From the IMG/VR virus record IMGVR_UViG_2844571421_000002, positions 13,006 to 77,005 of that record: DNA of 64,000 nt; one strand, given 5' to 3'. The notes beneath the pieces were generated by a model, which worked only from the letters and a program-made list of their open reading frames with translations, had not been told where the DNA came from and made no database searches. The position numbers were made by a program, and so were the translations under genes. This document shows, piece after piece, positions 1-64,000 of the stretch. Every line of letters begins with the position of its first letter. Position 1 is the stretch's first letter. The stretch is from a virus (lineage: Duplodnaviria > Caudoviricetes).

Positions 1-363
1 GCTCCCGTCAGTGCCGACGTAGTTGGGGCTGCCTTCGTCCACCTCAATCAGCACGTAGCCCGCGGCATTCACGAGATGCAGCACGTCGAGGGCCGCGAGC
101 GCGAGCGCCTGTCCCTCTCTGAAGCTCTCACGCGCCGAGCGCACGCGGACCTGACAGGTGACAGTCCGGTACGTCTTGCGTCCCCCGCCGATGTAGCTCT
201 GCGGCGGCTCCCCTCCGGTTTGCAACACGAAGCACGCAACGTCCGGCACCGTGGCGTCGTCGTCTTCGAGCGTCGGGCCGAGAAACAGGTTGGCCCCGGC
301 GCTCAGGTTGAGGCCCCCAGCGGCGAGAATCGTCGCGAGGTCGGCAGCAGTGTCGCGGGCCAT
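1..363 (-). CDS. Tail terminator/completion protein (3' end outside window)
   Basis: Near-identical to 40521-40940; ATG overlaps upstream stop (TAATG); neck-gene position. Confidence 0.6.
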   Translation of the reverse strand, partial: MARDTAADLATILAAGGLNLSAGANLFLGPTLEDDDATVPDVACFVLQTGGEPPQSYIGGGRKTYRTVTCQVRVRSARESFREGQALALAALDVLHLVNAAGYVLIEVDEGSPNYVGTDGS

Positions 364-686
364 TAGAGCCAAACCTTCCGGTAGCGCAGGACGCCCGCCC
401 CGTCGACGTGCTCGTCAACGGCGGCAGGGCGACGGGCGTGGTTGAAGTCGGTGATGTCGTCGCCCTTGAACCAAAGCCGGTGGCGCAGGGTGACGGGTGC
501 TTCGGTGTAGACGACGAAGGAGGCGACGAACTCGGCGCCGTTGGCGTCGCGAATCAGCTTTCGACTCGGCTGGATGCGCGCGGGAGCTTCCTGGATGGGG
601 CCCAGCAGAGGAGTCCCCCACGCGTCGCGTCCGACGACTTCGGCGTAGCGGATGAGCTGCCGAAAGAGCGCGGCTGGCCCACTCAT
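363..686 (-). CDS. Head-closure (stopper) protein
   Basis: MSGPAALF..RYRKVWL, start chosen at TGATG overlap; position after adaptor; homolog at 40940-41263. Confidence 0.55.
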   Translation of the reverse strand: MSGPAALFRQLIRYAEVVGRDAWGTPLLGPIQEAPARIQPSRKLIRDANGAEFVASFVVYTEAPVTLRHRLWFKGDDITDFNHARRPAAVDEHVDGAGVLRYRKVWL

Positions 687-1342
687 CAACTCGCCCTCCA
701 CAGGACGTGCGGCGCGACGAGCAGCTCGGCGCGGGGACTGGCAAGCCGCTGGCCCGCGCTTCGCTCCCGGTAGCTCACGGACCAATCCCCGAGACTCTCG
801 CTGGACACGTCGGCATCCCGCCCCCGGCCCCGGTACAGCGCGCAGGCTTCGAGGATGGCGGCCTCTTCGACTTCGGAGGGCAGGGTCACGGGCCCCTGAG
901 ACGCGTCGAGGGCCACTTGCCCCGGCGTCACGTAGCCTCCTGTGTACGTCACGGCCAGCGCATCGGGGCGCCCCTGCCGCATCTCCACTGTCAGGGTGAC
1001 GAGTCCGCCGACGCGCGCCGTCACGGGCCACAATCCGGCAAGCCGGTAGAGGAGGCCCCCCGCCGCGAGGTCCCCGGCATGGGTATAGGCCGTGGCGTCG
1101 AGCAGCTCGCCCCCTTCCGTCACATGGAGGACTTCGACGAGCGGCGGGCGGCTCAGGAGGACGTAGGGGCGGCCGTAGCTGTCCGGGTACTCCGTCACCG
1201 TGGCCCGCTCGAAGGCCCGGCCGCACAGCCTCGCGATTGCACTGCTGGCGGCAGTGACGTAGCGCTCGACGTGCGAGTCGGAGGGCACGCCCAGGTCGGC
1301 GGCCACGGTGGCGGCAAGGCAGAGGTCAGTCGGGCGGGCCAT
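686..1342 (-). CDS. Head-tail connector/adaptor
   Basis: V.Y.GGY, LP.EVEEAAI and SESLGDWSVSY motifs typical of gp6/gp15-like adaptors. Confidence 0.65.
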   Translation of the reverse strand: MARPTDLCLAATVAADLGVPSDSHVERYVTAASSAIARLCGRAFERATVTEYPDSYGRPYVLLSRPPLVEVLHVTEGGELLDATAYTHAGDLAAGGLLYRLAGLWPVTARVGGLVTLTVEMRQGRPDALAVTYTGGYVTPGQVALDASQGPVTLPSEVEEAAILEACALYRGRGRDADVSSESLGDWSVSYRERSAGQRLASPRAELLVAPHVLWRAS

Positions 1343-1432
1343 GGAAGGGGCTCAGGACGGCGTAGGAACGACGAAGCCGGGGCCCCCAGGGGAAAGGGAG
1401 CCCCGGCCCGGGAAATGAGGCATGGCGCGGCG

Positions 1433-1846
1433 CTAGGTGGCGGGAATCTCGTCCGGCCCGCACAGGACAATCAGGCTGGAGGCGCCCAGGGTGGGAGACG
1501 TGCCCCCCGTGAGGGCCACCGTCTCGACGACTCGGAGGTAGCGCTGCGCCGTAGGGAGCCGGACGTTGACCCGGGCCACCGCGTTTGCCGTCGTCAGCGG
1601 CGCGATGGCGGCTTCGGACAGGTCCGTCCATCCGTTCTGGCCATCGGCGCTGTCCTGGAGCTTCGCAGCCAGCGACAGCGCTGTCGGGGCGCCCGTAGCT
1701 GCCCCCGTCGAGGCCGTCAGCACGCACGAGTCGAAGCTGAAGCGGTCGACAGCGGCACTGTTTCGCGTCCCCGCGCTCACTGCGGCGGGCACAGTCCCGG
1801 GGCGAATGCCGACGAGCACGCCCGCGTCGGTGGAATTGGCGTTCAT
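1433..1846 (-). CDS. Small beta-rich virion protein (head decoration/cement-like)
   Basis: Directly downstream of the major capsid gene; conserved at 42009-42422; function from position only. Confidence 0.45.
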   Translation of the reverse strand: MNANSTDAGVLVGIRPGTVPAAVSAGTRNSAAVDRFSFDSCVLTASTGAATGAPTALSLAAKLQDSADGQNGWTDLSEAAIAPLTTANAVARVNVRLPTAQRYLRVVETVALTGGTSPTLGASSLIVLCGPDEIPAT

Positions 1847-1857
1847 GGTGGGGCCTC

Positions 1858-2946
1858 TCAGGTGTAGGTGATGGAGCTGAACGCCTTCGGCTGGCGGACC
1901 TTGAAGTCGCCCTTCACGATGGCGCGAACCGTCGTCTCGTCGTACTCGGCGCGGACGTCGTGTTCCGACAGGATGAGGTCTTCGTCGATGCCGTAGATGA
2001 ACTGTCGCCAGTCCGCCGAGAAGGTGATGCGCGACACCGGCACGCGGGTCGTCATCACGAAGGGGAAGCCGCGAATCGTCCCCCGGTCGAGCATCTCCTG
2101 GCGGAACACCCAGACGCCGGAATTCTGGAGCTGAAGGAGCGCCGTCGCCCGCGTCGGGTGAAGCACCCACGCCGCGTTGCCCATGCGCACATGCGCCGTC
2201 AGCGGCAGTTCGACGGCCTTGTCGATGTCGGCCAAGTAGGCCGCTGCCGTCGTCCCAGTGGAAGCGAAGGTGTGCGCGGCGTCGAGCTGAGCGAAGAGCC
2301 CCTTCGGCGCGGCGCCCGTACCGTCCCCGTTGAAGCCCGCGTCGTCCAGGCCATCGGCCACCGTCGCCCGGATGTCCTCGCCGACGCCCGCGTCACCCAC
2401 GCCCGGCGTGCGCAGCAAGTCGTTGCTGATGTCGGTCAGCACCATGCCCTTGTGCGCCTTGAGGACAATCTTCCCGTACTTCGGCGCGCTCTTCGGCACC
2501 GTCTCGCCCTCCCCTACCCACTTGAAGACGGACGTCCCGGTCTGCTTGCCCATGTGCAGCTCGCCCTTGAATGTCTGGGTGCGCACGCCCAGCTTGAGCA
2601 TCGCCGCGTCGGGACGAAGGAACTCAATCACTTCGCCGCTCTGCTGGATGGGCACCAGCACACCGGCCGAGTCGAACTTGCTGAGCTGAACGGCCTTCTG
2701 GACGTCGGCGTTGCCGAAGCGCTTCGCGGCGTCGACCAGTTCGGCAGCTCCGGTGCGGCGGCCCGCCGCGATGACGCTCTTCGCGAAGGCACCGAAGTTC
2801 TCCGTGCTCGCGTAGACGCCAGTCCCGCGCGGCGCGTTGCCCGGCTCAGCCCGGCCCGGGGCGCTTCGAGCGGCGGCGTCCATCAGCTCTCGCGCGACCT
2901 CGGGGCCGAGCGCCTTCACCATCTGTGCGATTTGCTCGCGAGTCAT
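1858..2946 (-). CDS. Major capsid protein, HK97 fold
   Basis: AGVLVP..SGEVIEFLR, WVGEG..VP, ISNDLL, D.A.FNGDG motifs. Confidence 0.9.
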   Translation of the reverse strand: MTREQIAQMVKALGPEVARELMDAAARSAPGRAEPGNAPRGTGVYASTENFGAFAKSVIAAGRRTGAAELVDAAKRFGNADVQKAVQLSKFDSAGVLVPIQQSGEVIEFLRPDAAMLKLGVRTQTFKGELHMGKQTGTSVFKWVGEGETVPKSAPKYGKIVLKAHKGMVLTDISNDLLRTPGVGDAGVGEDIRATVADGLDDAGFNGDGTGAAPKGLFAQLDAAHTFASTGTTAAAYLADIDKAVELPLTAHVRMGNAAWVLHPTRATALLQLQNSGVWVFRQEMLDRGTIRGFPFVMTTRVPVSRITFSADWRQFIYGIDEDLILSEHDVRAEYDETTVRAIVKGDFKVRQPKAFSSITYT

Positions 2947-3776
2947 TCCTTCACTCCTCGGATGTAGCCCTTGAATGCCTCGACGAAGCTCTTCGCGGCG
3001 TCGGCGGCGTTGAAACCCTTCGTCTCGTCTTCGTCCTCGTCGGGCTCGCTCTTCTGCTCGTCCTCGACGTCTTCCTCACTCGTCGACTTCGATTCGTCCT
3101 CGACGTCTTCGTCGTCGGGCTCGCTCTTCTGCTCGTCCTCGACGTCTTCGTCGGTCGACTTCGCTTCGTCTTCGTCGGTCGACTTCGCTTCGGCCCGTGC
3201 GTCGAGCAGCTCGACAACGCGCGTCGCAATGCGTTCAACGAGGTCGTCGGGCGCTTCGTCCAGGGACTTCGAGCGCACGGCCCGCGAGTTTCCCGGAATC
3301 GTCACGACGGAGACTTCGAGCAGTTCCTGTGCGTCGCAGTCGTAGCCGCCGCGCTCGTTCTGCCGATACTGGCCAGGGAGCATGAGGTAACGGACGGAAA
3401 CGGCATTCAGGATGCCCTTTGAAACCTTGCGTTCGACCTTCTTCGCGAACTCGTCTTCGTCGTCGAATTCGATGTCCACCATCAGGGCGTCGCCCTCGAC
3501 GTAGACGCGCCCCTTCCCAATGGGCAACTGCGGCTCAGCGCCCGTCATCGCGGCGCTCGCCCCGTCATCGTGGTTGTAGAGGACGACGCCGTTCGCGTTG
3601 TAGCCGTCCACCCGCCAGCCTTTGACGTTCAGCCGGTCCGAGTAGCGGTCGAAGTCGCCGTCACTCGCTTTGAACTTGAAGACGCGTCGTCCGCCAATGG
3701 ACTCGACGGCGCTCAACGTCGCCGCGTCCTTTCGAACGGCGCTCAGCCGCAGGGAGCGTGTAATGGTTCCAGTCAT
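2943..3776 (-). CDS. HK97-family prohead protease with acidic C-terminal tail
   Basis: DRYSD, VLYNHD, LNAVSVRY, LLEVSVVTIPGN motifs; D/E-rich repeat tail. Confidence 0.87.
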   Translation of the reverse strand: MTGTITRSLRLSAVRKDAATLSAVESIGGRRVFKFKASDGDFDRYSDRLNVKGWRVDGYNANGVVLYNHDDGASAAMTGAEPQLPIGKGRVYVEGDALMVDIEFDDEDEFAKKVERKVSKGILNAVSVRYLMLPGQYRQNERGGYDCDAQELLEVSVVTIPGNSRAVRSKSLDEAPDDLVERIATRVVELLDARAEAKSTDEDEAKSTDEDVEDEQKSEPDDEDVEDESKSTSEEDVEDEQKSEPDEDEDETKGFNAADAAKSFVEAFKGYIRGVKE

Positions 3777-3783
3777 GCCCCCG

Positions 3784-3814
3784 GTAAATGCGTGCGACTT
3801 CTGCGGATGGCTCA
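3784..3814 (-). promoter_or_regulatory. 31-bp phage motif upstream of protease/capsid operon
   Basis: TGAGCCATCCGCAGAAGTCGCACGCATTTAC, 8 nt from CATTTA to ATG. Confidence 0.75.
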
Positions 3815-5170
3815 GCCGTCCTTCGTCGCCTCGGCATGCGCTTCCGCCGAGCTGCCCTCAACGGGCGTCGGCGTCTCTCCGGGCTCGTTGGGCTTCTGCC
3901 CCGGCAGCAGCTCCGCGAAGCCTTGCCGCTCCGGGTGAGGCTTGAACCCCGCTTCGACTCGCCACTCGTCGAAGGTGAAGGCGCTCGGGAGCGTCCCCAT
4001 CACCCGCAGCCGGTGCTCACGGTCGGCAGGCACGGGAGAGTCGTAGGAGAGAAGCACGTCGTCTTCGAAGCGGGGCGCCAGGTGCTTTTGCATCGACGCG
4101 AGGAAGACTTCGGCGCGCGGCTTCGTCGCCTGTTCGGCAAGGTGCTCGCGCGCTGCGTAGCTGGTCGCCTTGTTGCTGCTCGTCACGTCGCCCACAATCT
4201 CCGGCGGCACCCGGTAGACCATCCGCACGAAGTCCATGAGGAAGCGGCGCAGGTCGACGAGCTGCATGTCGCGGAAGGGCGTGTCGAGCCGGGCAAACGT
4301 CGTCCGGCCGCTCGTAATCATCACCCGGCCTGCGTTGGCGGGGCCCCCGTACTCACGCGCAAGCGATTCCTTGAAGGCCCTCGCGGGCCCGGCCTGAGAC
4401 TCGTTGAAGCCCTCAATCGCGATGACGGCGCCCGGAAGCATGTTGTTGAAGAAGGCGTTCTTTGTGAAGCGCGCCGCGTGCTCGTCGGTGTCGACCTCGT
4501 CGCCCAGGGCGTATGCGATGCCGATACCGCGGCCGAGTGGGTCAGCCGGGTTCAGACGCTTCACGAAGATGACGCTCGCCGCAGGGAGGAGGAACGTCCG
4601 TCCGCCAGCGGCCACCGTGTAAGTGCGCTCGGACTTCGGCTTGCTCAAATCTGGAAGCGCGAGGACGCAATCGGGCGGCACGGGCCACAGGCCCACGGGC
4701 ACGCCCGCCAGCTCTTCGACGACGGCGAAGAACTCGCCCGTCAGGTCGTAGTGCAGACAGAAGAGCTTCGCGAAGTCGCGGCCCGTCATGTAGTCGTTCG
4801 GGTCCGCCAGCAGCCGCAACAGGGGATGGTCGGGCAGCTCCACCGCGCCCCCCGTCTCGACGAGCGACTTCAACCGCTCCCGGCGAATGTCGCCACAGGC
4901 CCGCCGCAGCGACACGTCGACGAGCGTCTTCCGCGTCGTGGGGTCCTGCCGCGTGAAGGCCCGCCACGTCACGTCCGCGAAGGCATCGCCCACCGTGTCG
5001 ACGATAGTGCCGAGCCACGGCATCTCGGCGTAGGCCGCGAGCAGCGCGGGCACCTCCCGACGCGGCGGGGCCGACGCCCAACGGCTCAGCTCCAGCCCCG
5101 TTCCCTTGCGCTTGCCGCTACCGCGAAGCGCGGCGCGCATCCTGTCCAACATCCCCATGGAGAACCTCAC
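3812..5170 (-). CDS. Portal protein (HK97 family)
   Basis: NPADPLGRGIG, FFNNMLPGAVI, GGPANAG, VYRVPPEIVG motifs; lies between terL and protease. Confidence 0.9.
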   Translation of the reverse strand: MRFSMGMLDRMRAALRGSGKRKGTGLELSRWASAPPRREVPALLAAYAEMPWLGTIVDTVGDAFADVTWRAFTRQDPTTRKTLVDVSLRRACGDIRRERLKSLVETGGAVELPDHPLLRLLADPNDYMTGRDFAKLFCLHYDLTGEFFAVVEELAGVPVGLWPVPPDCVLALPDLSKPKSERTYTVAAGGRTFLLPAASVIFVKRLNPADPLGRGIGIAYALGDEVDTDEHAARFTKNAFFNNMLPGAVIAIEGFNESQAGPARAFKESLAREYGGPANAGRVMITSGRTTFARLDTPFRDMQLVDLRRFLMDFVRMVYRVPPEIVGDVTSSNKATSYAAREHLAEQATKPRAEVFLASMQKHLAPRFEDDVLLSYDSPVPADREHRLRVMGTLPSAFTFDEWRVEAGFKPHPERQGFAELLPGQKPNEPGETPTPVEGSSAEAHAEATKDG

Positions 5171-6582
5171 ACCGCGAAGAACTGTTCGACGAAGACCAGG
5201 TCATGCACGCCCCAGCAGAAGGCGTCGGCCCTGTCATCCCTTCGGCCGTTAATCCCCGTGAATTTGCTGAGCTGCGCTTCCAGCTTCGGGAAGGTGCCGA
5301 CGAACTCGACGCGGCCCGCTTCGGCCAGGGCGGACACCGGCTCGGCACGCTTGCTCTTCGCGCTCGTCGCCCGCACGGGCTTCACGTTGACGCTCACGCC
5401 CATTTCCCCGGCAACGGTGCTGATGAGCGTCTCCACCATCTCCCCGCCCGTGTTCACCTCGACGACGAGCGCGTCACAGGCCCATTCGAGATAGGCCCGA
5501 ATGGCCGTCGTCGCCCACTCGCGGGGACTGGCCCGGCGCGACAGGTCGGCCAGGACCGAAACCCGCTTGAGCGGGACACCGTCGGCCCCGAAGAGCGCGC
5601 TCGACTTGCAGCCTTCGACGATGATGCCCGTTTCGTCCGAGCCAGTTTCGCTCGTTGGGCTTGGGTCCACGCTGACGATGCGCCTGTCGAGCTGCTGCGC
5701 GTACTCGTGCGGGTCGGCGTCGACACGGCCCCACTTCGCCGAGCCAAAGATGGCCCCAGGCACGTCGAAGAGCAGGCGGCCGAGAACCTCTTGCTGCCCC
5801 CAGCGGGTGTTCGCCAGCGCCCGCATGTTCGCCACGGCCGACGGTGCCAGGTTCGCCGCGTTGCTGAGTGAAGAGCCCGTGCGAAGCACCACGCCCGGCT
5901 TGAGTTCCTGCGTCTCCGCGTTCGCGAAGAGCAGTTCTTCAATCTTCTTCAGCGGGCGCGGCGTCCCCGTCAGAAGGAGCTGCGGCGGGTCCTCTCGCGA
6001 GCCGATGCGCAACACGAGCGGGAGCTGATCGACCGCGGCCATGTCGTGTTTCCAGCTCGCAGGCTCGTCGCCCCAGCCCCATCCTGCATTCGGGCCGCGC
6101 AGCCGGTCGGGCTTATCCGCCGAGTAGCAGATGGCATAGACGCCGTTGGGCCACGTCACCCGGCGCTTGCTGGGCTCGTACTTGGGGGTAAACCAGGGGG
6201 GCGACAGGGCGAGGATGCCGGACGCGCCGCGAATCATGGTGTCGCGCACGTCTGCCGCAGTCGGGCCGATGAGGGCTCCGACGCTCTTCGCCTGCCACGC
6301 CTTTTTGATGACCCAACGCGCGCCGCACCACGTCTTCCCGAAGCCGCGCCCGGCCATGACGAAGCACGTCGAGAACTTGTCCGGGGGCGACTGCTCGCGA
6401 CGCGCCCAGAAGTCGAGGTCGTAAACGAGCAGCTCGACTTCCTTGTCGTCGAGCCCACCGAAGAGCTTCGCGAGCTGAGCGCGGGAACCGGCCGTTTGCA
6501 CCATCCGGGATGCGGGGGACTCGTGCGGCGCGAGCCCCTCGGCGAACTTCCCCCATGCGCCCTTCGACAGAAGGCTACGCAT
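5167..6582 (-). CDS. terL: Terminase large subunit
   Basis: Walker A GRGFGKT, Walker B WGWGDE, LLTGTP, nuclease VSVDPS..SDETG..DDRADA. Confidence 0.92.
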   Translation of the reverse strand: MRSLLSKGAWGKFAEGLAPHESPASRMVQTAGSRAQLAKLFGGLDDKEVELLVYDLDFWARREQSPPDKFSTCFVMAGRGFGKTWCGARWVIKKAWQAKSVGALIGPTAADVRDTMIRGASGILALSPPWFTPKYEPSKRRVTWPNGVYAICYSADKPDRLRGPNAGWGWGDEPASWKHDMAAVDQLPLVLRIGSREDPPQLLLTGTPRPLKKIEELLFANAETQELKPGVVLRTGSSLSNAANLAPSAVANMRALANTRWGQQEVLGRLLFDVPGAIFGSAKWGRVDADPHEYAQQLDRRIVSVDPSPTSETGSDETGIIVEGCKSSALFGADGVPLKRVSVLADLSRRASPREWATTAIRAYLEWACDALVVEVNTGGEMVETLISTVAGEMGVSVNVKPVRATSAKSKRAEPVSALAEAGRVEFVGTFPKLEAQLSKFTGINGRRDDRADAFCWGVHDLVFVEQFFAV

Positions 6583-7051
6583 CGCTGGCCCCCTTGTCCT
6601 CGAGTTGCTCGGACGGCGCCGCTTCGGCAGGCGGGGACGCTGGCGGCTCGTCCGGGAGGAACTTCCCCAGCCGGTCAATCAGTAGCTCGCGCAGCGCGGC
6701 AGTGTCGGCGGCCTGGTCCTCGGGGCTCTTCGCCTCGACGTTGTCGCGTCGGCCGTACAGCTCCGGGAAGCGGCGGCTCAAGAGCCACTGGACGTGCTTC
6801 GGGTTCGTCGTCGCGGCGGCCTGGAGAGTCTCTGTCGCCCCCTGCATGAACTCCGCTTCAGCCCGGTTCACCGCGACGAAGAACTCGCGGTAGAGCCCGC
6901 GCGCCTCGCTCGCGCCCCGGTGAAACCAACGGGAAACGGTCTGCTCGTCGACGCCTACGAGGCCCGCAGCCGCTCGACGGAAGAGGCCCGAGCGCAAGTG
7001 CTCGCAGATCTGCTGTTGAAGCTCAGGAGTGAGTTTGGTTGGTCGCGCCAC
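6575..7051 (-). CDS. terS: Terminase small subunit
   Basis: MARPTKLTPE N-terminus, HTH-like segment, WLLSRRFPELYG; overlaps terL start. Confidence 0.72.
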   Translation of the reverse strand: MARPTKLTPELQQQICEHLRSGLFRRAAAGLVGVDEQTVSRWFHRGASEARGLYREFFVAVNRAEAEFMQGATETLQAAATTNPKHVQWLLSRRFPELYGRRDNVEAKSPEDQAADTAALRELLIDRLGKFLPDEPPASPPAEAAPSEQLEDKGASDA

Positions 7052-7056
7052 ACCCG

Positions 7057-7087
7057 GTAAATGCGTGCGGTTTCGCGAAGTTTTTCA
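7057..7087 (-). promoter_or_regulatory. 31-bp phage motif upstream of terS
   Basis: ..GAAACCGCACGCATTTAC, 6 nt before GTG; upstream box degenerate. Confidence 0.7.
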
Positions 7088-7260
7088 GGGGAGCGCTCAA
7101 CAAAACGCATCGACCCACGGTTTTTCTCAGAATTTTTCGAAAGTGGGGGCGCTCCGAGCAAGCCTAGAATCCACCGCAGAAAGAAAATCCAGGCCGGGGG
7201 GCCACCACCGATAAACCGCTCAGATGGTAAGCCCGGCTCCTCTCGGAGTAGACTTCGACA

Positions 7261-7650
7261 ATGACCAAGTGGGCGAAGTGGAAACAGCGAGCACAAGAAC
7301 TCAAGCGCGAAACGGTGGTGCTCGTCATTGCCATGCGGCGCCCAGACGTGCCATGGCATGCGAAGTTGCTGGCCGCGCTGGTGGTGGCTTATGCGTTCAG
7401 CCCCATCGACCTCATCCCGGACTTCATCCCCGTCTTGGGCTATCTGGATGATTTGGTCCTGCTCCCGCTGGGCATTCTCCTCGTGCGAAGGCTCATCCCG
7501 CCGGCCGTCCTAGAGGAGTGCCGGGCGCAGGTTCAACGCGAGGAGGGCCGGAAGAAAACAAGCTGGGCGGCAGCCATTGTCATTATCCTGTTGTGGGTTT
7601 CACTGGGCATGTTCCTCGTCCGCTGGTGGCTGCACCGCCATCACGCATAG
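7261..7650 (+). CDS. YkvA/DUF1232-family membrane protein (cargo)
   Basis: PWHAK..AYAFSPIDLIPDFIPVLGYLDDL signature. Confidence 0.82.
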   Translation: MTKWAKWKQRAQELKRETVVLVIAMRRPDVPWHAKLLAALVVAYAFSPIDLIPDFIPVLGYLDDLVLLPLGILLVRRLIPPAVLEECRAQVQREEGRKKTSWAAAIVIILLWVSLGMFLVRWWLHRHHA

Positions 7651-7777
7651 ATAGGGGCCACCACTCATAATCTGCCAGACGGTCGACTCAGTCCCTCTCT
7701 GAGTGGGGACAATGGGCAGGCTGCTCGCTCTCCCATTTTCAAAGGGGAGCGGCAATCAGTTTCAGGATTCAACGTGA

Positions 7778-8074
7778 TCACTTGGCAATGATGCGTGCGT
7801 CACATGCCTGCACATCTGCACACCACGCCCGCCAGCGTCGCTGCCATGCCCCATCATCAGTGAGCCGCTCGTCGACCGTTAGCTCGCCGTGCCCACGTAA
7901 TAGGCGCAGGCCGCACAGGTCACACGGCATCGCGTACAGGTTCCGCCGTCGCGTCGCCTCCACGTCCGCGCATGCCATGTGACGAGCGCCAGTCGCGCGC
8001 TCGTAGGTGATGACCTCCCCTCGATCGATAGCGAGTGAGCACACGGCACAGGGGGAGCATCGCGAAGCCAGCAT
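7778..8074 (-). CDS. Small Cys/His-rich (Zn-binding) protein
   Basis: CxxC..HxxC and CxxC..C..C motifs; conserved at 49935-50243. Confidence 0.5.
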   Translation of the reverse strand: MLASRCSPCAVCSLAIDRGEVITYERATGARHMACADVEATRRRNLYAMPCDLCGLRLLRGHGELTVDERLTDDGAWQRRWRAWCADVQACDARIIAK

Positions 8075-8084
8075 GACGGGCACG

Positions 8085-8915
8085 CTACTGGTCCTGTCTG
8101 ACGAGCACCTCGCGCAGCTCAGCCAGCGCACGCGCGAGCATCCGGTCGACGCGACTCTTCGGCGCGCCCCATGCTTCCGCCACGGAGCGCACCGACTGCG
8201 CCGGGCGGTTGAGACCGAAGACGCGTGAAACAAGCTCCCGCTGCTCAGTGGCCAGCCGTCGCACGGCGTCGAACACGAGGGCTCGTCGCTCAGCCGCCAG
8301 CAACTTTGCCTCTGGCGTCTCTTCGTCGGCGTCCAGGCACGACATCTCGCGGAGTGCGGATTCCAACTCGTCGACCCATGAGGCATCGGCCGAAGCACCG
8401 TCCGAAAAATGAGACGGTATGTCCATGCGGTGGACTCGGACGACGTTGCGTTCGTTGCTACGGATTGAACGCACGGTGCGACGCTTGTGCCCGCCGTCGC
8501 TCAGGTGAACGTCGGTGCCGTGCAAGCGCGCGTACTGTTCGCAAGCAGCCCGCGCCCGGAAGTAGGCAACCTGGCCGAACGACTGGCGCCCCCTCGTGGC
8601 GTCGTACTTGGACACCGCGCGAAGCACCGCCATGGCGGCAACTTGCGCGAGGTCATCAGGCGACAGCGAGCCCGCGATGGGCAAGAGGGCCCCGACGATG
8701 CACCGGATGAGGGGTCTCATGGAGTCGATCAACTCAGCGGACAACCGTCGCTCCAGCACTGCGTTGCCGCCCGCGCGGGCCGACAGGATGCGGGACACGA
8801 GTTCGGATTGCCGGGCCGCCCGAAGGCCATACTCACCGTGTGAAACATGCTTTTTCGCACTACCCTTGCGACAAATGGCTGCGTGAGACATCGCCCCGAC
8901 AGGAGCATGCCGCAT
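8085..8915 (-). CDS. Phage sigma-70 family factor (start uncertain; open frame extends to 9152)
   Basis: Region 2 DDLAQVAAMAVLRAVSKYDATRG..F..AYF; region 4 HTH SVRSVAEAWGAPKSRVDRMLARAL. Confidence 0.88.
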   Translation of the reverse strand: MRHAPVGAMSHAAICRKGSAKKHVSHGEYGLRAARQSELVSRILSARAGGNAVLERRLSAELIDSMRPLIRCIVGALLPIAGSLSPDDLAQVAAMAVLRAVSKYDATRGRQSFGQVAYFRARAACEQYARLHGTDVHLSDGGHKRRTVRSIRSNERNVVRVHRMDIPSHFSDGASADASWVDELESALREMSCLDADEETPEAKLLAAERRALVFDAVRRLATEQRELVSRVFGLNRPAQSVRSVAEAWGAPKSRVDRMLARALAELREVLVRQDQ

Positions 8916-9020
8916 GCCGACAACGCTCGATTCACAGACAGTCTCAGACACGGTGATTGAACGCCTCGCCCGGAATGGGCCACACGAAGCTGGCCCTGCG
9001 GCACCACTGCCGCTCCCCCG

Positions 9021-9482
9021 GTAAATGCGTGTGGAATCCGTCAGCGGCTCACGCACGCTCGAAAGTGGCGGAGAAGGCGAGTCGGCATGCCCCGAGTAGA
9101 TGCGTGCGACTTCCGTGAACGGCGCAGGCATCAACGCCCCGTCATCAATCAAGCTCTCTTCCTATCCTCTCTCCTTCTTCTCTTTAGAAAAGATGGAGTA
9201 GTAGAAAGGAGGATAGGTAATAGAGAAGGCTAAGGATTTGGGGAACGCGCATTGGTGCCGCATGACGCCGGACGCCCTGACGCGACGCCTGAGCCATTCG
9301 CGAAATCCGCACTCATTTACCAGCGGCGGCGCGCACCACCTGCCGCATCCGCCCGGCTGACGATTCCGTGGGCCATTCGGAAAATCCGCACCCATTTACA
9401 GGGTGCCATGCACGTACCCCACACGCCTCCCGCCTCCATCGCACGCCTCACTGAGCCACTCGCAGAATCCGCACCCATTTAC
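9021..9482. repeat. Divergent array of five 31-bp motifs (9021-9051 and 9096-9126 on minus; 9290-9320, 9369-9399 and 9452-9482 on plus)
   Basis: Read directly; 75-83 bp periodicity; flanks an AT-rich tract. Confidence 0.85.
9127..9243. other. Candidate replication origin / cis-element (pyrimidine tract followed by purine tract)
   Basis: Identical to 51285-51401; CCTATCCT/AGGATAGG inverted repeat; upstream of primase. Confidence 0.5.
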
Positions 9483-11807
9483 CCAGGCATGAGCCACACG
9501 CCCGACACCACGCGCCTGCGCGTCCTTCGGCTGAAGGTCGCCTTCTACGCGTCCGCCCAGGACAACATCCCCCAGGCCGCTGAGCTGTCGTGGCCCGAAC
9601 TGTCAGCGAAACTCGTCTCACACCGTCGGAGTCAGTGCCCGACGTCGCCCTGTCCGCGAGGCTGCCCCGGCAAGAATGGCCCCGCATGGAGCCCTGTGGA
9701 CATCGTCGAGCGACGCCGCTCGGAGAACGTGCGCGCTGTCACGGTGGCGGTGTTCGACCTGGACCACCTCAACGCGCAACAGCTCTCGTTCCTCGACGCC
9801 GTCGAGCGCAACGGACTGGCCTATGCCCTCCACTCGACGCACAGCAACCGCCCGCCCGACGACTACTGCCTGCGGCTCGCCATGCCGCTGTCTCGGGCCG
9901 TCCTGCCCCGGGAATGGGCTTCGGTGCGCGAGGCGGCCATCCGCATGCTCAACTTTCCGGCCGACCCGGCAACGAAGGACTTGGCGCGCATCTACTACCT
10001 GCCCGACGCGCCCACGGGTGCGGAGCCCTACGCGGCCAGTGGAGACGGAGCGCCCCTCGACGTCGACGCGCTGCTCGCCATGTCCCGGGCTGGACTCCCC
10101 ACGATGGCGCCCCTGGTGCCGTCCGCGAAGCCCGAGGAACCAGCCGACCTGTACGGGCTGCGGGCCCTACTGCGGCGCATCCGCAAACCCGAGCACCTCG
10201 CCATCGTCCGCCGAGCCCTTGCCGGTGAGTCCCTGGCCCCCGTCGGCGAGCAGGACACGACACTGAACACGCTCATGTCGTGCGCCGCCTTCGTCCTGCC
10301 GCTGTCCACGCCCGAGGCCGTCGTCATTGAGCTGTTCCGCGCGTCCTTCGCTGCAACGGACTGGCAGGACGGGACGGAGCACCTGTGCGAGCAGGCCCTC
10401 TTGAAGCTGCGGCGTCACCGGGAGCGCCGGAAGGCTCGTGACGCGGGGCGGCTCGCCGACAACACGGCCATCTGGGAAGCCCTGGGCAGTCGCCCTCCTG
10501 ATCCCGCGTCGAGCGACGGGCCGGGATTCGAGGAGGACGCTCCCGACCCCGATGCGTGGATGAAGGAACTCTTCCTCGACATCACGAAGGACACCCGACG
10601 GCAGATTCGAAACTGTGAAGCGAACGTCGCCATCGTCCTCGGCAAGTCGCCCGAGTGGCGCGGCGTCTTCCGCTTCAACGAGGTCACGAAGAAGTTGGAG
10701 GTGGAGGGCGGCCCGCTCGGCCCCAACGTGGACATTGAGACGCTCGACGTCCTGGTGGCCAACTGGATTCAGCTCAGCAAGTACGGGCGGCTCGGGCTGA
10801 TGCCGAAGGCGCACATCGTCGCGCAGCAGCTCCTCGCCGTCGCGAAGCGCAACAGCTATGACCCGGTCGCCGACTACCTCGCGGGACTCGTCTGGGATGG
10901 AACGCCACGGCTCGACGGGATGCTCGCGACGTACTTCAGCGCCCAGGGGGATGCTCGATACCTCCGGGCCGTCGGCGCGAAGTTCGCCATCTCGGCGGTT
11001 GCGCGTGCCTTGCGCCCCGGGTGCAAGGTCGACACGGTGATGATTCTGGAGGGGCCGCAGGGCCTGCGAAAGTCGACGGCGTTCAGCATCCTGGGAGGCC
11101 GGTACTTCAGCGACGCGCCCATCGACGTCACCAGCAGGGACAGCGCCATGCTCGCCTCTCAGTTCTGGTTCATCGAACTGGCGGAACTGAGCACGTTTCG
11201 CAAGAGCGAGGACCAGGCGCTCAAGGCGTTCATCACCCGGACGGAGGACACCTACCGGCCGCCCTACGGACGCTCCAACGTGCAGGCCCCGCGACGCTGC
11301 GTCTTCGTCGGCACAACCAACGATGACGACTACCTGCGCGACCCCACGGGACAGAGGCGCTTCTGGCCGGTGAAGTGCAGCCGCATCGACACCGACGCCC
11401 TCAAGCGCGACCGCGACCAAATCTGGGCCGAAGCCGTCGTGCGCTTCCACCAGGGTGAGGACTGGTGGCTGAGCAACGAGGAAGCGGCCGGAGCCGAGCA
11501 GCAGGCCGCGCTTCGGATGGAGAACGTGGGGGACAGCCGCAAGGAGGTCATCCTGCGGTGGATTCTGGAGATGCCACCCGAAAAGCGACCCTCGGACGTG
11601 ACGCTTCTCCATGTAGGCATCGAAGCTTTCGCGCTCCACCAAGCGCAGGTTGACCACCGGATCTCACGGGAAATCGGCGCGGCCTTGAAGTCGCTGGGCT
11701 TCACCCGGGGCCAGCGCCGAATGGGAGACGGGAAGCGCCCGCTCGTCTACTACGTCCCGGACGAACTAAAGAACGCGCCCATGGAGAAGCGCGGCGAGCG
11801 ACAGTAA
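9408..11807 (+). CDS. Primase-helicase (N-terminal primase + VirE/VapE-family P-loop domain)
   Basis: AVFDLD, HSTHS, DPATKDLARIYYLP; Walker A GPQGLRKST; PRRCVFVGTTN..YL.DPTGQRRFWPV. Confidence 0.87.
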   Translation: MHVPHTPPASIARLTEPLAESAPIYPGMSHTPDTTRLRVLRLKVAFYASAQDNIPQAAELSWPELSAKLVSHRRSQCPTSPCPRGCPGKNGPAWSPVDIVERRRSENVRAVTVAVFDLDHLNAQQLSFLDAVERNGLAYALHSTHSNRPPDDYCLRLAMPLSRAVLPREWASVREAAIRMLNFPADPATKDLARIYYLPDAPTGAEPYAASGDGAPLDVDALLAMSRAGLPTMAPLVPSAKPEEPADLYGLRALLRRIRKPEHLAIVRRALAGESLAPVGEQDTTLNTLMSCAAFVLPLSTPEAVVIELFRASFAATDWQDGTEHLCEQALLKLRRHRERRKARDAGRLADNTAIWEALGSRPPDPASSDGPGFEEDAPDPDAWMKELFLDITKDTRRQIRNCEANVAIVLGKSPEWRGVFRFNEVTKKLEVEGGPLGPNVDIETLDVLVANWIQLSKYGRLGLMPKAHIVAQQLLAVAKRNSYDPVADYLAGLVWDGTPRLDGMLATYFSAQGDARYLRAVGAKFAISAVARALRPGCKVDTVMILEGPQGLRKSTAFSILGGRYFSDAPIDVTSRDSAMLASQFWFIELAELSTFRKSEDQALKAFITRTEDTYRPPYGRSNVQAPRRCVFVGTTNDDDYLRDPTGQRRFWPVKCSRIDTDALKRDRDQIWAEAVVRFHQGEDWWLSNEEAAGAEQQAALRMENVGDSRKEVILRWILEMPPEKRPSDVTLLHVGIEAFALHQAQVDHRISREIGAALKSLGFTRGQRRMGDGKRPLVYYVPDELKNAPMEKRGERQ

Positions 11808-11876
11808 GGAAAGAGACCCAAACACGGCCCAATCCCCTCTACGCTGAAGCTCTGCTTAAATTGACCGTGGATGCGA

Positions 11877-12704
11877 TCAGTCGTCACCGTCTTGCATATC
11901 AGCACCTTGAGACTGCTCGCTTCCAGCATCAACAAGACCATTGTATGCAGCCAAGAGATTCTTCTTTCCTAGATAATACTCAAGCATCGCTTCCGTCACT
12001 TGCTCGTCGGGATTCCCCACCTTGGCGCGCAGATGAGTTCGCAGGCAAAACGCCTTCTCCTTTGGATGCAAAGTCATGAGCCCTACGCCAAATCGTCCAC
12101 ATTCTGACAGCATCCGCTCGGCCCAACGCTCGAACCTGCCAGGATCCCATGGCAACCCATGCGCCCACTCCAAGATCAACCATGAGCGGTGAAACACAGC
12201 ACTATGGGCAGCGGCCTCAAACACACCCTTAATACTCCAGTCATGCCATGGCTTGACCTCATAACTGCTCACCTGAACAGCCTTCTGCCTAAGGAGGGGA
12301 CGCCGAATTATCGAAATCTGCATAAGATCAGGATTGGTCCATTGGCCGCGGCGCATTCTAAGCATGCTTGTATCAACAAACAGCGTCTCATGCGTCCCAC
12401 TACGCGCCTCCAAGGCTGTCTTTACAATAGGGTAAAGGCTCTTTTCCTCCCCCAACCCTTCATAGCTGTCAGAATCATCGTAGCCATCGAGGTAGGTCTG
12501 AATCCCTAGCTCGGTGAGGGCAACTCGGCCTCCCTGGCCTTTTCCTAGTGCAATCAGCCTTTCCCCTCTAAGCGCCTCCAATGTCGCCTCAAACGTTTCC
12601 TCGGTAATGCCCGTGATATCTCCCCGCAACTGAGGGCGCGACACCCACACCGCCGCAACGTAGAGCCGGGAAAGAATGCGCTTCCTAGTATCTCTGCCAC
12701 TCAT
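11877..12704 (-). CDS. wHTH + PD-(D/E)xK restriction-endonuclease-like protein (cargo)
   Basis: EKSLYP..GQWTNPDL..SYEVK..EA..GVGL; AT-richer than flanks; opposite strand. Confidence 0.6.
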   Translation of the reverse strand: MSGRDTRKRILSRLYVAAVWVSRPQLRGDITGITEETFEATLEALRGERLIALGKGQGGRVALTELGIQTYLDGYDDSDSYEGLGEEKSLYPIVKTALEARSGTHETLFVDTSMLRMRRGQWTNPDLMQISIIRRPLLRQKAVQVSSYEVKPWHDWSIKGVFEAAAHSAVFHRSWLILEWAHGLPWDPGRFERWAERMLSECGRFGVGLMTLHPKEKAFCLRTHLRAKVGNPDEQVTEAMLEYYLGKKNLLAAYNGLVDAGSEQSQGADMQDGDD

Positions 12705-12839
12705 GGCTATCCTTTCGAAATAGAGTCCGCTCTTTGCACGAACAGTTCCCGGATTGAAGGCACCTGCCCTGGGAGTGTTCCAGCCCTACCTATACTAGGC
12801 GCGCCAATGAATGGCTGCCCAGGAATTCATAGCGTCTAG

Positions 12840-12870
12840 CGCGCCACTCCTGAAATCCGCACCCATTTAG
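12840..12870 (+). promoter_or_regulatory. 31-bp phage motif upstream of Cas4-like nuclease
   Basis: GCGCCACTCCTGAAATCCGCACCCATTTAG, 6 nt from CATTTA to GTG. Confidence 0.7.
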
Positions 12871-12875
12871 AGAGG

Positions 12876-14201
12876 GTGACTCCCTCTCTCGACGCCCCCA
12901 CGAACAGCCCCTCGGTCATCGCCGGGGTCATCCAGCGGCTGAGCGTTTCCCAGCTCAAGCGCCACAAGCTGTGCCCGCGCGCATGGTTCTTTCAGAAGGT
13001 CATGCGCGTCCCCGAGCCCAGCACGGGAGCGCAGCAGGTCGGCACCGAAGGACACGCCCAGCTAGAGCATTTCCTAGTGACGGGTGAAGACGTCCTGGGC
13101 ACGTTCGCGAGGGCAGGCGCCCATCTTCTGCCCACGCCCGGTCCCGACCTGCTTATCGAGCAGCCCTTGAACGGTGAACCGTCGCTGATGGCTGGCGGCA
13201 TCCCCTTCACCGGATTCATCGACCTCGTAGACGCTCGACGGCTCGCCTCTGACGGCGTCCTTCGCATCACCGACCACAAGTTCACCAGCAACGTCGCGAC
13301 GAATGCCGCGAGCGCCGAACAGCTCACCGACGCCGACACCGAACCGGGCTTGCAGATGGTCGGCTATGGCGCGTGGGCGCTCAGCCAGGTTGAGCGATTC
13401 CCGGGGCTGCGCACGCTGGAGCTTGAACACCTCTACTACCAGACTCGGGGACAACGCCTTGCCGCGTCCGTCGTCGCAACGGTGCCCGCCGAGCACGTCG
13501 AGCGCGAGTGGCAGACAAAGGTCGAGCCCCAGGTCGAAGCGATGAAGGAGCACGCGCAAGCCGCCCGCGCTTCCGACGTGCCCGCGAACTACGGCCCCGC
13601 CTGCGGCAAGTACGGCGGATGTCCGTTCATGGCGAAGTGCCTCACAGGAGAGAACAAGACGATGTCCCTGCGCGACAAGCTGCTCAACAAGGCTTCCGAG
13701 TCCGCCCCCCTTACCGTTGCCGCGGTCGAGCGCAACGCCACGGAGCTGCCCGCCGTTCTTCCCCCAGACGCGCCCGCACCTACGCCCGTGCAGACGGCCC
13801 CAGAGGTCGCCCAGGCCACTGAGCAGCCCGCGCCGAAGCGTCGCGGTCGCCCTCGCAAGGTGGCCGAGTCCGAGCAGCCCAAGGGCGAAATGCGCGTGCT
13901 CTTCGTCGACTGCATCCCGACGACCTTCGACGGACCGACGCCCGAGTCGCTTACGAGCTACGTCGACACCATGCATCGCAAGGTGGCCGAAGCGGGCGGC
14001 GTCGACGACGTGCGCTTCGCGGGCTCCGACTCGGCGCTCGGGTTCGGCAAGTGGCGCGGGGCGCTGGCCATGGCGGCGCGCGCCGAGCTGCCCGCCCCCG
14101 GCAGCTACGTCGCGCTCGGGGTCGCCCAGTCGGAGCTGATGCAGGTCATCGTCGAGGCGCTCGAACCGGCGTTCGACGTGGTCGTTCGTGGCGTCCACTA
14201 A
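12876..14201 (+). CDS. PD-(D/E)xK Cas4/AddB-like exonuclease with C-terminal AT-hook-bearing extension
   Basis: LSVSQL..CPR, GFIDL..DHKF, C-terminal C..C..C cluster; PKRRGRPRK. Confidence 0.8.
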   Translation: MTPSLDAPTNSPSVIAGVIQRLSVSQLKRHKLCPRAWFFQKVMRVPEPSTGAQQVGTEGHAQLEHFLVTGEDVLGTFARAGAHLLPTPGPDLLIEQPLNGEPSLMAGGIPFTGFIDLVDARRLASDGVLRITDHKFTSNVATNAASAEQLTDADTEPGLQMVGYGAWALSQVERFPGLRTLELEHLYYQTRGQRLAASVVATVPAEHVEREWQTKVEPQVEAMKEHAQAARASDVPANYGPACGKYGGCPFMAKCLTGENKTMSLRDKLLNKASESAPLTVAAVERNATELPAVLPPDAPAPTPVQTAPEVAQATEQPAPKRRGRPRKVAESEQPKGEMRVLFVDCIPTTFDGPTPESLTSYVDTMHRKVAEAGGVDDVRFAGSDSALGFGKWRGALAMAARAELPAPGSYVALGVAQSELMQVIVEALEPAFDVVVRGVH

Positions 14202-14256
14202 TCGCTCGTCATCTGCCCCGTCGGCTTCGGCTGGCGGGGCTCCAGCACTCCCAAAC

Positions 14257-16104
14257 ATGAAACTTCTTCACCGGATTCACCCGGGCGCGGCGACCTTCGC
14301 TGAGCGCCCCGCCACCGCTGCGCCGACAGCTCTCGCGAAGCTCGCTGGCGACCGCTCGACTATCGCGAAGGGACAGCCCGTGGGCTGGTCGCCAGACCTC
14401 GCACGGGTGCTCAGCCTTCCGCGCCGCGACCTCGCGAGCACATACGGCGATGCCGACTTCGTCGCGCTGGAAGCCGCGCTGCGCGCCCCTGCCGACACGC
14501 GTTGCACTTGCGGGACGCTCGGGAAGCGGTGCCCGTCCTCGTTGCTCCCTATCCAGCGCCTCGCCCTCTTGGAAGCCGCGCGCGTGGGTGGATTGCTCGC
14601 TCCCATCGGCACCGGCCATGGAAAGGAGCTGACCTCCTTCCTCACCCCCATGGTGATGCCCGGCTGTCGCGTGGCAGTCCTCTTCATCCCCGCTAACCTG
14701 CTGCCGCAATTCGAGACTGAATGGGATTACTACGGCGCGCACTGGCGCCTGCCCAACCTCGCAGGGGGCCGCTGGTTTCGCGCGGGGCTGCCGGTGCTCC
14801 ACGTCGTCACCTACAACAAGCTCTCCAGTCAAGAAGCCACGGGCCTCCTAGAGCGCATCCGCCCGGACCTGGTAATCCTCAACGAGGCCCACAACCTCAA
14901 GGACCCGAAATCCGCGCGCACAGGGCGATTCCTACGTTACCTCGAGAAGCACCCACGGACGCGCCTCGTAGCACTCTCCGGAACCTTCGCCTCGAAGAGC
15001 ATCAAGGATTACGCGCACCTTTCGCGGCTGGCGCTCGGTGAGGGCTCGCCCCTGCCTCTGGCCCACCACGTCGTGGAGGAATGGGGGACAGCCCTAGACC
15101 CGGGCAGGGTGGTGGCCCCTCCTGGCGTGTTGGAGCGGCTGTGCGAGCCAGGGGAGCACGTACGCGAGGGCTACCAGCGCCGTCGCAACGCGACGCACGG
15201 TGTGGTGGCCACGAAAGAGAGCGCACTGGATAAGCCCCTCATCATCCGTCCGCGCTATCCGGGCCCGGTGCCCGCGCAGCTCCTCGCCCTCATCAAACTG
15301 GCTCACGCGGGGGAGCGCCCGGACGGGGAGCAGTTTCAAGAGCAGCTCCAGTCCGTGGCCTGCGCCCGCCAGTTGTCCTCCGGCTTTTACCATCGCTGGC
15401 GCTACCCGCGAGGCGAACCTCCGGAGTTGATCGAGAAGTGGTTCGCGCAGCGAAAGGCATGGAACAAGGAAGTCTGGGAGGAACTGAAGGGCAAGCGTCG
15501 TGAGCACCTGGATTCGCCAGGGCTGCTCACTAAGGCGGCCATCCGCGCGCATATGTCACCACCCTACGAGGGCGCTAAGCCCGTCTGGCACGCGGCGACG
15601 TGGCCGGAGTGGGCGGAAATTCATGCCGCCGTGCAGCCCGAACCCCAGGCCGTTTGGGTGTCGGACTTTCTCGTGAAGGACGCGGCGGAATGGGCTCGCT
15701 CGCGGGTGGGCATCGTCTGGGTTGAATATCCGGAGCTAGGTGAACGCATCGCGAAGGCGGCGGGTGTGTCGTTCTACGGAGGAGGAAAAGCAGCGTCCGA
15801 GGCCATCCTCAGTGAGACAGGAACGCGCTCCGTGGTGGCGAGCATTAAGGCACACGCCACGGGGAAGAACCTTCAGCAGTTCTTTCGAAGCCTCGTGGTG
15901 ACACCGCCCTCGGATGGCGCCACCTGGGAGCAATTGCTCGCGCGCACGCATCGCCCAGGCCAACAAGCCCCGTGCGTCGAGGTGGACGTGTGCCTACACA
16001 CTCAGGACTACGTGACCGCCTTCGCCACGGCCCAGGAGCGGGCGCGGTTCATCCAACAGACCGACGGACAGCACCAGAAGCTACTGCTCGCACACCCACA
16101 GTAG
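14257..16104 (+). CDS. SF2 (SNF2-like) helicase, allele with GKE/NEAH motifs
   Basis: GTGHGKE, ILNEAH, ALSGT, ATGKNLQ, WEQLLARTHRPGQ. Confidence 0.8.
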   Translation: MKLLHRIHPGAATFAERPATAAPTALAKLAGDRSTIAKGQPVGWSPDLARVLSLPRRDLASTYGDADFVALEAALRAPADTRCTCGTLGKRCPSSLLPIQRLALLEAARVGGLLAPIGTGHGKELTSFLTPMVMPGCRVAVLFIPANLLPQFETEWDYYGAHWRLPNLAGGRWFRAGLPVLHVVTYNKLSSQEATGLLERIRPDLVILNEAHNLKDPKSARTGRFLRYLEKHPRTRLVALSGTFASKSIKDYAHLSRLALGEGSPLPLAHHVVEEWGTALDPGRVVAPPGVLERLCEPGEHVREGYQRRRNATHGVVATKESALDKPLIIRPRYPGPVPAQLLALIKLAHAGERPDGEQFQEQLQSVACARQLSSGFYHRWRYPRGEPPELIEKWFAQRKAWNKEVWEELKGKRREHLDSPGLLTKAAIRAHMSPPYEGAKPVWHAATWPEWAEIHAAVQPEPQAVWVSDFLVKDAAEWARSRVGIVWVEYPELGERIAKAAGVSFYGGGKAASEAILSETGTRSVVASIKAHATGKNLQQFFRSLVVTPPSDGATWEQLLARTHRPGQQAPCVEVDVCLHTQDYVTAFATAQERARFIQQTDGQHQKLLLAHPQ

Positions 16105-16176
16105 GGCAAAATTTGTCGATGGAGAGCCCCCAAGCTAGGATTACAAAATTCACCTTTTCTTCAATTTTCCATCCCC

Positions 16177-17943
16177 ATGGCCAATACTGTCCGCTTCCAG
16201 GTCGACCCCCGCCTTGCAACCCTTCTAGGGGAGAACTACCGCTCAACTGAGCAAGCTCTCAAAGAGCTTATCGACAATGCATGGGATGCGGACGCCGAAG
16301 TTGTCCGCGTAACGATGCCAGATGAAGCAATCACTGCGGGGCCGATCGTCGTCGCGGACGATGGACTTGGGATGACCCATCGCGAAGTAGGTAGCGAGTA
16401 TCTACTGGTGGCACAGGATCGCCGGAGCCAACGTGGAAACGAATCTCCGCGATTTGGGCGCAAAGTCAAAGGTCGAAAAGGGATCGGTAAATTTGCAGGC
16501 TTGATGGTGGCAGACACAATGGTCGTCGAAACAAGGTCACGGGGAGACTACACCCGCCTTGAGATCCAGAAGGGCGACCTAAATACCAAGCGGCATCTCG
16601 AAAAGGTCGAACTCCCTTCGACGACAAAAACCTGCAATGCCACCGAACATGGCACCAAGGTCACCTTAACCAACCTAAACCAGAGACTCTCTGCCCCATC
16701 CACCGAAAAACTACGCCAATTGCTGGCAGCAGAATACGCACGCGCTCCCGGATTTAAAATCTTCATCAATGACACTCCTGTCAACATCACATCCATCCCC
16801 GGAAAGCCTTTCGAGAGAACGTTCAACACTCCGGACATCGGCACCATCGCCCTAAACCTACGCATCGCAAGTGGAGACAAGCCAACAAAGATTAAAAACC
16901 CAGGGATCTCTATCCGAGTAGGAGGGAAAATCGTCGGACGCCCCACGTTTTGCGGACTAGATTCCGACCCCACGATTCCACGCAAACTGCTCAACAGGGT
17001 CTTTGGTGAAGTCGAAGCTGATGGGCTCCTCGGCGACACAACCCCAGACTTTGGCGACTTCTTCGAGAATAGCCGAGCATATGCGCAGGTACAGAACATC
17101 ATTCAGGGGGCACTAAAGGAGCGACTCCAGAAGGAGTTCGCTCGCGAAATCAATCTCCTAAAGGCAAGGAACGCCAAAGAGATTAAAAAGGCTCTGGAAC
17201 GTCTTCCGGAGCATCGGAAGAAAGCGGCACACGAAGCAATCGAGCGGATTCTTACAAAGTTCTTCGGAGAGTCGGAGGAACGAATTACCTCCATCATCTC
17301 CGTAGCATTGGAAGCACTCGAACGCGATGAATACTGGGTGGTCTTGAACTCCATCCAAAAAGCCAAGCTGGGCGATGTCGCTGGCTTTGCCGATGCACTG
17401 GTTGACTTTGGCATAACGGACATGGCCTTCATGGCTCAACAAGCTCGAGGGCGTCTTGCCGTACTGCGGGAACTAACTGAGTTGATGCTAGATTCTGCAA
17501 CCGAAGAAAAGCAGATGCATGTCATCATCGAAAAGAACCTCTGGATCCTAGGGCCGACCTATGCGCTCTACGCATCCAACAAAACCCTATCAAGTATTCT
17601 TGAATCATTTATTGACCGCGCAGCCCTAACAGACAGGTGGAACAAAAGACCGGACCTCCTCATCTGCAACACCATCGACGAAAAGCACTTGCTGATTGAG
17701 CTCAAGCGCCCCTCACACTCGCTAACGCGTGACGACCAAAGTCAGGCAGAAAAATACCGAGACACACTCATTGCTCATTTCACGCCCCTTGAGATACTTG
17801 TCATAGGAGGAAAAACATCACCCCAAATGAACACAAACTACATGCCGACCGATCTCAAGGTCGCCTCGTACGCCCAAGTCGTCGCCCGCGCGGAAGCTCA
17901 ACTCAAGTGGCTCGTCACGCAAATCACAGATGACAAAGGTTAA
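16177..17943 (+). CDS. GHKL (MORC-like) ATPase fused to C-terminal PD-(D/E)xK nuclease (cargo)
   Basis: ELIDNAWDA, DDGLGM, GRKGIGKF, GTKV; C-terminal RPDLLI..IELKRP. Confidence 0.82.
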   Translation: MANTVRFQVDPRLATLLGENYRSTEQALKELIDNAWDADAEVVRVTMPDEAITAGPIVVADDGLGMTHREVGSEYLLVAQDRRSQRGNESPRFGRKVKGRKGIGKFAGLMVADTMVVETRSRGDYTRLEIQKGDLNTKRHLEKVELPSTTKTCNATEHGTKVTLTNLNQRLSAPSTEKLRQLLAAEYARAPGFKIFINDTPVNITSIPGKPFERTFNTPDIGTIALNLRIASGDKPTKIKNPGISIRVGGKIVGRPTFCGLDSDPTIPRKLLNRVFGEVEADGLLGDTTPDFGDFFENSRAYAQVQNIIQGALKERLQKEFAREINLLKARNAKEIKKALERLPEHRKKAAHEAIERILTKFFGESEERITSIISVALEALERDEYWVVLNSIQKAKLGDVAGFADALVDFGITDMAFMAQQARGRLAVLRELTELMLDSATEEKQMHVIIEKNLWILGPTYALYASNKTLSSILESFIDRAALTDRWNKRPDLLICNTIDEKHLLIELKRPSHSLTRDDQSQAEKYRDTLIAHFTPLEILVIGGKTSPQMNTNYMPTDLKVASYAQVVARAEAQLKWLVTQITDDKG

Positions 17944-18055
17944 AATCCCGGGCGCACGGAGTCTGGGTTAGATGGCCATTCGCTGGGGCAGGCTTTTCGC
18001 GACTACGCCTCGCCTCGCCTCGCCTCCTACGACTACCTACCTGGGCGCGTGCTAT

Positions 18056-18086
18056 CGAACCACTCCCAAAATCCGCACGCATTTAC
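18056..18086 (+). promoter_or_regulatory. 31-bp phage motif upstream of SSB-polymerase operon
   Basis: CGAACCACTCCCAAAATCCGCACGCATTTAC followed by GTCAGCG/CGCTGAC hairpin leader. Confidence 0.72.
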
Positions 18087-18141
18087 GTGGGGTCAGCGCA
18101 CTTCGCCGCTGACGTAACCCAAGTCGAAGGGCCCACGTAAC

Positions 18142-18672
18142 ATGAACAACGCACTGACGAAGATTGCCACCGCGCAGGCTGCGGCTGGCGGACGCTACCC
18201 GCGCTTCGGTCGCTACCTGCTCGAAGTCGAGGTCATCCGCACAAAGGAGGGCTTCAAGGGCGACTCGGCCATCGCCGAGCTGAAGGTTCGCGAGTCTGAG
18301 CCCCTCGCGGGTGACGAGACTCCGAGCCGACCGGGCGAGACGGTCGACTACGTCGAGAACCTGAGCGACCAGAAGAAGGGCGGCGGCGGACGCTTCAAGT
18401 CCTTCCTGATGACGCTCGTGGGGGCCGACGAGTACGAGTTCGCCAACCCGGCCGCCCTGAAGAAGTTCTTCGACGAGCGGCAGGCGGGCACCCACCTCCT
18501 GATTCGCTGCGAGGTCTTCCCGAAGCAGCTCCCTGCGAAGGAGGGCCACGCCGGGAAGGTCATCAGCGGCTATCGCTGGTCGCACGTCGAGCTGAACGAC
18601 GAGCAGCTCTCCCAGGCTGAGCACGCGCGCAAGGCGAGCAAGCTCCCCGCGCTCACCGACGCCCTCGCCTGA
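18142..18672 (+). CDS. Putative ssDNA-binding (OB-fold-like) protein
   Basis: Position before PolA; alternating beta-strand pattern; near-identical copy at 60583-61113. Confidence 0.45.
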   Translation: MNNALTKIATAQAAAGGRYPRFGRYLLEVEVIRTKEGFKGDSAIAELKVRESEPLAGDETPSRPGETVDYVENLSDQKKGGGGRFKSFLMTLVGADEYEFANPAALKKFFDERQAGTHLLIRCEVFPKQLPAKEGHAGKVISGYRWSHVELNDEQLSQAEHARKASKLPALTDALA

Positions 18673-18755
18673 TACCGGGCGGCGACTGACGGCGCGCTTC
18701 CGTCGGCGGCTGGCCCACGTCACGGGCCGCCTTCCCATTCCCAAAGGCAGCCTTC

Positions 18756-20765
18756 ATGAATGTCTGGTCCTTCGACACGGAAACGTGGCTGATTCAGCCC
18801 GGCTTGCTCGCGCCCCCTCTCGTGTGCGGCAGCATCGCGGCGGCAGCTCCAGGCAGTGAACGACTGCTCGACAAGGCTCAAGCCCGGCAGTTCTTTCGCG
18901 AGGCCATCACCTCACCTGACACGGACCTTGTCGGCGCAAACCTCGCCTACGACCTGGGCGTCATGGCGGCGGATGACCCGAGCCTCGTGGCGCTCATCTT
19001 CGCGGCGCTCGAAGCCGGCCGCCTGCATTGCGTCCAGGTCCGCGAAGCCCTCATCGACATTGCCCGGGGCCTGTACGGAGTGGACCCGTCGACAGGCCGG
19101 AAGCTCGACGATGACGAAGGCGCCCGCTACCCGCTCGCGCTTCTCGTGCAGCGCCATCTCGGGCTCGACATCAGCGAGGACAAGAAGAACCCGAAGGCAT
19201 GGCGCCTGCGCTACGCGGAACTCGACGGCGTGCCTGTCGAGCGCTGGCCCCAGGATGCGGCCGACTACCCGAAGCGCGACGCTCGCTACACGCTCGACGT
19301 CTTCTACCGGCAGGAAGCCGTAGCCCGGGAGACACCCAACGGCGGCAACCTGCATGCCGAAGCCGAGCAGATGCGCGCCGCCTTCGCGCTCCACCTTGCG
19401 TCCATCTGGGGACTCCGAACGAACGGTGACTCGGTCGCCGTGCTGCGGGAGCGGGTGGAACGGGAGTGGGGAGAGAACCGCGCCAAGTTCCAGGCGGCGG
19501 GCATCTACCGTGAGGATGGCACCAAAGACTCGAAGCGCCTCGCGGCGCTCGTGACTGCCGCCTACGACGGACAGCCGCCCATCACCGCGCCCAGCGACCG
19601 ATTTCCGGACGGCCAGGTCGCGACCGACCGTGACACGCTGCTCGGTTCGGGTGACGCGCTCCTCGAGGACTTGGGCAAGAGCGGGCGCGTCGACAAGTAC
19701 AAGTCGACCTACCTGGACGTCGTGGAAGCGGGCACCTCGCTCCCCATCAATCCGCGATTCAACGTGCTCGTCAGCACCACGCGCGTGTCGAGCGACTACC
19801 AGCAGCTCCCGCAGAAGGGCGGCATCCGTGAGGTCCACGAGGCGCGGCCCGGCTTCGTCTACTGCTCGGTCGACTACGGCGGGCTTGAGCTTCGCACCAT
19901 GGCTCAGCGGGCCATCTGGGAACTCGGCTTCTCGAAGATGGCCGAAGCGCTGAACAGTGGACTCGACGTCCACACCCTTGCCGCGGCTGAATTCCTCGGG
20001 GCGAGCTACGACGAGCTGCTTCCGAAGGTGAAGGCGAAAGAGCCCCTCGCGGTCGCCTTCCGCCAGCTCGCGAAGATTCTCAACTTCGGCAAGGGCGGCG
20101 GGATGACGGGCGGCTCGCTCGTCTACAACGCACGCGCGAAGGACCGGGTTTCCTTCTGCCTGCTGGCGAAGCGCGCAGACGTCTGCGGCATCGAGCGCGT
20201 CGTCATCACCGTGCAGCGCCAGCCGAAGATGGTCTGCCGGGCCTGCGTCGAAGTCGCCAAGGAACTGGACACGAAGTGGCTCAATGCGTGGCCCGAGCAG
20301 CGCGAGCTACAGCACCGGGCGAAGTCACGCACCTACGGGCGCGGGTTTGCCGACGTGATGATTCCGGGGGCCAACATCCTGCGCGGTGGGTGCGGCTACA
20401 CTCAGATTCTCAACACCCCATTCCAGGGGCTCGGCGCTGTCGGGTGCAAGCTCGCCATGTGGCGCGTCAGCCGCGAGATGTACGTCGACCGCCGCTCGCC
20501 GCTCTACGGCTCGCGACTCGTCCTCATGGTGCATGACGAGCTGATTAGCGAGCTACTCGCCGATGACGCCCAGCGGATGCACGACGCCGCCGAGCGCAAG
20601 GCGTACCTGATGCGCGAGGCGATGAAGGAGACGACTCCCGACCTGGCACCGGCAATCGAAGCCGAGCCCGCGCTGTCTCGCATCATGTCGAAGGACGTCG
20701 CCACCGTGCGCGATAGCTCCGAGCGGCTGCTCGTCTGGGAGCCACCAACAAAGCGCGCTGCCTGA
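18756..20765 (+). CDS. polA: Family A DNA polymerase with 3'-5' exonuclease
   Basis: ExoI FDTET, ExoII ANLAYD; motif A DYGGLELR, motif B RQLAKILNFG, motif C VHDE. Confidence 0.93.
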   Translation: MNVWSFDTETWLIQPGLLAPPLVCGSIAAAAPGSERLLDKAQARQFFREAITSPDTDLVGANLAYDLGVMAADDPSLVALIFAALEAGRLHCVQVREALIDIARGLYGVDPSTGRKLDDDEGARYPLALLVQRHLGLDISEDKKNPKAWRLRYAELDGVPVERWPQDAADYPKRDARYTLDVFYRQEAVARETPNGGNLHAEAEQMRAAFALHLASIWGLRTNGDSVAVLRERVEREWGENRAKFQAAGIYREDGTKDSKRLAALVTAAYDGQPPITAPSDRFPDGQVATDRDTLLGSGDALLEDLGKSGRVDKYKSTYLDVVEAGTSLPINPRFNVLVSTTRVSSDYQQLPQKGGIREVHEARPGFVYCSVDYGGLELRTMAQRAIWELGFSKMAEALNSGLDVHTLAAAEFLGASYDELLPKVKAKEPLAVAFRQLAKILNFGKGGGMTGGSLVYNARAKDRVSFCLLAKRADVCGIERVVITVQRQPKMVCRACVEVAKELDTKWLNAWPEQRELQHRAKSRTYGRGFADVMIPGANILRGGCGYTQILNTPFQGLGAVGCKLAMWRVSREMYVDRRSPLYGSRLVLMVHDELISELLADDAQRMHDAAERKAYLMREAMKETTPDLAPAIEAEPALSRIMSKDVATVRDSSERLLVWEPPTKRAA

Positions 20766-20813
20766 ACCACGGCCGAAATCCGCACCCATTTAGGGAGCAC
20801 ACGCACTCCCTAA
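20763..20813 (+). promoter_or_regulatory. 31-bp phage motif plus overlapping TTAGGGAG/CTCCCTAA hairpin
   Basis: Read directly; repeated at 63204-63254. Confidence 0.7.
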
Positions 20814-20825
20814 CAGGTGCAACGC

Positions 20826-20999
20826 ATGGCCAAGACAACCGACGCGCTCGAACAGCTCCCGCCCGCCCTCTGCCCGTATCTCGACGCGGACCTCGACGAC
20901 GCAGTCACCTTCGATGTCGCCGACTTCGACGAGCTGCGGCTGATGTCCGCGATTGAAGGTGAAGCGGCCTCCCCTCTCCTCATGCTTGCGGCCCGCTGA
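20826..20999 (+). CDS. Small acidic hypothetical protein
   Basis: Conserved in both prophages; TGATG coupling to the next gene. Confidence 0.45.
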   Translation: MAKTTDALEQLPPALCPYLDADLDDAVTFDVADFDELRLMSAIEGEAASPLLMLAAR

Positions 21000-21559
21000 T
21001 GCTGACGACTCGAAATCTACTCGTGGCGCTCGACCCCGGGCTTCGCGAGTGCGGCGTCGCAATCTTCGACCTGGACTCGGGCGAGCTGCTCGCGGCGGGC
21101 ATGCCCACGAATCCCGAGCGGAAGGCCCGTGGGCTTGCGGCATGGTCGCGCATGGCGGGAGGGGTCGCCGCGTTCGCTTCGTCGTTCCTGGAGCCTCTCA
21201 GGGCCGCTGGCGTGGCTGTTTCCGTCACCGTCGCGAGCGAGTGCCCCCAGGTCTACACGGCCGGGAAGAGCAAGGGCGACCCGAACGACCTGATTGAACT
21301 CGCGGGAGTCGTCGGCCGGGTTGCCGGTGAGCTTCGCGCGACGGGTGAGCGCAGCTTCCTGCCCCGCGAGTGGAAGGGAACGCTCGACGGTGACGTCATG
21401 GTCGAGCGCATCAAAGCGCGCCTCGGTGAGCGACCGCACGAATACCGGCGGGTGCAGCTCCCGCGTGCCCAGGACAAGCACCACAACGTTTGGGATGCCG
21501 TCGGCATCGGCCTTCACGTCGTCGGCCGACTCGCGCCCCGGAAAGTCTTCCCGAGGTAG
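20999..21559 (+). CDS. RuvC-like Holliday junction resolvase
   Basis: ALDPGL..GVA, SECPQ, PREWKG, HNVWDAVGIG (RNase H fold). Confidence 0.72.
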   Translation: MLTTRNLLVALDPGLRECGVAIFDLDSGELLAAGMPTNPERKARGLAAWSRMAGGVAAFASSFLEPLRAAGVAVSVTVASECPQVYTAGKSKGDPNDLIELAGVVGRVAGELRATGERSFLPREWKGTLDGDVMVERIKARLGERPHEYRRVQLPRAQDKHHNVWDAVGIGLHVVGRLAPRKVFPR

Positions 21560-21561
21560 CC

Positions 21562-21777
21562 ATGCCTGATAGCAATGAAGGCACTCCCGAGTTCCTGACG
21601 GTCGATGAGGCCGCAGCACTTCTGCGCGTGAACCGAAAGACACTCTACGAGTCGATTCGGCTGGGTCAGGTGCCGGGAGTCGTTCGCATCGGGAAAGCGC
21701 TGCGAATCCGGCATGCCGCGCTGGTAGAGTCCCCCTCCGGGAAGGGCCGCGATTCTGCGCTTTGGAGTCGACGATGA
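21562..21777 (+). CDS. xis: Excisionase (MerR/HTH_17-like)
   Basis: FLTVDEAAALLRVNRKTLYESI..G.VP..RIG; ATGA overlap with int. Confidence 0.85.
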   Translation: MPDSNEGTPEFLTVDEAAALLRVNRKTLYESIRLGQVPGVVRIGKALRIRHAALVESPSGKGRDSALWSRR

Positions 21778-22994
21778 GCGCCAGGTTGCGGAAGTGGACG
21801 ACGAAGGAAGGAAAGTCTGAGGAGGCGTGGCAAGTGGACTTCGTGTTTCAGCATGCGGACGGACGGAAACAGCGAGTCGTGAAGTTCTCGCCCGTCCAGA
21901 CCCGTCGGGGTGCTGAGCAATACGAACGCGAGCTGCGCAGCGCCTTGCTCAACGGGACTTTCGGAAAGGAGCAGTGCGGCGAGGAAAGCCCCATCACGCT
22001 TGCGGACTTCACTCCGCGGCTCCTCACCTACAGCGAGAACAACAACAAGCACTCAAGCGTCGACAGCAAACGACAGATTCTCAGAGACCATATCCTCCCC
22101 TTCTTCGGGAAGGTGGCGCTCGCGAACATCGGCTTGGCCGAAATCGAAGACTTCAAGGCGCACATGCGCAAGAAGAAGTCGGCAGCTCACAAGCGGAAGG
22201 ACTCCGCGTCAAAGCGAGCCATCCGGAAGCGGCAGCGTAGCGAACCCAAGCCCCTGAGTCTGAAGACCATCAACAACGTGCTGACTGTGCTTCACAAGCT
22301 CCTGACGCTCGCAGAAGAGCATGGGGTCATCCGGCAGGCGCCGCGCGTAAAGCCCTTCGGGAAGCTACCGAAGCCTCCCTTCGACTTCCTGAGCTTTGAG
22401 GAAGCGGATCAGCTTCTCGCCGTCGCTGAGCCCGAATGGCGCACGTTGCTGCGCGTCGCCATCAAGACGGGGCTTCGGCAGGGGGAGCTGATCGGGCTCC
22501 AGTGGCACGACCTGACCCTGACGCGGGGCCTGCTTCACGTTCGCAGGACCATTTGGCGCGGGATAGAGGGTTTGCCGAAGGGTGGGCGTGAACGGACGGT
22601 CGACTTGCCCGCCTCCGTGGTTGATGCGCTCAACGGCCACCGGCACCGTCGGGGGCGGTTCGTCTTCTGTCAGGAGGACGGGCAGCCACTCACCAAGGGC
22701 AAGATGGCGGCACCGCTGGGTCGCGCCCTCCGGGCGGCGGGCATCACCCGCGAAGTGGGGCAAATCGGCTGGCACGATCTGCGCCATACCTACGGCAGCC
22801 ATCTCGCGATGAGGGGTGTCCCGCTGAAGGTGATTCAGGAGCTGATGGGGCACGCGACCATCGAGATGACGAATCGCTACGCCCACCTGAGCCCCGACAC
22901 TCGGAGAGAGGCAGTCGCCGTTTTGGACCGGCCTCTCGCTCTGCCGTGCGACATACGTGCAACATGGAAGGAGGCCGCTCCTAACTGCACGTAA
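21774..22994 (+). CDS. int: Tyrosine integrase
   Basis: TGLRQGEL, HDLRH, MGHA, RYAH catalytic residues. Confidence 0.96.
   Translation: MSARLRKWTTKEGKSEEAWQVDFVFQHADGRKQRVVKFSPVQTRRGAEQYERELRSALLNGTFGKEQCGEESPITLADFTPRLLTYSENNNKHSSVDSKRQILRDHILPFFGKVALANIGLAEIEDFKAHMRKKKSAAHKRKDSASKRAIRKRQRSEPKPLSLKTINNVLTVLHKLLTLAEEHGVIRQAPRVKPFGKLPKPPFDFLSFEEADQLLAVAEPEWRTLLRVAIKTGLRQGELIGLQWHDLTLTRGLLHVRRTIWRGIEGLPKGGRERTVDLPASVVDALNGHRHRRGRFVFCQEDGQPLTKGKMAAPLGRALRAAGITREVGQIGWHDLRHTYGSHLAMRGVPLKVIQELMGHATIEMTNRYAHLSPDTRREAVAVLDRPLALPCDIRATWKEAAPNCT
22945..22965 (+). repeat. 11-bp-period direct repeat CGTGC(G/A)ACAT, putative arm-type site inside the int 3' end
   Basis: CGTGCGACAT-A-CGTGCAACAT read directly; arm role inferred. 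Confidence 0.5.
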
Positions 22995-23010
22995 TCATTG
23001 AACAATTCAA

Positions 23011-23096
23011 TGCACGAGCCGGGGATCGAACCCGGACGGCCCTTACGGGCCAGCGGATTTTAAGTCCGCTGCGTCTGCCAGTTCCGCCACTCGTGC
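23011..23096 (-). tRNA. trnL: tRNA-Leu (anticodon UAA); CCA not encoded; att site
   Basis: Acceptor stem GCACGAG/CTCGTGC, anticodon arm GCGGA-CTTAAAA-TCCGC, long variable arm, GGTTCGATCCC T-arm. Confidence 0.97.
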
Positions 23097-23103
23097 CCAG
23101 TGA

Positions 23104-23116
23104 TTTCAGGTGCTTA
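23104..23116 (+). promoter_or_regulatory. IHF-like site next to att/tRNA
   Basis: TTTCAG-GTGC-TTA versus WATCAR-N4-TTR (one mismatch). Confidence 0.4.
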
Positions 23117-23138
23117 CTGGCCCCCCTTGACCCTCTTC

Positions 23139-23186
23139 AGTAGGGAAATAGTAGGAACGAAAGCAGCTTCCTACGATGTCCCTACT
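23139..23186. repeat. Inverted pair of tandem AGTAGG(G/A)A repeats (arm-type sites or hairpin)
   Basis: AGTAGGGAAATAGTAGGAA-10 nt-TTCCTACGATGTCCCTACT (17/19 complementary). Confidence 0.6.
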
Positions 23187-23307
23187 CGCCCCGCCGCGAC
23201 AAAGGGGGCACTTCACTCCCAGTGACAACACCAGACCAGCCGGAGGATCCTGGACCGGCTCCGCGCCACCAGCAAGCCGAAAGCACCTGGGAGGGGAGGT
23301 CCTATGA

Positions 23308-24462
23308 CTAGGCCGTCGTCACGTCATCCGGCTTGCGCTTGCCGCGACCACGAGACGGCATGAGCACCATCGAATCCAGCGCCTCTTCTGCCTGAGCAGC
23401 CCGCGCCTTCAACTCGGTTGCGGCGTCGGACTTCGTGAAGGTGCCGCCAAGCCAGGCGCTCAGGTCGGCCGCCAGCTCCCCCGCCGACTGGTAACGCTCA
23501 CGAGGGGCAACCCGAAGTAGCCGGCTCAGCGTCACGCGTAGCCCCTGGGGAAGCCCCTCGGTCATCGCATCTACGTCCGCGGCCTTCAGGGTCGCCGCAC
23601 GCCAAATCGCGTCGGACACCAACGGCGGCGCCCCAGTGAGCGTGGCCCGCTTGATTGCCCGAGAGACCCGCCGACGCTTCTTCGTGGACAACGAGCCCAT
23701 GACTTCGGGCGTGATGTCGTCGGGGCAAAAGAGCAGGTTCTTCCCCGTCGCCAGTTCGAGCAGCACGACGCCCAGAGTGAAGAGGTCGGAGCGCGCATCG
23801 ACGCTCCCCCCTAGAAGCATCTCCGGTGACGAGTAGAAGTGGTCTCCCAACGGGCCGCGCGCGGATGAAGCGACTCGCCCCGGCAAGTCGGACAACGCGA
23901 GACCGAAGTCGGCGAGCTGAACCGTCCCATCCCAATTGACGAAGATGTGCTCAACGTCGACCGCCCGATGAACGATGTTGAGTGACCGTCCCTGCGCGTC
24001 CTTCGCGGCGTGCGCGTGCTCAAGGGCCGCTGCGACCTGGACACCGACATAGAGCACGAAGAGCGGCGAGAACCATCGCTGACTCTCACCGACGAGCGTC
24101 AGCAGCTCATTCAGGGAGTGGCCGTCCGGGTGCTCCGTGCTGACGTACCAATAGCCCTCGACCTTGTGCAGTCCATGAACCTTGAGGATGGCCGGGTGCT
24201 TGAGGAACGTCGCAAGGCGAACCTGCTCGTCGAGCTTCGCACGCGCACGCATGACCCGGTCGCCTTCCGTTTCCGATGGCGCCGGAACCGCCTTGAGCAG
24301 CACCTTCCCACGCGGCGCGCCGGACGTGGCCCGCAGCCGCGCTACGAACAAGGACATCCCATGGTGAGTCGGCCCCAAGTCCTCGCGGTACTCGTAGCCG
24401 ACCCCGCCCGCCGAGAAGAGGATCGCCCCCCGTGGGATCTTGAACTCGATTGCCTTCGACAT
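23308..24462 (-). CDS. Hanks-type Ser/Thr pseudokinase (cytoplasmic)
   Basis: VLLK, DFG and SPE..DARSDLF present; catalytic loop is HRAVDVEH and no Gly-rich loop; SD GAGGAG before ATG. Confidence 0.85.
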   Translation of the reverse strand: MSKAIEFKIPRGAILFSAGGVGYEYREDLGPTHHGMSLFVARLRATSGAPRGKVLLKAVPAPSETEGDRVMRARAKLDEQVRLATFLKHPAILKVHGLHKVEGYWYVSTEHPDGHSLNELLTLVGESQRWFSPLFVLYVGVQVAAALEHAHAAKDAQGRSLNIVHRAVDVEHIFVNWDGTVQLADFGLALSDLPGRVASSARGPLGDHFYSSPEMLLGGSVDARSDLFTLGVVLLELATGKNLLFCPDDITPEVMGSLSTKKRRRVSRAIKRATLTGAPPLVSDAIWRAATLKAADVDAMTEGLPQGLRVTLSRLLRVAPRERYQSAGELAADLSAWLGGTFTKSDAATELKARAAQAEEALDSMVLMPSRGRGKRKPDDVTTA

Positions 24463-24613
24463 GCCGTTGCTCCTCGTGTGCGAACTCGCAACCAACGCGA
24501 CGAGGAAAACGCTACCTGCGGCATCTGTTCGAGAGAACGCCTTCACAGGTCATGGGGTCGAAATGGCGTGTTCGCCCCGAAATCGTCCCCCTACCTATTA
24601 CGTACCCCAGCGC

Positions 24614-26407
24614 TCAGGGCCAGCGATCCACGACGTAGCCGCCCCCTGAGTTGAACGCCTTCACTCGACCGTCACTGTATCCTTCAGAGTGGGCCTCGAC
24701 GACGAAGCACACGGGGCGCTCATCCTGCCCCGGTAACCTCACTCGGTCGTAGCGGATGACCAGCGCGGGTCCGTCCGAGCGGCCCATTCGGTCAGATAGG
24801 TAATATGCCTTGCCGTAGAAGTGCGTCCCGGGCGGCGCGAACGCATTCTGGACCGAACGAACTCCCTTCGGAACCACCCCCACCACGTCTGCACCAGCAG
24901 TGAACCAAACAACGTCTTCCGGACCATGACGGGCATTGAGGGTGAGGCTGAACGATTGATTTACCTTCCAGCGGAGATCCTCCCGCATCGACTCTTCCGC
25001 ACCAGCCGGGCAAGTGAACGCCTCGGGCCGAATTTGGGCACTGGGGCAACCCGCCGCGAGAGCCGCAACGAGCGTCATCGTCGCGCAGTCGGCAGCTGCG
25101 GCAGCTTTCGTCCTCCCGCGTGACTGGCGTCCTTGGGGTGGGACCTCGGGTGACGGAGTCGTCTTCACGGTTGAACCTTCCTTCGGAGCGGCAGTTACAG
25201 GCCCCGTCAGCAGCACAGGCGGGGGGCTAGGAGGTGACATAGCAGGGGCAGACGACGTGAGCGGCGCCGAATAAGGAGGGCTCGGCGGGCGCGGCGCACC
25301 AGCGATGGTCTGCGACCCGGTCTCCGTGGGTTCCCCTCGGGCGAGCAAGAAGCCCCCGACTGCTACTAGCGAGATGAGAGTAGCCACTCCCGCCATGAGG
25401 CCCCTTCCAGTCCGCACAGGGCCACGCTCAAGGGCATCTGGCGAGTTCGGCACCTCTACGGCAGGGCGCACCGGCTCAGGTGCTTCCGGCTTCCGTTGCT
25501 CGGACGGCGGATGCACCGGGCATAGGAATTCCGCACTCGAATAGGCCAGGAGTTCGCCCAGCTCACGACGTAGAGCCTCTGAGTCGACGGGGCGCTTGGC
25601 CGGGTCACGCGACAGGATGCAATCAACGAGGTCGTTCAGCGCTTCTGGAACACGCACGTTCAACGCACGAGCAGGAGGCGGCTTCATGACGGTGCTGTTG
25701 AGCGTAACTCGCGCTTGAACCTCCGTCGGTCGGGGGTCAGTCAGCAACTCATAGAGCATTGCCCCGACGGCGAAAATCTCGTCCGCAACCTGGAAGGCGT
25801 ACTTCGCTCGCTGTTCGGCCTTGTGCTCCCGGAGCCATGTGAACTGTTCCGGCGCACGAAAGCGGTCAGTTCCCGGCGGCAAGCCCCAATCCGTCAGCTC
25901 TTCAGCCAACGAGTAGCTCGCACAGCTAAAGTCGATAACGACCGGCTCTCCATCGCTCTTCCGAATTAGAACGTTGGACAGCTTCAAATCCCGATGCAGG
26001 ACGCCACGGCCGTGCATGTACGAAAGCGCGGCGGAAACCTTATCGAAGACCTGCAAGACCTCTTGAACCGTGGGGTGTTTACGCTCTGCCCATTCGGCAA
26101 GGGTCCACCCCTCTACGTACTCGAGCGCAAGGTAGACATTCCCCTGTTCGGAGTATCCATACCCACGGTGCTTGACGATGTTCGGATGGTCCAGGAGGAG
26201 GAGTGCCGAAAGCTCCCGAAGCGTCCGCGCGTGAGTCTGCTTGTCGTCCCCACTCGAATCCCGGTGACGCGCCAATTTGAGCGCGCATCTGCGACCGTGC
26301 TTCTCGACGAGGTAGACGACGGCAAACCCTCCGTTTCCAAGCTCCCGAACAACACTCCATCCGTCGATGGTCGTACCAGGGGGCGGAAACAACGGAATGA
26401 CGTTCAT
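24614..26407 (-). CDS. Ser/Thr protein kinase - TM - Pro-rich linker - extracytoplasmic domain
   Basis: LGNGGFAVVY, ALK, HRDLKLSN, DFS, GT..APE; TM LMAGVATLISLVAVGGFLLA. Confidence 0.93.
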   Translation of the reverse strand: MNVIPLFPPPGTTIDGWSVVRELGNGGFAVVYLVEKHGRRCALKLARHRDSSGDDKQTHARTLRELSALLLLDHPNIVKHRGYGYSEQGNVYLALEYVEGWTLAEWAERKHPTVQEVLQVFDKVSAALSYMHGRGVLHRDLKLSNVLIRKSDGEPVVIDFSCASYSLAEELTDWGLPPGTDRFRAPEQFTWLREHKAEQRAKYAFQVADEIFAVGAMLYELLTDPRPTEVQARVTLNSTVMKPPPARALNVRVPEALNDLVDCILSRDPAKRPVDSEALRRELGELLAYSSAEFLCPVHPPSEQRKPEAPEPVRPAVEVPNSPDALERGPVRTGRGLMAGVATLISLVAVGGFLLARGEPTETGSQTIAGAPRPPSPPYSAPLTSSAPAMSPPSPPPVLLTGPVTAAPKEGSTVKTTPSPEVPPQGRQSRGRTKAAAAADCATMTLVAALAAGCPSAQIRPEAFTCPAGAEESMREDLRWKVNQSFSLTLNARHGPEDVVWFTAGADVVGVVPKGVRSVQNAFAPPGTHFYGKAYYLSDRMGRSDGPALVIRYDRVRLPGQDERPVCFVVEAHSEGYSDGRVKAFNSGGGYVVDRWP

Positions 26408-27267
26408 GGAGTTCCCCCGGAAGCAGCCTTTGGCAACCTCACATTGGGAATCGTGAGAGTGCGACCGTCCCCCACCACCTCCAGAGTAAAGACAGGGCTT
26501 GCACTCAACTTTGCTGTCTCGGCAACCACGAGAATTCGGCCGTATCCGCCTGAAGGCATTGCGCCCGAATCAACTGTTACGATGCGCGCCTTTAGCGGCA
26601 GTCCGACGCGTCCAGTCAGCGTGGCTACTCGCGGCACCCAAGGTGGTTGCCCGAGGTTGTTCCGTATCTCCGCATCCACAAGAACCCACCCCTGTCCGCG
26701 ATAGGCCACCGCGGACACTACAGCGAAGCCTTGTGCCGCATCTCCACGTCCCTTGATGAGCGTTGCCGTTACGCCCTCCTTGTCGACATACCCCAGCATC
26801 ACGAAGTCTTCAGGTCTGGGCATTCGCGGTTCGTCAACCGGGCATCCCTCGGCTGTCATCTCGGGGCGCTGAACATTGATCTGAATGTCCACTTCAGCCG
26901 GGTCCGTCACCAGCGAGAAGGCAGCTCGCGTGGGTGCCCTGCCATCCGCGAAGAAGACCCCAACTTCGTAGCGCTCACCTTCGGCAAGGTCTGCCACTGG
27001 CTGAACGATGACCGACCGTTCTCCGGCGTCTAGAACGCGAATCCGCGACTCGTCGAAGGTAAGGGTCTTCCGGTTGATGGGAGCGGGGAACAGGAAGAGC
27101 GTCGGCGTGTCGCGCGCCACTCGGACGACAGGATGTGGATCGGTAGGGCTGTTTGCAACGGACACCGCTCGGTCCCGCTTCGCTCGTTCCGCTTGTTCCG
27201 CCATGGCTGGCGTCGCAGCCCCCCACGCGAGAACTAGTGCAAGGGCCAATCTGACCGGTTGGATCAA
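26404..27267 (-). CDS. DUF2381 (TIGR02268 myxobacterial family) exported protein
   Basis: Signal peptide; TLFLFPAPI, F.DGRAP..AAF.LV..P.EVD.Q..V.R signature; ATGA-coupled to the kinase. Confidence 0.75.
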   Translation of the reverse strand: MIQPVRLALALVLAWGAATPAMAEQAERAKRDRAVSVANSPTDPHPVVRVARDTPTLFLFPAPINRKTLTFDESRIRVLDAGERSVIVQPVADLAEGERYEVGVFFADGRAPTRAAFSLVTDPAEVDIQINVQRPEMTAEGCPVDEPRMPRPEDFVMLGYVDKEGVTATLIKGRGDAAQGFAVVSAVAYRGQGWVLVDAEIRNNLGQPPWVPRVATLTGRVGLPLKARIVTVDSGAMPSGGYGRILVVAETAKLSASPVFTLEVVGDGRTLTIPNVRLPKAASGGTP

Positions 27268-27490
27268 GGGCGCATGACCTCCCAGAGCAGGAAGCTACCA
27301 TCGCGGATACTGGCGCAGTGGGCCTATTTCCTACAGGTCAGCACGCCCCGTGTGGTGAGCGGTCACCCTTGCCCCACTCTTGGCTTGTTGGTCCCGCCTA
27401 GGTATGAAGGCAGCCGGGCGGCTGTGGTGAGTACGTAGTTCACGGCGTCGCGAGGTCCCTGACCGACCGCGCCGCTTCCGCAGCCGCCCA

Positions 27491-27793
27491 CTATCGGTTC
27501 GCAAGCTTCGCAACGGCGAACCCGGCCCCAAGCCCAGCAAGCAGGGCCACGACGGCGACCGTGAAGGACACGTCCCCGGCCTGCTGGCGTAACGACTCGT
27601 TCTCGGCGCGCAGCCGCGCAATCTCCGAAGCGGTTCGAATGCAGCGGCTTTCCGACAGCCAGCAGCCGCCCTCCACCTCTACGGCTGCCGTGCCTCCATC
27701 GGGGAAGAGCTGCGCGCGCTCGACGCTGATGACCTCCGAGCCCGACGCGGGAAGCGCGAGCAGCACAGCCAGCACGAGCGCGCCGAGCTTCAC
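27491..27793 (-). CDS. Exported coiled-coil protein with C-terminal TM (lysis cassette, spanin-like?)
   Basis: Signal peptide, IARLRAENESLRQQ coil, C-terminal hydrophobic helix; last lysis gene. Confidence 0.45.
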   Translation of the reverse strand: MKLGALVLAVLLALPASGSEVISVERAQLFPDGGTAAVEVEGGCWLSESRCIRTASEIARLRAENESLRQQAGDVSFTVAVVALLAGLGAGFAVAKLANR

Positions 27794-28242
27794 TTGTCGC
27801 CCCGGGTGTCGAGCTGTTCCAGCACAGCAATCGCTGCGGCCTTCTCCGCGACCTGCCCAGCGGCAATCGCGCCCGCCAGCTCGGCGCGGGCAATGGCGGC
27901 GCTCCCGAACAGAATCCGCTTGAAGATGGTGAAGCCACCAGCGGCCGTCAGGGCGACTTGCAGCGCGGTCAGCATCAGGGCCAACGAGAACGGAGCCCCC
28001 GCAGCGAGCGCGTTCGCTACCGCTCCGGCGAGGGAGACGCCAAGCACGAGAACGGCGCCGCCCCTGTCGGTATTGAAGAACGGGACGAACCCGCCACCGA
28101 ACCTCCGCAGCAGGTAGACGAGCACCACCACCACCAGGGCGGCGAGTAGCGCGTAGTTCCTACTCGTCACGGCATCGAGAAGAAGGCGCGCGAACTCCTC
28201 GAACTGCTCGGGGTTCGGCCCGACTGCACCAGCGTCAACCAT
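27790..28242 (-). CDS. Multi-TM holin-like protein
   Basis: 3-4 hydrophobic segments; follows endolysin. Confidence 0.5.
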   Translation of the reverse strand: MVDAGAVGPNPEQFEEFARLLLDAVTSRNYALLAALVVVVLVYLLRRFGGGFVPFFNTDRGGAVLVLGVSLAGAVANALAAGAPFSLALMLTALQVALTAAGGFTIFKRILFGSAAIARAELAGAIAAGQVAEKAAAIAVLEQLDTRGDK

Positions 28243-28254
28243 GTTGCCTCCGGG

Positions 28255-28788
28255 TTAGAAGCCCAGCCGCTCCAGTTCGGCCGCGAGCTTCGGGTTTGCT
28301 GCACGCCACTTCGGCGACAGGCGCTCGGCATCGAGGCGAGCCCACACGTCGGCGAGGGAACTCTGTTGGACCAGGGTGCGAAGCGGCGTGAGCTGAAGCG
28401 CGCTCACGTAGCCCGGCCACTGCACATGGGGGGAGTCGCCGAACCTGCCGCCCCAGACGAGCCCCGCCTTCGTGGATTCCTCACCCAGCACGCGGTAAGC
28501 CGACTCGCGCCAATCCGGCTGCACGCCAGGTCGCGGGCTCGCGTCACAAACGAAGTCGAAGGCGAGGCCGTAGTTGTGCGCGGACAAGCCTGCGGATGAT
28601 GCCTTGCCGCCCATGCCCGCGAGGAAAGAGCGCCGCAGCTCAACCTGCTCTTCGAGGCTACGGAAGCCGTAGGTCGCGACATAGCTCGCGCCACGGGCAT
28701 CGCAACGCGCCACGACCTGAAGGGCGACCGACACGAGCGGCAGGTAGACGCGGTCAAGGTCGACCCGCTTGAAGTTGGCTCGGGTCAC
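28255..28788 (-). CDS. Endolysin, M15-family Zn peptidase
   Basis: GFRSLEEQ, SAHNYGLAFD, DSPHVQ; GTG start overlaps upstream TGA. Confidence 0.85.
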   Translation of the reverse strand: MTRANFKRVDLDRVYLPLVSVALQVVARCDARGASYVATYGFRSLEEQVELRRSFLAGMGGKASSAGLSAHNYGLAFDFVCDASPRPGVQPDWRESAYRVLGEESTKAGLVWGGRFGDSPHVQWPGYVSALQLTPLRTLVQQSSLADVWARLDAERLSPKWRAANPKLAAELERLGF

Positions 28789-29072
28789 CGGGAATCCCCC
28801 GACGCGGCCTGGGCCCTGCGAAGAAGCTCCAACTCCACCGTCTGCCGGACCTGAACAGGAAGACCGACGGCAAACTCGTCGCGCCACCGCCGCAAGGCAC
28901 CCAACTCCACCGCGAGGGCGTTGATGCGCTCGTCCTGGCGGGCGACCTTCTCGACGAGCGAGCGGATCTCCCCCACAAGGGACTTCGCGGCCCAGGTGAG
29001 GACACCGACTCCCGCCGTTCCGAGCAGGGAGCCGACTACGAGCTGAATGGACTGGGTCTCTTCTGCGGTCAC
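28785..29072 (-). CDS. Single-TM + coiled-coil lysis-cassette protein (holin/antiholin-like)
   Basis: N-terminal TM, coiled coil; first gene after the phage motif. Confidence 0.5.
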   Translation of the reverse strand: MTAEETQSIQLVVGSLLGTAGVGVLTWAAKSLVGEIRSLVEKVARQDERINALAVELGALRRWRDEFAVGLPVQVRQTVELELLRRAQAASGDSR

Positions 29073-29101
29073 GGCATCACCGGGGATTAGGAGTGCCCCA
29101 G

Positions 29102-29132
29102 GTAAATGCGTGCGACTTCAGAGCGTGGCCCA
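29102..29132 (-). promoter_or_regulatory. 31-bp phage motif upstream of lysis cassette
   Basis: TGGGCCACGCTCTGAAGTCGCACGCATTTAC. Confidence 0.72.
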
Positions 29133-29246
29133 TCGCGCCACAGGTGCGAAGCTCCGCGCCCAGTAACGGAGTCCTGCCCTACTCAACCCACACGACCTGT
29201 GATTAGCTTCCGAGAATAGCAAGGACGCCCCTTCGGCAAGCCCCTG

Positions 29247-30251
29247 ATGCCGCCAATACCCGGAAATCCCATGCCTTCAACATCCGCGATTCTAGAACTC
29301 CAAGAACTGGCGCGCTCCCAAACGAGTGTGACGGATCTGCTTCGGCACGCAAAGGCCGTCGCCTCAAAGCTTGGGCTCGACGAATTCGAGGAATGGATTC
29401 GACATGAGATGAATGGCTATCCAGACGCCATCAAAGTCCCTGAATACCGAACAATATCTTCCAAGTTAATGTCCACAGATCTTATCCAAGGAAGAATCCC
29501 CATCGCACTCAAGGATGATTCCCACCTAGTCGAATATTTCTCAAGAACTTCTCTTGCACACCCCATCAGCCAAATCCTCCATATACTACAAACAACTACC
29601 GGCCCGACATTCGAAAGCGAACTTAGTCCAAAAGAACAGGCAAAACTCCCCGAGGAAGTATCCCATAGGCTTCCACTCGTTCGGCGCTACTCCACCTCAA
29701 GCCTTGCATCAATCCCTGACGCCGTTCGAGACAACGTGCTCGACTGGGCGCTAAGGCTTGAGAAGCAGGGTGTCGCCGGAGAGGGGATGATATTTACACA
29801 GAAGGATCGTCAAATCGCCCAAATGGTTACCATCAACAACTTTGGCTCACTCATTCAAGGCGATCACGCCAATCTCGCCACGGCAAATAACTCACCGGGA
29901 GCAGCAGTGTCGGCAGCATCAGGCGACGCACGGACTCATCAGCGGCTTTTCAAGTCAATCGAAGCAGTCAAGAACAGCGATTCCCAGCTAGGCGAAGCAC
30001 TCACACAACTCGCAAATGCCATCTCCAGCAGCAAGACACTCGCCTCCGAAAAGAAGACCGAAGCCACCGAGCAACTAGCATTTGTAGCCGAGCAATGCGC
30101 TCTCCCGGCGGAGCAGCGCCAACCCAAAACTATCCACAGGCACATTCTTTGGCTATTGCGAGAGACATTGGGCCTTGGCGCTGACGTATTGCAGGTGTGG
30201 ACTACCTTCGGCCCGATGCTCTGTGCGGCACTCAGTGTGTCACTCTCCTGA
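29247..30251 (+). CDS. AbiTii-domain protein, copy 1 (likely start 29271)
   Basis: ILELQELA..SVTDLLRHAKAVASKLGL.EFEEWI..EMNGY...VPEYR. Confidence 0.72.
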   Translation: MPPIPGNPMPSTSAILELQELARSQTSVTDLLRHAKAVASKLGLDEFEEWIRHEMNGYPDAIKVPEYRTISSKLMSTDLIQGRIPIALKDDSHLVEYFSRTSLAHPISQILHILQTTTGPTFESELSPKEQAKLPEEVSHRLPLVRRYSTSSLASIPDAVRDNVLDWALRLEKQGVAGEGMIFTQKDRQIAQMVTINNFGSLIQGDHANLATANNSPGAAVSAASGDARTHQRLFKSIEAVKNSDSQLGEALTQLANAISSSKTLASEKKTEATEQLAFVAEQCALPAEQRQPKTIHRHILWLLRETLGLGADVLQVWTTFGPMLCAALSVSLS

Positions 30252-30705
30252 CAACTCGCATAGAACGCTCGACACTGTGGCCTTGGCCCCAAAACAGCAA
30301 ACGCAATATACTGATAGGATAGTCCCCGTGACGGCCTACAAAGCGACCGACACGAGCGGCAGGTAGACAGAGGCAGATAGACGCGGTCAATGTCGACCCG
30401 CTTGAAGTTGGAGAGAGCCATCGGGAATCCCCCGCCCCTGCCTGGGTCATGCGGAGCAGCTCCAGTTCGTCGGCCTGCCGGACCTGAATGGGAAGGCCGA
30501 CGGCGAACTCGTCGCGCCAACGCAGCAAGGCGCCCAACTCCACTGCGAGAGCGTTGATGCGCGCGTACTGACGGGCGACCTTCTCGACCAGGGAGCGAAT
30601 CTCACCGACCAGGGGCTTCGCGGCCCAGGTGAGGACACCGACGCTCGCCGATCCAAGCAGGGAGCCGACTACGAACAGCACGGACTGGGTCTCTTCTACG
30701 GTCAC
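30232..30705 (-). pseudogene. Duplicate of the 28785-29072 gene with lost stop (read-through)
   Basis: Same N-terminal ~95 aa; CGG TGA replaced by CGA TGG. Confidence 0.6.
30343..30421 (-). pseudogene. Frameshifted 5' remnant of endolysin
   Basis: MALSNFKRVDIDRVYLP, then a short internal duplication and truncation; matches 28724-28788. Confidence 0.75.
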
Positions 30706-30733
30706 AGCGCCACCGGGTCAAAGGGTGCCCCCG

Positions 30734-30764
30734 GTAAATGCGTGCGACTTCTGGAAATGACCCG
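30734..30764 (-). promoter_or_regulatory. 31-bp phage motif (duplicated lysis promoter)
   Basis: GGGTCATTTCCAGAAGTCGCACGCATTTAC. Confidence 0.68.
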
Positions 30765-30880
30765 CGCGGTCGGCCACTCACAACAAGGGCCTTTCCCCTC
30801 CGCCCTGCTCATGATTATATATCAAATCAGAAAAACAGAAACCACACAGCCAACCTCGACAATCCCGCAAGGAGCATCTC

Positions 30881-31864
30881 ATGCCGCCGAAATCAGCAAT
30901 TCTTGAACTCCAGGAACTCGCCCGCTCAGAAAAGACCAGCATAACAGAGCTACTGCGACACGCCAAAACCGTAGCATCCAAACTCGACCTCGACGAATTT
31001 GAAGCATGGATCAAGTACGAGATGAACGGCTATCCCAATGGAAATAGCGTTCCTGCATATCGGATTATCCCATCGAAATTGATGGCCAAGAATCCAGTCC
31101 GCGGAAACATCCCTGTCGATCTCGACGAAGTCCCCGATTTGGCGAAATATTTCGCTACAACTCCCTTACCCCAGCCCATTAGTCAAATTCTCCATATCGT
31201 CCAGACGAACAAGAACTCGACGCTTGAGGCACCACTTCTCACAGAGGAAATGACAGGCTTACTAAATGGCCTAACCATCAGATACCCGCTTATTCGGTGC
31301 TTCTCCAGATCCAACTTCGCCTCCGTACTTGATGCAGTCAGAGACACCGTCCTTGATTGGGCCCTTAAGCTTGAAAAGAAAGGAGTAACAGGAAAAGGCA
31401 TGGCCTTCACACAACAAGACCGCCAAACCGCTCAAGTATTGACAATTAACAACTTTGGCTCTCTCATCCAAGGCGACCACGCCAACCTAGCCACCGCTCA
31501 TAATTCGCCTGGAGCGGCTGTCTCCGCATCGTCTGGGATGGCCAAAACCCACCAACGCTTGAATAAGTCGATCGAAACTGCAGAAGCTCGCGACGTCCGA
31601 CTCGGCGAGGCGCTACGGCAATTGGCAACTGCAGTCACATCAAGCCAATCGCTTGAGTCTGGTCAAAAGCAAGAGGCGACCGAGCAACTCACATTCATAG
31701 CCGAACAGTGTGCGCTCCCGCCAGAGCAGCGCCAGCCGCTGACCATTCAGAAGGGAATCCTCGGGAATCTACGAGAGACACTCGGTCTCGGAGCGGATGT
31801 GCTGCAAGTCTGGACCACATTCAGTCCAGTCATCTACGCCGCCCTAATCAACACATTATCCTAA
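30881..31864 (+). CDS. AbiTii-domain protein, copy 2
   Basis: Paralog of 29247-30251 with the same N-terminal signature. Confidence 0.72.
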   Translation: MPPKSAILELQELARSEKTSITELLRHAKTVASKLDLDEFEAWIKYEMNGYPNGNSVPAYRIIPSKLMAKNPVRGNIPVDLDEVPDLAKYFATTPLPQPISQILHIVQTNKNSTLEAPLLTEEMTGLLNGLTIRYPLIRCFSRSNFASVLDAVRDTVLDWALKLEKKGVTGKGMAFTQQDRQTAQVLTINNFGSLIQGDHANLATAHNSPGAAVSASSGMAKTHQRLNKSIETAEARDVRLGEALRQLATAVTSSQSLESGQKQEATEQLTFIAEQCALPPEQRQPLTIQKGILGNLRETLGLGADVLQVWTTFSPVIYAALINTLS

Positions 31865-31980
31865 AGCGCCATCACACACACATGCAGATGCGGGACATAA
31901 ATATCTTGCGTCGCACTTCATTCAACCCCCACTTGTCGACTGGACATAGCCACGCCGTTATCCAAAACCCAACCGCCAGA

Positions 31981-34900
31981 TCATTCGCGAGGCTTTAGGT
32001 TATGCGCCAGTAGCCCTTGCACAACGTAGGTCCTGGCGAAGCGAACGGAGATCTTCATCACGTCGCCAGCGACCGCAGGTGCCACGCTCGCCACACGCCC
32101 CGGAGCGACACCGTCGATTGTCTCTCCGGAACGAAGATTGTCGGTGCGCGTCCAGCCACGCTCGAACGTCCGCCAGCGATGCTCCGGCGTCACGACGAGC
32201 ACACGCCCATCCGTCATGGTGAGCATGCAACGCGCTGCCTGATGCCTGCTGACGTGCGTCACCTCGAAGATGCCGCCATCTCTCTCGTGCTCGTGCATGG
32301 TGAGCACCTTCATCCCGGGACGAAGCATTTCGGCGGGCACTTCGGAACCATCGGCGAGCAACACCGGCTCCCACGGCGCGACACAGGTTCCGTGCGAGCC
32401 ACCGCCACCGCCACCGCCACCAGTTGGCGTTGATGCGGGCCCCGTCGAACTGCGGACCATGTTGACGTTGTAGCTGCTCGGCGGGAAGAACCATCGCTCG
32501 GCGCTGTAGCCGCTCGCGTTATGGAGCCGCACCTTCAGGTAAAGCAGCTTGTTCGTCATCGTGTCCCGCAGCCGGTTGAACCTGTCGCCATACATGAAGG
32601 TAAAGCCCGCGCTCGTCGCGTTGCTGGCATCGCCGTCGACCGCGCCGTTCTGATACTTGCGGTCAGCCAGCGGCACCGACGTCCCATAGAGCCACTGGGG
32701 CGCGTTGCTGTCGCTATACGCCCAGTAGAACCCCACCTCCATGAAGCGCAGCGCATCGAGGTTGTCGCTCACCGACTGGGGCTGGATGACGGCATGGTAG
32801 TGAGCCCAGGTGAAGTTCGCCGCGCCACCAGCAGCCCCGGCAATGGCGTACCCCTCAAGCACCTGGACGTTCAGCCGGTCGATGTTCGGAACGCCCTCGT
32901 TGTTGCCTCGGTAGTAGATGCGGCTTCCCGTGTCGGCGAGGGCCTGGACCGAACGGAAGAAGCCGTCGCTCAGGTAGTAGCGCCCCACCTGGACGTTGTT
33001 AGAGGCCACCTTGAGCGTCGTTCCGACGTTGTCGAGCTTCGCCCCGGCCGTGGGGATGCCGCTGCCGTCTTCGGCGTAGTTGGACGTCTTGAGGGTGTTC
33101 GCCGCGAGCAAGTCGAAGGTGACCATCTTCCGCATGGAGACGGCATCGAAGTAGAGCCGCTTCCCCACGTCGGCCGCCGCCACCTGGGTTTCCCAGAAGA
33201 GCTGAACCCCCGTGCAACCGGCCGGGCATGTACCCTTCACGGTGACACGCCGGTACGACGTTCCGAGCTGCCCCAAAAAGACGCCCGTATTCTGGCCCGC
33301 GTAGGCGCCGCTTCCGTCCTCCCACAGCAAATGAAGGGTTCCCATGCCCCCGACGGTGACGGACGACGCCTTGACGTAGACCTCGGCGAAGAAATCGTCC
33401 CCAGGGGAGCACTTGAGCCGCCCGCCTGGAACCTCCGAGCCGTACCCGCCCGTCCAGCTCAGCCCCGGCCACGCCCCCGTGTTCATCAGCTCCACCCGGC
33501 GCACCCAGCGGCCCACCCGGGCATTGACAGGGTCCTCAACGAGCCTGTCACCGTCGGGCGACTTCCCCACGGCGCGAATGCCCGCTTCGTTGTAGCCGTT
33601 CGGAATGAGGTTGTCGGTGGGCGGGTACAGCAGATGCTGGAAGCCGACCGCGGCATCGCTCAGCGACGCGCCCTCAAGCTGCTTCGGCGTGACGGCGAGC
33701 TGAGGCGACGCGTCCCCCCGGTTGCCGAAGCGGTCTCGAGGAACGACACGGACGAAGTAGGTCGTCCCCGGCATCAGGTCGGACACTCCGAATGCCGTTG
33801 TGTCGAACGTCCCGCGCAGGGTGGAGCTGCTCGGCGTGAAGCCGCTGGACGTCGAAACGTGCAGCTCGTACCCCGAAGCAACTGGGCCACTCGAAGCCGG
33901 GGTGAGGGACAGTGAGAAGCCATTCACGACGGCCGTCACGTTGATGTTCAGCGGGACATGCGGTGGGGACGTGTGCGCGGGCTCGCCCAGGCCGGGACGC
34001 GTGTCCATCTCCAGCCACATGGACACGCCGAAGGAGGGCTTCCCGCGCGTTGTAAGCGTGGTGCGTGCGTCTCCCTCTGAGGCGAAGACGTGGCGAAACC
34101 CGGTGACTGCCAGGTTCTGCGCTTCCGAGTAATGAACGCCGTTGGGGAGGAACCGGTAGAGGTCGCCCAGCTCCAACGGCAGGAAGAAGTCGAGGTCGAT
34201 TTCCTGGTCGGCGAGCGGCTCGCACAAGTCGGACAAAGCCGCTTCCGCCATCCTCCGCGCTTCAACGTCGCGGTTGATGTTGCTCGAAGCGTCCTCGGCG
34301 ATTTGCATGTAGCGAACGCCGTAGGCGGCCTGACTCGCGGCGTCTTCGACGACGACGCTCTTCGTTTTCGACTGCCCCGTGACGTCCAAGTCACTCGTGT
34401 CCGAATAGACGACCTCCACCTTGTTCCGAACGTCTGTCCTGCTCACCACGAGCTTCGCGACGTCGCGGTAGTCGTTCGGGCCGTAGGTCCACGCGAGCGG
34501 CGGATTTGTGCGGTTGGGCTCGGTGAACGTCAACGCGAATGTCCCGCTCGACTCGCGCCAGCGATAGCGCGCCTCCCAGCCAATCTGCTGAGCCAGGTCG
34601 CGAACGGCGTCGAGGACGCTCGCCTTTTTCTGCGCGTACTGACGGAGCCTCCACCCTGGGGACACCGGGGTATGGAGCGCCACGCCCGTCCCGTTGTCCG
34701 TCAGGATGGCCTGCATCACCGCTTCGACGGCAACGCCCTGGACGTCGTTCCCGTATGCCCGCTCAACCTCAATGAACGTGTCTTGGAGTCGGCCGCCCAA
34801 GTCACGCCCACGAAAGACGAGCTGCTCACCCGCGAAGTCGACTTCGTCGATGTCCCCATGAAACAGCGTGTGCCACTCGCTCTCGCTGGGCGACATGCCA

Positions 34901-35217
34901 ATGGGCGAAACCGCAGCCTCGACGACAAACTCTCTTCCCGGCCGGATGAGCTGCCCGTTTGCGGCATTCAGCTTCGAGTCGGCCCGGAGCGGGGCCACGC
35001 TGAAGAGTTCGATTTGCAGCTTGAGCGTCACCGTCGCGGCCGAAACGGGCTGGTCAACGTCCTCGTCCACCTCGACGGCGTCGAGAAAGTCGCGGCCCTC
35101 AAGCTGGCTCAGATTCCGCCACGTCCCCGCGTCGTCGAGCACCTTCACCCGAACATGGGAAGCGTGTCCGGCCGGGCTCGTGAGCGCCGCCAATCCCTGA
35201 GACGACATGCTGCGCAT
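31981..35217 (-). CDS. Tail tip/central fibre: hub - FN3 - CBM-like - RBP - Gly linker - C-terminal Hint domain
   Basis: FN3 (PPHVP..YEL..LMPGTTYFVRV), NLIPNG CBM-like; Hint C945, TPEH, HN. Confidence 0.85.
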   Translation of the reverse strand: MRSMSSQGLAALTSPAGHASHVRVKVLDDAGTWRNLSQLEGRDFLDAVEVDEDVDQPVSAATVTLKLQIELFSVAPLRADSKLNAANGQLIRPGREFVVEAAVSPIGMSPSESEWHTLFHGDIDEVDFAGEQLVFRGRDLGGRLQDTFIEVERAYGNDVQGVAVEAVMQAILTDNGTGVALHTPVSPGWRLRQYAQKKASVLDAVRDLAQQIGWEARYRWRESSGTFALTFTEPNRTNPPLAWTYGPNDYRDVAKLVVSRTDVRNKVEVVYSDTSDLDVTGQSKTKSVVVEDAASQAAYGVRYMQIAEDASSNINRDVEARRMAEAALSDLCEPLADQEIDLDFFLPLELGDLYRFLPNGVHYSEAQNLAVTGFRHVFASEGDARTTLTTRGKPSFGVSMWLEMDTRPGLGEPAHTSPPHVPLNINVTAVVNGFSLSLTPASSGPVASGYELHVSTSSGFTPSSSTLRGTFDTTAFGVSDLMPGTTYFVRVVPRDRFGNRGDASPQLAVTPKQLEGASLSDAAVGFQHLLYPPTDNLIPNGYNEAGIRAVGKSPDGDRLVEDPVNARVGRWVRRVELMNTGAWPGLSWTGGYGSEVPGGRLKCSPGDDFFAEVYVKASSVTVGGMGTLHLLWEDGSGAYAGQNTGVFLGQLGTSYRRVTVKGTCPAGCTGVQLFWETQVAAADVGKRLYFDAVSMRKMVTFDLLAANTLKTSNYAEDGSGIPTAGAKLDNVGTTLKVASNNVQVGRYYLSDGFFRSVQALADTGSRIYYRGNNEGVPNIDRLNVQVLEGYAIAGAAGGAANFTWAHYHAVIQPQSVSDNLDALRFMEVGFYWAYSDSNAPQWLYGTSVPLADRKYQNGAVDGDASNATSAGFTFMYGDRFNRLRDTMTNKLLYLKVRLHNASGYSAERWFFPPSSYNVNMVRSSTGPASTPTGGGGGGGGSHGTCVAPWEPVLLADGSEVPAEMLRPGMKVLTMHEHERDGGIFEVTHVSRHQAARCMLTMTDGRVLVVTPEHRWRTFERGWTRTDNLRSGETIDGVAPGRVASVAPAVAGDVMKISVRFARTYVVQGLLAHNLKPRE

Positions 35218-35223
35218 GGTTTC

Positions 35224-36000
35224 CTAAACCTCTCGCAAGGTGAATTCGAGCCGCTCGCCGATGACGCGCGCCCCTTCGTGGATGAATTCGACGAACTCGC
35301 CGTCCCGCACTTCGCCAAGCACCTTCGTCTCGCCGACGCGGAAGGCCCCGCCCGCAGTCAGGTACGGCAACGCGCTCCAGGCGCGAGCCGAGTGCCACAA
35401 GGCCACTTCCGGAACCCACGCGTCCGGCGCCATGAAAGGCAGCCCGACGACGTCGTCGAAGCGCCGCAGGTTGAGCGCCCCGGTCAAAGACAGTGAGCCA
35501 CTGGAGACGCTCAGCCCGCCCGCGCTCGCCGCAGCCGTCCCCTGAATCCAGCGCGCCCCATCGCTCCGGTTGATGACCTGGAGCCAGACGCCTCCCGTGG
35601 CATCGAAGAGATGGTGCAGCGTCGTCCAGCGGGGCCCGAGCTGCATCGCCCAGGAGCAAGACACGCCCAGGGGTAGTTCGAAGCCGCCACCGAAGCGCGC
35701 GCCTTGAAAGAGGCTCCCTGTCGCAATCGATGGGGCAAGCCCCCGACTCGTGAAGGTGTCGCCGTCGAACGCGAGTGCATGGCCGTCCCCGGCAATCAGC
35801 CCACGGAAGGCCAACGCCTCGACGGACGACAGAGGCCCCGTCTTGAACTCCCACTCTTGGCGCGTCGCGCGGCGCCCAAGCCGGTAGACGCCGCTGAATG
35901 AGCGCGAGTCGACGCCGATGCTCACCTGCCTACGCCGTCCCTCGACAACGGGCACGGTGATGCCATTCAAGCTCAGGAAGGGCATTTCAATACCTCCCAT
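35224..36000 (-). CDS. Distal tail (Dit-like) protein (likely start 35985)
   Basis: Lies between tape measure and hub; N- and C-terminal beta segments flank an inserted domain. Confidence 0.5.
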   Translation of the reverse strand: MGGIEMPFLSLNGITVPVVEGRRRQVSIGVDSRSFSGVYRLGRRATRQEWEFKTGPLSSVEALAFRGLIAGDGHALAFDGDTFTSRGLAPSIATGSLFQGARFGGGFELPLGVSCSWAMQLGPRWTTLHHLFDATGGVWLQVINRSDGARWIQGTAAASAGGLSVSSGSLSLTGALNLRRFDDVVGLPFMAPDAWVPEVALWHSARAWSALPYLTAGGAFRVGETKVLGEVRDGEFVEFIHEGARVIGERLEFTLREV

Positions 36001-38365
36001 TCAGCCACTCGCCATTGCCGCGACGTCGGCCCGCTTCGCGCTTCATTTCGATATAAACTTGTCGTGCTGTCTCGGCGGGGTCATGCGCGGCCTGAATCAC
36101 AATCTGCCCAACGCTGACGTTGCCGCCACTCACCGGGACAGCAGGGCTCGACGTGACGGGTGATGCACCATGCGGCCTCTGCGGCTGGCCAGAAACCGGG
36201 TCCTGTGCGTTGAACCTCGCGAGCGCCACCTTGAAGCCGGAGGGAACGTTGCTGAGCGCCTCGGTTGCCTTCTTCGTGGCGTTGGCGTTCTCCCACTGAG
36301 CGACAGCGGCGGCTGAGTTCGCGGCGGCTGACTCGTAAGTCGTATCTCGCAGCGTGTTCAACGCCCCGTCGACCTGGTCCATGGGGACTTTCATGCTGTC
36401 GAGGCCCCGCGCCATCTTCTCGAAGACGCCACCGACAACCGGAATCTTGCTGAGCGCGCGGAAGACACCGGCAATGAAACCGATGATGCCGTTCCACACC
36501 GTGCCTACGCCCTTCACGACGTAGAGGATGCCCATCGCCACGATGCGCACGACGGCGAAGAACGCCTTCATGATGGGGCCCGCGAGCAGCGCCAGCGGCT
36601 GAGTCAGCGCGACGAGAATCTGACCCAACACGCTGATGAGCGGGGCGAGTCCCTGGAAGAGCGTGCCAAGCACCTCCAGCACCGGGGCAATCGCCTGGAG
36701 CGGCGCGAGCAGCATTTCGAGCACCGGCACGATGGCGTCGAGCAGCGGCGCCACCATGTTGAAGGCGGACGCGAGGAGCGGCAGCACCGGGGCCAGCACG
36801 CGGCCGATGGCATCGGCAACGAACTGGATGAAGCTCGCCGTCATCTGAATCAACGTGGCGAACGTCGAGCTTTGCGCGAGCAGCTCGGCGACCACGGCGA
36901 TGACGCCGCCCCACACGCCCCCCACGAGCATCCCCTGCTCGAAGCGCTCGAACAGCTCGTAGAGCCCGCCCAGGGCCTGCGTGAATCGGCTCGTGAGGGA
37001 GCGCTTCGCTTCGTCGACAGCGCGAGCCAGCGCGTCCGCGAGTTCCTTCGCCTTCTTCCGGGCGACCTGTTCGATGACGGCAGCGACGTTGCCGACGCTC
37101 GTCAGGAACTCCTTCGCGTTGAAGTTCCCAATCTGGACGCGGCCCGCTTCGATTTCCGGCCCGGCGGACGGCGTGCGCAGCTTGCCCTTCGGCCCGCCGA
37201 GCATGTCGTCGAAGACGCCGCCGAACTTCTCACGGAGGAATGCCGCAGCGTCACCGCCGAGCAGCTTCACGCCATCGAAGGCGTAGCCCGCGCCATAGGA
37301 GACGTCCGCCCAAACAGAAGCGAAGCCGTCCTTCAACTCGCCGAGTGCGCCGTCGGCGAAGCCCTTCAGCCCGCCGAGCAGCGTGTCGCCGTTCAGGTCC
37401 TTCAACCCCTCAAGCGAGGCCGCGACGCCGTCGAGGTTGAGCGCGCGGGCCATAGGCGCCGCCATGCGTGCCAGGTTGCGCACCACGAAGGCGAACGCTT
37501 CGAGCTGCCCGCGTGCCCACGTCCCGACAATGGCCCCAAGCCCCGTGAAGAGTTCCCGGAAGAAGGCCACCGCGCGACCAGCAACTTCGGTGACGCCTCT
37601 CCAGGCCGACACGAACGCATCGCGCATCCCGAAGCTCGCGTCGTTCCACGCCTTGTAAAGCGTGCCCGCGAGCATCACTACGCCTGCAACGGCGAGCGCG
37701 ACAGCCGCCAGAGGCGCAGCCACCACGAGGATTCGCGCGGCGGCATTGCGGAAGGCGGCAGCAAAGCCCGCGTCGACCTGCTCAGCCCCCTTCGCCACTT
37801 TCTTCAGGTTGCCTTCAACAACGGGCGTCTCTCCACGGACGAAGCCGGAGAAGCGCACGACGGCCTTTCCCGCACCGTCCAGCGCAGGGACGACAACCGT
37901 ATTCACAATTTCGGCAGTGCTCTTAACGACGCCAGCGGCAGTCCCCAGCGCGCCACCCGCGAGCGCCGCCGCAGTCCCCCACACCAGCATTGTCCCGACG
38001 GACTGCTTCACCGACGGCTCAAGCCGCTGGAACCACCCGAGCGCATGTTCGAGGACTTCGGAGAGTCTCTCAATGTGCGGAAGGATGGCTTCGCCGATTT
38101 CAGCGAAGACGTTGGTGAAGATGAGCTTGATTCTGTCGAGCCGCTCGGTGACGCCGCTGTCAAATTCAGCCACCGCGGCAAGCGCGCGATACAGACCCAC
38201 GCTGAACAGCGCGCCGATTCCGCCAATCTTCTTCCCGAGCTTCTCGACTTTGTCGGCCGTCTGCGCAACGTCCGCGACAACGCGTCGCATGGACTTGGAG
38301 AACTCGCCGACGGCGGCCGTGACGACGACATACAAGTCGCCAACTTTCAAACCGCCGCCAGCCAT
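35987..38365 (-). CDS. Tape measure protein
   Basis: VGDLYVVVTA N-terminus, Ala/Gly-rich helices, ~11-residue hydrophobic repeats. Confidence 0.87.
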   Translation of the reverse strand: MAGGGLKVGDLYVVVTAAVGEFSKSMRRVVADVAQTADKVEKLGKKIGGIGALFSVGLYRALAAVAEFDSGVTERLDRIKLIFTNVFAEIGEAILPHIERLSEVLEHALGWFQRLEPSVKQSVGTMLVWGTAAALAGGALGTAAGVVKSTAEIVNTVVVPALDGAGKAVVRFSGFVRGETPVVEGNLKKVAKGAEQVDAGFAAAFRNAAARILVVAAPLAAVALAVAGVVMLAGTLYKAWNDASFGMRDAFVSAWRGVTEVAGRAVAFFRELFTGLGAIVGTWARGQLEAFAFVVRNLARMAAPMARALNLDGVAASLEGLKDLNGDTLLGGLKGFADGALGELKDGFASVWADVSYGAGYAFDGVKLLGGDAAAFLREKFGGVFDDMLGGPKGKLRTPSAGPEIEAGRVQIGNFNAKEFLTSVGNVAAVIEQVARKKAKELADALARAVDEAKRSLTSRFTQALGGLYELFERFEQGMLVGGVWGGVIAVVAELLAQSSTFATLIQMTASFIQFVADAIGRVLAPVLPLLASAFNMVAPLLDAIVPVLEMLLAPLQAIAPVLEVLGTLFQGLAPLISVLGQILVALTQPLALLAGPIMKAFFAVVRIVAMGILYVVKGVGTVWNGIIGFIAGVFRALSKIPVVGGVFEKMARGLDSMKVPMDQVDGALNTLRDTTYESAAANSAAAVAQWENANATKKATEALSNVPSGFKVALARFNAQDPVSGQPQRPHGASPVTSSPAVPVSGGNVSVGQIVIQAAHDPAETARQVYIEMKREAGRRRGNGEWLNGRY

Positions 38366-38371
38366 GACGAA

Positions 38372-38589
38372 TCACCTCTTGCGCAAACGCCGAATGGATT
38401 GCTGGCCCGGCTGCGACACGCCTGGGGCCTGTTGATTGGAAGAGCGCCTTTCGAGTTCGTCAGCCTCTCTTCGCGCATAGGCGACGAGCCCGACGACATC
38501 CTCATAAGGCATTTCACGGACTGCGTCGGGCGGCAGTTTCAGGAGAGAGGCAACCCCGTAGAGCAGGCTCGCTTCGGGGTCGCTGTCTA
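38372..38589 (-). CDS. -1 frameshift extension of tail assembly chaperone (GT-like)
   Basis: Open -1 frame after G-GGA-AAA (38590-38596): IDSDPEASLLYGVASLLKLPPDAVREMPYEDVV..RKR*. Confidence 0.72.
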
Positions 38590-38940
38590 TTTTCCCCGCA
38601 TCTTCTCTTCGCTGACGTTGAAGACATCCGTCAGGTCCGTCGCGAGGTCTTCAAGCCACGACTCATCGAGCAGCTCGTCGATGTCGTTGACGGAGAACAT
38701 CGGGCGGCCCGTCTCCGCATCGTGAAGCACGCAGACGGCGATGCGCCCCAGCATCCGCGCTCCGGCCCTGTCTCCCGTCGGCTCGTTCTTCTCCGTCATC
38801 TCCCCGGCCTCGCGGGCCTGCTCAATCAGCCGCAGCCGGTCGCCCATCGTCGGCTTGATGATGTTCACCTTGACGCCGTCCACCTCCACCGACTTCAGGA
38901 CGCGACGATTCTTCGCAAGCAGCTTGTGCTTGTTCGACAT
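38587..38940 (-). CDS. Tail assembly chaperone (G-like)
   Basis: Acidic ~117 aa; lies between tube genes and TMP; ends on a slippery heptamer. Confidence 0.75.
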   Translation of the reverse strand: MSNKHKLLAKNRRVLKSVEVDGVKVNIIKPTMGDRLRLIEQAREAGEMTEKNEPTGDRAGARMLGRIAVCVLHDAETGRPMFSVNDIDELLDESWLEDLATDLTDVFNVSEEKMRGK

Positions 38941-38971
38941 GGACTCTCCTTCAGGTGTGAAACGAGACTGC

Positions 38972-39634
38972 TCAGGGCGAGCCGTAGCCCCAGGCGAAAA
39001 CGGCGCCGTCCTCGGACTGGAAGGCGAAGCCGAGGAACTTCATGGTGTGCTCGTACAGGGCCCCGGGCGTCAGCTTGTGAGACAGCTCAGGCACCTTGAC
39101 CCACGCGCGGAAGACTTGAGCCCCGGATGCCTTGCCAACTTCGATGAGCAGCGGAGTCCCTTCGGCCAGTGCTTCAACCTCGAGCTCAGTAAGGGCCAGC
39201 CCCGTCAGCTCCCCCGAAAAGTCCCGGAGCGACACCGAACGCCGCTTGTAGGCGTCCCCCATGACTTGCAGCTCGACGACGTCGTTCGTCACCGTGAGGG
39301 AGATGGAGCGCACCAGGGCGAGCGGATGGACGGGCAACGCGTAGCCCGAGACGCGCACGAGGGCCGACGGGCCGGGAGCGCTGGCGAGTTGGACGTCGCC
39401 GAAGAGCGGGTCGACGTAGGCGTCGACAGGTGTCCAGGCGTCGGCATCCCCACTGGGGGAGACCTCGACGAACACGGGAGCGCCCGGATTGAGGCGGCGA
39501 AGCTCGGGGTCCGCGATTCGAAACTCGGTCCCCGTGAAGTCGGGCGCGGGCATGGGCACGGCTTCGGATTCGAGGAACTCGGCAGGCTCACCCGCAATAG
39601 ACAGCGAGCCGACATGCGCAGCGATGGCGGCCAT
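38972..39634 (-). CDS. Second tail-tube-like protein
   Basis: SISLTVTNDVVE..GDAYKRR..LRDFSGEL resembles the tube motif of the upstream gene. Confidence 0.55.
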   Translation of the reverse strand: MAAIAAHVGSLSIAGEPAEFLESEAVPMPAPDFTGTEFRIADPELRRLNPGAPVFVEVSPSGDADAWTPVDAYVDPLFGDVQLASAPGPSALVRVSGYALPVHPLALVRSISLTVTNDVVELQVMGDAYKRRSVSLRDFSGELTGLALTELEVEALAEGTPLLIEVGKASGAQVFRAWVKVPELSHKLTPGALYEHTMKFLGFAFQSEDGAVFAWGYGSP

Positions 39635-40059
39635 CAGACGGCCACCGGGGCGCCGTTGCCCAAGAGCTTGCAGGTGAACTCCACGACACCACCCGGGGTC
39701 AGCTTCTCGTCGTAGCTGTTGACGACCATCGGGATGCGCTTGCCCCTGGAGCCGGCCGATGCGTTGGGGTCGAAGATGAACGTCACGTAGACGGTGCTCC
39801 CGTCGTCGCGCGCGTCACGCAGCACGGACTGCGGCGCGTCGCCCTCCATGAAGTGTCCCGACAGGTCGGCGCTCGTGTCCTTCAGCGTCTGGACGCGGGA
39901 CTTGTAGCCCGAGCCGCCGAGGTAATTCGTCTCGACGAAGTCGCCCGTCTCGCTAAGCGACGCGTCCGTCAGGCCATCGACGCGGTCAGCGGACTGGGAG
40001 GCATTCGCGTCCGAGCGCACGGAAACACTGTCGAGGTGAGCAGCAACAGGGGTGGACAT
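39634..40059 (-). CDS. Tail tube protein
   Basis: SLSETGDFVETNYLGG..KSRVQTLKD.S..LSG; G.VEFTC.L.GNG.P. Confidence 0.7.
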   Translation of the reverse strand: MSTPVAAHLDSVSVRSDANASQSADRVDGLTDASLSETGDFVETNYLGGSGYKSRVQTLKDTSADLSGHFMEGDAPQSVLRDARDDGSTVYVTFIFDPNASAGSRGKRIPMVVNSYDEKLTPGGVVEFTCKLLGNGAPVAV

Positions 40060-40067
40060 GTGAATAC

Positions 40068-40484
40068 CTACCGGCTCGGGAAGAGCCGCGAAAGCGTGGC
40101 AAGAATTTGGGCGGCAACCGTCTTGCGGAACTTCGCGCGCCCCCGACGGGCGGGCTTGCGCAGGAAGTGGACCGGCGTGGCGAAACGTTGCTCGCCCCAG
40201 TGAAACCCTTCGTGAATGGGGCCCGCAGCGTCGTGGGCATACCCAGCCGTTGCGCTGACGCTCGCCTTCGCGTCGTTCAGCTCCGGGCCGTCGACAAACC
40301 CGGACGTGCTCAGCGGCGGCTTGCCGTCCGTGTCCCGCGCGCCCACAGGCACCAGGGCGCGACTCGCCTGAAGCACCGTCGACGCGTGTTCGCGAGTCAA
40401 AGGCGCCAGGTCGGCGAGTACGGGCCGCTCCACCTTCCGCAGCTTGTCGAGCAGCCTGAAATCAAGAGCAACTTTGAGTGGCAT
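40068..40484 (-). CDS. HK97 gp10-like tail completion protein
   Basis: SRALVPV..L..S, GY...A..IHEG..FL motifs. Confidence 0.65.
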   Translation of the reverse strand: MPLKVALDFRLLDKLRKVERPVLADLAPLTREHASTVLQASRALVPVGARDTDGKPPLSTSGFVDGPELNDAKASVSATAGYAHDAAGPIHEGFHWGEQRFATPVHFLRKPARRGRAKFRKTVAAQILATLSRLFPSR

Positions 40485-40492
40485 TGCCCCCG

Positions 40493-40523
40493 GTAAATGC
40501 GTGCGCTTTCTCGCCGTGGCTCA
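40493..40523 (-). promoter_or_regulatory. 31-bp phage motif upstream of tail operon
   Basis: TGAGCCACGGCGAGAAAGCGCACGCATTTAC, 9 nt from CATTTA to ATG. Confidence 0.75.
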
Positions 40524-40940
40524 CGCGCCCATGTCGATGAAGGAGGAATCGACGGTGAAGGTCCACCAATGCCGGTCGCTCCCGTCAGTGCCGACGTAGT
40601 TGGGGCTGCCTTCATCCACCTCAATCAGCACGTAGCCCGCGGCATTCACGAGATGCAGCACGTCGAGGGCCGCGAGCGCGAGCGCCTGTCCCTCTCGGAA
40701 GCTCTCACGCGCCGAGCGCACGCGGACCTGACAGGTGACAGTCCGGTACGTCTTGCGGCCCCCGCCGATGTAGCTCTGCGGCGGCTCCCCTCCGGTTTGC
40801 AACACGAAGCACGCAACGTCCGGGACGGTGGCGTCGTCGTCTTCGAGCGTCGGGCCGAGAAACAGGTTGTCACCGGCGCTCAGGTTGAGGCCCCCAGCGG
40901 CGAGAATCGTCGCGAGGTCGGCAGCAGTGTCGCGGGCCAT
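40521..40940 (-). CDS. Tail terminator/completion protein
   Basis: Neck-gene position; VQVRVRS-like and WTFTV segments. Confidence 0.6.
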   Translation of the reverse strand: MARDTAADLATILAAGGLNLSAGDNLFLGPTLEDDDATVPDVACFVLQTGGEPPQSYIGGGRKTYRTVTCQVRVRSARESFREGQALALAALDVLHLVNAAGYVLIEVDEGSPNYVGTDGSDRHWWTFTVDSSFIDMGA

Positions 40941-41263
40941 TAGAGCCAAACCTTCCGGTAGCGCAGGACGCCCGCCCCGTCGACGTGCTCGTCAAGGGCG
41001 GCAGGGCGACGCGCGTGGTTGAAGTCGGTGATGTCGTCGCCCTTGAACCAAAGCCGGTGACGCAGGGTGACGGGTGCTTCGGTGTAGACGACGAAGGACG
41101 CGACGAACTCGGCGCCGTTGGCATCGCGAATCAGCTTTCGACTCGGCTGGATGCGCGCGGGAGCTTCATGAATGGGACCCAGCAGAGGAGTCCCCCACGC
41201 GTCGCGTCCGACGACTTCGGCGTAGCTCACTCGCTGGCGGAAGAGAGAAGCGGGCCCGCTCAT
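40940..41263 (-). CDS. Head-closure protein
   Basis: Homolog of 363-686. Confidence 0.55.
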   Translation of the reverse strand: MSGPASLFRQRVSYAEVVGRDAWGTPLLGPIHEAPARIQPSRKLIRDANGAEFVASFVVYTEAPVTLRHRLWFKGDDITDFNHARRPAALDEHVDGAGVLRYRKVWL

Positions 41264-41919
41264 CAACTGGCCCTCCACAGGATGTGAGGCGCGACGAGCA
41301 GCTCGGCGCGGGGGCTCGCAAGCCGCTGGCCCGCGCTTCGCTCCCGGTAGCTCACTGACCAATCCCCGAGACTCTCGCTGGATACGTCCGAGTCACGCCC
41401 CCGGCCCCGGTAGAGCGCGCAGGCTTCGAGGATGGCGGCGTCTTCGACCTCGGCGGGCAGGGTAACGGGCCCCTGGGACGCATCGAGGGCCACTTGCCCC
41501 GGCGTCACGTAGCCGCCCGTGTACGTCACGGCCAACGCATCGGGGCGCCCCTGCCGCATTTCGACTGTCAGGGTGACGAGCCCGCCGACGCGCGCCGTTA
41601 CCGGCCAGAGGCCAGCGAGGCGGTAGAGAAGGCCCCCCGCCGCGAGGTCTCCGGCAAGGGTGTAGCTCGCCGCGTCGAGCAGCTCGCCCCCTTCCGCCAC
41701 GCTGAGGACTTCGACGAGCGGCGGGCGGCTCAGGAGGACGTAGGGGCGGCCGTAGCTGTCCGGGTACTCCGTCACCGTGGCCCGCTCGAAGGCCCGGCCG
41801 CACAGCCTCGCGATTGCACTGCTGGCGGAAGTGACGCAGCGCTCGACGTGCGAGTCGGAGGGCACGCCCAGGTCGGCGGCCACGGTAGCGGCAAGGCAGA
41901 GGTCAGTCGGGCGGGCCAT
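41263..41919 (-). CDS. Head-tail connector/adaptor
   Basis: Homolog of 686-1342. Confidence 0.65.
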   Translation of the reverse strand: MARPTDLCLAATVAADLGVPSDSHVERCVTSASSAIARLCGRAFERATVTEYPDSYGRPYVLLSRPPLVEVLSVAEGGELLDAASYTLAGDLAAGGLLYRLAGLWPVTARVGGLVTLTVEMRQGRPDALAVTYTGGYVTPGQVALDASQGPVTLPAEVEDAAILEACALYRGRGRDSDVSSESLGDWSVSYRERSAGQRLASPRAELLVAPHILWRAS

Positions 41920-42008
41920 GGAAGGGGCTCAGGACGGCGTAGGAACGACGAAGCCGGGGCCCCCAGGGGAAAGGAGCCCCGGCCCGGGAAATGCGGCGTG
42001 GCGCGGCG

Positions 42009-42422
42009 CTAGGTGGCGGGAATCTCGTCCGGCCCGCACAGGACAACCAGGCTGGACGCGCCGAGCGTGGGGGACGTACCGCCCGTGAGGGCCACCGTCT
42101 CAACGACGCGAAGGTAGCGCTGCGCGGTGGGGAGCCGGACGTTGACCCGGGCCACCGCGTTGGGGGCCGTGAGGGGGACGACTGCGGCATCGGGCAGGTC
42201 CGTCCAGCCATTCTGGCCATCGGCGCTCTCCTGGAGCTTCGCGGCCAGCGACAGCGCCGTCGGGGCGCCCGTAGCTGCCCCCGTCGAGGCCGTCAGCACG
42301 CACGAGTCGAAGCCGAGGCGGTCGACGGCGGCGCTGTTCCGCGTCCCCGCACTCACAGCGGCGGGCACAGTCCCGGGGCGGATGCCGACGAGCACGCCCG
42401 CGTCGGTGGAATTGGCGTTCAT
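42009..42422 (-). CDS. Head decoration-like virion protein
   Basis: Homolog of 1433-1846. Confidence 0.45.
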   Translation of the reverse strand: MNANSTDAGVLVGIRPGTVPAAVSAGTRNSAAVDRLGFDSCVLTASTGAATGAPTALSLAAKLQESADGQNGWTDLPDAAVVPLTAPNAVARVNVRLPTAQRYLRVVETVALTGGTSPTLGASSLVVLCGPDEIPAT

Positions 42423-42643
42423 GGTGAGGCCCTTCGTTTGGTAAAGAGGAAGCGAAAAACACACCAACCTTCGTGTCTGACAAAACTCATCTCGCCGACG
42501 CGCCGTTAGCTCACGCGTTAGGTTCGCGATCCTTAGAAGGAGCCAGTGTTGAACGCCCGCTCCGTCGACACCTGCTCGGAGTGGGCAGTTCTGCCAGGAA
42601 GAGATAAGCTGGAAAGCTGAACATCCAGCCTTATTGAGGGCAC

Positions 42644-43003
42644 ATGCCGAATCGGCAACTGAGTACCGATGAGTTGGCGCTCGCCAACAAACTTCTCGAC
42701 GAAGTGCGTTCCGAACTCAACCGGCTCGCAGGCGGAGATACGGATTTGCTCTTTGCCTTTCGGAGAAAGATCGCCAAGGAACTCACCTACGACGAAAGGG
42801 ACAAGCCAGGCCCACGGCGCGCCCTGAAGGCAAGGATGCGGGCATTGCAGAACAACATTTGCCCCCTCTGCAAAGGAGAACTCCCCGAAAGCTACTGCGT
42901 GCTGGATCGCTTCAACGCTCCGGACGGATACGTTGAAGCGAATGTCCGGCTGATCTGCGAGCCCTGCGACCGTCGCGTTCAAAAAGAGCGACGCTTCAAA
43001 TAG
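42644..43003 (+). CDS. HNH-like Zn-finger endonuclease (insertion)
   Basis: CPLC..LDR....GY..NVRLICEPC; absent from prophage 1; flanked by 21-bp direct repeats at 42406-42426 and 43009-43029. Confidence 0.7.
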   Translation: MPNRQLSTDELALANKLLDEVRSELNRLAGGDTDLLFAFRRKIAKELTYDERDKPGPRRALKARMRALQNNICPLCKGELPESYCVLDRFNAPDGYVEANVRLICEPCDRRVQKERRFK

Positions 43004-43036
43004 TGGCAGTGGAATTGGCGTTCATGGTGGGGCCTC

Positions 43037-44125
43037 TCAGGTGTAGGTGATGGAGCTGAACGCCTTCGGCTGGCGGACCTTGAAGTCGCCCTTCACGATG
43101 GCGCGAACCGTCGTCTCGTCGTACTCCGCCCGCGTGTCGTGCTCGGACAGAATCAAGTCCTCGTCGATTCCGTAGATGAACTGGCGCCAGTCCGCCGAGA
43201 AGGTGATGCGCGACACCGGCACGCGGGTCGTCATCACGAAGGGGAAGCCGCGAATCGTGCCCCTATCCAGCATCTCCTGACGGAACACCCAGACGCCGGA
43301 ATTCTGGAGCTGAAGCAGCGCCGTCGCCCGCGTCGGGTGAAGCACCCACGCCGCGTTGCCCATGCGCACATGCGCCGTCAGTGGCAGCTCGACAGCCTTG
43401 TCGATGTCGGCCAGATACGCCGCTGACGTCGTCCCAGTGGAAGCGAAGGTGTGCGCGGCGTCGAGCTGAGCGAAGAGCCCCTTCGGCGCGGCGCCCGTCC
43501 CGTCTCCGTTGAAGCCCGCGTCGTCCAGGCCATCGGCGACCGTCGCCCGGATGTCCTCGCCGACGCCCGCGTCACCCACGCCCGGCGTGCGCAGCAAGTC
43601 GTTGCTGATGTCGGTCAGCACCATGCCCTTGTGGGCCTTGAGGACAATCTTCCCGTACTTCGGCGCGCTCTTCGGCACCGTCTCGCCTTCGCCGACCCAC
43701 TTGAAGACGGACGTCCCGGTTTGCTTGCCCATGTGCAGCTCGCCCTTGAACGTCTGGGTGCGCACGCCCAGCTTGAGCATCGCCGCGTCGGGCCGGAGGA
43801 ACTCAATCACTTCGCCGCTCTGCTGGATGGGCACCAGCACACCGGCCGAGTCGAACTTGCTGAGCTGAACGGCCTTCTGGACGTCGGCGTTGCCGAAGCG
43901 CTTCGAGGCGTCGACCAGTTCGGCGGCTCCGGTGCGGCGTCCGGCCGCGATGACGCTCTTCGCGAAGCCGCCGAAGTTCTCAGCGCTCGCGTAGACGCCA
44001 GTCCCGCGCGGCGCGTTGCCCGGCTCAGCCCGGCCCGGGGCACTTCGAGCGGCGGCGTCCACCAACTCTCGCGCGACCTCGGGGCCGAGCGCCTTCACCA
44101 TCTGTGCGATTTGCTCGCGAGTCAT
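43037..44125 (-). CDS. Major capsid protein, HK97 fold
   Basis: Near-identical to 1858-2946. Confidence 0.9.
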   Translation of the reverse strand: MTREQIAQMVKALGPEVARELVDAAARSAPGRAEPGNAPRGTGVYASAENFGGFAKSVIAAGRRTGAAELVDASKRFGNADVQKAVQLSKFDSAGVLVPIQQSGEVIEFLRPDAAMLKLGVRTQTFKGELHMGKQTGTSVFKWVGEGETVPKSAPKYGKIVLKAHKGMVLTDISNDLLRTPGVGDAGVGEDIRATVADGLDDAGFNGDGTGAAPKGLFAQLDAAHTFASTGTTSAAYLADIDKAVELPLTAHVRMGNAAWVLHPTRATALLQLQNSGVWVFRQEMLDRGTIRGFPFVMTTRVPVSRITFSADWRQFIYGIDEDLILSEHDTRAEYDETTVRAIVKGDFKVRQPKAFSSITYT

Positions 44126-44934
44126 TCTTTCACTCCTCGGATGTAGCCCTTGAATGCCTCGACGAAGCTCTTCGCGGCGTCGGTGGCGTTGAAACCCTTC
44201 GTCTCTTCCTCTTCCTCGTCACCTTCCGACGGCTCGGCAGGCGGCGGCTCTTCCTCGTCGGGCTCGCTCTTGCGCTCGTCCTCGACGTCTTCTTCGTCCG
44301 CCGACTTCTCTTCGGGCTCGGCTTCCTCTTCGTCCGTCGACTTCGCTTCGGCCCGTGCGTCGAGCAGTTCGACAACGCGCGTTGCAATGCGTTCAACGAG
44401 GTCGTCGGGCGCTTCGTCCAAGGACTTCGAGCGCACGGCCCGCGAGTTGCCCGGAATCGTTACGACGGAGACTTCGAGCAGTTCCTGTGCGTCGCAGTCG
44501 TAACCGCCGCGCTCGTTCTGCCGGTACTGGCCAGGGAGCATGAGGTAACGGACGGAGACGGCATTCAGGATGCCCTTCGAAACCTTGCGTTCGACCTTCT
44601 TCGCGAACTCGTCTTCGTCGTCGAACTCGACGTCCACCATCAGGGCATCGCCTTCGACGTAGACGCGCCCCTTCCCGATAGGCAACTGAGGTTCAGCCCC
44701 AGTCAACGAGGCGCTCGCCCCGTCGTCGTGGTTGTAGAGGACGACGCCATTCGCGTTGTAGCCGTCCACCCGCCAGCCTTTGACGTTCAGCCGGTCCGAG
44801 TAGCGGTCGAAGTCGCCGTCACTCGCTTTGAACTTGAAGACGCGCCGTCCGCCAATGGACTCGACGGCGCTCAACGTCGCCGCGTCCTTTCGAACGGCGC
44901 TCAGCCGCAGGGAGCGTGTAATGGGTCCAGTCAT
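44122..44934 (-). CDS. HK97-family prohead protease
   Basis: Homolog of 2943-3776; different acidic tail. Confidence 0.87.
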   Translation of the reverse strand: MTGPITRSLRLSAVRKDAATLSAVESIGGRRVFKFKASDGDFDRYSDRLNVKGWRVDGYNANGVVLYNHDDGASASLTGAEPQLPIGKGRVYVEGDALMVDVEFDDEDEFAKKVERKVSKGILNAVSVRYLMLPGQYRQNERGGYDCDAQELLEVSVVTIPGNSRAVRSKSLDEAPDDLVERIATRVVELLDARAEAKSTDEEEAEPEEKSADEEDVEDERKSEPDEEEPPPAEPSEGDEEEEETKGFNATDAAKSFVEAFKGYIRGVKE

Positions 44935-44941
44935 GCACCCG

Positions 44942-44972
44942 GTAAATGCGTGCGACTTCTGCGGATGGCTCA
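44942..44972 (-). promoter_or_regulatory. 31-bp phage motif upstream of protease
   Basis: Same as 3784-3814; 8 nt to ATG. Confidence 0.75.
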
Positions 44973-46328
44973 GCCGTCCTTCGTCGCCTCGGCATGCGCT
45001 TCCGCCGAGCTGCCTTCAATGGGCGTCGGCGTCTCGCCGGGCTCGTTGGGCTTCTGGCCCGGCAACAGCTCCGCGAAGCCTTGCCGCTCCGGGTGAGGCT
45101 TGAAGCCCGCTTCGACTCGCCACTCGTCGAAGGTGAAGGCGCTCGGGAGCGTGCCCATCACCCGCAGCCGGTGCTCACGGTCGGCAGGCACGGGAGAGTC
45201 GTAGGAGAGAAGCACGTCGTCTTCGAAGCGGGGTGCCAGGTGCTTTTGCATCGACGCGAGGAAGACTTCGGCGCGCGGCTTCGTCGCCTGTTCGGCCAGG
45301 TGCTCACGCGCCGCGTAGCTGGTCGCCTTGTTGCTGCTCGTCACGTCGCCCACAATCTCCGGGGGCACCCGGTACACCATCCGCACGAAGTCCATGAGGA
45401 AGCGGCGGAGGTCGACGAGCTGCATGTCGCGGAAGGGCGTATCCAGCCGGGCAAACGTCGTGCGCCCGCTCGTAATCATCACCCGGCCTGCGTTGGCGGG
45501 GCCCCCGTACTCTCGCGCGAGCGACTCTTTGAAGGCCCTGGCAGGCCCGGCCTGCGCCTCGTTGAAGCCCTCAATCGCGATGACGGCCCCCGGGAGCATG
45601 TTGTTGAAGAAGGCATTCTTCGTGAAGCGCGCCGCGTGCTCGTCGGTGTCGACCTCGTCGCCCAGGGCATAGGCGATGCCGATACCGCGGCCAAGCGGGT
45701 CAGCCGGGTTCAGGCGCTTCACGTAGATGACGCTCGCCGCAGGGAGGAGGAATGTCCGCCCGCCAGCGGCCACGGTGTACGTCCGTTCCGACTTCGGCTT
45801 GCTCAGGTCCGGTAGCGCGAGGACGCAATCGGGCGGCACGGGCCACAGGCCCACCGGGACGCCTGCCAGCTCTTCGACGACGGCGAAGAACTCGCCCGTC
45901 AGGTCGTAGTGAAGACAGAAGAGCTTCGCGAAGTCCCGGCCCGTCATGTAGTCGTTCGGGTCCGCAAGCAGCCGTAACAGGGGATGGTCGGGCAGTTCCA
46001 CCGCGCCCCCCGTCTCGACGAGCGACTTCAGCCTCTCACGGCGCACGTCGCCACAGGCCCGCCGCAGCGACACGTCGACAAGCGTCTTCCGCGTCGCGGG
46101 GTCCTGCCGCGTGAAGGCCCGCCACGTCACGTCCGCGAAGGCATCGCCCACCGTATCGACGATGGTCCCCAGCCACGGCATCTCGGCGTAGGCCGCGAGC
46201 AGCGCGGGCACCTCCCGACGCGGCGGGGCCGAAGCCCAACGGCTCAGCTCCAGCCCCGTTCCCTTGCGCTTGCTGCCCCCGCGAAACGCGGCGCGCATCC
46301 TGTCCAGCATCCCCATGGAGAACCTCAC
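44970..46328 (-). CDS. Portal protein
   Basis: Homolog of 3812-5170. Confidence 0.9.
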   Translation of the reverse strand: MRFSMGMLDRMRAAFRGGSKRKGTGLELSRWASAPPRREVPALLAAYAEMPWLGTIVDTVGDAFADVTWRAFTRQDPATRKTLVDVSLRRACGDVRRERLKSLVETGGAVELPDHPLLRLLADPNDYMTGRDFAKLFCLHYDLTGEFFAVVEELAGVPVGLWPVPPDCVLALPDLSKPKSERTYTVAAGGRTFLLPAASVIYVKRLNPADPLGRGIGIAYALGDEVDTDEHAARFTKNAFFNNMLPGAVIAIEGFNEAQAGPARAFKESLAREYGGPANAGRVMITSGRTTFARLDTPFRDMQLVDLRRFLMDFVRMVYRVPPEIVGDVTSSNKATSYAAREHLAEQATKPRAEVFLASMQKHLAPRFEDDVLLSYDSPVPADREHRLRVMGTLPSAFTFDEWRVEAGFKPHPERQGFAELLPGQKPNEPGETPTPIEGSSAEAHAEATKDG

Positions 46329-47740
46329 ACCGCGAAGAACTGTTCGACGAAGACCAAGTCATGAACGCCCCAGCAGAAGGCGTCGGCCCGGTCATCTCTG
46401 CGCCCGTTGATGCCGGTGAACTTGCTGAGCTGTGCTTCCAGCTTCGGGAAGGTGCCGACGAACTCGACGCGGCCCGCTTCGGCCAGGGCGGACACAGGCT
46501 CCGCGCGCTTGCTCTTCGCGCTCGTCGCCCGCACGGGCTTCACATTGACGCTGACGCCCATTTCGCTCGCGACGGTACTGATGAGCGTCTCCACCATCTC
46601 CCCGCCCGTGTTCACCTCGACAACGAGCGCGTCACACCCCCATTCGAGATAGGCCCGGATGGCTGTCGTCGCCCACTCGCGAGGACTGGCCCGGCGCGAC
46701 AGGTCGGCCAACACCGAAACGCGCTTGAGCGGAACACCATCGGCCCCGAAGAGCACGCTCGACTTGCACCCCTGCACGATGATGCCCGTTTCGTCCGAGC
46801 CGGTTTCGCTCGTAGGGCTCGGGTCCACACTGACGATGCGCCTGTCGAGCTGCTGCGCGTACTCGTGCGGGTCGACCTCCACGCGGCCCCACTTCGCCGA
46901 GCCGAAGATGGCCCCGGGCACGTCGAAGAGCAGGCGGCCGAGAACCTCTTGCTGTCCCCAGCGGGTGTTCGCCAGCGCCCGCATGTTGGCCACGGCCGAC
47001 GGCGCCAGGTTCGCGGAGTTGCTCAGCGAAGAGCCTGTGCGAAGCACCACGCCCGGCTTGAGTTCCTGCGTCTCCGCGTTCGCGAAGAGCAGCTCTTCAA
47101 TCTTCTTCAGCGGGCGCGGCGTCCCGGTGAGGAGAAGCTGCGGCGGGTCCTCTCGCGAGCCGATGCGCAACACCAGCGGCAGTTGGTCAACCGCGGCCAT
47201 GTCGTGTTTCCACGAAGCGGGCTCGTCGCCCCAGCCCCATCCGGCATTCGGGCCGCGCAGCCGGTCGGGCTTATCCGCCGAGTAGCAGATGGCATAGACG
47301 CCGTTGGGCCACGTCACCCGGCGCTTGCTGGGCTCGTACTTGGGCGTGAACCACGGAGGCGACAGGGCGAGGATGCCGGACGCGCCGCGAATCATGGTGT
47401 CGCGCACGTCCGCCGCCGTCGGGCCGATGAGGGCCCCGACACTCTTCGCCTGCCACGCCTTTTTGATGACCCAGCGCGCCCCGCACCACGTCTTCCCGAA
47501 GCCGCGCCCAGCCATGACGAAACAGGTCGAGAACTTGTCCGGGGGCGACTGCTCGCGACGGGCCCAGAAGTCGAGGTCGTAGACGAGCAGCTCAACTTCC
47601 TTGTCGTCGAGCCCGCCGAAGAGCTTCGCGAGCTGAGCGCGGGAGCCGGCCGTTTGCACCATCCGCGATGCGGGCGACTCGTGCGGCGCGAGCCCTTCGG
47701 CGAACTTCCCCCATGCGCCCTTCGACAGAAGGCTACGCAT
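46325..47740 (-). CDS. terL: Terminase large subunit
   Basis: Homolog of 5167-6582. Confidence 0.92.
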   Translation of the reverse strand: MRSLLSKGAWGKFAEGLAPHESPASRMVQTAGSRAQLAKLFGGLDDKEVELLVYDLDFWARREQSPPDKFSTCFVMAGRGFGKTWCGARWVIKKAWQAKSVGALIGPTAADVRDTMIRGASGILALSPPWFTPKYEPSKRRVTWPNGVYAICYSADKPDRLRGPNAGWGWGDEPASWKHDMAAVDQLPLVLRIGSREDPPQLLLTGTPRPLKKIEELLFANAETQELKPGVVLRTGSSLSNSANLAPSAVANMRALANTRWGQQEVLGRLLFDVPGAIFGSAKWGRVEVDPHEYAQQLDRRIVSVDPSPTSETGSDETGIIVQGCKSSVLFGADGVPLKRVSVLADLSRRASPREWATTAIRAYLEWGCDALVVEVNTGGEMVETLISTVASEMGVSVNVKPVRATSAKSKRAEPVSALAEAGRVEFVGTFPKLEAQLSKFTGINGRRDDRADAFCWGVHDLVFVEQFFAV

Positions 47741-48209
47741 CGCTGGCCCCCTTGTCCTCGAGCTGCTCGGACGGCGCCGCTTCGGCAGGCGGGGACGCTG
47801 GCGGCTCGTCCGGGAGGAACTTCCCCAGCCGGTCAATCAGTAGCTCGCGCAGCGCGGCAGTGTCGGCGGCCTGGTCCTCGGGGCTCTTCGCCTCGACGTT
47901 GTCGCGTCGCCCGTACAGTTCCGGGAAGCGGCGGCTCAAGAGCCACTGGACGTGCTTGGGGTTCGTCGTCGACGCGGCCTGGAGTGTCTCCGTTGCCCCC
48001 TGCATGAACTCCGCTTCGGCTCGGTTCACCGCGACGAAGAACTCGCGGTAGAGCCCGCGCGCCTCGCTCGCGCCCCGGTGGAACCAACGAGAAACGGTCT
48101 GCTCGTCGACGCCCACGAGGCCCGCCGCCGCTCGACGGAAGAGGCCCGAGCGCAAGTGCTCGCAGATTTGCTGTTGAAGCTCAGGTGTGAGTTTGGTCGG
48201 TCGCGCCAC
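47733..48209 (-). CDS. terS: Terminase small subunit
   Basis: Homolog of 6575-7051; motif at 48215-48245 upstream. Confidence 0.72.
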   Translation of the reverse strand: MARPTKLTPELQQQICEHLRSGLFRRAAAGLVGVDEQTVSRWFHRGASEARGLYREFFVAVNRAEAEFMQGATETLQAASTTNPKHVQWLLSRRFPELYGRRDNVEAKSPEDQAADTAALRELLIDRLGKFLPDEPPASPPAEAAPSEQLEDKGASDA

Positions 48210-48500
48210 ACCCGGTAAATGCGTGCGGTTTCGCGAAGTTTTTCGGGGGAGCGCTCAACAAAACGCATCGACCCCACGTTTTTTCTCAGAATTTTTCGAA
48301 AGTGGGGGCGCTCCGAGCAAGCCGGAATTCCGCCAGTGAAAGGAAATCCACGCCGGGGGGCGGACAACAAAGCCCAGATATGCACATCTGCCCAGATCTA
48401 CCTACGTCTGCCGACACAGCCCCTCGCAGCAACCCGCAAAGCTAGACGCCCGCTCTTTAACCTTACGTAAAAGCGTCCCAGCGGATACTCTTGATCTCCT

Positions 48501-48845
48501 ATGAAGCTAACTACCGTGTTCTTTACCGGGCTCGCCGCCTACGTCGGGGCTCGCGCCCTTTTCAGCGAGCCTCGCAAGGCGAAGCGACGCCGCTCGCTCG
48601 CTGTGCCCGGGGTTTATCAGTTGGTAGGCCAGAACAATTGCGTTCGGTACGGACAAGCCGAGGACATCGAGCAGCGCGCCCGTGTCTCAGCCCGTAGTAA
48701 CGAAGCGTGTCTGGGACCTGCCCCTGAGATCAGGATCGTGCGGCGCGAGCCCAACAGAGCGAGGCGACTCAGACTTGAAAAACGCCTCATCCAGCGCCAC
48801 CGAGAGAGAGCCCCCGAGCAAGTATGCAACCGGGTCGACTGGTAG
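48501..48845 (+). CDS. Minimal GIY-YIG nuclease-like protein with N-terminal hydrophobic helix (cargo)
   Basis: GVYQL..RYGQAEDIEQR..LEKRLI..CN; TTG start. Confidence 0.6.
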   Translation: MKLTTVFFTGLAAYVGARALFSEPRKAKRRRSLAVPGVYQLVGQNNCVRYGQAEDIEQRARVSARSNEACLGPAPEIRIVRREPNRARRLRLEKRLIQRHRERAPEQVCNRVDW

Positions 48846-48872
48846 AGATCGAGTTTCAGATACGCCTGGACC

Positions 48873-49817
48873 GTGATTATGCCAACTGATCCCGAATGGG
48901 CTCCCTTCAAGGTAGGCAGACCCAGTACACGCCCGAATTGGGACGAGCCTGACTGCTTACCACTGCAACACGTTAGTCATGTGGCTCATCTCGCCTCGGG
49001 TTGGCGAATCGTGGAAAATCGATGCCTGCATGCTCATCTCGTGAGCGACAAGAGTCGACTGAATAGCAAGCGCATTCAAGTGGTCTGGCTTTCTCCCAAT
49101 CATTGGAATGATGGCTTTCGCTATGGAAATATCCGGTTCGACTTTGACTTGACTTCACTGCTGAAAAACAAACGCTTCTATTGGGTAGAGTCAGTTGCCT
49201 ACGGGGTGCCGGCTTGCCGCATTCTGATCACAGATCAGAATCGCGACGGCGAGCTTACGCCTTACGATCCATCAAAGCGCCAAGGCCCCTGGTGGCATGA
49301 CCAGTCGAGCGACCAACACTACTATAACGGCAAGTACTGCCTAGAGTTCATGTTGGAAGACGAGTTGCCAATTTCGTCATGCACCTCGGTCTCGTTCGTA
49401 CAACATCATAAGTATCAATGCTGCATCTCGCCCTCTTCATGCCCTGACCGTGGCCAGGGTGCTCAAGACAGTTCAGCGCGATTCCTTGCAGGAGTGGCGG
49501 GACGACTCTTACCTACCAAAGCGGATCTCTTGTTGCCCCAGTTTGATCTCCCGTTTGAGCGTTTCACTATTAGGGGCGCATGGACCTTAATGAAAGATGC
49601 AGTGAGCGACTGCGCACCTCTTTCAGGTCCACTTGATGTGGTCGATGATACAGCGGTGGCAGTCGCCCGAGCGGCATTGCGCGCAATCGGCGATCGCAGC
49701 ACGCCAGAAGCGCATCGCTTGATTCGGCTATTTCACTCTAAAGAGCGTGCTTTGGATGCAATGCAGCTTGTGCTGCTAAGGGCATTCAAGTCGATGGACG
49801 AGAAAGACTTTTCTTAA
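48873..49817 (+). CDS. Putative ADP-ribosyltransferase-fold protein (DarT/AbiGi-like topology; cargo)
   Basis: HVSH..I...L, VWLS, YG.I.F.FD, LEFML..LP...V.F strand pattern. Confidence 0.45.
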   Translation: MIMPTDPEWAPFKVGRPSTRPNWDEPDCLPLQHVSHVAHLASGWRIVENRCLHAHLVSDKSRLNSKRIQVVWLSPNHWNDGFRYGNIRFDFDLTSLLKNKRFYWVESVAYGVPACRILITDQNRDGELTPYDPSKRQGPWWHDQSSDQHYYNGKYCLEFMLEDELPISSCTSVSFVQHHKYQCCISPSSCPDRGQGAQDSSARFLAGVAGRLLPTKADLLLPQFDLPFERFTIRGAWTLMKDAVSDCAPLSGPLDVVDDTAVAVARAALRAIGDRSTPEAHRLIRLFHSKERALDAMQLVLLRAFKSMDEKDFS

Positions 49818-49934
49818 CCACTCGTGCCTTCGATGACTGTCCGTTTCGTATAAGGCCCCCACGAATGTTCCTGAGAAAGAGAGAGCGGCGGCTACGGTTC
49901 GACGAAGGCTCCTGGAGAGACAGTGAACGTAATT

Positions 49935-50243
49935 CTATCCACGGGACGTGATTCGGACGTCACATGCTTGCACGTCGACGCAGCGAGCCCGCCAGCTTCG
50001 ACGCCACGATCCGCCGTCCGTTAGACGCTCGTCGACTGCCAGCTCGCCTTGCCCTCGTAGTAGGCGCACGCCGCAAAGGTCGCACGGCATCGGGTACAGG
50101 TTGCGCCGCCAAGCTGCCTCGCGTTCTAAGCAGGCCAAGTGCCGAGCCCCGACGGTGCGCTCGTAGGTGGTGACCTTGCCCGGCTCAATGGGAAGGGAGC
50201 ACGCGGCACACGGTACGCGCCTCTTAGCGGTCAGGGTGGGCAG
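49935..50243 (-). CDS. Small Zn-binding protein (start unclear)
   Basis: Homolog of 7778-8074; open frame up to the sigma stop, no ATG at the equivalent position. Confidence 0.42.
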   Translation of the reverse strand: MPTLTAKRRVPCAACSLPIEPGKVTTYERTVGARHLACLEREAAWRRNLYPMPCDLCGVRLLRGQGELAVDERLTDGGSWRRSWRARCVDVQACDVRITSRG

Positions 50244-50244
50244 C

Positions 50245-51075
50245 TCAGCTCCCCCGCTCGCCCAGCATCAGGCGCAGGTCGGCTAGAGCACGCGCGAGCA
50301 TCCGGTCGACGCGACTCTTCGGCGCGCCCCATGCTTCCGCCACGGAGCGCACCGACTGCGCCGGGCGGTTGAGGCCGAACACGCGGGACACCAGCTCTCG
50401 TTGCTCGGGAGACAACTGCCGCACGGCCTTGAACACGAGGGCTCGACGCTCAGCCGCCAGCAGCTCCGCCTCGGGAGTGTCCCCGTCGGGCTCCAGGCAC
50501 GACATCTCGCGGAGTGCGGATTCCAACTCGTCGACCCACGAGTCATCGGCGGAAGCACCGTCCGAGAAATGAGACGGTATGTCCATGCGGTGGACTCGGA
50601 CGACGTTGCGTTCGTTGCTGTGGATTGAACGCACGGTGCGACGCTTGTGCGCGCCGTCGCTCAGGTGAACGTCGGTGCCGTGCAAGCGCGCGTACTGCTC
50701 GCAGGCAGCCCGCGCCCGGAAGTAGGCAACCTGACCGAACGAATGGCGCCCCCTCGTGGCGTCGTACTTGGACACCGCGCGAAGCACCGCCATGGAGGCA
50801 ACTTGTGCGAGGTCATCAGGCGACAACGAGCCCGCGATGGGCAAGAGGGCCCCGACGATGCGGCGGATGATGGGCCTCATGGAGATGAGCAACTCAGCGG
50901 ACAGTCGTCGCTCCAGCACGGCGTTGCCGCTCGCGCGGGCCGACAGGATGCGGGGCACGAGTTCGGATTGCCGAGCCGCCTGAAGGCCATACTCACTGTG
51001 TGAAACATGTTTTTTCGCACTTCCCTTGCGACAAATGGCTGCGTGAGACATCGCCCCAACAAGAGCATGCCGCAT
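50245..51075 (-). CDS. Phage sigma-70 family factor (start uncertain; frame open to 51246)
   Basis: Homolog of 8085-8915. Confidence 0.88.
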   Translation of the reverse strand: MRHALVGAMSHAAICRKGSAKKHVSHSEYGLQAARQSELVPRILSARASGNAVLERRLSAELLISMRPIIRRIVGALLPIAGSLSPDDLAQVASMAVLRAVSKYDATRGRHSFGQVAYFRARAACEQYARLHGTDVHLSDGAHKRRTVRSIHSNERNVVRVHRMDIPSHFSDGASADDSWVDELESALREMSCLEPDGDTPEAELLAAERRALVFKAVRQLSPEQRELVSRVFGLNRPAQSVRSVAEAWGAPKSRVDRMLARALADLRLMLGERGS

Positions 51076-51177
51076 GCCGACTTCGCTCGATTCACAGACA
51101 GTCTCAGCCACGGTGACTCTACGCTCTCGCGGTTGGGCTGCGCGTCGACGCCCCATCGGCACGCAGTCGTTCCCCGC

Positions 51178-51633
51178 GTAAATGCGTGTGGATTCCGGCA
51201 GCGGCTCACGCACTCTCGAAAAGTGGCGACGAAGGCGAGTCGGCATGTCCCGAGTAGATGCGTGCGACTTCCGCGAACGACTCAGGCATCAACGCCCCGT
51301 CATCAATCAAGCTCTCTTCCTATCCTCTCTCCTTCTTCTCTTTAGAAAAGATGGAGTAGTAGAAAGGAGGATAGGTAATAGAGAAGGCTAAGGATTTGGG
51401 GGAACGCGCTCCAGTGCCGCCTGACGCCCCGCCGCGACAGCCGAGCCATTCGCGAAATCCGCACTCGTTTACCAGGGACGGCACGACTACCTGCCGCATC
51501 CGCCCGGCTGACGATTCCGTGGGCCATTCGGAAAATCCGCACCCATTTACCGGATGCCATGCACGCACCCCACACGCCTCCCGCCTCCGTCGCACGCCTC
51601 GCTGAGCCATTCACAGAATCCGCACTCATTTAC
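51178..51633. repeat. Divergent array of five 31-bp motifs around the conserved tract 51285-51401
   Basis: 51178-51208 and 51254-51284 (minus); 51442-51472, 51520-51550 and 51603-51633 (plus). Confidence 0.85.
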
Positions 51634-53967
51634 CCAGGTATGAGCCACACGCCCGACACCACGCGCCTGCGCGCCCTTCGGCTGAAGGTCGCCTTCTACG
51701 CGTCCGCCCAGGACAACATCCCCCAAGCCGCAGAGCTGCCGTGGCCCGAACTGTCGGCGAAACTCGTCACTCACCGTCGGAGTCAGTGCCCCACGTCGCC
51801 GTGCGTCCGTGGCTGCCCCGGCAAGAATGGCCCCGCCTGGAGCCCGGTGGACATCGTCGAGCGGCGTCGCTCGGAGAACGTGCGTGCCGTCACGGTGGCC
51901 GTCTTCGACCTGGACCACCTGACGGCGGCGCAGCTCGCGTGCCTCGACGCCGTCGAGCGCCATGGACTCGCCTTCGCCGTCCACTCGACGCACAGCAACC
52001 GCCCACCCGACGACTACTGCCTGCGGCTGGTGATGCCGTTGTCCCGGCCCGTGCTCCCGCGCGAGTGGCCGTCCGTGCGCGAGGCCGCAATCCGCGTGCT
52101 CGGACTCCCCGCCGACCCGGCCACGAAGGACCTGGCGCGCATCTACTTCCTGCCCGACGCGCCCATGGGTGCGGAGCCCTACGCGGCCAGTGGAGACGGA
52201 GCGCCCCTCGACGTCGACGCGCTGCTCGCGATGTCCCGGGCTGGGCTCCCCACGGTGGCGGCCCCGGTGCCTTCCTCGAAGCCCGAGGCACCCGCCGACC
52301 TGTACGAGCTGAGGGCCCTCCTGCGTCGCATCCGCAAGCCCGAGCACCTCGCCATCGTCCGCCGCACCCTTGCCGGTGAGCCCCTGGCCGCCGTCGGCGA
52401 GCAGGACACGACGCTGAACACGCTCATGTCATGCGCCGCCTTTGTCCTACCGCTGTCCACGCCCGAGGCCGTCGTCATAGAGCTGTTCCGCGCGTCCTTC
52501 GCGGCAACGGACTGGCGAGAGGGCACCGAGCATTTGTGCGAGCAGGCCGTCGTCAAGCTGCGGCGTCATCGCGAGCGTCGGAAGGCCCGGGATGCCGCAC
52601 GGCTTGCGGACAACACGGCCATCTGGGAAGCCCTGGGCAGTCGCGCTCCGGAGTCCGCGTCGAGCGATGGCCCGGGACTCGAGGAGGACGCTCCCGACCC
52701 CGACGCATGGATGAAGGAACTCTTCCTCGACATCACGAAGGACACCCGACGGCAGATTCGCAACTGTGAGGCGAACGTCTTCACCGTGCTCCTCAAGTCG
52801 CCCGAGTGGCGCGGCGTCTTCCGCTTCAACGAAGTCACGAAGAAGTTGGAGGTAGAAGGCGGCCCCCTCGGCTCCAACGCCGATTTGGAAACGCTCGACG
52901 TCAACGTGGCCAACTGGATTCAGCTCAGCAAGTACGGGCAGCTCGGGCTGATGCCGAAGGCGCATGTCGTCGCGCAGCAACTCCTCGCCGTCGCGAAGCG
53001 CAACAGCTATGACCCGGTCGCCGACTACCTCGCGGGACTCGTCTGGGATGGAACGCCACGGCTCGACGGGATGCTCGCGACGTACTTCAGCGCGCAGGGG
53101 GATGCTCGATACCTCCGGGCCGTCGGCGCGAAGTTCGCCATCTCGGCGGTTGCGCGTGCCCTGCGTCCTGGGTGCAAGGTCGACACGGTCATGATTCTGG
53201 AGGGGCCCCAGGGCCTGCGAAAGTCGACGGCGTTCAGCATCCTGGGGGGCCGGTACTTCAGCGACGCGCCCATCGACGTCACCAGCAGGGACAGCGCCAT
53301 GCTCGCCTCCCAATTCTGGTTCATCGAACTGGCGGAGCTGAGCACGTTTCGCAAGAGCGAGGACCAGGCTCTCAAGGCGTTCATCACCCGGACGGAGGAC
53401 ACCTACCGGCCGCCCTACGGACGCTCCAACGTGCAGGCCCCGCGCCGCTGCGTCTTCGTCGGGACGACCAACGATGACGACTACCTGCGCGACCCCACGG
53501 GACAGAGGCGATTCTGGCCGGTGAAGTGCAGCCACATCGACACCGACGCCCTCAAGCGAGACCGCGACCAAATCTGGGCCGAAGCCGTCGTGCGCTTCCT
53601 CCAGGGTGAGGACTGGTGGCTGAGCAACGAGGAAGCGGCCGGGGCTGAGCAGCAGGCCGCGCTGCGCATGGAGAATCACGGGGACAGCCGGAAGGAAGTC
53701 ATCCTGAAGTGGCTGCTCGAAATGCCCACCGACAAGCGCCCGACGGACGTCACGCTTCTTCAGGTCGGCGTCGAAGCCTTCTCGCTCCACCAAGCGCAGG
53801 TTGACCACCGAATCTCACGGGAAATCGGCGCAGCCCTGAAGTCGCTGGGCTTCACCCGTGGCCAGCGTCGGATGGGCGACGGGAAGCGACCGCTCGTCTA
53901 CTACCTCCCGGACGAACTGAAAAACGCCCCTACAGAAATGCGTGGCGAACGGCGCGGAGCGATTTAG
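51559..53967 (+). CDS. Primase-helicase (VirE/VapE family)
   Basis: Homolog of 9408-11807. Confidence 0.87.
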   Translation: MHAPHTPPASVARLAEPFTESALIYPGMSHTPDTTRLRALRLKVAFYASAQDNIPQAAELPWPELSAKLVTHRRSQCPTSPCVRGCPGKNGPAWSPVDIVERRRSENVRAVTVAVFDLDHLTAAQLACLDAVERHGLAFAVHSTHSNRPPDDYCLRLVMPLSRPVLPREWPSVREAAIRVLGLPADPATKDLARIYFLPDAPMGAEPYAASGDGAPLDVDALLAMSRAGLPTVAAPVPSSKPEAPADLYELRALLRRIRKPEHLAIVRRTLAGEPLAAVGEQDTTLNTLMSCAAFVLPLSTPEAVVIELFRASFAATDWREGTEHLCEQAVVKLRRHRERRKARDAARLADNTAIWEALGSRAPESASSDGPGLEEDAPDPDAWMKELFLDITKDTRRQIRNCEANVFTVLLKSPEWRGVFRFNEVTKKLEVEGGPLGSNADLETLDVNVANWIQLSKYGQLGLMPKAHVVAQQLLAVAKRNSYDPVADYLAGLVWDGTPRLDGMLATYFSAQGDARYLRAVGAKFAISAVARALRPGCKVDTVMILEGPQGLRKSTAFSILGGRYFSDAPIDVTSRDSAMLASQFWFIELAELSTFRKSEDQALKAFITRTEDTYRPPYGRSNVQAPRRCVFVGTTNDDDYLRDPTGQRRFWPVKCSHIDTDALKRDRDQIWAEAVVRFLQGEDWWLSNEEAAGAEQQAALRMENHGDSRKEVILKWLLEMPTDKRPTDVTLLQVGVEAFSLHQAQVDHRISREIGAALKSLGFTRGQRRMGDGKRPLVYYLPDELKNAPTEMRGERRGAI

Positions 53968-54147
53968 GCCACCTCGCGCGCGTGAATGGCTTACAAAGCA
54001 ACTCTAGCGCACCAGCCTATTCCAACAACTCCCAATAACGTCACATCGGACTCTCGCCCTCGACGGCTGCACCATGTTATTGCGCCACCTCTGTGCTGAC
54101 AGCTTCAGGGGATGTAAGCGCAAAATCGGGGATGCACGATGGCACGC

Positions 54148-55137
54148 TCATCTTCTCGATTTCCGCAAACCTAGCGGATCATATCCCTCCGCTACAGGTA
54201 GTTGGGTGGCGAAGTAGTTGTTGAGTTCCACAAGCAATTGCGGGGAACTGGAAAAGTTATTTTCAAGAAATTTTCTCCAGGGCTGCCCTGGCAGCAATGC
54301 GCCTACCATGCGATTGAGGATACCTCGATCTATCAGCTCAATCCTCCACCCCAAAGCGGCAGCGACTTTCGCCTCCTTTTGGGCATAATAGGTGAAGTGA
54401 TCAGCTGTCGACACAATAACACCGTACTTTCGCTGCCGCAAAACCATCGCACCAAGAAGAGATCGCAACGTGGACACTCCTTCTGCGGCATCGACTTTCT
54501 CGCGCCGCTTAGCCTGAATTAGCCATTCATTCCCCCCAGATTCGATGAAAAGAACGTCAACCCCGCCATCGCCCGTTCTCCCAACGTGCAATGCCTCCGC
54601 ATTAGCATAGTTTGCCCTAAAAACAGCCGCAACCAATTGTTCCAGCCCTTTAGGGGAAAGCTCAGACCACCGCCCTGGCGTCATGTTTAATTGCCTAACG
54701 AGCTCTGCGTGGCATTCCTCTGGAAGGCGCTCTTCGTATCGCCTAAGCACCGAGGCGGCTGCTATAAGCTGGATCTCATATTCCTCGGCCGAAAACCACT
54801 GCCAATAGGCACATCGCAAGCACGCTGAGAGAATGTAAAATTCGTCACCATCAGGTGAGTACTCCGCAGCCCTGAGTTTAGAATTACAGTAAGGACAAGC
54901 TGTGCGCGTCCGGTGGACCTCCTCAACAAATCGATCAAACTCCGTAAGGTGCCCGTCGTCTCTTTCTAGGTCGGGGTCATGTGGCTCGTCTTCTCCCTCA
55001 ATGACCCAGTGCGCCTCAAGGCGACGTAGATAGGCTATGTCATAGGTCCCAACGTCCAATTCACGTACCTTGCCAGAGTGTTTTTCCCTATCGAGCGCCG
55101 GAGAAGAGTTGGAGGAAGCCCGTGGCGCCTTGGTCAT
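54148..55137 (-). CDS. Zn-ribbon + Mrr-like (type IV) restriction endonuclease (cargo)
   Basis: CPYC..CLRC; GRTGDGGVD..IQAKR..GV..YGVIVST..FT. Confidence 0.8.
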   Translation of the reverse strand: MTKAPRASSNSSPALDREKHSGKVRELDVGTYDIAYLRRLEAHWVIEGEDEPHDPDLERDDGHLTEFDRFVEEVHRTRTACPYCNSKLRAAEYSPDGDEFYILSACLRCAYWQWFSAEEYEIQLIAAASVLRRYEERLPEECHAELVRQLNMTPGRWSELSPKGLEQLVAAVFRANYANAEALHVGRTGDGGVDVLFIESGGNEWLIQAKRREKVDAAEGVSTLRSLLGAMVLRQRKYGVIVSTADHFTYYAQKEAKVAAALGWRIELIDRGILNRMVGALLPGQPWRKFLENNFSSSPQLLVELNNYFATQLPVAEGYDPLGLRKSRR

Positions 55138-55223
55138 GATGTGCCCTGCCTTTCAGGTGTACTCAGGATTAGTACCAGTGTGCCACAATCGACCTATGTA
55201 GGAACGTGTCCAGAAGCACCGCG

Positions 55224-55593
55224 AACAGCCTCTAACGAAATTCAGGGCTGGGCTAGTCGCCGGCAAGAGCCATCCCCTGATTTAGGGAAGGGGCATGGTC
55301 CGCGAACTCGTCCCCGACGCCGTTTGGCAACTCGTGGCTCCGTTGCGGCCTCCTCCCCCGTGGGGTGAGCCTGCGTCGCATCACCTCACGCATTGCCCGT
55401 CCAGGCGTCGAGTCCAAGGAACAACTAGGCCGCTACCGCTTGGTGGTCGAGCGAACCCTGGCCTAGAAGAGCCAACCCCGCCGACTTCGACTCCGCGACG
55501 AACGCAGGTACGATGCCCACTTCGGATTCCTCGTCCTCGGTTGCGGCCTCGTGCGCTGCTCTGCATCTGCCCTGACATTTGCTAGAGGCTGTT
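55224..55593 (+). mobile_element. Internally deleted IS5-family element (MITE-like)
   Basis: Terminal IRs AACAGCCTCTA/TAGAGGCTGTT, GCG on both flanks, transposase N-terminal (MVRELVPDA.W) and C-terminal remnants. Confidence 0.75.
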
Positions 55594-55623
55594 GCGTGCG
55601 GGGACTCTGAATCGAACGACGCC

Positions 55624-55654
55624 TGAACCACTCTCAGAGTCCACACCCATTTAG
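55624..55654 (+). promoter_or_regulatory. 31-bp phage motif upstream of Cas4-like nuclease
   Basis: TGAACCACTCTCAGAGTCCACACCCATTTAG, 6 nt to GTG. Confidence 0.7.
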
Positions 55655-55659
55655 GGAGG

Positions 55660-56985
55660 GTGACGCCTTCCCGCCACGCTCTCAGCCCCCCCTCGGTCAT
55701 TGCCGGGGTCATCCAGCGGTTGAGCGCCTCCCAGCTCAAGCGCCACAAGCTTTGTCCGCGCGCATGGTTCTTCCAGAAGGTCATGCGCGTCCCCGAGCCC
55801 AGCACGGGAGCGCAGCAGGTCGGCACCGAAGGACACGCCCAGCTTGAGCATTTCCTTGCGACGGGCGAAGACGTGCTGGGCACGTTCGCGAAGGCGGGCG
55901 CCCATCTCCTGCCCACGCCCGGCGCTGACTTGCTCGTCGAACAGCCCCTCGACGGTGAGCCGCCACTGACGGCGGGAGGCATCCCCTTCACCGGATTCAT
56001 CGACCTCGTAGACGCTCGACGGCTCGCCTCTGACGGCGTCCTTCGCATCACCGACCACAAGTTCACCAGCAACGTCGCGTCGAATGCCGCGAGCGCCGAG
56101 CAGCTCGCCGACGCCGACACCGAACCCGGGTTGCAGATGGTCGGCTATGGCGCGTGGGCGCTCAGCCAGGTTGAGCGATTCCCGGGGCTGCGCACGCTGG
56201 AGCTTGAACACCTCTACTACCAGACCCGGGGACAACGCCTTGCCGCGTCCGTCGTCGTCACGGTGCCCGCCGAGCACGTCGAGCGCGAGTGGCAGACAAA
56301 GGTCGAGCCCCAGGTCGAAGCGATGAAGGAGCACGCGCAAGCCGCCCGCGCTTCCGACGTGCCCGCGAACTACGGCCCCGCCTGCGGCAAGTACGGCGGA
56401 TGTCCGTTCATGGCGAAGTGCCTCACAGGAGAGAACAAGACGATGTCCCTGCGCGACAAGCTGCTCAACAAGGCTTCCGAGTCCGCCCCCCTTACCGTTG
56501 CCGCGGTCGAGCGCAACGCCCCGGAGCTGCCCGCCGTTCTACCCCCGGACGCGCCCGCCCCTACCCCAGTGCAGACGGCTCCAGAGGTCGCCCAAGCCAC
56601 TGAGCAGCCCGCGCCGAAGCGTCGCGGTCGCCCTCGCAAGGTGGCCGAGTCCGAGCAGCCCAAGGGCGAGATGCGCGTGCTCTTCGTCGACTGCATCCCG
56701 ACGACCTTCGACGGACCGACGCCCGAGTCGCTTACGAGCTACGTCGACACCATGCATCGCAAGGTGGCGGAAGCGGGCGGTGTCGACGACGTGCGATTCG
56801 CGGGCTCCGACTCGGCGCTCGGATTCGGCAAGTGGCGAGGGGCGCTGGCCATGGCGGCGCGCGCCGAGCTGCCCCCGCCCGGCGCCTACTTCGCGCTCGG
56901 GGTCGCCCAGTCGGAGCTGATGCAGGTCATCGTCGAGGCGCTCGAACCGGCGTTCGACGTGGTCGTTCGCGGCACTCGTTCCTGA
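55660..56985 (+). CDS. Cas4/AddB-like exonuclease with AT-hook extension
   Basis: Homolog of 12876-14201. Confidence 0.8.
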   Translation: MTPSRHALSPPSVIAGVIQRLSASQLKRHKLCPRAWFFQKVMRVPEPSTGAQQVGTEGHAQLEHFLATGEDVLGTFAKAGAHLLPTPGADLLVEQPLDGEPPLTAGGIPFTGFIDLVDARRLASDGVLRITDHKFTSNVASNAASAEQLADADTEPGLQMVGYGAWALSQVERFPGLRTLELEHLYYQTRGQRLAASVVVTVPAEHVEREWQTKVEPQVEAMKEHAQAARASDVPANYGPACGKYGGCPFMAKCLTGENKTMSLRDKLLNKASESAPLTVAAVERNAPELPAVLPPDAPAPTPVQTAPEVAQATEQPAPKRRGRPRKVAESEQPKGEMRVLFVDCIPTTFDGPTPESLTSYVDTMHRKVAEAGGVDDVRFAGSDSALGFGKWRGALAMAARAELPPPGAYFALGVAQSELMQVIVEALEPAFDVVVRGTRS

Positions 56986-57057
56986 GAGCACATCTTCGAA
57001 TGCGGCTGGCGCAGGCACTGGTGAGTGAGCCTACGCCACCGCACATTGCGCGCGGGG

Positions 57058-57234
57058 CTACTTCCTCAAGTACTCGTAGATCCTGTTCGGACTTAGATCA
57101 AAGCAATTGGCGATGTCCGCAACACGCATGCCTGCATCGCGCATCGCCTTCGCACAGATCGCCCGAATCTTCGTGTCCCTGCGGACCAACTCCTTCCACT
57201 GACCGGTCTTCGAGTACCAATTCTTTCCTTGCAT
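57058..57234 (-). CDS. 58-aa helix-turn-helix protein (not in ORF track)
   Basis: MQGKNWYSKTGQWKELVRRDTKIRAICAKAMRDAGMRVADIANCFDLSPNRIYEYLRK; SD AGGAGG. Confidence 0.7.
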   Translation of the reverse strand: MQGKNWYSKTGQWKELVRRDTKIRAICAKAMRDAGMRVADIANCFDLSPNRIYEYLRK

Positions 57235-57340
57235 TCGTCCTCCTGGGTTGGGTTCCGGGAGCCCTTAATCACTGGTGCCGCCAGCAGCACCACTAACGAG
57301 AGAGCCCCTTTTGGCGGCATAGCGGCGAAGGGACTTTCAT

Positions 57341-57382
57341 GCTCGCAATTTTGACGGGCGTTCATCCGTCAACATTGCGAGC
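57341..57382. repeat. 17-bp inverted repeat (one mismatch) between HTH gene and helicase
   Basis: GCTCGCAATTTTGACGG-8 nt-CCGTCAACATTGCGAGC. Confidence 0.8.
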
Positions 57383-57406
57383 AACTATTCAGCGGTCTCC
57401 ACCACA

Positions 57407-59332
57407 ATGAAACTCCTCTACCGGCTTCACCCGGGCGCGGCGACTTTCGCCGAGCGCCCCGCCACCGCTGCGCCCGCGTCTCTCGCGAAGCTCGCTGGCG
57501 ACCGTTCGACTATCGCGAAGGGGCAGCCCGTAGGCTGGTCGCCAGACCTCGCGCGGGTGCTCAGCCTTCCGCGCCGGGACCTCGCGAGCACCTACGGCGA
57601 TGCCGACTTCGTCGCGCTGGAAGCCGCGCTGCGCGCCCCTGCCGACACGCGTTGCACTTGCGGGACGCTCGGGAAGCGGTGTCCGTCCGCGTTGCTCCCC
57701 ATCCAGCGCCTCGCCCTGTTGGAAGCGGCGCGCACGGGTGGCGGGCTCTTTCCCATCGGCGTGGGGCACGGGAAGACGCTGGTCGACCTCTTGCTGCCGC
57801 TCGTCGTGCCCGGGTGCAAGGTCGCCGTCCTACTCCTGCCGTCCAACCTCCGCGCCCAGCTCATCGAGGTCGACTGGCACTTCTACGGCGGGCACTGGCG
57901 CTTGCCCAACCTCGCGGGCGGCAGGTGGTTCCGCCCCGGCCTGCCTGTCCTTCACGTCATCACCTACGAGAAGTTTTCGACCCAGGAAGGCACCGACCTA
58001 CTGACGCGCATCCGGCCGGACCTCATCGTCTGCGACGAAGCGCACAAGCTGAAGGACCGGAAGAGCGCCCGCACCGGCCGGTTTCTTCGCTATCTGGAGC
58101 TGAACCCCGAAACGCGTCTCGTGGCCCAGTCGGGCACGCTGGCGACGAGGACGGTCAAGGACTACGCCCACCTCGCGGAGTACGCGCTGCGTGACGGCAG
58201 CCCGCTACCGCTGAAGCAGCACGTCGTCGAAGAGTGGGCGTCGGCGCTGGACCCCGGAACTACCGTCGCCCCTCCGGGCGCACTCCTTCAGCTCGTTGAC
58301 CCGAAGCACTCACTTGCCCCACTTGAAGGGGAGAACGAAGCCGACTGTGAGCGCCGACGCGTGCGTGACGCCTATCGTCGGTGGCGCAACGCAACGCCGG
58401 GTGTCGTGGCCACGGACGAAAGCGCCGTCGGCATGTCGCTCGTCATTCGTACGCGCGACCCTGGGCAGGTCCCCGACGAGTTGCTCGCCCACATTCAGAC
58501 TGCGCTCGGCGGGCAACGCCCCGACGGCGAAGAGTTCGTCGACGAGCTGCAACGCGTCGTCTGTGCTCGGCAGCTCGCGAGCGGCTTCTTCCACCGCTGG
58601 CGCTACCCAGACGTCCAGGGCGTTCCGCAGGACCCCGCGCTGATCGTTCGGTGGTTCGCGCGTCGGCAGGAGTTCAACCGGGAGCTGCGCGAGCGACTCA
58701 AACGCCCCGCTGAGCATCTCGATTCACCAGGGTTGCTGATGCGCGCCGCGATTCGTGCGCACCAGTCCCCGCCCTACGACGGGGAACTGCCGACTTGGCG
58801 CGCGATGTCGTGGCCCTCGTGGGCTGAGATTTACAAACGCATTGTCCACGTCACCGAAGCCGTGTGGCTCTCCGACTTCATTATGCGTGACGCGGCGAAG
58901 TGGGCGCTAAGCAAGGGGCAGCCGGGAATCGTCTGGGTTGAGTTCCCGGAGCTTGGCCAGCGCATCGCAAAGGCGGCGGGCGTGCCTTTCTACGGCGGCG
59001 GCCCGGAAGCGTCGGCGACCATCATCCGGGAGAGTGGAAAGCGGTCCATCGTCGCTTCGCTACGCGCCCACGGGACGGGGAAGAACCTGACGATGTTCTC
59101 GCGGATGCTGTTTGTGAATCCACCTGCCGACGGCGCTGCGTGGGAACAGGCCATCGGCCGATGCCACCGTCAGGGGCAGCTCGCCGACGAAGTTGAAGTC
59201 GAGATGTACCAGCACACCGATGAGCTAGTCGGGGCCTTCCAGAAGGCCCGCGACTTCGCCCGGTTCATCGAACAGACGGAGGGCACACCGCAGAAACTGT
59301 GCTTCGCAAGCTATAATTCAGCCACCTACTGA
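57407..59332 (+). CDS. SF2 (SNF2-like) helicase, canonical GKT/DEAH allele
   Basis: GVGHGKT, VCDEAH, AQSGT, GTGKNL, WEQAIGRCHRQGQ. Confidence 0.83.
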   Translation: MKLLYRLHPGAATFAERPATAAPASLAKLAGDRSTIAKGQPVGWSPDLARVLSLPRRDLASTYGDADFVALEAALRAPADTRCTCGTLGKRCPSALLPIQRLALLEAARTGGGLFPIGVGHGKTLVDLLLPLVVPGCKVAVLLLPSNLRAQLIEVDWHFYGGHWRLPNLAGGRWFRPGLPVLHVITYEKFSTQEGTDLLTRIRPDLIVCDEAHKLKDRKSARTGRFLRYLELNPETRLVAQSGTLATRTVKDYAHLAEYALRDGSPLPLKQHVVEEWASALDPGTTVAPPGALLQLVDPKHSLAPLEGENEADCERRRVRDAYRRWRNATPGVVATDESAVGMSLVIRTRDPGQVPDELLAHIQTALGGQRPDGEEFVDELQRVVCARQLASGFFHRWRYPDVQGVPQDPALIVRWFARRQEFNRELRERLKRPAEHLDSPGLLMRAAIRAHQSPPYDGELPTWRAMSWPSWAEIYKRIVHVTEAVWLSDFIMRDAAKWALSKGQPGIVWVEFPELGQRIAKAAGVPFYGGGPEASATIIRESGKRSIVASLRAHGTGKNLTMFSRMLFVNPPADGAAWEQAIGRCHRQGQLADEVEVEMYQHTDELVGAFQKARDFARFIEQTEGTPQKLCFASYNSATY

Positions 59333-59406
59333 CAACCTCACCAACAAAGCAGCCCCCCAGCAGCCACAGGCAGATCAGCATCAGCAGGGAGCCTCAATTC
59401 GGCGCC

Positions 59407-60357
59407 TCACCCTGGAATCATACGCAAGAATTTCGCCTTAAACCCATCCGGCGGCACAAATTCCACAAAAAACACAAGCCTCTTCAAAAACCTATCTCTC
59501 TCAGCCATCCAGCCAGCAATTTTGAGCGCCTTGCTTGAGGTAGTCTTACTCGGAGGAATGAGAAATCTATCCTGCGGCATGCTCTTATTTTTATACAACT
59601 CATCCAACACATCAGCCATCGCGCCAGCAGCCAAATCCGGAACTGCAACCAAGTCCTCCAAATCCAGCTTACCCGTATCACTCTTCGTTGTCCCAAGCCG
59701 GAAATGCCCCATATTATGGGGACTATACCCGAGCATTTGAGTGCCAATTACCTTCGCCGCCCTATAATGTTGCTCCTTGTTCGGCGCGATTTCATCTTCG
59801 TCCGTAATCCACAGCACATCCTGATAAGGAGCAGACAAGCCACTCACAAGAAGTCCGCCAATATGACCAAGGAGGCACAATTTTTCGAATACTTTGGGGT
59901 TCCAGGTTTCTGGCGAAAGATTAGGGTCCTCGATCTCCTCAGGAGGAGTTTTCATAAAAACGGTCTTTATCCGTCGATCAATCAAGAACGTCGCCAACAC
60001 TCCAGGAATACAATCAGCAGACCGCAAAAATGGCACCAAAGCATCAGCTCGCCGTTTATCTCGCAGACTCTTAAATGCCATTCTTCTCAAATCCCTCAAG
60101 AACTGGCGGCGTACAGAGACACGCAAATCCTCCCAGAGACCACAACCCTCTAAATCAGCCACAAGAAAGCTAAGGCTCCTAAAAGAAGCCTTAGCGTGCT
60201 CCCCCCCGTAGTCGCTCGCCACCAATAACGTTTTTCCACCCCTAAGAGAGGTCAGAAGATCTGGATCCCTCCACTCCTCCTCCCGAATCATATCACTAAT
60301 GGAGTTCATCATTCCCATTTCCGGTCGATTCAGTGGGCGCCAATTTTTTGAGTACAT
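59407..60357 (-). CDS. DUF3800-like (RNase H-fold) hypothetical protein (cargo)
   Basis: VASDYGG, ITDEDE, EDLVAVPDLAAG acidic motifs; AT-rich. Confidence 0.45.
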   Translation of the reverse strand: MYSKNWRPLNRPEMGMMNSISDMIREEEWRDPDLLTSLRGGKTLLVASDYGGEHAKASFRSLSFLVADLEGCGLWEDLRVSVRRQFLRDLRRMAFKSLRDKRRADALVPFLRSADCIPGVLATFLIDRRIKTVFMKTPPEEIEDPNLSPETWNPKVFEKLCLLGHIGGLLVSGLSAPYQDVLWITDEDEIAPNKEQHYRAAKVIGTQMLGYSPHNMGHFRLGTTKSDTGKLDLEDLVAVPDLAAGAMADVLDELYKNKSMPQDRFLIPPSKTTSSKALKIAGWMAERDRFLKRLVFFVEFVPPDGFKAKFLRMIPG

Positions 60358-60496
60358 GCTTTCTCTACTCTCCGATCATCAAAACAAACTAGGACTGTTG
60401 CCGCCTCAAGTCTCTCACAACTATTGCTTAACAGCCACCCATCAGATCGCGACAGGAGGCCCTCTGCCTCGCTAAGGCAGAGCTGATTGCTGTCCC

Positions 60497-60527
60497 TGGT
60501 CCACTCCCAGAATCCGCACGCATTTAC
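60497..60527 (+). promoter_or_regulatory. 31-bp phage motif upstream of SSB-polymerase operon
   Basis: GGTCCACTCCCAGAATCCGCACGCATTTAC. Confidence 0.7.
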
Positions 60528-60582
60528 GTGGGGTCAGCGCACTTCGCCGCTGACGCAACCCAAGCCGAAGGGCCCACGTAAC

Positions 60583-61113
60583 ATGAACAATGCACTGACG
60601 AAGATTGCCACCGCACAGGCTGCGGCTGGCGGACGCTACCCGCGCTTCGGTCGCTACCTGCTCGAAGTCGAGGTCATCCGCACGAAGGAGGGCTTCAAGG
60701 GCGACTCTGCCATCGCCGAGCTGAAGGTTCGCGAGTCCGAGCCCCTCGCGAGTGGCGAGTCTCCGAGCCGACCGGGCGAGACGGTCGACTACGTCGAGAA
60801 CCTGAGCGACCAGAAGAAGGGCGGCGGCGGACGCTTCAAGTCCTTCCTGATGACGCTCGTGGGTGCCGACGAGTACGAGTTCGCCAACCCCGCCGCGCTG
60901 AAGAAGTTCTTCGACGAGCGGCAGGCGGGCACCCACCTCCTGATTCGCTGCGAAGTCTTCCCGAAGCAACTCCCTGCGAAGGAGGGCCACGCCGGGAAGG
61001 TCATCAGCGGCTATCGCTGGTCGCACGTCGAGCTGAACGACGAGCAGCTCGCCCAGGCTGAGCACGCGCGCAAGGCGAGCAAGCTCCCCGCGCTCACCGA
61101 CGCCCTCGCCTGA
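60583..61113 (+). CDS. Putative ssDNA-binding protein
   Basis: Homolog of 18142-18672. Confidence 0.45.
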   Translation: MNNALTKIATAQAAAGGRYPRFGRYLLEVEVIRTKEGFKGDSAIAELKVRESEPLASGESPSRPGETVDYVENLSDQKKGGGGRFKSFLMTLVGADEYEFANPAALKKFFDERQAGTHLLIRCEVFPKQLPAKEGHAGKVISGYRWSHVELNDEQLAQAEHARKASKLPALTDALA

Positions 61114-61196
61114 CACCGGGCGGCGACTGACGGCGCGCTTCCGTCGGCGGCTGGCCCACGACACGGGCCGCTCTCCCATTCCCAAAGGCAGCCTTC

Positions 61197-63206
61197 ATGA
61201 ATGTCTGGTCCTTCGACACGGAAACGTGGCTGATTCAGCCCGGCTTGCTCGCGCCCCCTCTCGTGTGCGGCAGCATCGCGGCGGCAGCTCCAGGCAGCGA
61301 ACGACTGCTGGACAAGGCCCAAGCCCGGCAGTTCTTTCGCGAGGCCATCGCCGCGCCTGACACGCACCTCGTTGGCGCGAATCTCCCCTACGACCTGGGA
61401 GTTATGGCGGCCGACGACACGAGCCTTGTTGCGCTCATCTTCGCGGCGCTCGAAGCCGGCCGACTGCATTGTGTCCAGGTCCGCGAAGCCCTCATCGACA
61501 TCGCTCGGGGGCTCTACGGTGTGGACCCTTCCACGGGCCGGAAGCTCGACGATGACGAAGGCGCCCGCTACCCGCTCGCGCTTCTCGTGCAGCGTCATCT
61601 CGGGCTCGACATCAGCGAGGACAAGAAGAACCCGAAGGCATGGCGCCTGCGCTACGCGGAACTCGACGGCGTGCCTGTCGAGCGCTGGCCGACGGAAGCC
61701 GCTGCGTACCCGAAGCGAGATGCCCGCTACACACTCGACGTCTTCTTCCGGCAGGAAGCCATAGCCCGGGAGACACCCAACGGCGGCAACCTGCATGCCG
61801 AAGCCGAGCAGATGCGCGCCGCCTTCGCGCTCCACCTCGCTTCCATCTGGGGACTTCGAACGAACGGTGACTCGGTCGCCGTGCTGCGGGAGCGGGTGGA
61901 ACGGGAGTGGGGAGAGAACCGGGCCAAGTTCCAGGCGGCGGGCATCTACCGTGAGGATGGCACCAAAGACTCGAAGCGCCTCGCCGCGCTCGTGACTGCC
62001 GCCTATGACGGACAGCCGCCTATTACCGCGCCCAGCGACCGATTCCCCGATGGCCAGGTCGCGACCGACCGTGACACGTTGCTCGGTTCGGGCGACGCGT
62101 TGCTTGAGGACTTGGGCAAGAGCGGACGCGTCGACAAGTACAAGTCGACTTACCTGGACGTCGTCGAAGCGGGCACCTCGCTCCCCATCAATCCGCGCTT
62201 CAACGTGCTCGTCAGCACCACGCGCGTTTCGAGCGACTACCAGCAGCTCCCGCAGAAGGGCGGCATCCGGGAGGTCCACGAGGCCCGTCCCGGCTTCGCC
62301 TACTGCTCGGTCGACTACGGCGGGCTTGAGCTTCGCACCATGGCTCAGCGGGCCATCTGGGAACTCGGCTTCTCGAAGATGGCCGAAGCGCTGAACAGCG
62401 GGCTCGACGTCCACACCCTTGCCGCGGCCGAATTCCTCGGGGCGAGCTACGACGAGCTGCTTCCGAAGGTGAAGGCGAAAGAGCCCCACGCGGTCGCATT
62501 CCGGCAGCTCGCGAAGATTCTCAACTTCGGCAAGGGCGGCGGGATGACGGGCGGCTCGCTCGTCTACAACGCCCGTGCGAAGGACCGGGTTTCCTTCTGC
62601 CTCCTGGCGAAGCGCGCAGACGTGTGCGGCGTCGAGCGCGTCGTCGTCACCGTGCAGCGCAAGCCGAAGATGGTCTGCCGGGCCTGCGTCGAGGTCGCGA
62701 AGGAGCTGGACACGAAGTGGCTCAACGCGTGGCCCGAGCAGCGCGAGCTACAGCAGCGAGCGAAGTCGCGCACCTACGGGGGCGGGTTCGCCGATGTGAT
62801 GATTCCGGGCGCGAACATCCTGCGCGGCGGGTGCGGCTACACGCAGATTCTCAACACGCCATTCCAGGGGCTCGGCGCTGTTGGGTGCAAGCTCGCCATG
62901 TGGCGCGTCAGCCGCGAGAGGTACGTCGACCGTCGCTCGCCGCTCTACGGCTCGCGACTCGTCCTCATGGTGCATGACGAGCTGATTAGCGAGCTGCTCG
63001 CCAATGACGCCCAGCGGATGCACGACGCCGCCGAGCGCAAGGCGTACCTGATGCGCGAGGCGATGAAGGAGACGACTCCCGACCTGGCACCGGCAATCGA
63101 AGCCGAGCCCGCGCTGTCTCGCATCATGTCGAAGGACGTCGCCACCGTGCGCAACAGCTCCGGGCGGCTGCTCGTCTGGGAGCCACCCACAAAGCGCGCT
63201 GCCTGA
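61197..63206 (+). CDS. polA: Family A DNA polymerase
   Basis: Homolog of 18756-20765. Confidence 0.93.
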   Translation: MNVWSFDTETWLIQPGLLAPPLVCGSIAAAAPGSERLLDKAQARQFFREAIAAPDTHLVGANLPYDLGVMAADDTSLVALIFAALEAGRLHCVQVREALIDIARGLYGVDPSTGRKLDDDEGARYPLALLVQRHLGLDISEDKKNPKAWRLRYAELDGVPVERWPTEAAAYPKRDARYTLDVFFRQEAIARETPNGGNLHAEAEQMRAAFALHLASIWGLRTNGDSVAVLRERVEREWGENRAKFQAAGIYREDGTKDSKRLAALVTAAYDGQPPITAPSDRFPDGQVATDRDTLLGSGDALLEDLGKSGRVDKYKSTYLDVVEAGTSLPINPRFNVLVSTTRVSSDYQQLPQKGGIREVHEARPGFAYCSVDYGGLELRTMAQRAIWELGFSKMAEALNSGLDVHTLAAAEFLGASYDELLPKVKAKEPHAVAFRQLAKILNFGKGGGMTGGSLVYNARAKDRVSFCLLAKRADVCGVERVVVTVQRKPKMVCRACVEVAKELDTKWLNAWPEQRELQQRAKSRTYGGGFADVMIPGANILRGGCGYTQILNTPFQGLGAVGCKLAMWRVSRERYVDRRSPLYGSRLVLMVHDELISELLANDAQRMHDAAERKAYLMREAMKETTPDLAPAIEAEPALSRIMSKDVATVRNSSGRLLVWEPPTKRAA

Positions 63207-63234
63207 ACCACGGCCGAAATCCGCACCCATTTAG
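63204..63234 (+). promoter_or_regulatory. 31-bp phage motif after polA
   Basis: Identical to 20763-20793. Confidence 0.7.
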
Positions 63235-63266
63235 GGAGCACACGCACTCCCTAACAGGTGCAACGC

Positions 63267-63440
63267 ATGGCCAAGACAACCGACGCGCTCGAACAGCTCC
63301 CGCCCGCGCTCTGCCCGTATCTCGACGAGGACCTCGACGACGCGGTCGCCTTCGATGTCGCCGACTTCCACGAGCTGCGCTTGCTGTCCGCGCTGGGTGG
63401 TGAAGCGACATCCCGTCATCTCCTGGTGGCGGCCCGCTGA
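63267..63440 (+). CDS. Small acidic hypothetical protein
   Basis: Homolog of 20826-20999. Confidence 0.45.
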   Translation: MAKTTDALEQLPPALCPYLDEDLDDAVAFDVADFHELRLLSALGGEATSRHLLVAAR

Positions 63441-64000
63441 TGCTGACGACTCGAAATCTACTCGTGGCGCTCGACCCAGGGCTTCGCGAGTGCGGCGTCG
63501 CGATCTTCGACCTGGACTCGGGCGAGCTGCTCGCGGCGGGTATGCCCACGAATCCCGAGCGGAAAGCCCGTGGGCTCGCGGCATGGTCGCGCATGGCGGG
63601 AGGGGTCGCCGCGTTCGTTTCGTCGTTCCTGGAGCCTCTCAGGGCCGCTGGCGTGGCTGTTTCCGTCACCGTCGCGAGCGAGTGCCCCCAGGTCTACACG
63701 GCCGGGAAGAGCAAGGGAGACCCAAACGACCTGATTGAACTCGCGGGCGTCGTCGGCCGGGTTGTCGGTGAGCTTCGCGCGACGAGTGAGCGCAGCTTCC
63801 TGCCGCGCGAGTGGAAGGGAACGCTCGACGGTGACGTCATGGTCGAGCGCATCAAAGCGCGCCTCGGCGAGCGCCCCCATGAACACCTGCGGGTGCAACT
63901 CCCTCGCGCCCAGGACAAGCACCACAACGTTTGGGATGCCGTCGGCATCGGCCTTCACGTCGTCGGCCGACTCGCGCCCCGGAAGGTCTTCCCGAGGTAG
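63440..64000 (+). CDS. RuvC-like Holliday junction resolvase
   Basis: Homolog of 20999-21559. Confidence 0.72.
   Translation: MLTTRNLLVALDPGLRECGVAIFDLDSGELLAAGMPTNPERKARGLAAWSRMAGGVAAFVSSFLEPLRAAGVAVSVTVASECPQVYTAGKSKGDPNDLIELAGVVGRVVGELRATSERSFLPREWKGTLDGDVMVERIKARLGERPHEHLRVQLPRAQDKHHNVWDAVGIGLHVVGRLAPRKVFPR

Follow-up and report, generated by a model that had tools for sequence, protein, structure and literature searches.

The Myxococcus gene of a bitopic Hanks-type Ser/Thr kinase carried by a prophage (24614..26407, minus strand, as for all of the features given below, in the window of 64,000 nucleotides, i.e., the whole stretch of DNA that was analysed) is probably a dual-product gene, which would encode both the full-length kinase and a nested prolipoprotein, made as a precursor of 184 residues and maturing to 144 residues. 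On the strength of the sequence features and their conservation, a probability of about 0.7 is given to this reading. The internal start of the short product associates a Shine-Dalgarno (SD) element, a start codon, an open mRNA context, the features of a signal peptide and a lipobox, all of which are present and conserved.

The Kinase Gene and Its Domains

According to the list of open reading frames and the translation, the full-length product starts at the ATG in position 26407 and consists of 597 residues (64.8 kDa). As a member of the MXAN_1234/2177/3183/4841 family of Myxococcus xanthus, it shares about 80% identity with the M. xanthus paralogs of 596–597 residues, which are documented for DK1622 (PMC3986340). 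More than 100 full-length homologs of 570–610 residues occur in the Myxococcaceae and Archangiaceae. The barrel-kinase family, mainly chromosomal and kinase-linked, has 19–40 copies of the barrel domain in each myxobacterial genome. Prophages carry it as well, and the present copy lies in one of them, immediately downstream from the lysis cassette.

The polypeptide chain successively comprises a cytoplasmic protein kinase domain (residues 18–280, 25568..26356; Pfam PF00069, 125.9 bits, E 2.4e-36), a single transmembrane helix TM1 (residues 336–356, 25340..25402), a Pro-rich periplasmic linker (residues 357–408, 25185..25339; 25% Pro) and a C-terminal barrel. TM1 is hydrophobic throughout the homologs and has an insertion energy of ~0 kcal/mol (median +0.3), as approximated over 19 residues. 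The alignments indicate that the linker varies in both length and sequence and keeps its frame constant, a single open frame running across it despite indels in 38/38 fetched homologs. Since the open frame from the kinase to the barrel is conserved in every homolog, the full-length fusion is, as judged from these alignments, certainly under selection.

The Putative Internal Start Site

The SD-like element GAAGGAAGG (25176..25184), read as codons Lys409-Glu410-Gly411 of the kinase, is separated by a spacer of 7 nt (TTCAACC) from an in-frame GTG (25166..25168), which corresponds to codon 414, a distance that falls in the range of 5–10 nt expected between an SD and its start codon. Both elements had been placed at these positions by the first-pass annotation, and the sequence agrees with it, as it does for the basic stretch, the short hydrophobic core and the LAAGC motif with its Cys codon (25048–25046) reported further downstream. 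The same annotation had made its proposal dependent on the conservation of the SD, the start and the Cys at the nucleotide level, and all three are kept in all of the homologs examined. This conservation was assessed on 39 homologous sequences (at least six genera, 45–87% identity), many of which are paralogs from a few genomes, so that the counts given here overstate the number of independent events.

The SD:anti-SD duplex at the internal site amounts to −9.9 kcal/mol in the present gene and ranges from −8.6 to −12.7 kcal/mol in the homologs (39/39). At codon 414, 26 of the 39 sequences have GTG and the other 13 have TTG, and GTC, GTT, GTA or CTG never occur, in genes where GTG represents 42% of the Val codons and TTG 12% of the Leu codons. 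At Glu410, the rare codon GAA (usage 31%) occurs in 37/39 sequences and, at Gly411, the rare codons GGT/GGA (usage 30%) occur in 35/36. Within the alignment, the columns of Val414, Glu410 and Gly411 each come first when ranked among the comparable ones, which number 30, 28 and 32, respectively, and the synonymous difference of the 7-codon window at the internal site is the second-lowest among 464 windows. The constraint acting on codons 410, 411 and 414 exceeds the needs of the amino acids, synonymous codons being excluded. A duplex strength of at least −8 kcal/mol is found in all 39 homologs only at columns 413–415 of the ~580 alignment columns, and start-type codons are found in at least 95% of the homologs at just two columns, Met217, which is devoid of an SD, and 414. 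Depending on the gene, the internal site ranks 1–5 among 22–48 in-frame start-type codons. With respect to the SD, the GTG and the surrounding conservation statistics, the internal site is therefore more than a chance occurrence.

The start codon switched between GTG and TTG at least twice independently (L028 versus the Corallococcus clade), and ATG occupies the internal start in the homolog L059 and in several paralog subfamilies. In distant paralog subfamilies, the amino acids are altered and the SD and GTG/ATG are retained: KEGSTV becomes QEDVSV with a retained SD CAGGAGGAT followed by GTG, the EKGSPSV variant possesses the SD GAGAAAGGAAG followed by GTG, the QKESPPV variant the SD AGAAGGAAAG followed by GTG, and the QQEHPPV variant CAGGAG followed by GTG. 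Most of 27 further fused paralogs from three genomes similarly display an SD and a GTG, ATG or TTG located 25–55 codons ahead of the Cys; among them, some SDs reach −13 kcal/mol and some sequences have their Cys at position 25. An ATG occurring 17 codons downstream in some Corallococcus genes (MPKK...) was discarded as a start, this position varying freely (Met, Leu CTG, Val GTC, Ser, Thr), and it therefore serves as a negative control for the conserved GTG.

The 60-nt mRNA window surrounding the internal GTG has a folding energy of −8.6 kcal/mol versus a gene median of −18.2 kcal/mol (2.7th percentile), and GC3 is at its minimum for the whole gene at codons 381–429 (0.48–0.59 versus 0.775). 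Another nucleotide-conserved island, CCCCTGCTATGTC (25236..25252), is located 72 nt upstream of the internal start, shows the lowest GC3 of the gene (0.475) and includes the ATG of Met390 (25240–25238), which is present in 35/39 homologs and flanked by the rare codons CCT/GCT. No SD was detected at this island by the SD:anti-SD scan of the 39 homologs, no sigma-70 match occurs in it, and the sigma-70 scan of positions 24400–27400 revealed no internal promoter. RNAalifold predicted neither pairs between the two conserved nucleotide islands nor a conserved structure at the internal start; a pairing of an upstream CCTCC with the SD was dropped, since no such pairs were predicted.

Predicted Signal Peptide and Lipobox of the Nested Product

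The nested open reading frame (24614..25168) shares its frame and stop codon with the kinase and would encode a prolipoprotein of 184 residues (19.8 kDa), which reads (M)KTTPSPEVPPQGRQSRGRTKAAAAADCATMTLVAALAAG up to the cleavage site and continues with Cys. The predicted type II signal peptide (residues 414–453, 25049..25168) consists of a basic n-region with a net charge of +3 and an uncharged h-region of 13 residues, CATMTLVAALAAG. In all 39 homologs, the n-region carries a net charge of +2 to +5 and the h-region comprises 10–19 residues (10–14 in 36/39), in keeping with the ~7–22 uncharged residues expected right ahead of a lipobox. The lipobox L-A-A-G-C (residues 450–454, 25046..25060) satisfies the pattern [LVI][ASTVI][GAS]-C and ends with Cys454 (TGC, 25048–25046), the predicted lipidated residue +1. 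Both Gly453 and Cys454 are invariant in the alignments A1 (33 sequences) and A2 (38 sequences, distant and stand-alone members included).

Counted from the GTG, the Cys occupies position 41 in the present protein and positions 37–49 in close homologs, with an unusually long n-region of ~26 residues; it is found at positions 25–30 in several paralog subfamilies and 20–25 in stand-alone relatives. The lipoprotein rule of the PROSITE PS51257 type, a heuristic, locates the Cys ~15–35 residues from the initiator Met, a span exceeded by position 41. The same domain occurs alone in canonical lipoproteins (P0125, P0126, L086 and L089), in which this Cys is preceded by a canonical signal peptide. Cys441, at the start of the h-region, is conserved even in these stand-alone relatives, which is odd for a signal peptide that is discarded. 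The possibility that the hydrophobic segment forms a second transmembrane helix was rejected, since it mostly comprises 10–14 uncharged residues and its insertion energy is unfavourable (+3 to +12 kcal/mol, under the same approximation as for TM1). Too short and too weakly hydrophobic to span a membrane, this segment is therefore without any obvious role in the full-length protein besides that in an exported chain. No entry for the DK1622 paralogs appears in the supplementary data of two articles on M. xanthus membranes and vesicles (PMC4158809, PMC3222651), which is uninformative.

Alternative Explanations for the Conserved Site

The stand-alone lipoprotein relatives make it plausible that the gene originated from a fusion, in which the loss of a stop codon joined an ancestral gene for the kinase to that of a lipoprotein lying downstream. 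The ribosome-binding site, the start and the signal peptide could then persist as relics in a gene of which just the full-length product is of importance, and the hydrophobic segment would be a structural or membrane-peripheral element of this protein. The maintenance of the fused open frame in every homolog is in line with this explanation, and the conserved Cys441 inside the "signal peptide" suggests a role in the mature chain. However, the synonymous sites of such a relic would decay, yet the rare codons of the SD and the start-type codons are kept across genera and diverged paralog subfamilies, close to a linker that is unalignable, and the open, AT3-rich mRNA context is likewise kept. A mere relic is thus considered unlikely.

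Internal SD-like sequences have also been proposed, in a disputed manner, as ribosome pause sites, and the conserved SD-like tract lies ~25–40 codons before the hydrophobic segment, where it could slow the ribosomes ahead of this segment and the barrel, e.g., for timing export or folding, without giving rise to a second protein. A pause needs no start codon, yet the codon located 7 nt downstream is limited to GTG, TTG or ATG throughout the homologs and paralog subfamilies examined, and the invariant lipobox and the positively charged n-region that follow would be left unexplained, all of which makes pausing a quite improbable account of the site. The invariant lipobox would be accounted for, and two products would likewise arise from one gene, if only the full-length protein were translated and signal peptidase II cut it at a lipidated internal lipobox, leaving a kinase stub and a lipoprotein. 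Such a release hardly seems credible with respect to topology: with TM1 oriented N-in, C-out, the segment would enter the membrane N-out, C-in, and its basic residues lie on the wrong side, whereas signal peptidase II acts on a Cys that is located at the outer face and preceded by an N-in helix; the conserved SD and start are, in addition, not explained. It is conceivable in principle that the SD and the start are kept for some other reason than a second protein. The dual-product reading, as already proposed in the first-pass annotation, where a single gene yields the kinase of the inner membrane and also a distinct lipoprotein bearing the same barrel, is upheld in part, on account of the nucleotide-level conservation of the SD, the start and the Cys.

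The VirB10-like Barrel and Its Partner Genes

The mature nested product (residues 454–597, 24617..25048; 144 residues, 15.9 kDa before lipid attachment) corresponds to a predicted β-barrel resembling the C-terminal domain of VirB10. The AlphaFold2 model has a pLDDT >90 across residues 46–184 of the nested product and contains just short helices (residues 55–64 and 105–110 of the nested product), with no two-helix antenna, the projection by which VirB10 lines the pore in the outer membrane, seen in this predicted model, which may miss a rearranged element. With VIA-align, the top 7 matches of the barrel are VirB10-type C-terminal domains (moderate Z of 7.5–5.0, 98–108 residues aligned, rmsd 2.8–3.9), the next one, unrelated, having a Z of 3.5. 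All of the top 10 Foldseek matches are VirB10-type or core-complex chains of type IV secretion systems (T4SS), with E of 4e-3 to 7e-2. The top structural matches correspond to VirB10/TraF/CagY/TrwE/ComB10, and, outside the family, the Atlas cluster that comes closest is TrbI (PF03743, TM 0.49). The C-terminal 184 residues gave no Pfam or NCBIfam match at E up to 0.1, PF03743 included. The VirB10-like domain announced by the first-pass annotation is thus recovered at the level of the fold, from the top 7 VIA-align matches, and not by sequence profiles. Two Cys of the barrel, Cys466 and Cys567, are invariant in the A2 alignment.

The kinase gene occupies the middle of a three-gene module, the order of which is kept in distant relatives. 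The upstream partner (26404..27267), whose stop codon overlaps the kinase start (ATGA), encodes an exported DUF2381/TIGR02268 protein (Pfam PF09544, E 6.4e-58; TIGR02268, E 5.6e-79) and is found upstream of the kinase in essentially all homologous loci. Its model displays a two-domain VirB9-like fold, with VirB9/TraK/DotH/TrwF as the top 7 Foldseek matches (E 5e-9 to 6e-6) and VirB9 (Z 11.1) and TraK (Z 10.4) as the top 2 of VIA-align. The third member, located downstream (23308..24546), encodes a second kinase-like protein of 412 residues (Pkinase, E 3.3e-17). Apart from the VirB9-like and second kinase genes, the neighbourhood consists of phage lysis genes, AbiTii, a tRNA and an integrase, and no other T4SS gene (VirB4, VirB8, VirB11 and the like) occurs nearby.

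Comparison with Known Systems

In-frame internal initiation is responsible for C-terminal isoforms such as ArcB-C, from the sensor kinase gene arcB, CheA-S, IF2-beta, ClpB-79 and SpaO-C/YscQ-C. The present gene resembles the ArcB-C and CheA-S type in that a second ribosome-binding site and start within the open reading frame would give, from one gene, one frame and one stop, a shorter protein with an identical C-terminus, and, as for arcB, the host gene encodes a membrane signalling kinase. It differs from this type in two respects: the short isoform would open with a predicted type II signal peptide and would thus be exported, lipidated and located in another membrane than the long form, and the site is conserved across a multi-genus, multi-paralog family instead of a single gene. 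N-terminal proteoforms have been reviewed (PMC13515050, PMC11005335).

Another resemblance concerns the spanins, since the gene of a lipoprotein, a predicted one in the present case, possesses an SD and a start of its own and is wholly contained in the gene of a bitopic inner-membrane protein. The two products jointly connect the inner and outer membranes, as those of the present gene would. In phage Rz/Rz1, the gene of an outer-membrane lipoprotein, Rz1, is embedded in the +1 frame in that of an inner-membrane protein spanning the periplasm. In contrast to Rz1, which shares no sequence with Rz, the nested lipoprotein uses the same frame and would thereby duplicate a domain of the long protein itself. 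No relation to spanins was found by sequence or fold, and an embedded o-spanin of the Rz/Rz1 type was rejected, the frame being that of the host gene and the host being a kinase with many chromosomal paralogs that is not lysis-linked. Spanins are mentioned in bioRxiv 10.1101/2024.01.23.576932.

The kinase displays the same layout as VirB10/TrbI, i.e., a cytoplasmic N-terminal part, one transmembrane helix, a Pro-rich stalk and a C-terminal barrel, but its barrel is smaller (~135 versus ~190 residues) and its cytoplasmic part is a kinase. As in the VirB7/9/10 core, the adjacent gene models as VirB9-like and a lipoprotein would belong to the set, as VirB7 does; it would be, however, a lipidated barrel, whereas VirB7-type lipoproteins are small peptides.

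The DUF2381-STPK clusters of M. xanthus (MXAN_1233-1235, 2176-2178, 3182-3184 and 4840-4842), which belong to the same gene family and possess the same three-gene module, are reported to be regulated by phase variation, the four near-identical paralogs falling 35–46-fold in the tan phase (PMC3986340), and were flagged in a Tn-seq study (bioRxiv 10.64898/2026.08.28.747804). In both papers, each of these genes stands for a single kinase of unknown role, and no nested start, lipobox or VirB9/VirB10-like folds are described. Neither a kinase module resembling VirB9/VirB10 nor a lipoprotein made from an internal start is described in the literature retrieved by our searches.

Possible Functioning and Significance

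From the ATG 26407, ribosomes would produce the cytoplasmic Hanks kinase with its single transmembrane helix, Pro-rich periplasmic stalk and C-terminal VirB10-type barrel, and those assembling on GAAGGAAGG would start at GTG 25168 and produce, in the same frame, the prolipoprotein of 184 residues. This precursor would be exported by Sec, diacylglycerylated by Lgt on Cys454 and cut by signal peptidase II before Cys454. In M. xanthus lipoproteins, Lys at +2 is typical of inner-membrane and Ala at +7 of matrix lipoproteins (PMC3222651). The nested product would be sorted to the outer membrane, because it exhibits Pro, not Lys, at +2 and Arg, not Ala, at +7. Two forms of one barrel would thus coexist in the cell, the first tethered to the inner-membrane kinase, the second free but lipid-anchored. 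The free barrel may join, or compete with, the barrel of the kinase in an assembly that is located in the periplasm and includes the VirB9-like DUF2381 protein, and its share could set the number of kinase domains coupled to this assembly. The first-pass annotation had similarly suggested mixed rings, in which few subunits would bear a kinase, and a lipid anchor comparable to VirB7, both of which are conjectural. A further and rather doubtful possibility is that the module of DUF2381, kinase and pseudokinase represents a T4SS outer-membrane core (VirB7/9/10) turned into an envelope-spanning signalling device, in which the VirB9-like protein and the tethered and free barrels would co-assemble under the outer membrane and the ratio between the two start sites would set the number of kinase domains per assembly.

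Should the short product exist, then many receptor kinases of myxobacteria, all members of one large family, have been misread as single-product genes. Each gene would additionally give rise to an outer-membrane lipoprotein that matches the sensor domain of its kinase exactly, as a built-in partner or decoy; internal initiation yielding a lipoprotein is a form that we did not find described in the literature searched. Transposon insertions and in-frame deletions in the kinase domain would then spare the lipoprotein, and the published and future phenotypes of these loci would therefore need to be re-read. The association of a nested start with VirB9- and VirB10-like folds also raises the testable question of the reuse of a secretion-system core in signalling.

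Additional Observations on Transcripts and Truncated Genes

In public RNA runs, about a quarter of the sampled words matched, with reads nearly all 95–99% alike, corresponding to cross-mapping paralogs of another strain; they yielded no usable 5′ ends at the internal site, on which they are uninformative. A short Corallococcus open reading frame (P0160, 168 residues) was rejected as a stand-alone gene, since it is the remnant of a kinase gene split by an IS element. Similarly, P0129, P0164 and P0122, considered as stand-alone genes beginning at the internal start or at Met390, belong to contigs that are cut off upstream and reveal just a preference of the gene callers for this start. When a contig end removes the upstream part of the gene, as for P0129/L051 and P0164/L059, the gene callers pick exactly the internal start.

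A probable second initiation site in the kinase reading frame

The kinase gene (24614..26407, minus strand) translates into a polypeptide of 597 residues comprising a Hanks-type kinase domain (residues 18-280, Pfam E 2.4e-36), a single transmembrane helix TM1 (residues 336-356), a variable proline-rich linker and a C-terminal part of ~145 residues that has no Pfam or NCBIfam match. The frame of this full-length fusion of kinase and C-terminal barrel is kept open in all homologs. From its sequence, the gene is predicted to contain a second initiation site in the same frame, which would produce a short protein headed by a signal peptide and a lipobox. On the minus strand, a Shine-Dalgarno-like element (SD), GAAGGAAGG (25184-25176), occurs 7 nt before an in-frame GTG (25168, codon 414), followed by the segment RQSRGRTK-AAAAADCATMTLVAALAAG-C, in which Cys454 is encoded at 25048-25046. 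The coordinates of the SD, the GTG and the Cys codon, taken from the first-pass annotation, proved exact on re-reading of the sequence.

The nucleotide-level conservation of SD and start proposed as a check in that annotation is confirmed by a codon alignment of 39 genes, consisting of the window gene and 38 full-length homologous genes (45-66% identity) from Myxococcus, Corallococcus, Pyxidicoccus, Hyalangium, Archangium, Cystobacter and MAGs. Column 414 is occupied by GTG in 26/39 genes and by TTG in 13/39, and by GTC, GTT, GTA or CTG in none, while GTG accounts for 42% of the Val codons and TTG for 12% of the Leu codons of the aligned genes. The TTG codons have at least two origins (locus L028 and a Corallococcus clade), and ATG occurs at the internal start position in another homolog. 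The two rare codons that form part of the SD are also constrained, Glu410 being GAA in 37/39 homologs (vs a usage of 31%) and Gly411 being GGT or GGA in 35/36 (vs 30%). Upon comparison with other columns of the same alignment, used as a control for shared ancestry, columns 414, 410 and 411 each rank first, the comparison covering 30 columns for Val, 28 for Glu and 32 for Gly, respectively. Start-type codons reach at least 95% at only two columns of the gene, column 414 and Met217, the latter lacking an SD (-3.3 kcal/mol), and columns 413-415 are the only ones gene-wide where the SD:anti-SD duplex is <= -8 kcal/mol in every homolog.

The SD appears to be retained independently of the peptide it encodes. 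Two Pyxidicoccus/Myxococcus genes encode QED/EVSV, yet CAGGAGGA is present at 7 nt, and three distant kinase fusions, with barrels 30-40% identical, read EKGSPSV, QKESPPV and QQEHPPV at the site and carry GAGAAAGGAAG, AGAAGGAAAG and CAGGAG, respectively, each followed by GTG.

Bacterial initiation sites combine an SD and a start codon with open mRNA. The GC3 minimum of the whole gene occurs at codons 381-429 (0.48-0.59 vs 0.775, mean over 39 sequences), and for the 60 nt of mRNA centred on codon 414 the folding energy is -8.6 kcal/mol, vs a gene median of -18.2 (2.7th percentile); no conserved RNA structure is predicted. A second nucleotide-conserved island, CC(T/C)CCTG-N-TATGTC (25236-25252, minus strand), occurs in the region of lowest GC3 of the variable linker and precedes the internal GTG by 72 nt. 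Its ATG (Met390) is found in 35/39 homologs and is surrounded by rare codons. The island has neither an SD nor a sigma-70 match, and distant subfamilies lack it; it may represent an internal promoter or a further start.

Predicted signal peptide and lipobox

Conservation of the lipobox cysteine also holds, Gly453-Cys454 being invariant in 33 full-length homologs and in a 38-sequence alignment with distant and short members added. The n-region preceding it is basic in 39/39 genes (net +2 to +5); in the window gene it is long and places the Cys at position 41 counted from the GTG. The n-region is followed by an uncharged core of 10-14 residues in 36/39 genes and of 19 in the remaining three; this anatomy is that of a signal-peptide core. 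A second transmembrane helix of the full-length protein was considered for this segment and ruled out because its hydrophobicity is too weak for a membrane span, with an insertion energy of +3 to +12 kcal/mol vs ~0 for TM1 (approximate, with scale values from the literature). Cys441 (25085-25087, minus strand), at the start of the core, is conserved in at least 90% of the fused kinases and is shared by P0125 and P0126, two lipoproteins that stand alone; such retention is unusual for a segment meant to be discarded.

Stand-alone relatives and fused paralogs

The same domain is also encoded on its own, in lipoproteins whose signal peptide is short and canonical: P0126 and P0125 (MKKQAPRATLPVCLLIAAVATGC...), the latter with its own upstream non-coding region, and the short ORFs at loci L086 and L089 of complete genomes. 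A domain profile search gave 22 barrel copies in Corallococcus exercitus, 19 in Cystobacter fuscus and 40 in Hyalangium versicolor, most of them at the C-terminus of kinase ORFs of 550-800 aa and a minority in short stand-alone lipoprotein ORFs. Among 27 fused paralogs with linkers that are not alignable, most possess a strong SD with GTG, ATG or TTG located 25-55 codons before the Cys, e.g., GAGAAAGGAAG-N7-GTG/ATG with the Cys at position 25, or CAGAAGGAGG...GTG at -13 kcal/mol. In 15/27 it is one of the three best-ranked in-frame start codons of the gene; since paralogs are not independent, this survey is supporting rather than decisive. In Corallococcus sp. CA054B (L060:2790-3507), a paralog has lost its kinase part to an IS element (DDE transposase); what is left retains the upstream island, SD, GTG and intact barrel ORF, with the second kinase gene after it. 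Its annotation is that of a hypothetical protein of 168 aa starting at a later ATG.

A modelled VirB10-like barrel beside a VirB9-like protein

The AlphaFold2 model of the 184-aa nested product has pLDDT >90 at residues 46-184. With VIA-align, VirB10-type C-terminal domains take all of the first seven places among 48,161 chains, including pKM101 TraF, Xanthomonas VirB10, CagY, TrwE and ComB10 (Z 7.5-5.0, 98-108 residues aligned, rmsd 2.8-3.9), the next match having a Z of 3.5. The best ten Foldseek matches are all chains from T4SS VirB10-type or core-complex entries, and the closest non-family Atlas cluster is TrbI (PF03743). The earlier designation of the domain as VirB10-like therefore stands at the level of fold but not of sequence profile, where no match occurs; with moderate Z and no profile match, the modelled barrel shares a fold likeness with VirB10, not family membership. 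The kinase gene also shares with VirB10 the layout of transmembrane helix, proline-rich stalk and barrel.

Upstream, the DUF2381/TIGR02268 gene (26404-27267, minus strand) is ATGA-coupled to the start of the kinase gene. Its product is modelled as two beta-sandwich domains. The best Foldseek matches, at E 5e-9 to 6e-6, are the VirB9-type proteins F TraK, DotH, Xanthomonas VirB9, TrwF and CagX; VIA-align gives Z of 11.1 and 10.4 over ~200 residues, generic single-domain sandwiches scoring only slightly lower. It is unlikely that a VirB9-like gene adjoins a gene of VirB10 layout by coincidence. The DUF2381/TIGR02268 family is without assigned function.

Possible fate of the short product and alternative explanations

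The short product would be exported, lipidated at Cys454 and cut by signal peptidase II, leaving a predicted mature protein of 144 aa (15.9 kDa). In M. xanthus, +2 Lys marks inner-membrane lipoproteins and +7 Ala matrix lipoproteins (PMC3222651); because the short product has neither, it would probably be sent to the outer membrane. More speculatively, the free barrel could enter an assembly that includes the VirB9-like protein, either joining the barrel tethered to the kinase or competing with it.

Three other explanations deserve attention. Were the segment purely a relic of fusion, synonymous-site constraint should be gone, and a pause element would account for an SD but does not require a start codon. 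If signal peptidase II instead cut the full-length chain, the same cysteine would serve, but the topology after TM1 does not fit. None of them accounts for all the conserved features, but jointly they retain a minor share of the probability, internal initiation being the more probable.

Internal in-frame initiation is well known from ArcB-C, CheA-S, IF2-beta and SpaO-C. The subject is covered in reviews (PMC13515050, PMC11005335). In phage Rz/Rz1, a lipoprotein gene also lies within an inner-membrane protein gene, but in another frame, whereas the kinase gene uses the same frame. In M. xanthus, clusters of DUF2381 and kinase genes are reported to be regulated by phase variation (PMC3986340) and appear in a Tn-seq study (bioRxiv 10.64898/2026.08.28.747804); the nested product is absent from both, and a literature search found no account of it in these kinase genes.

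Genomic setting

The window belongs to a provirus record of 77 kb from a Myxococcus genome, in which the DUF2381 gene, the kinase gene and a second kinase-like gene downstream (23308-24546, minus strand) form a module located between phage lysis genes and a tRNA-Leu adjoining an integrase. At this prophage end (21762-30251), the gene order is AbiTii (29247-30251), M15 endolysin (28255-28887), two small unassigned ORFs, the three-gene module, tRNA-Leu(TAA) (23011-23096) and, on the other strand from the module, the integrase (21762-22994). In three RNA runs from a related strain, the second kinase-like gene shows ~5-20x the read depth of the kinase gene and an abrupt depth boundary near 23631, within it, both unreliable owing to cross-mapping; the reads are 95-99% alike to the window and so derive from paralogs. 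Two pairs of minus-strand ORFs of equal lengths (452 aa and 503 aa), at 3812-6678 and 44970-47836, are ~41 kb apart, which suggests two related prophages in tandem.
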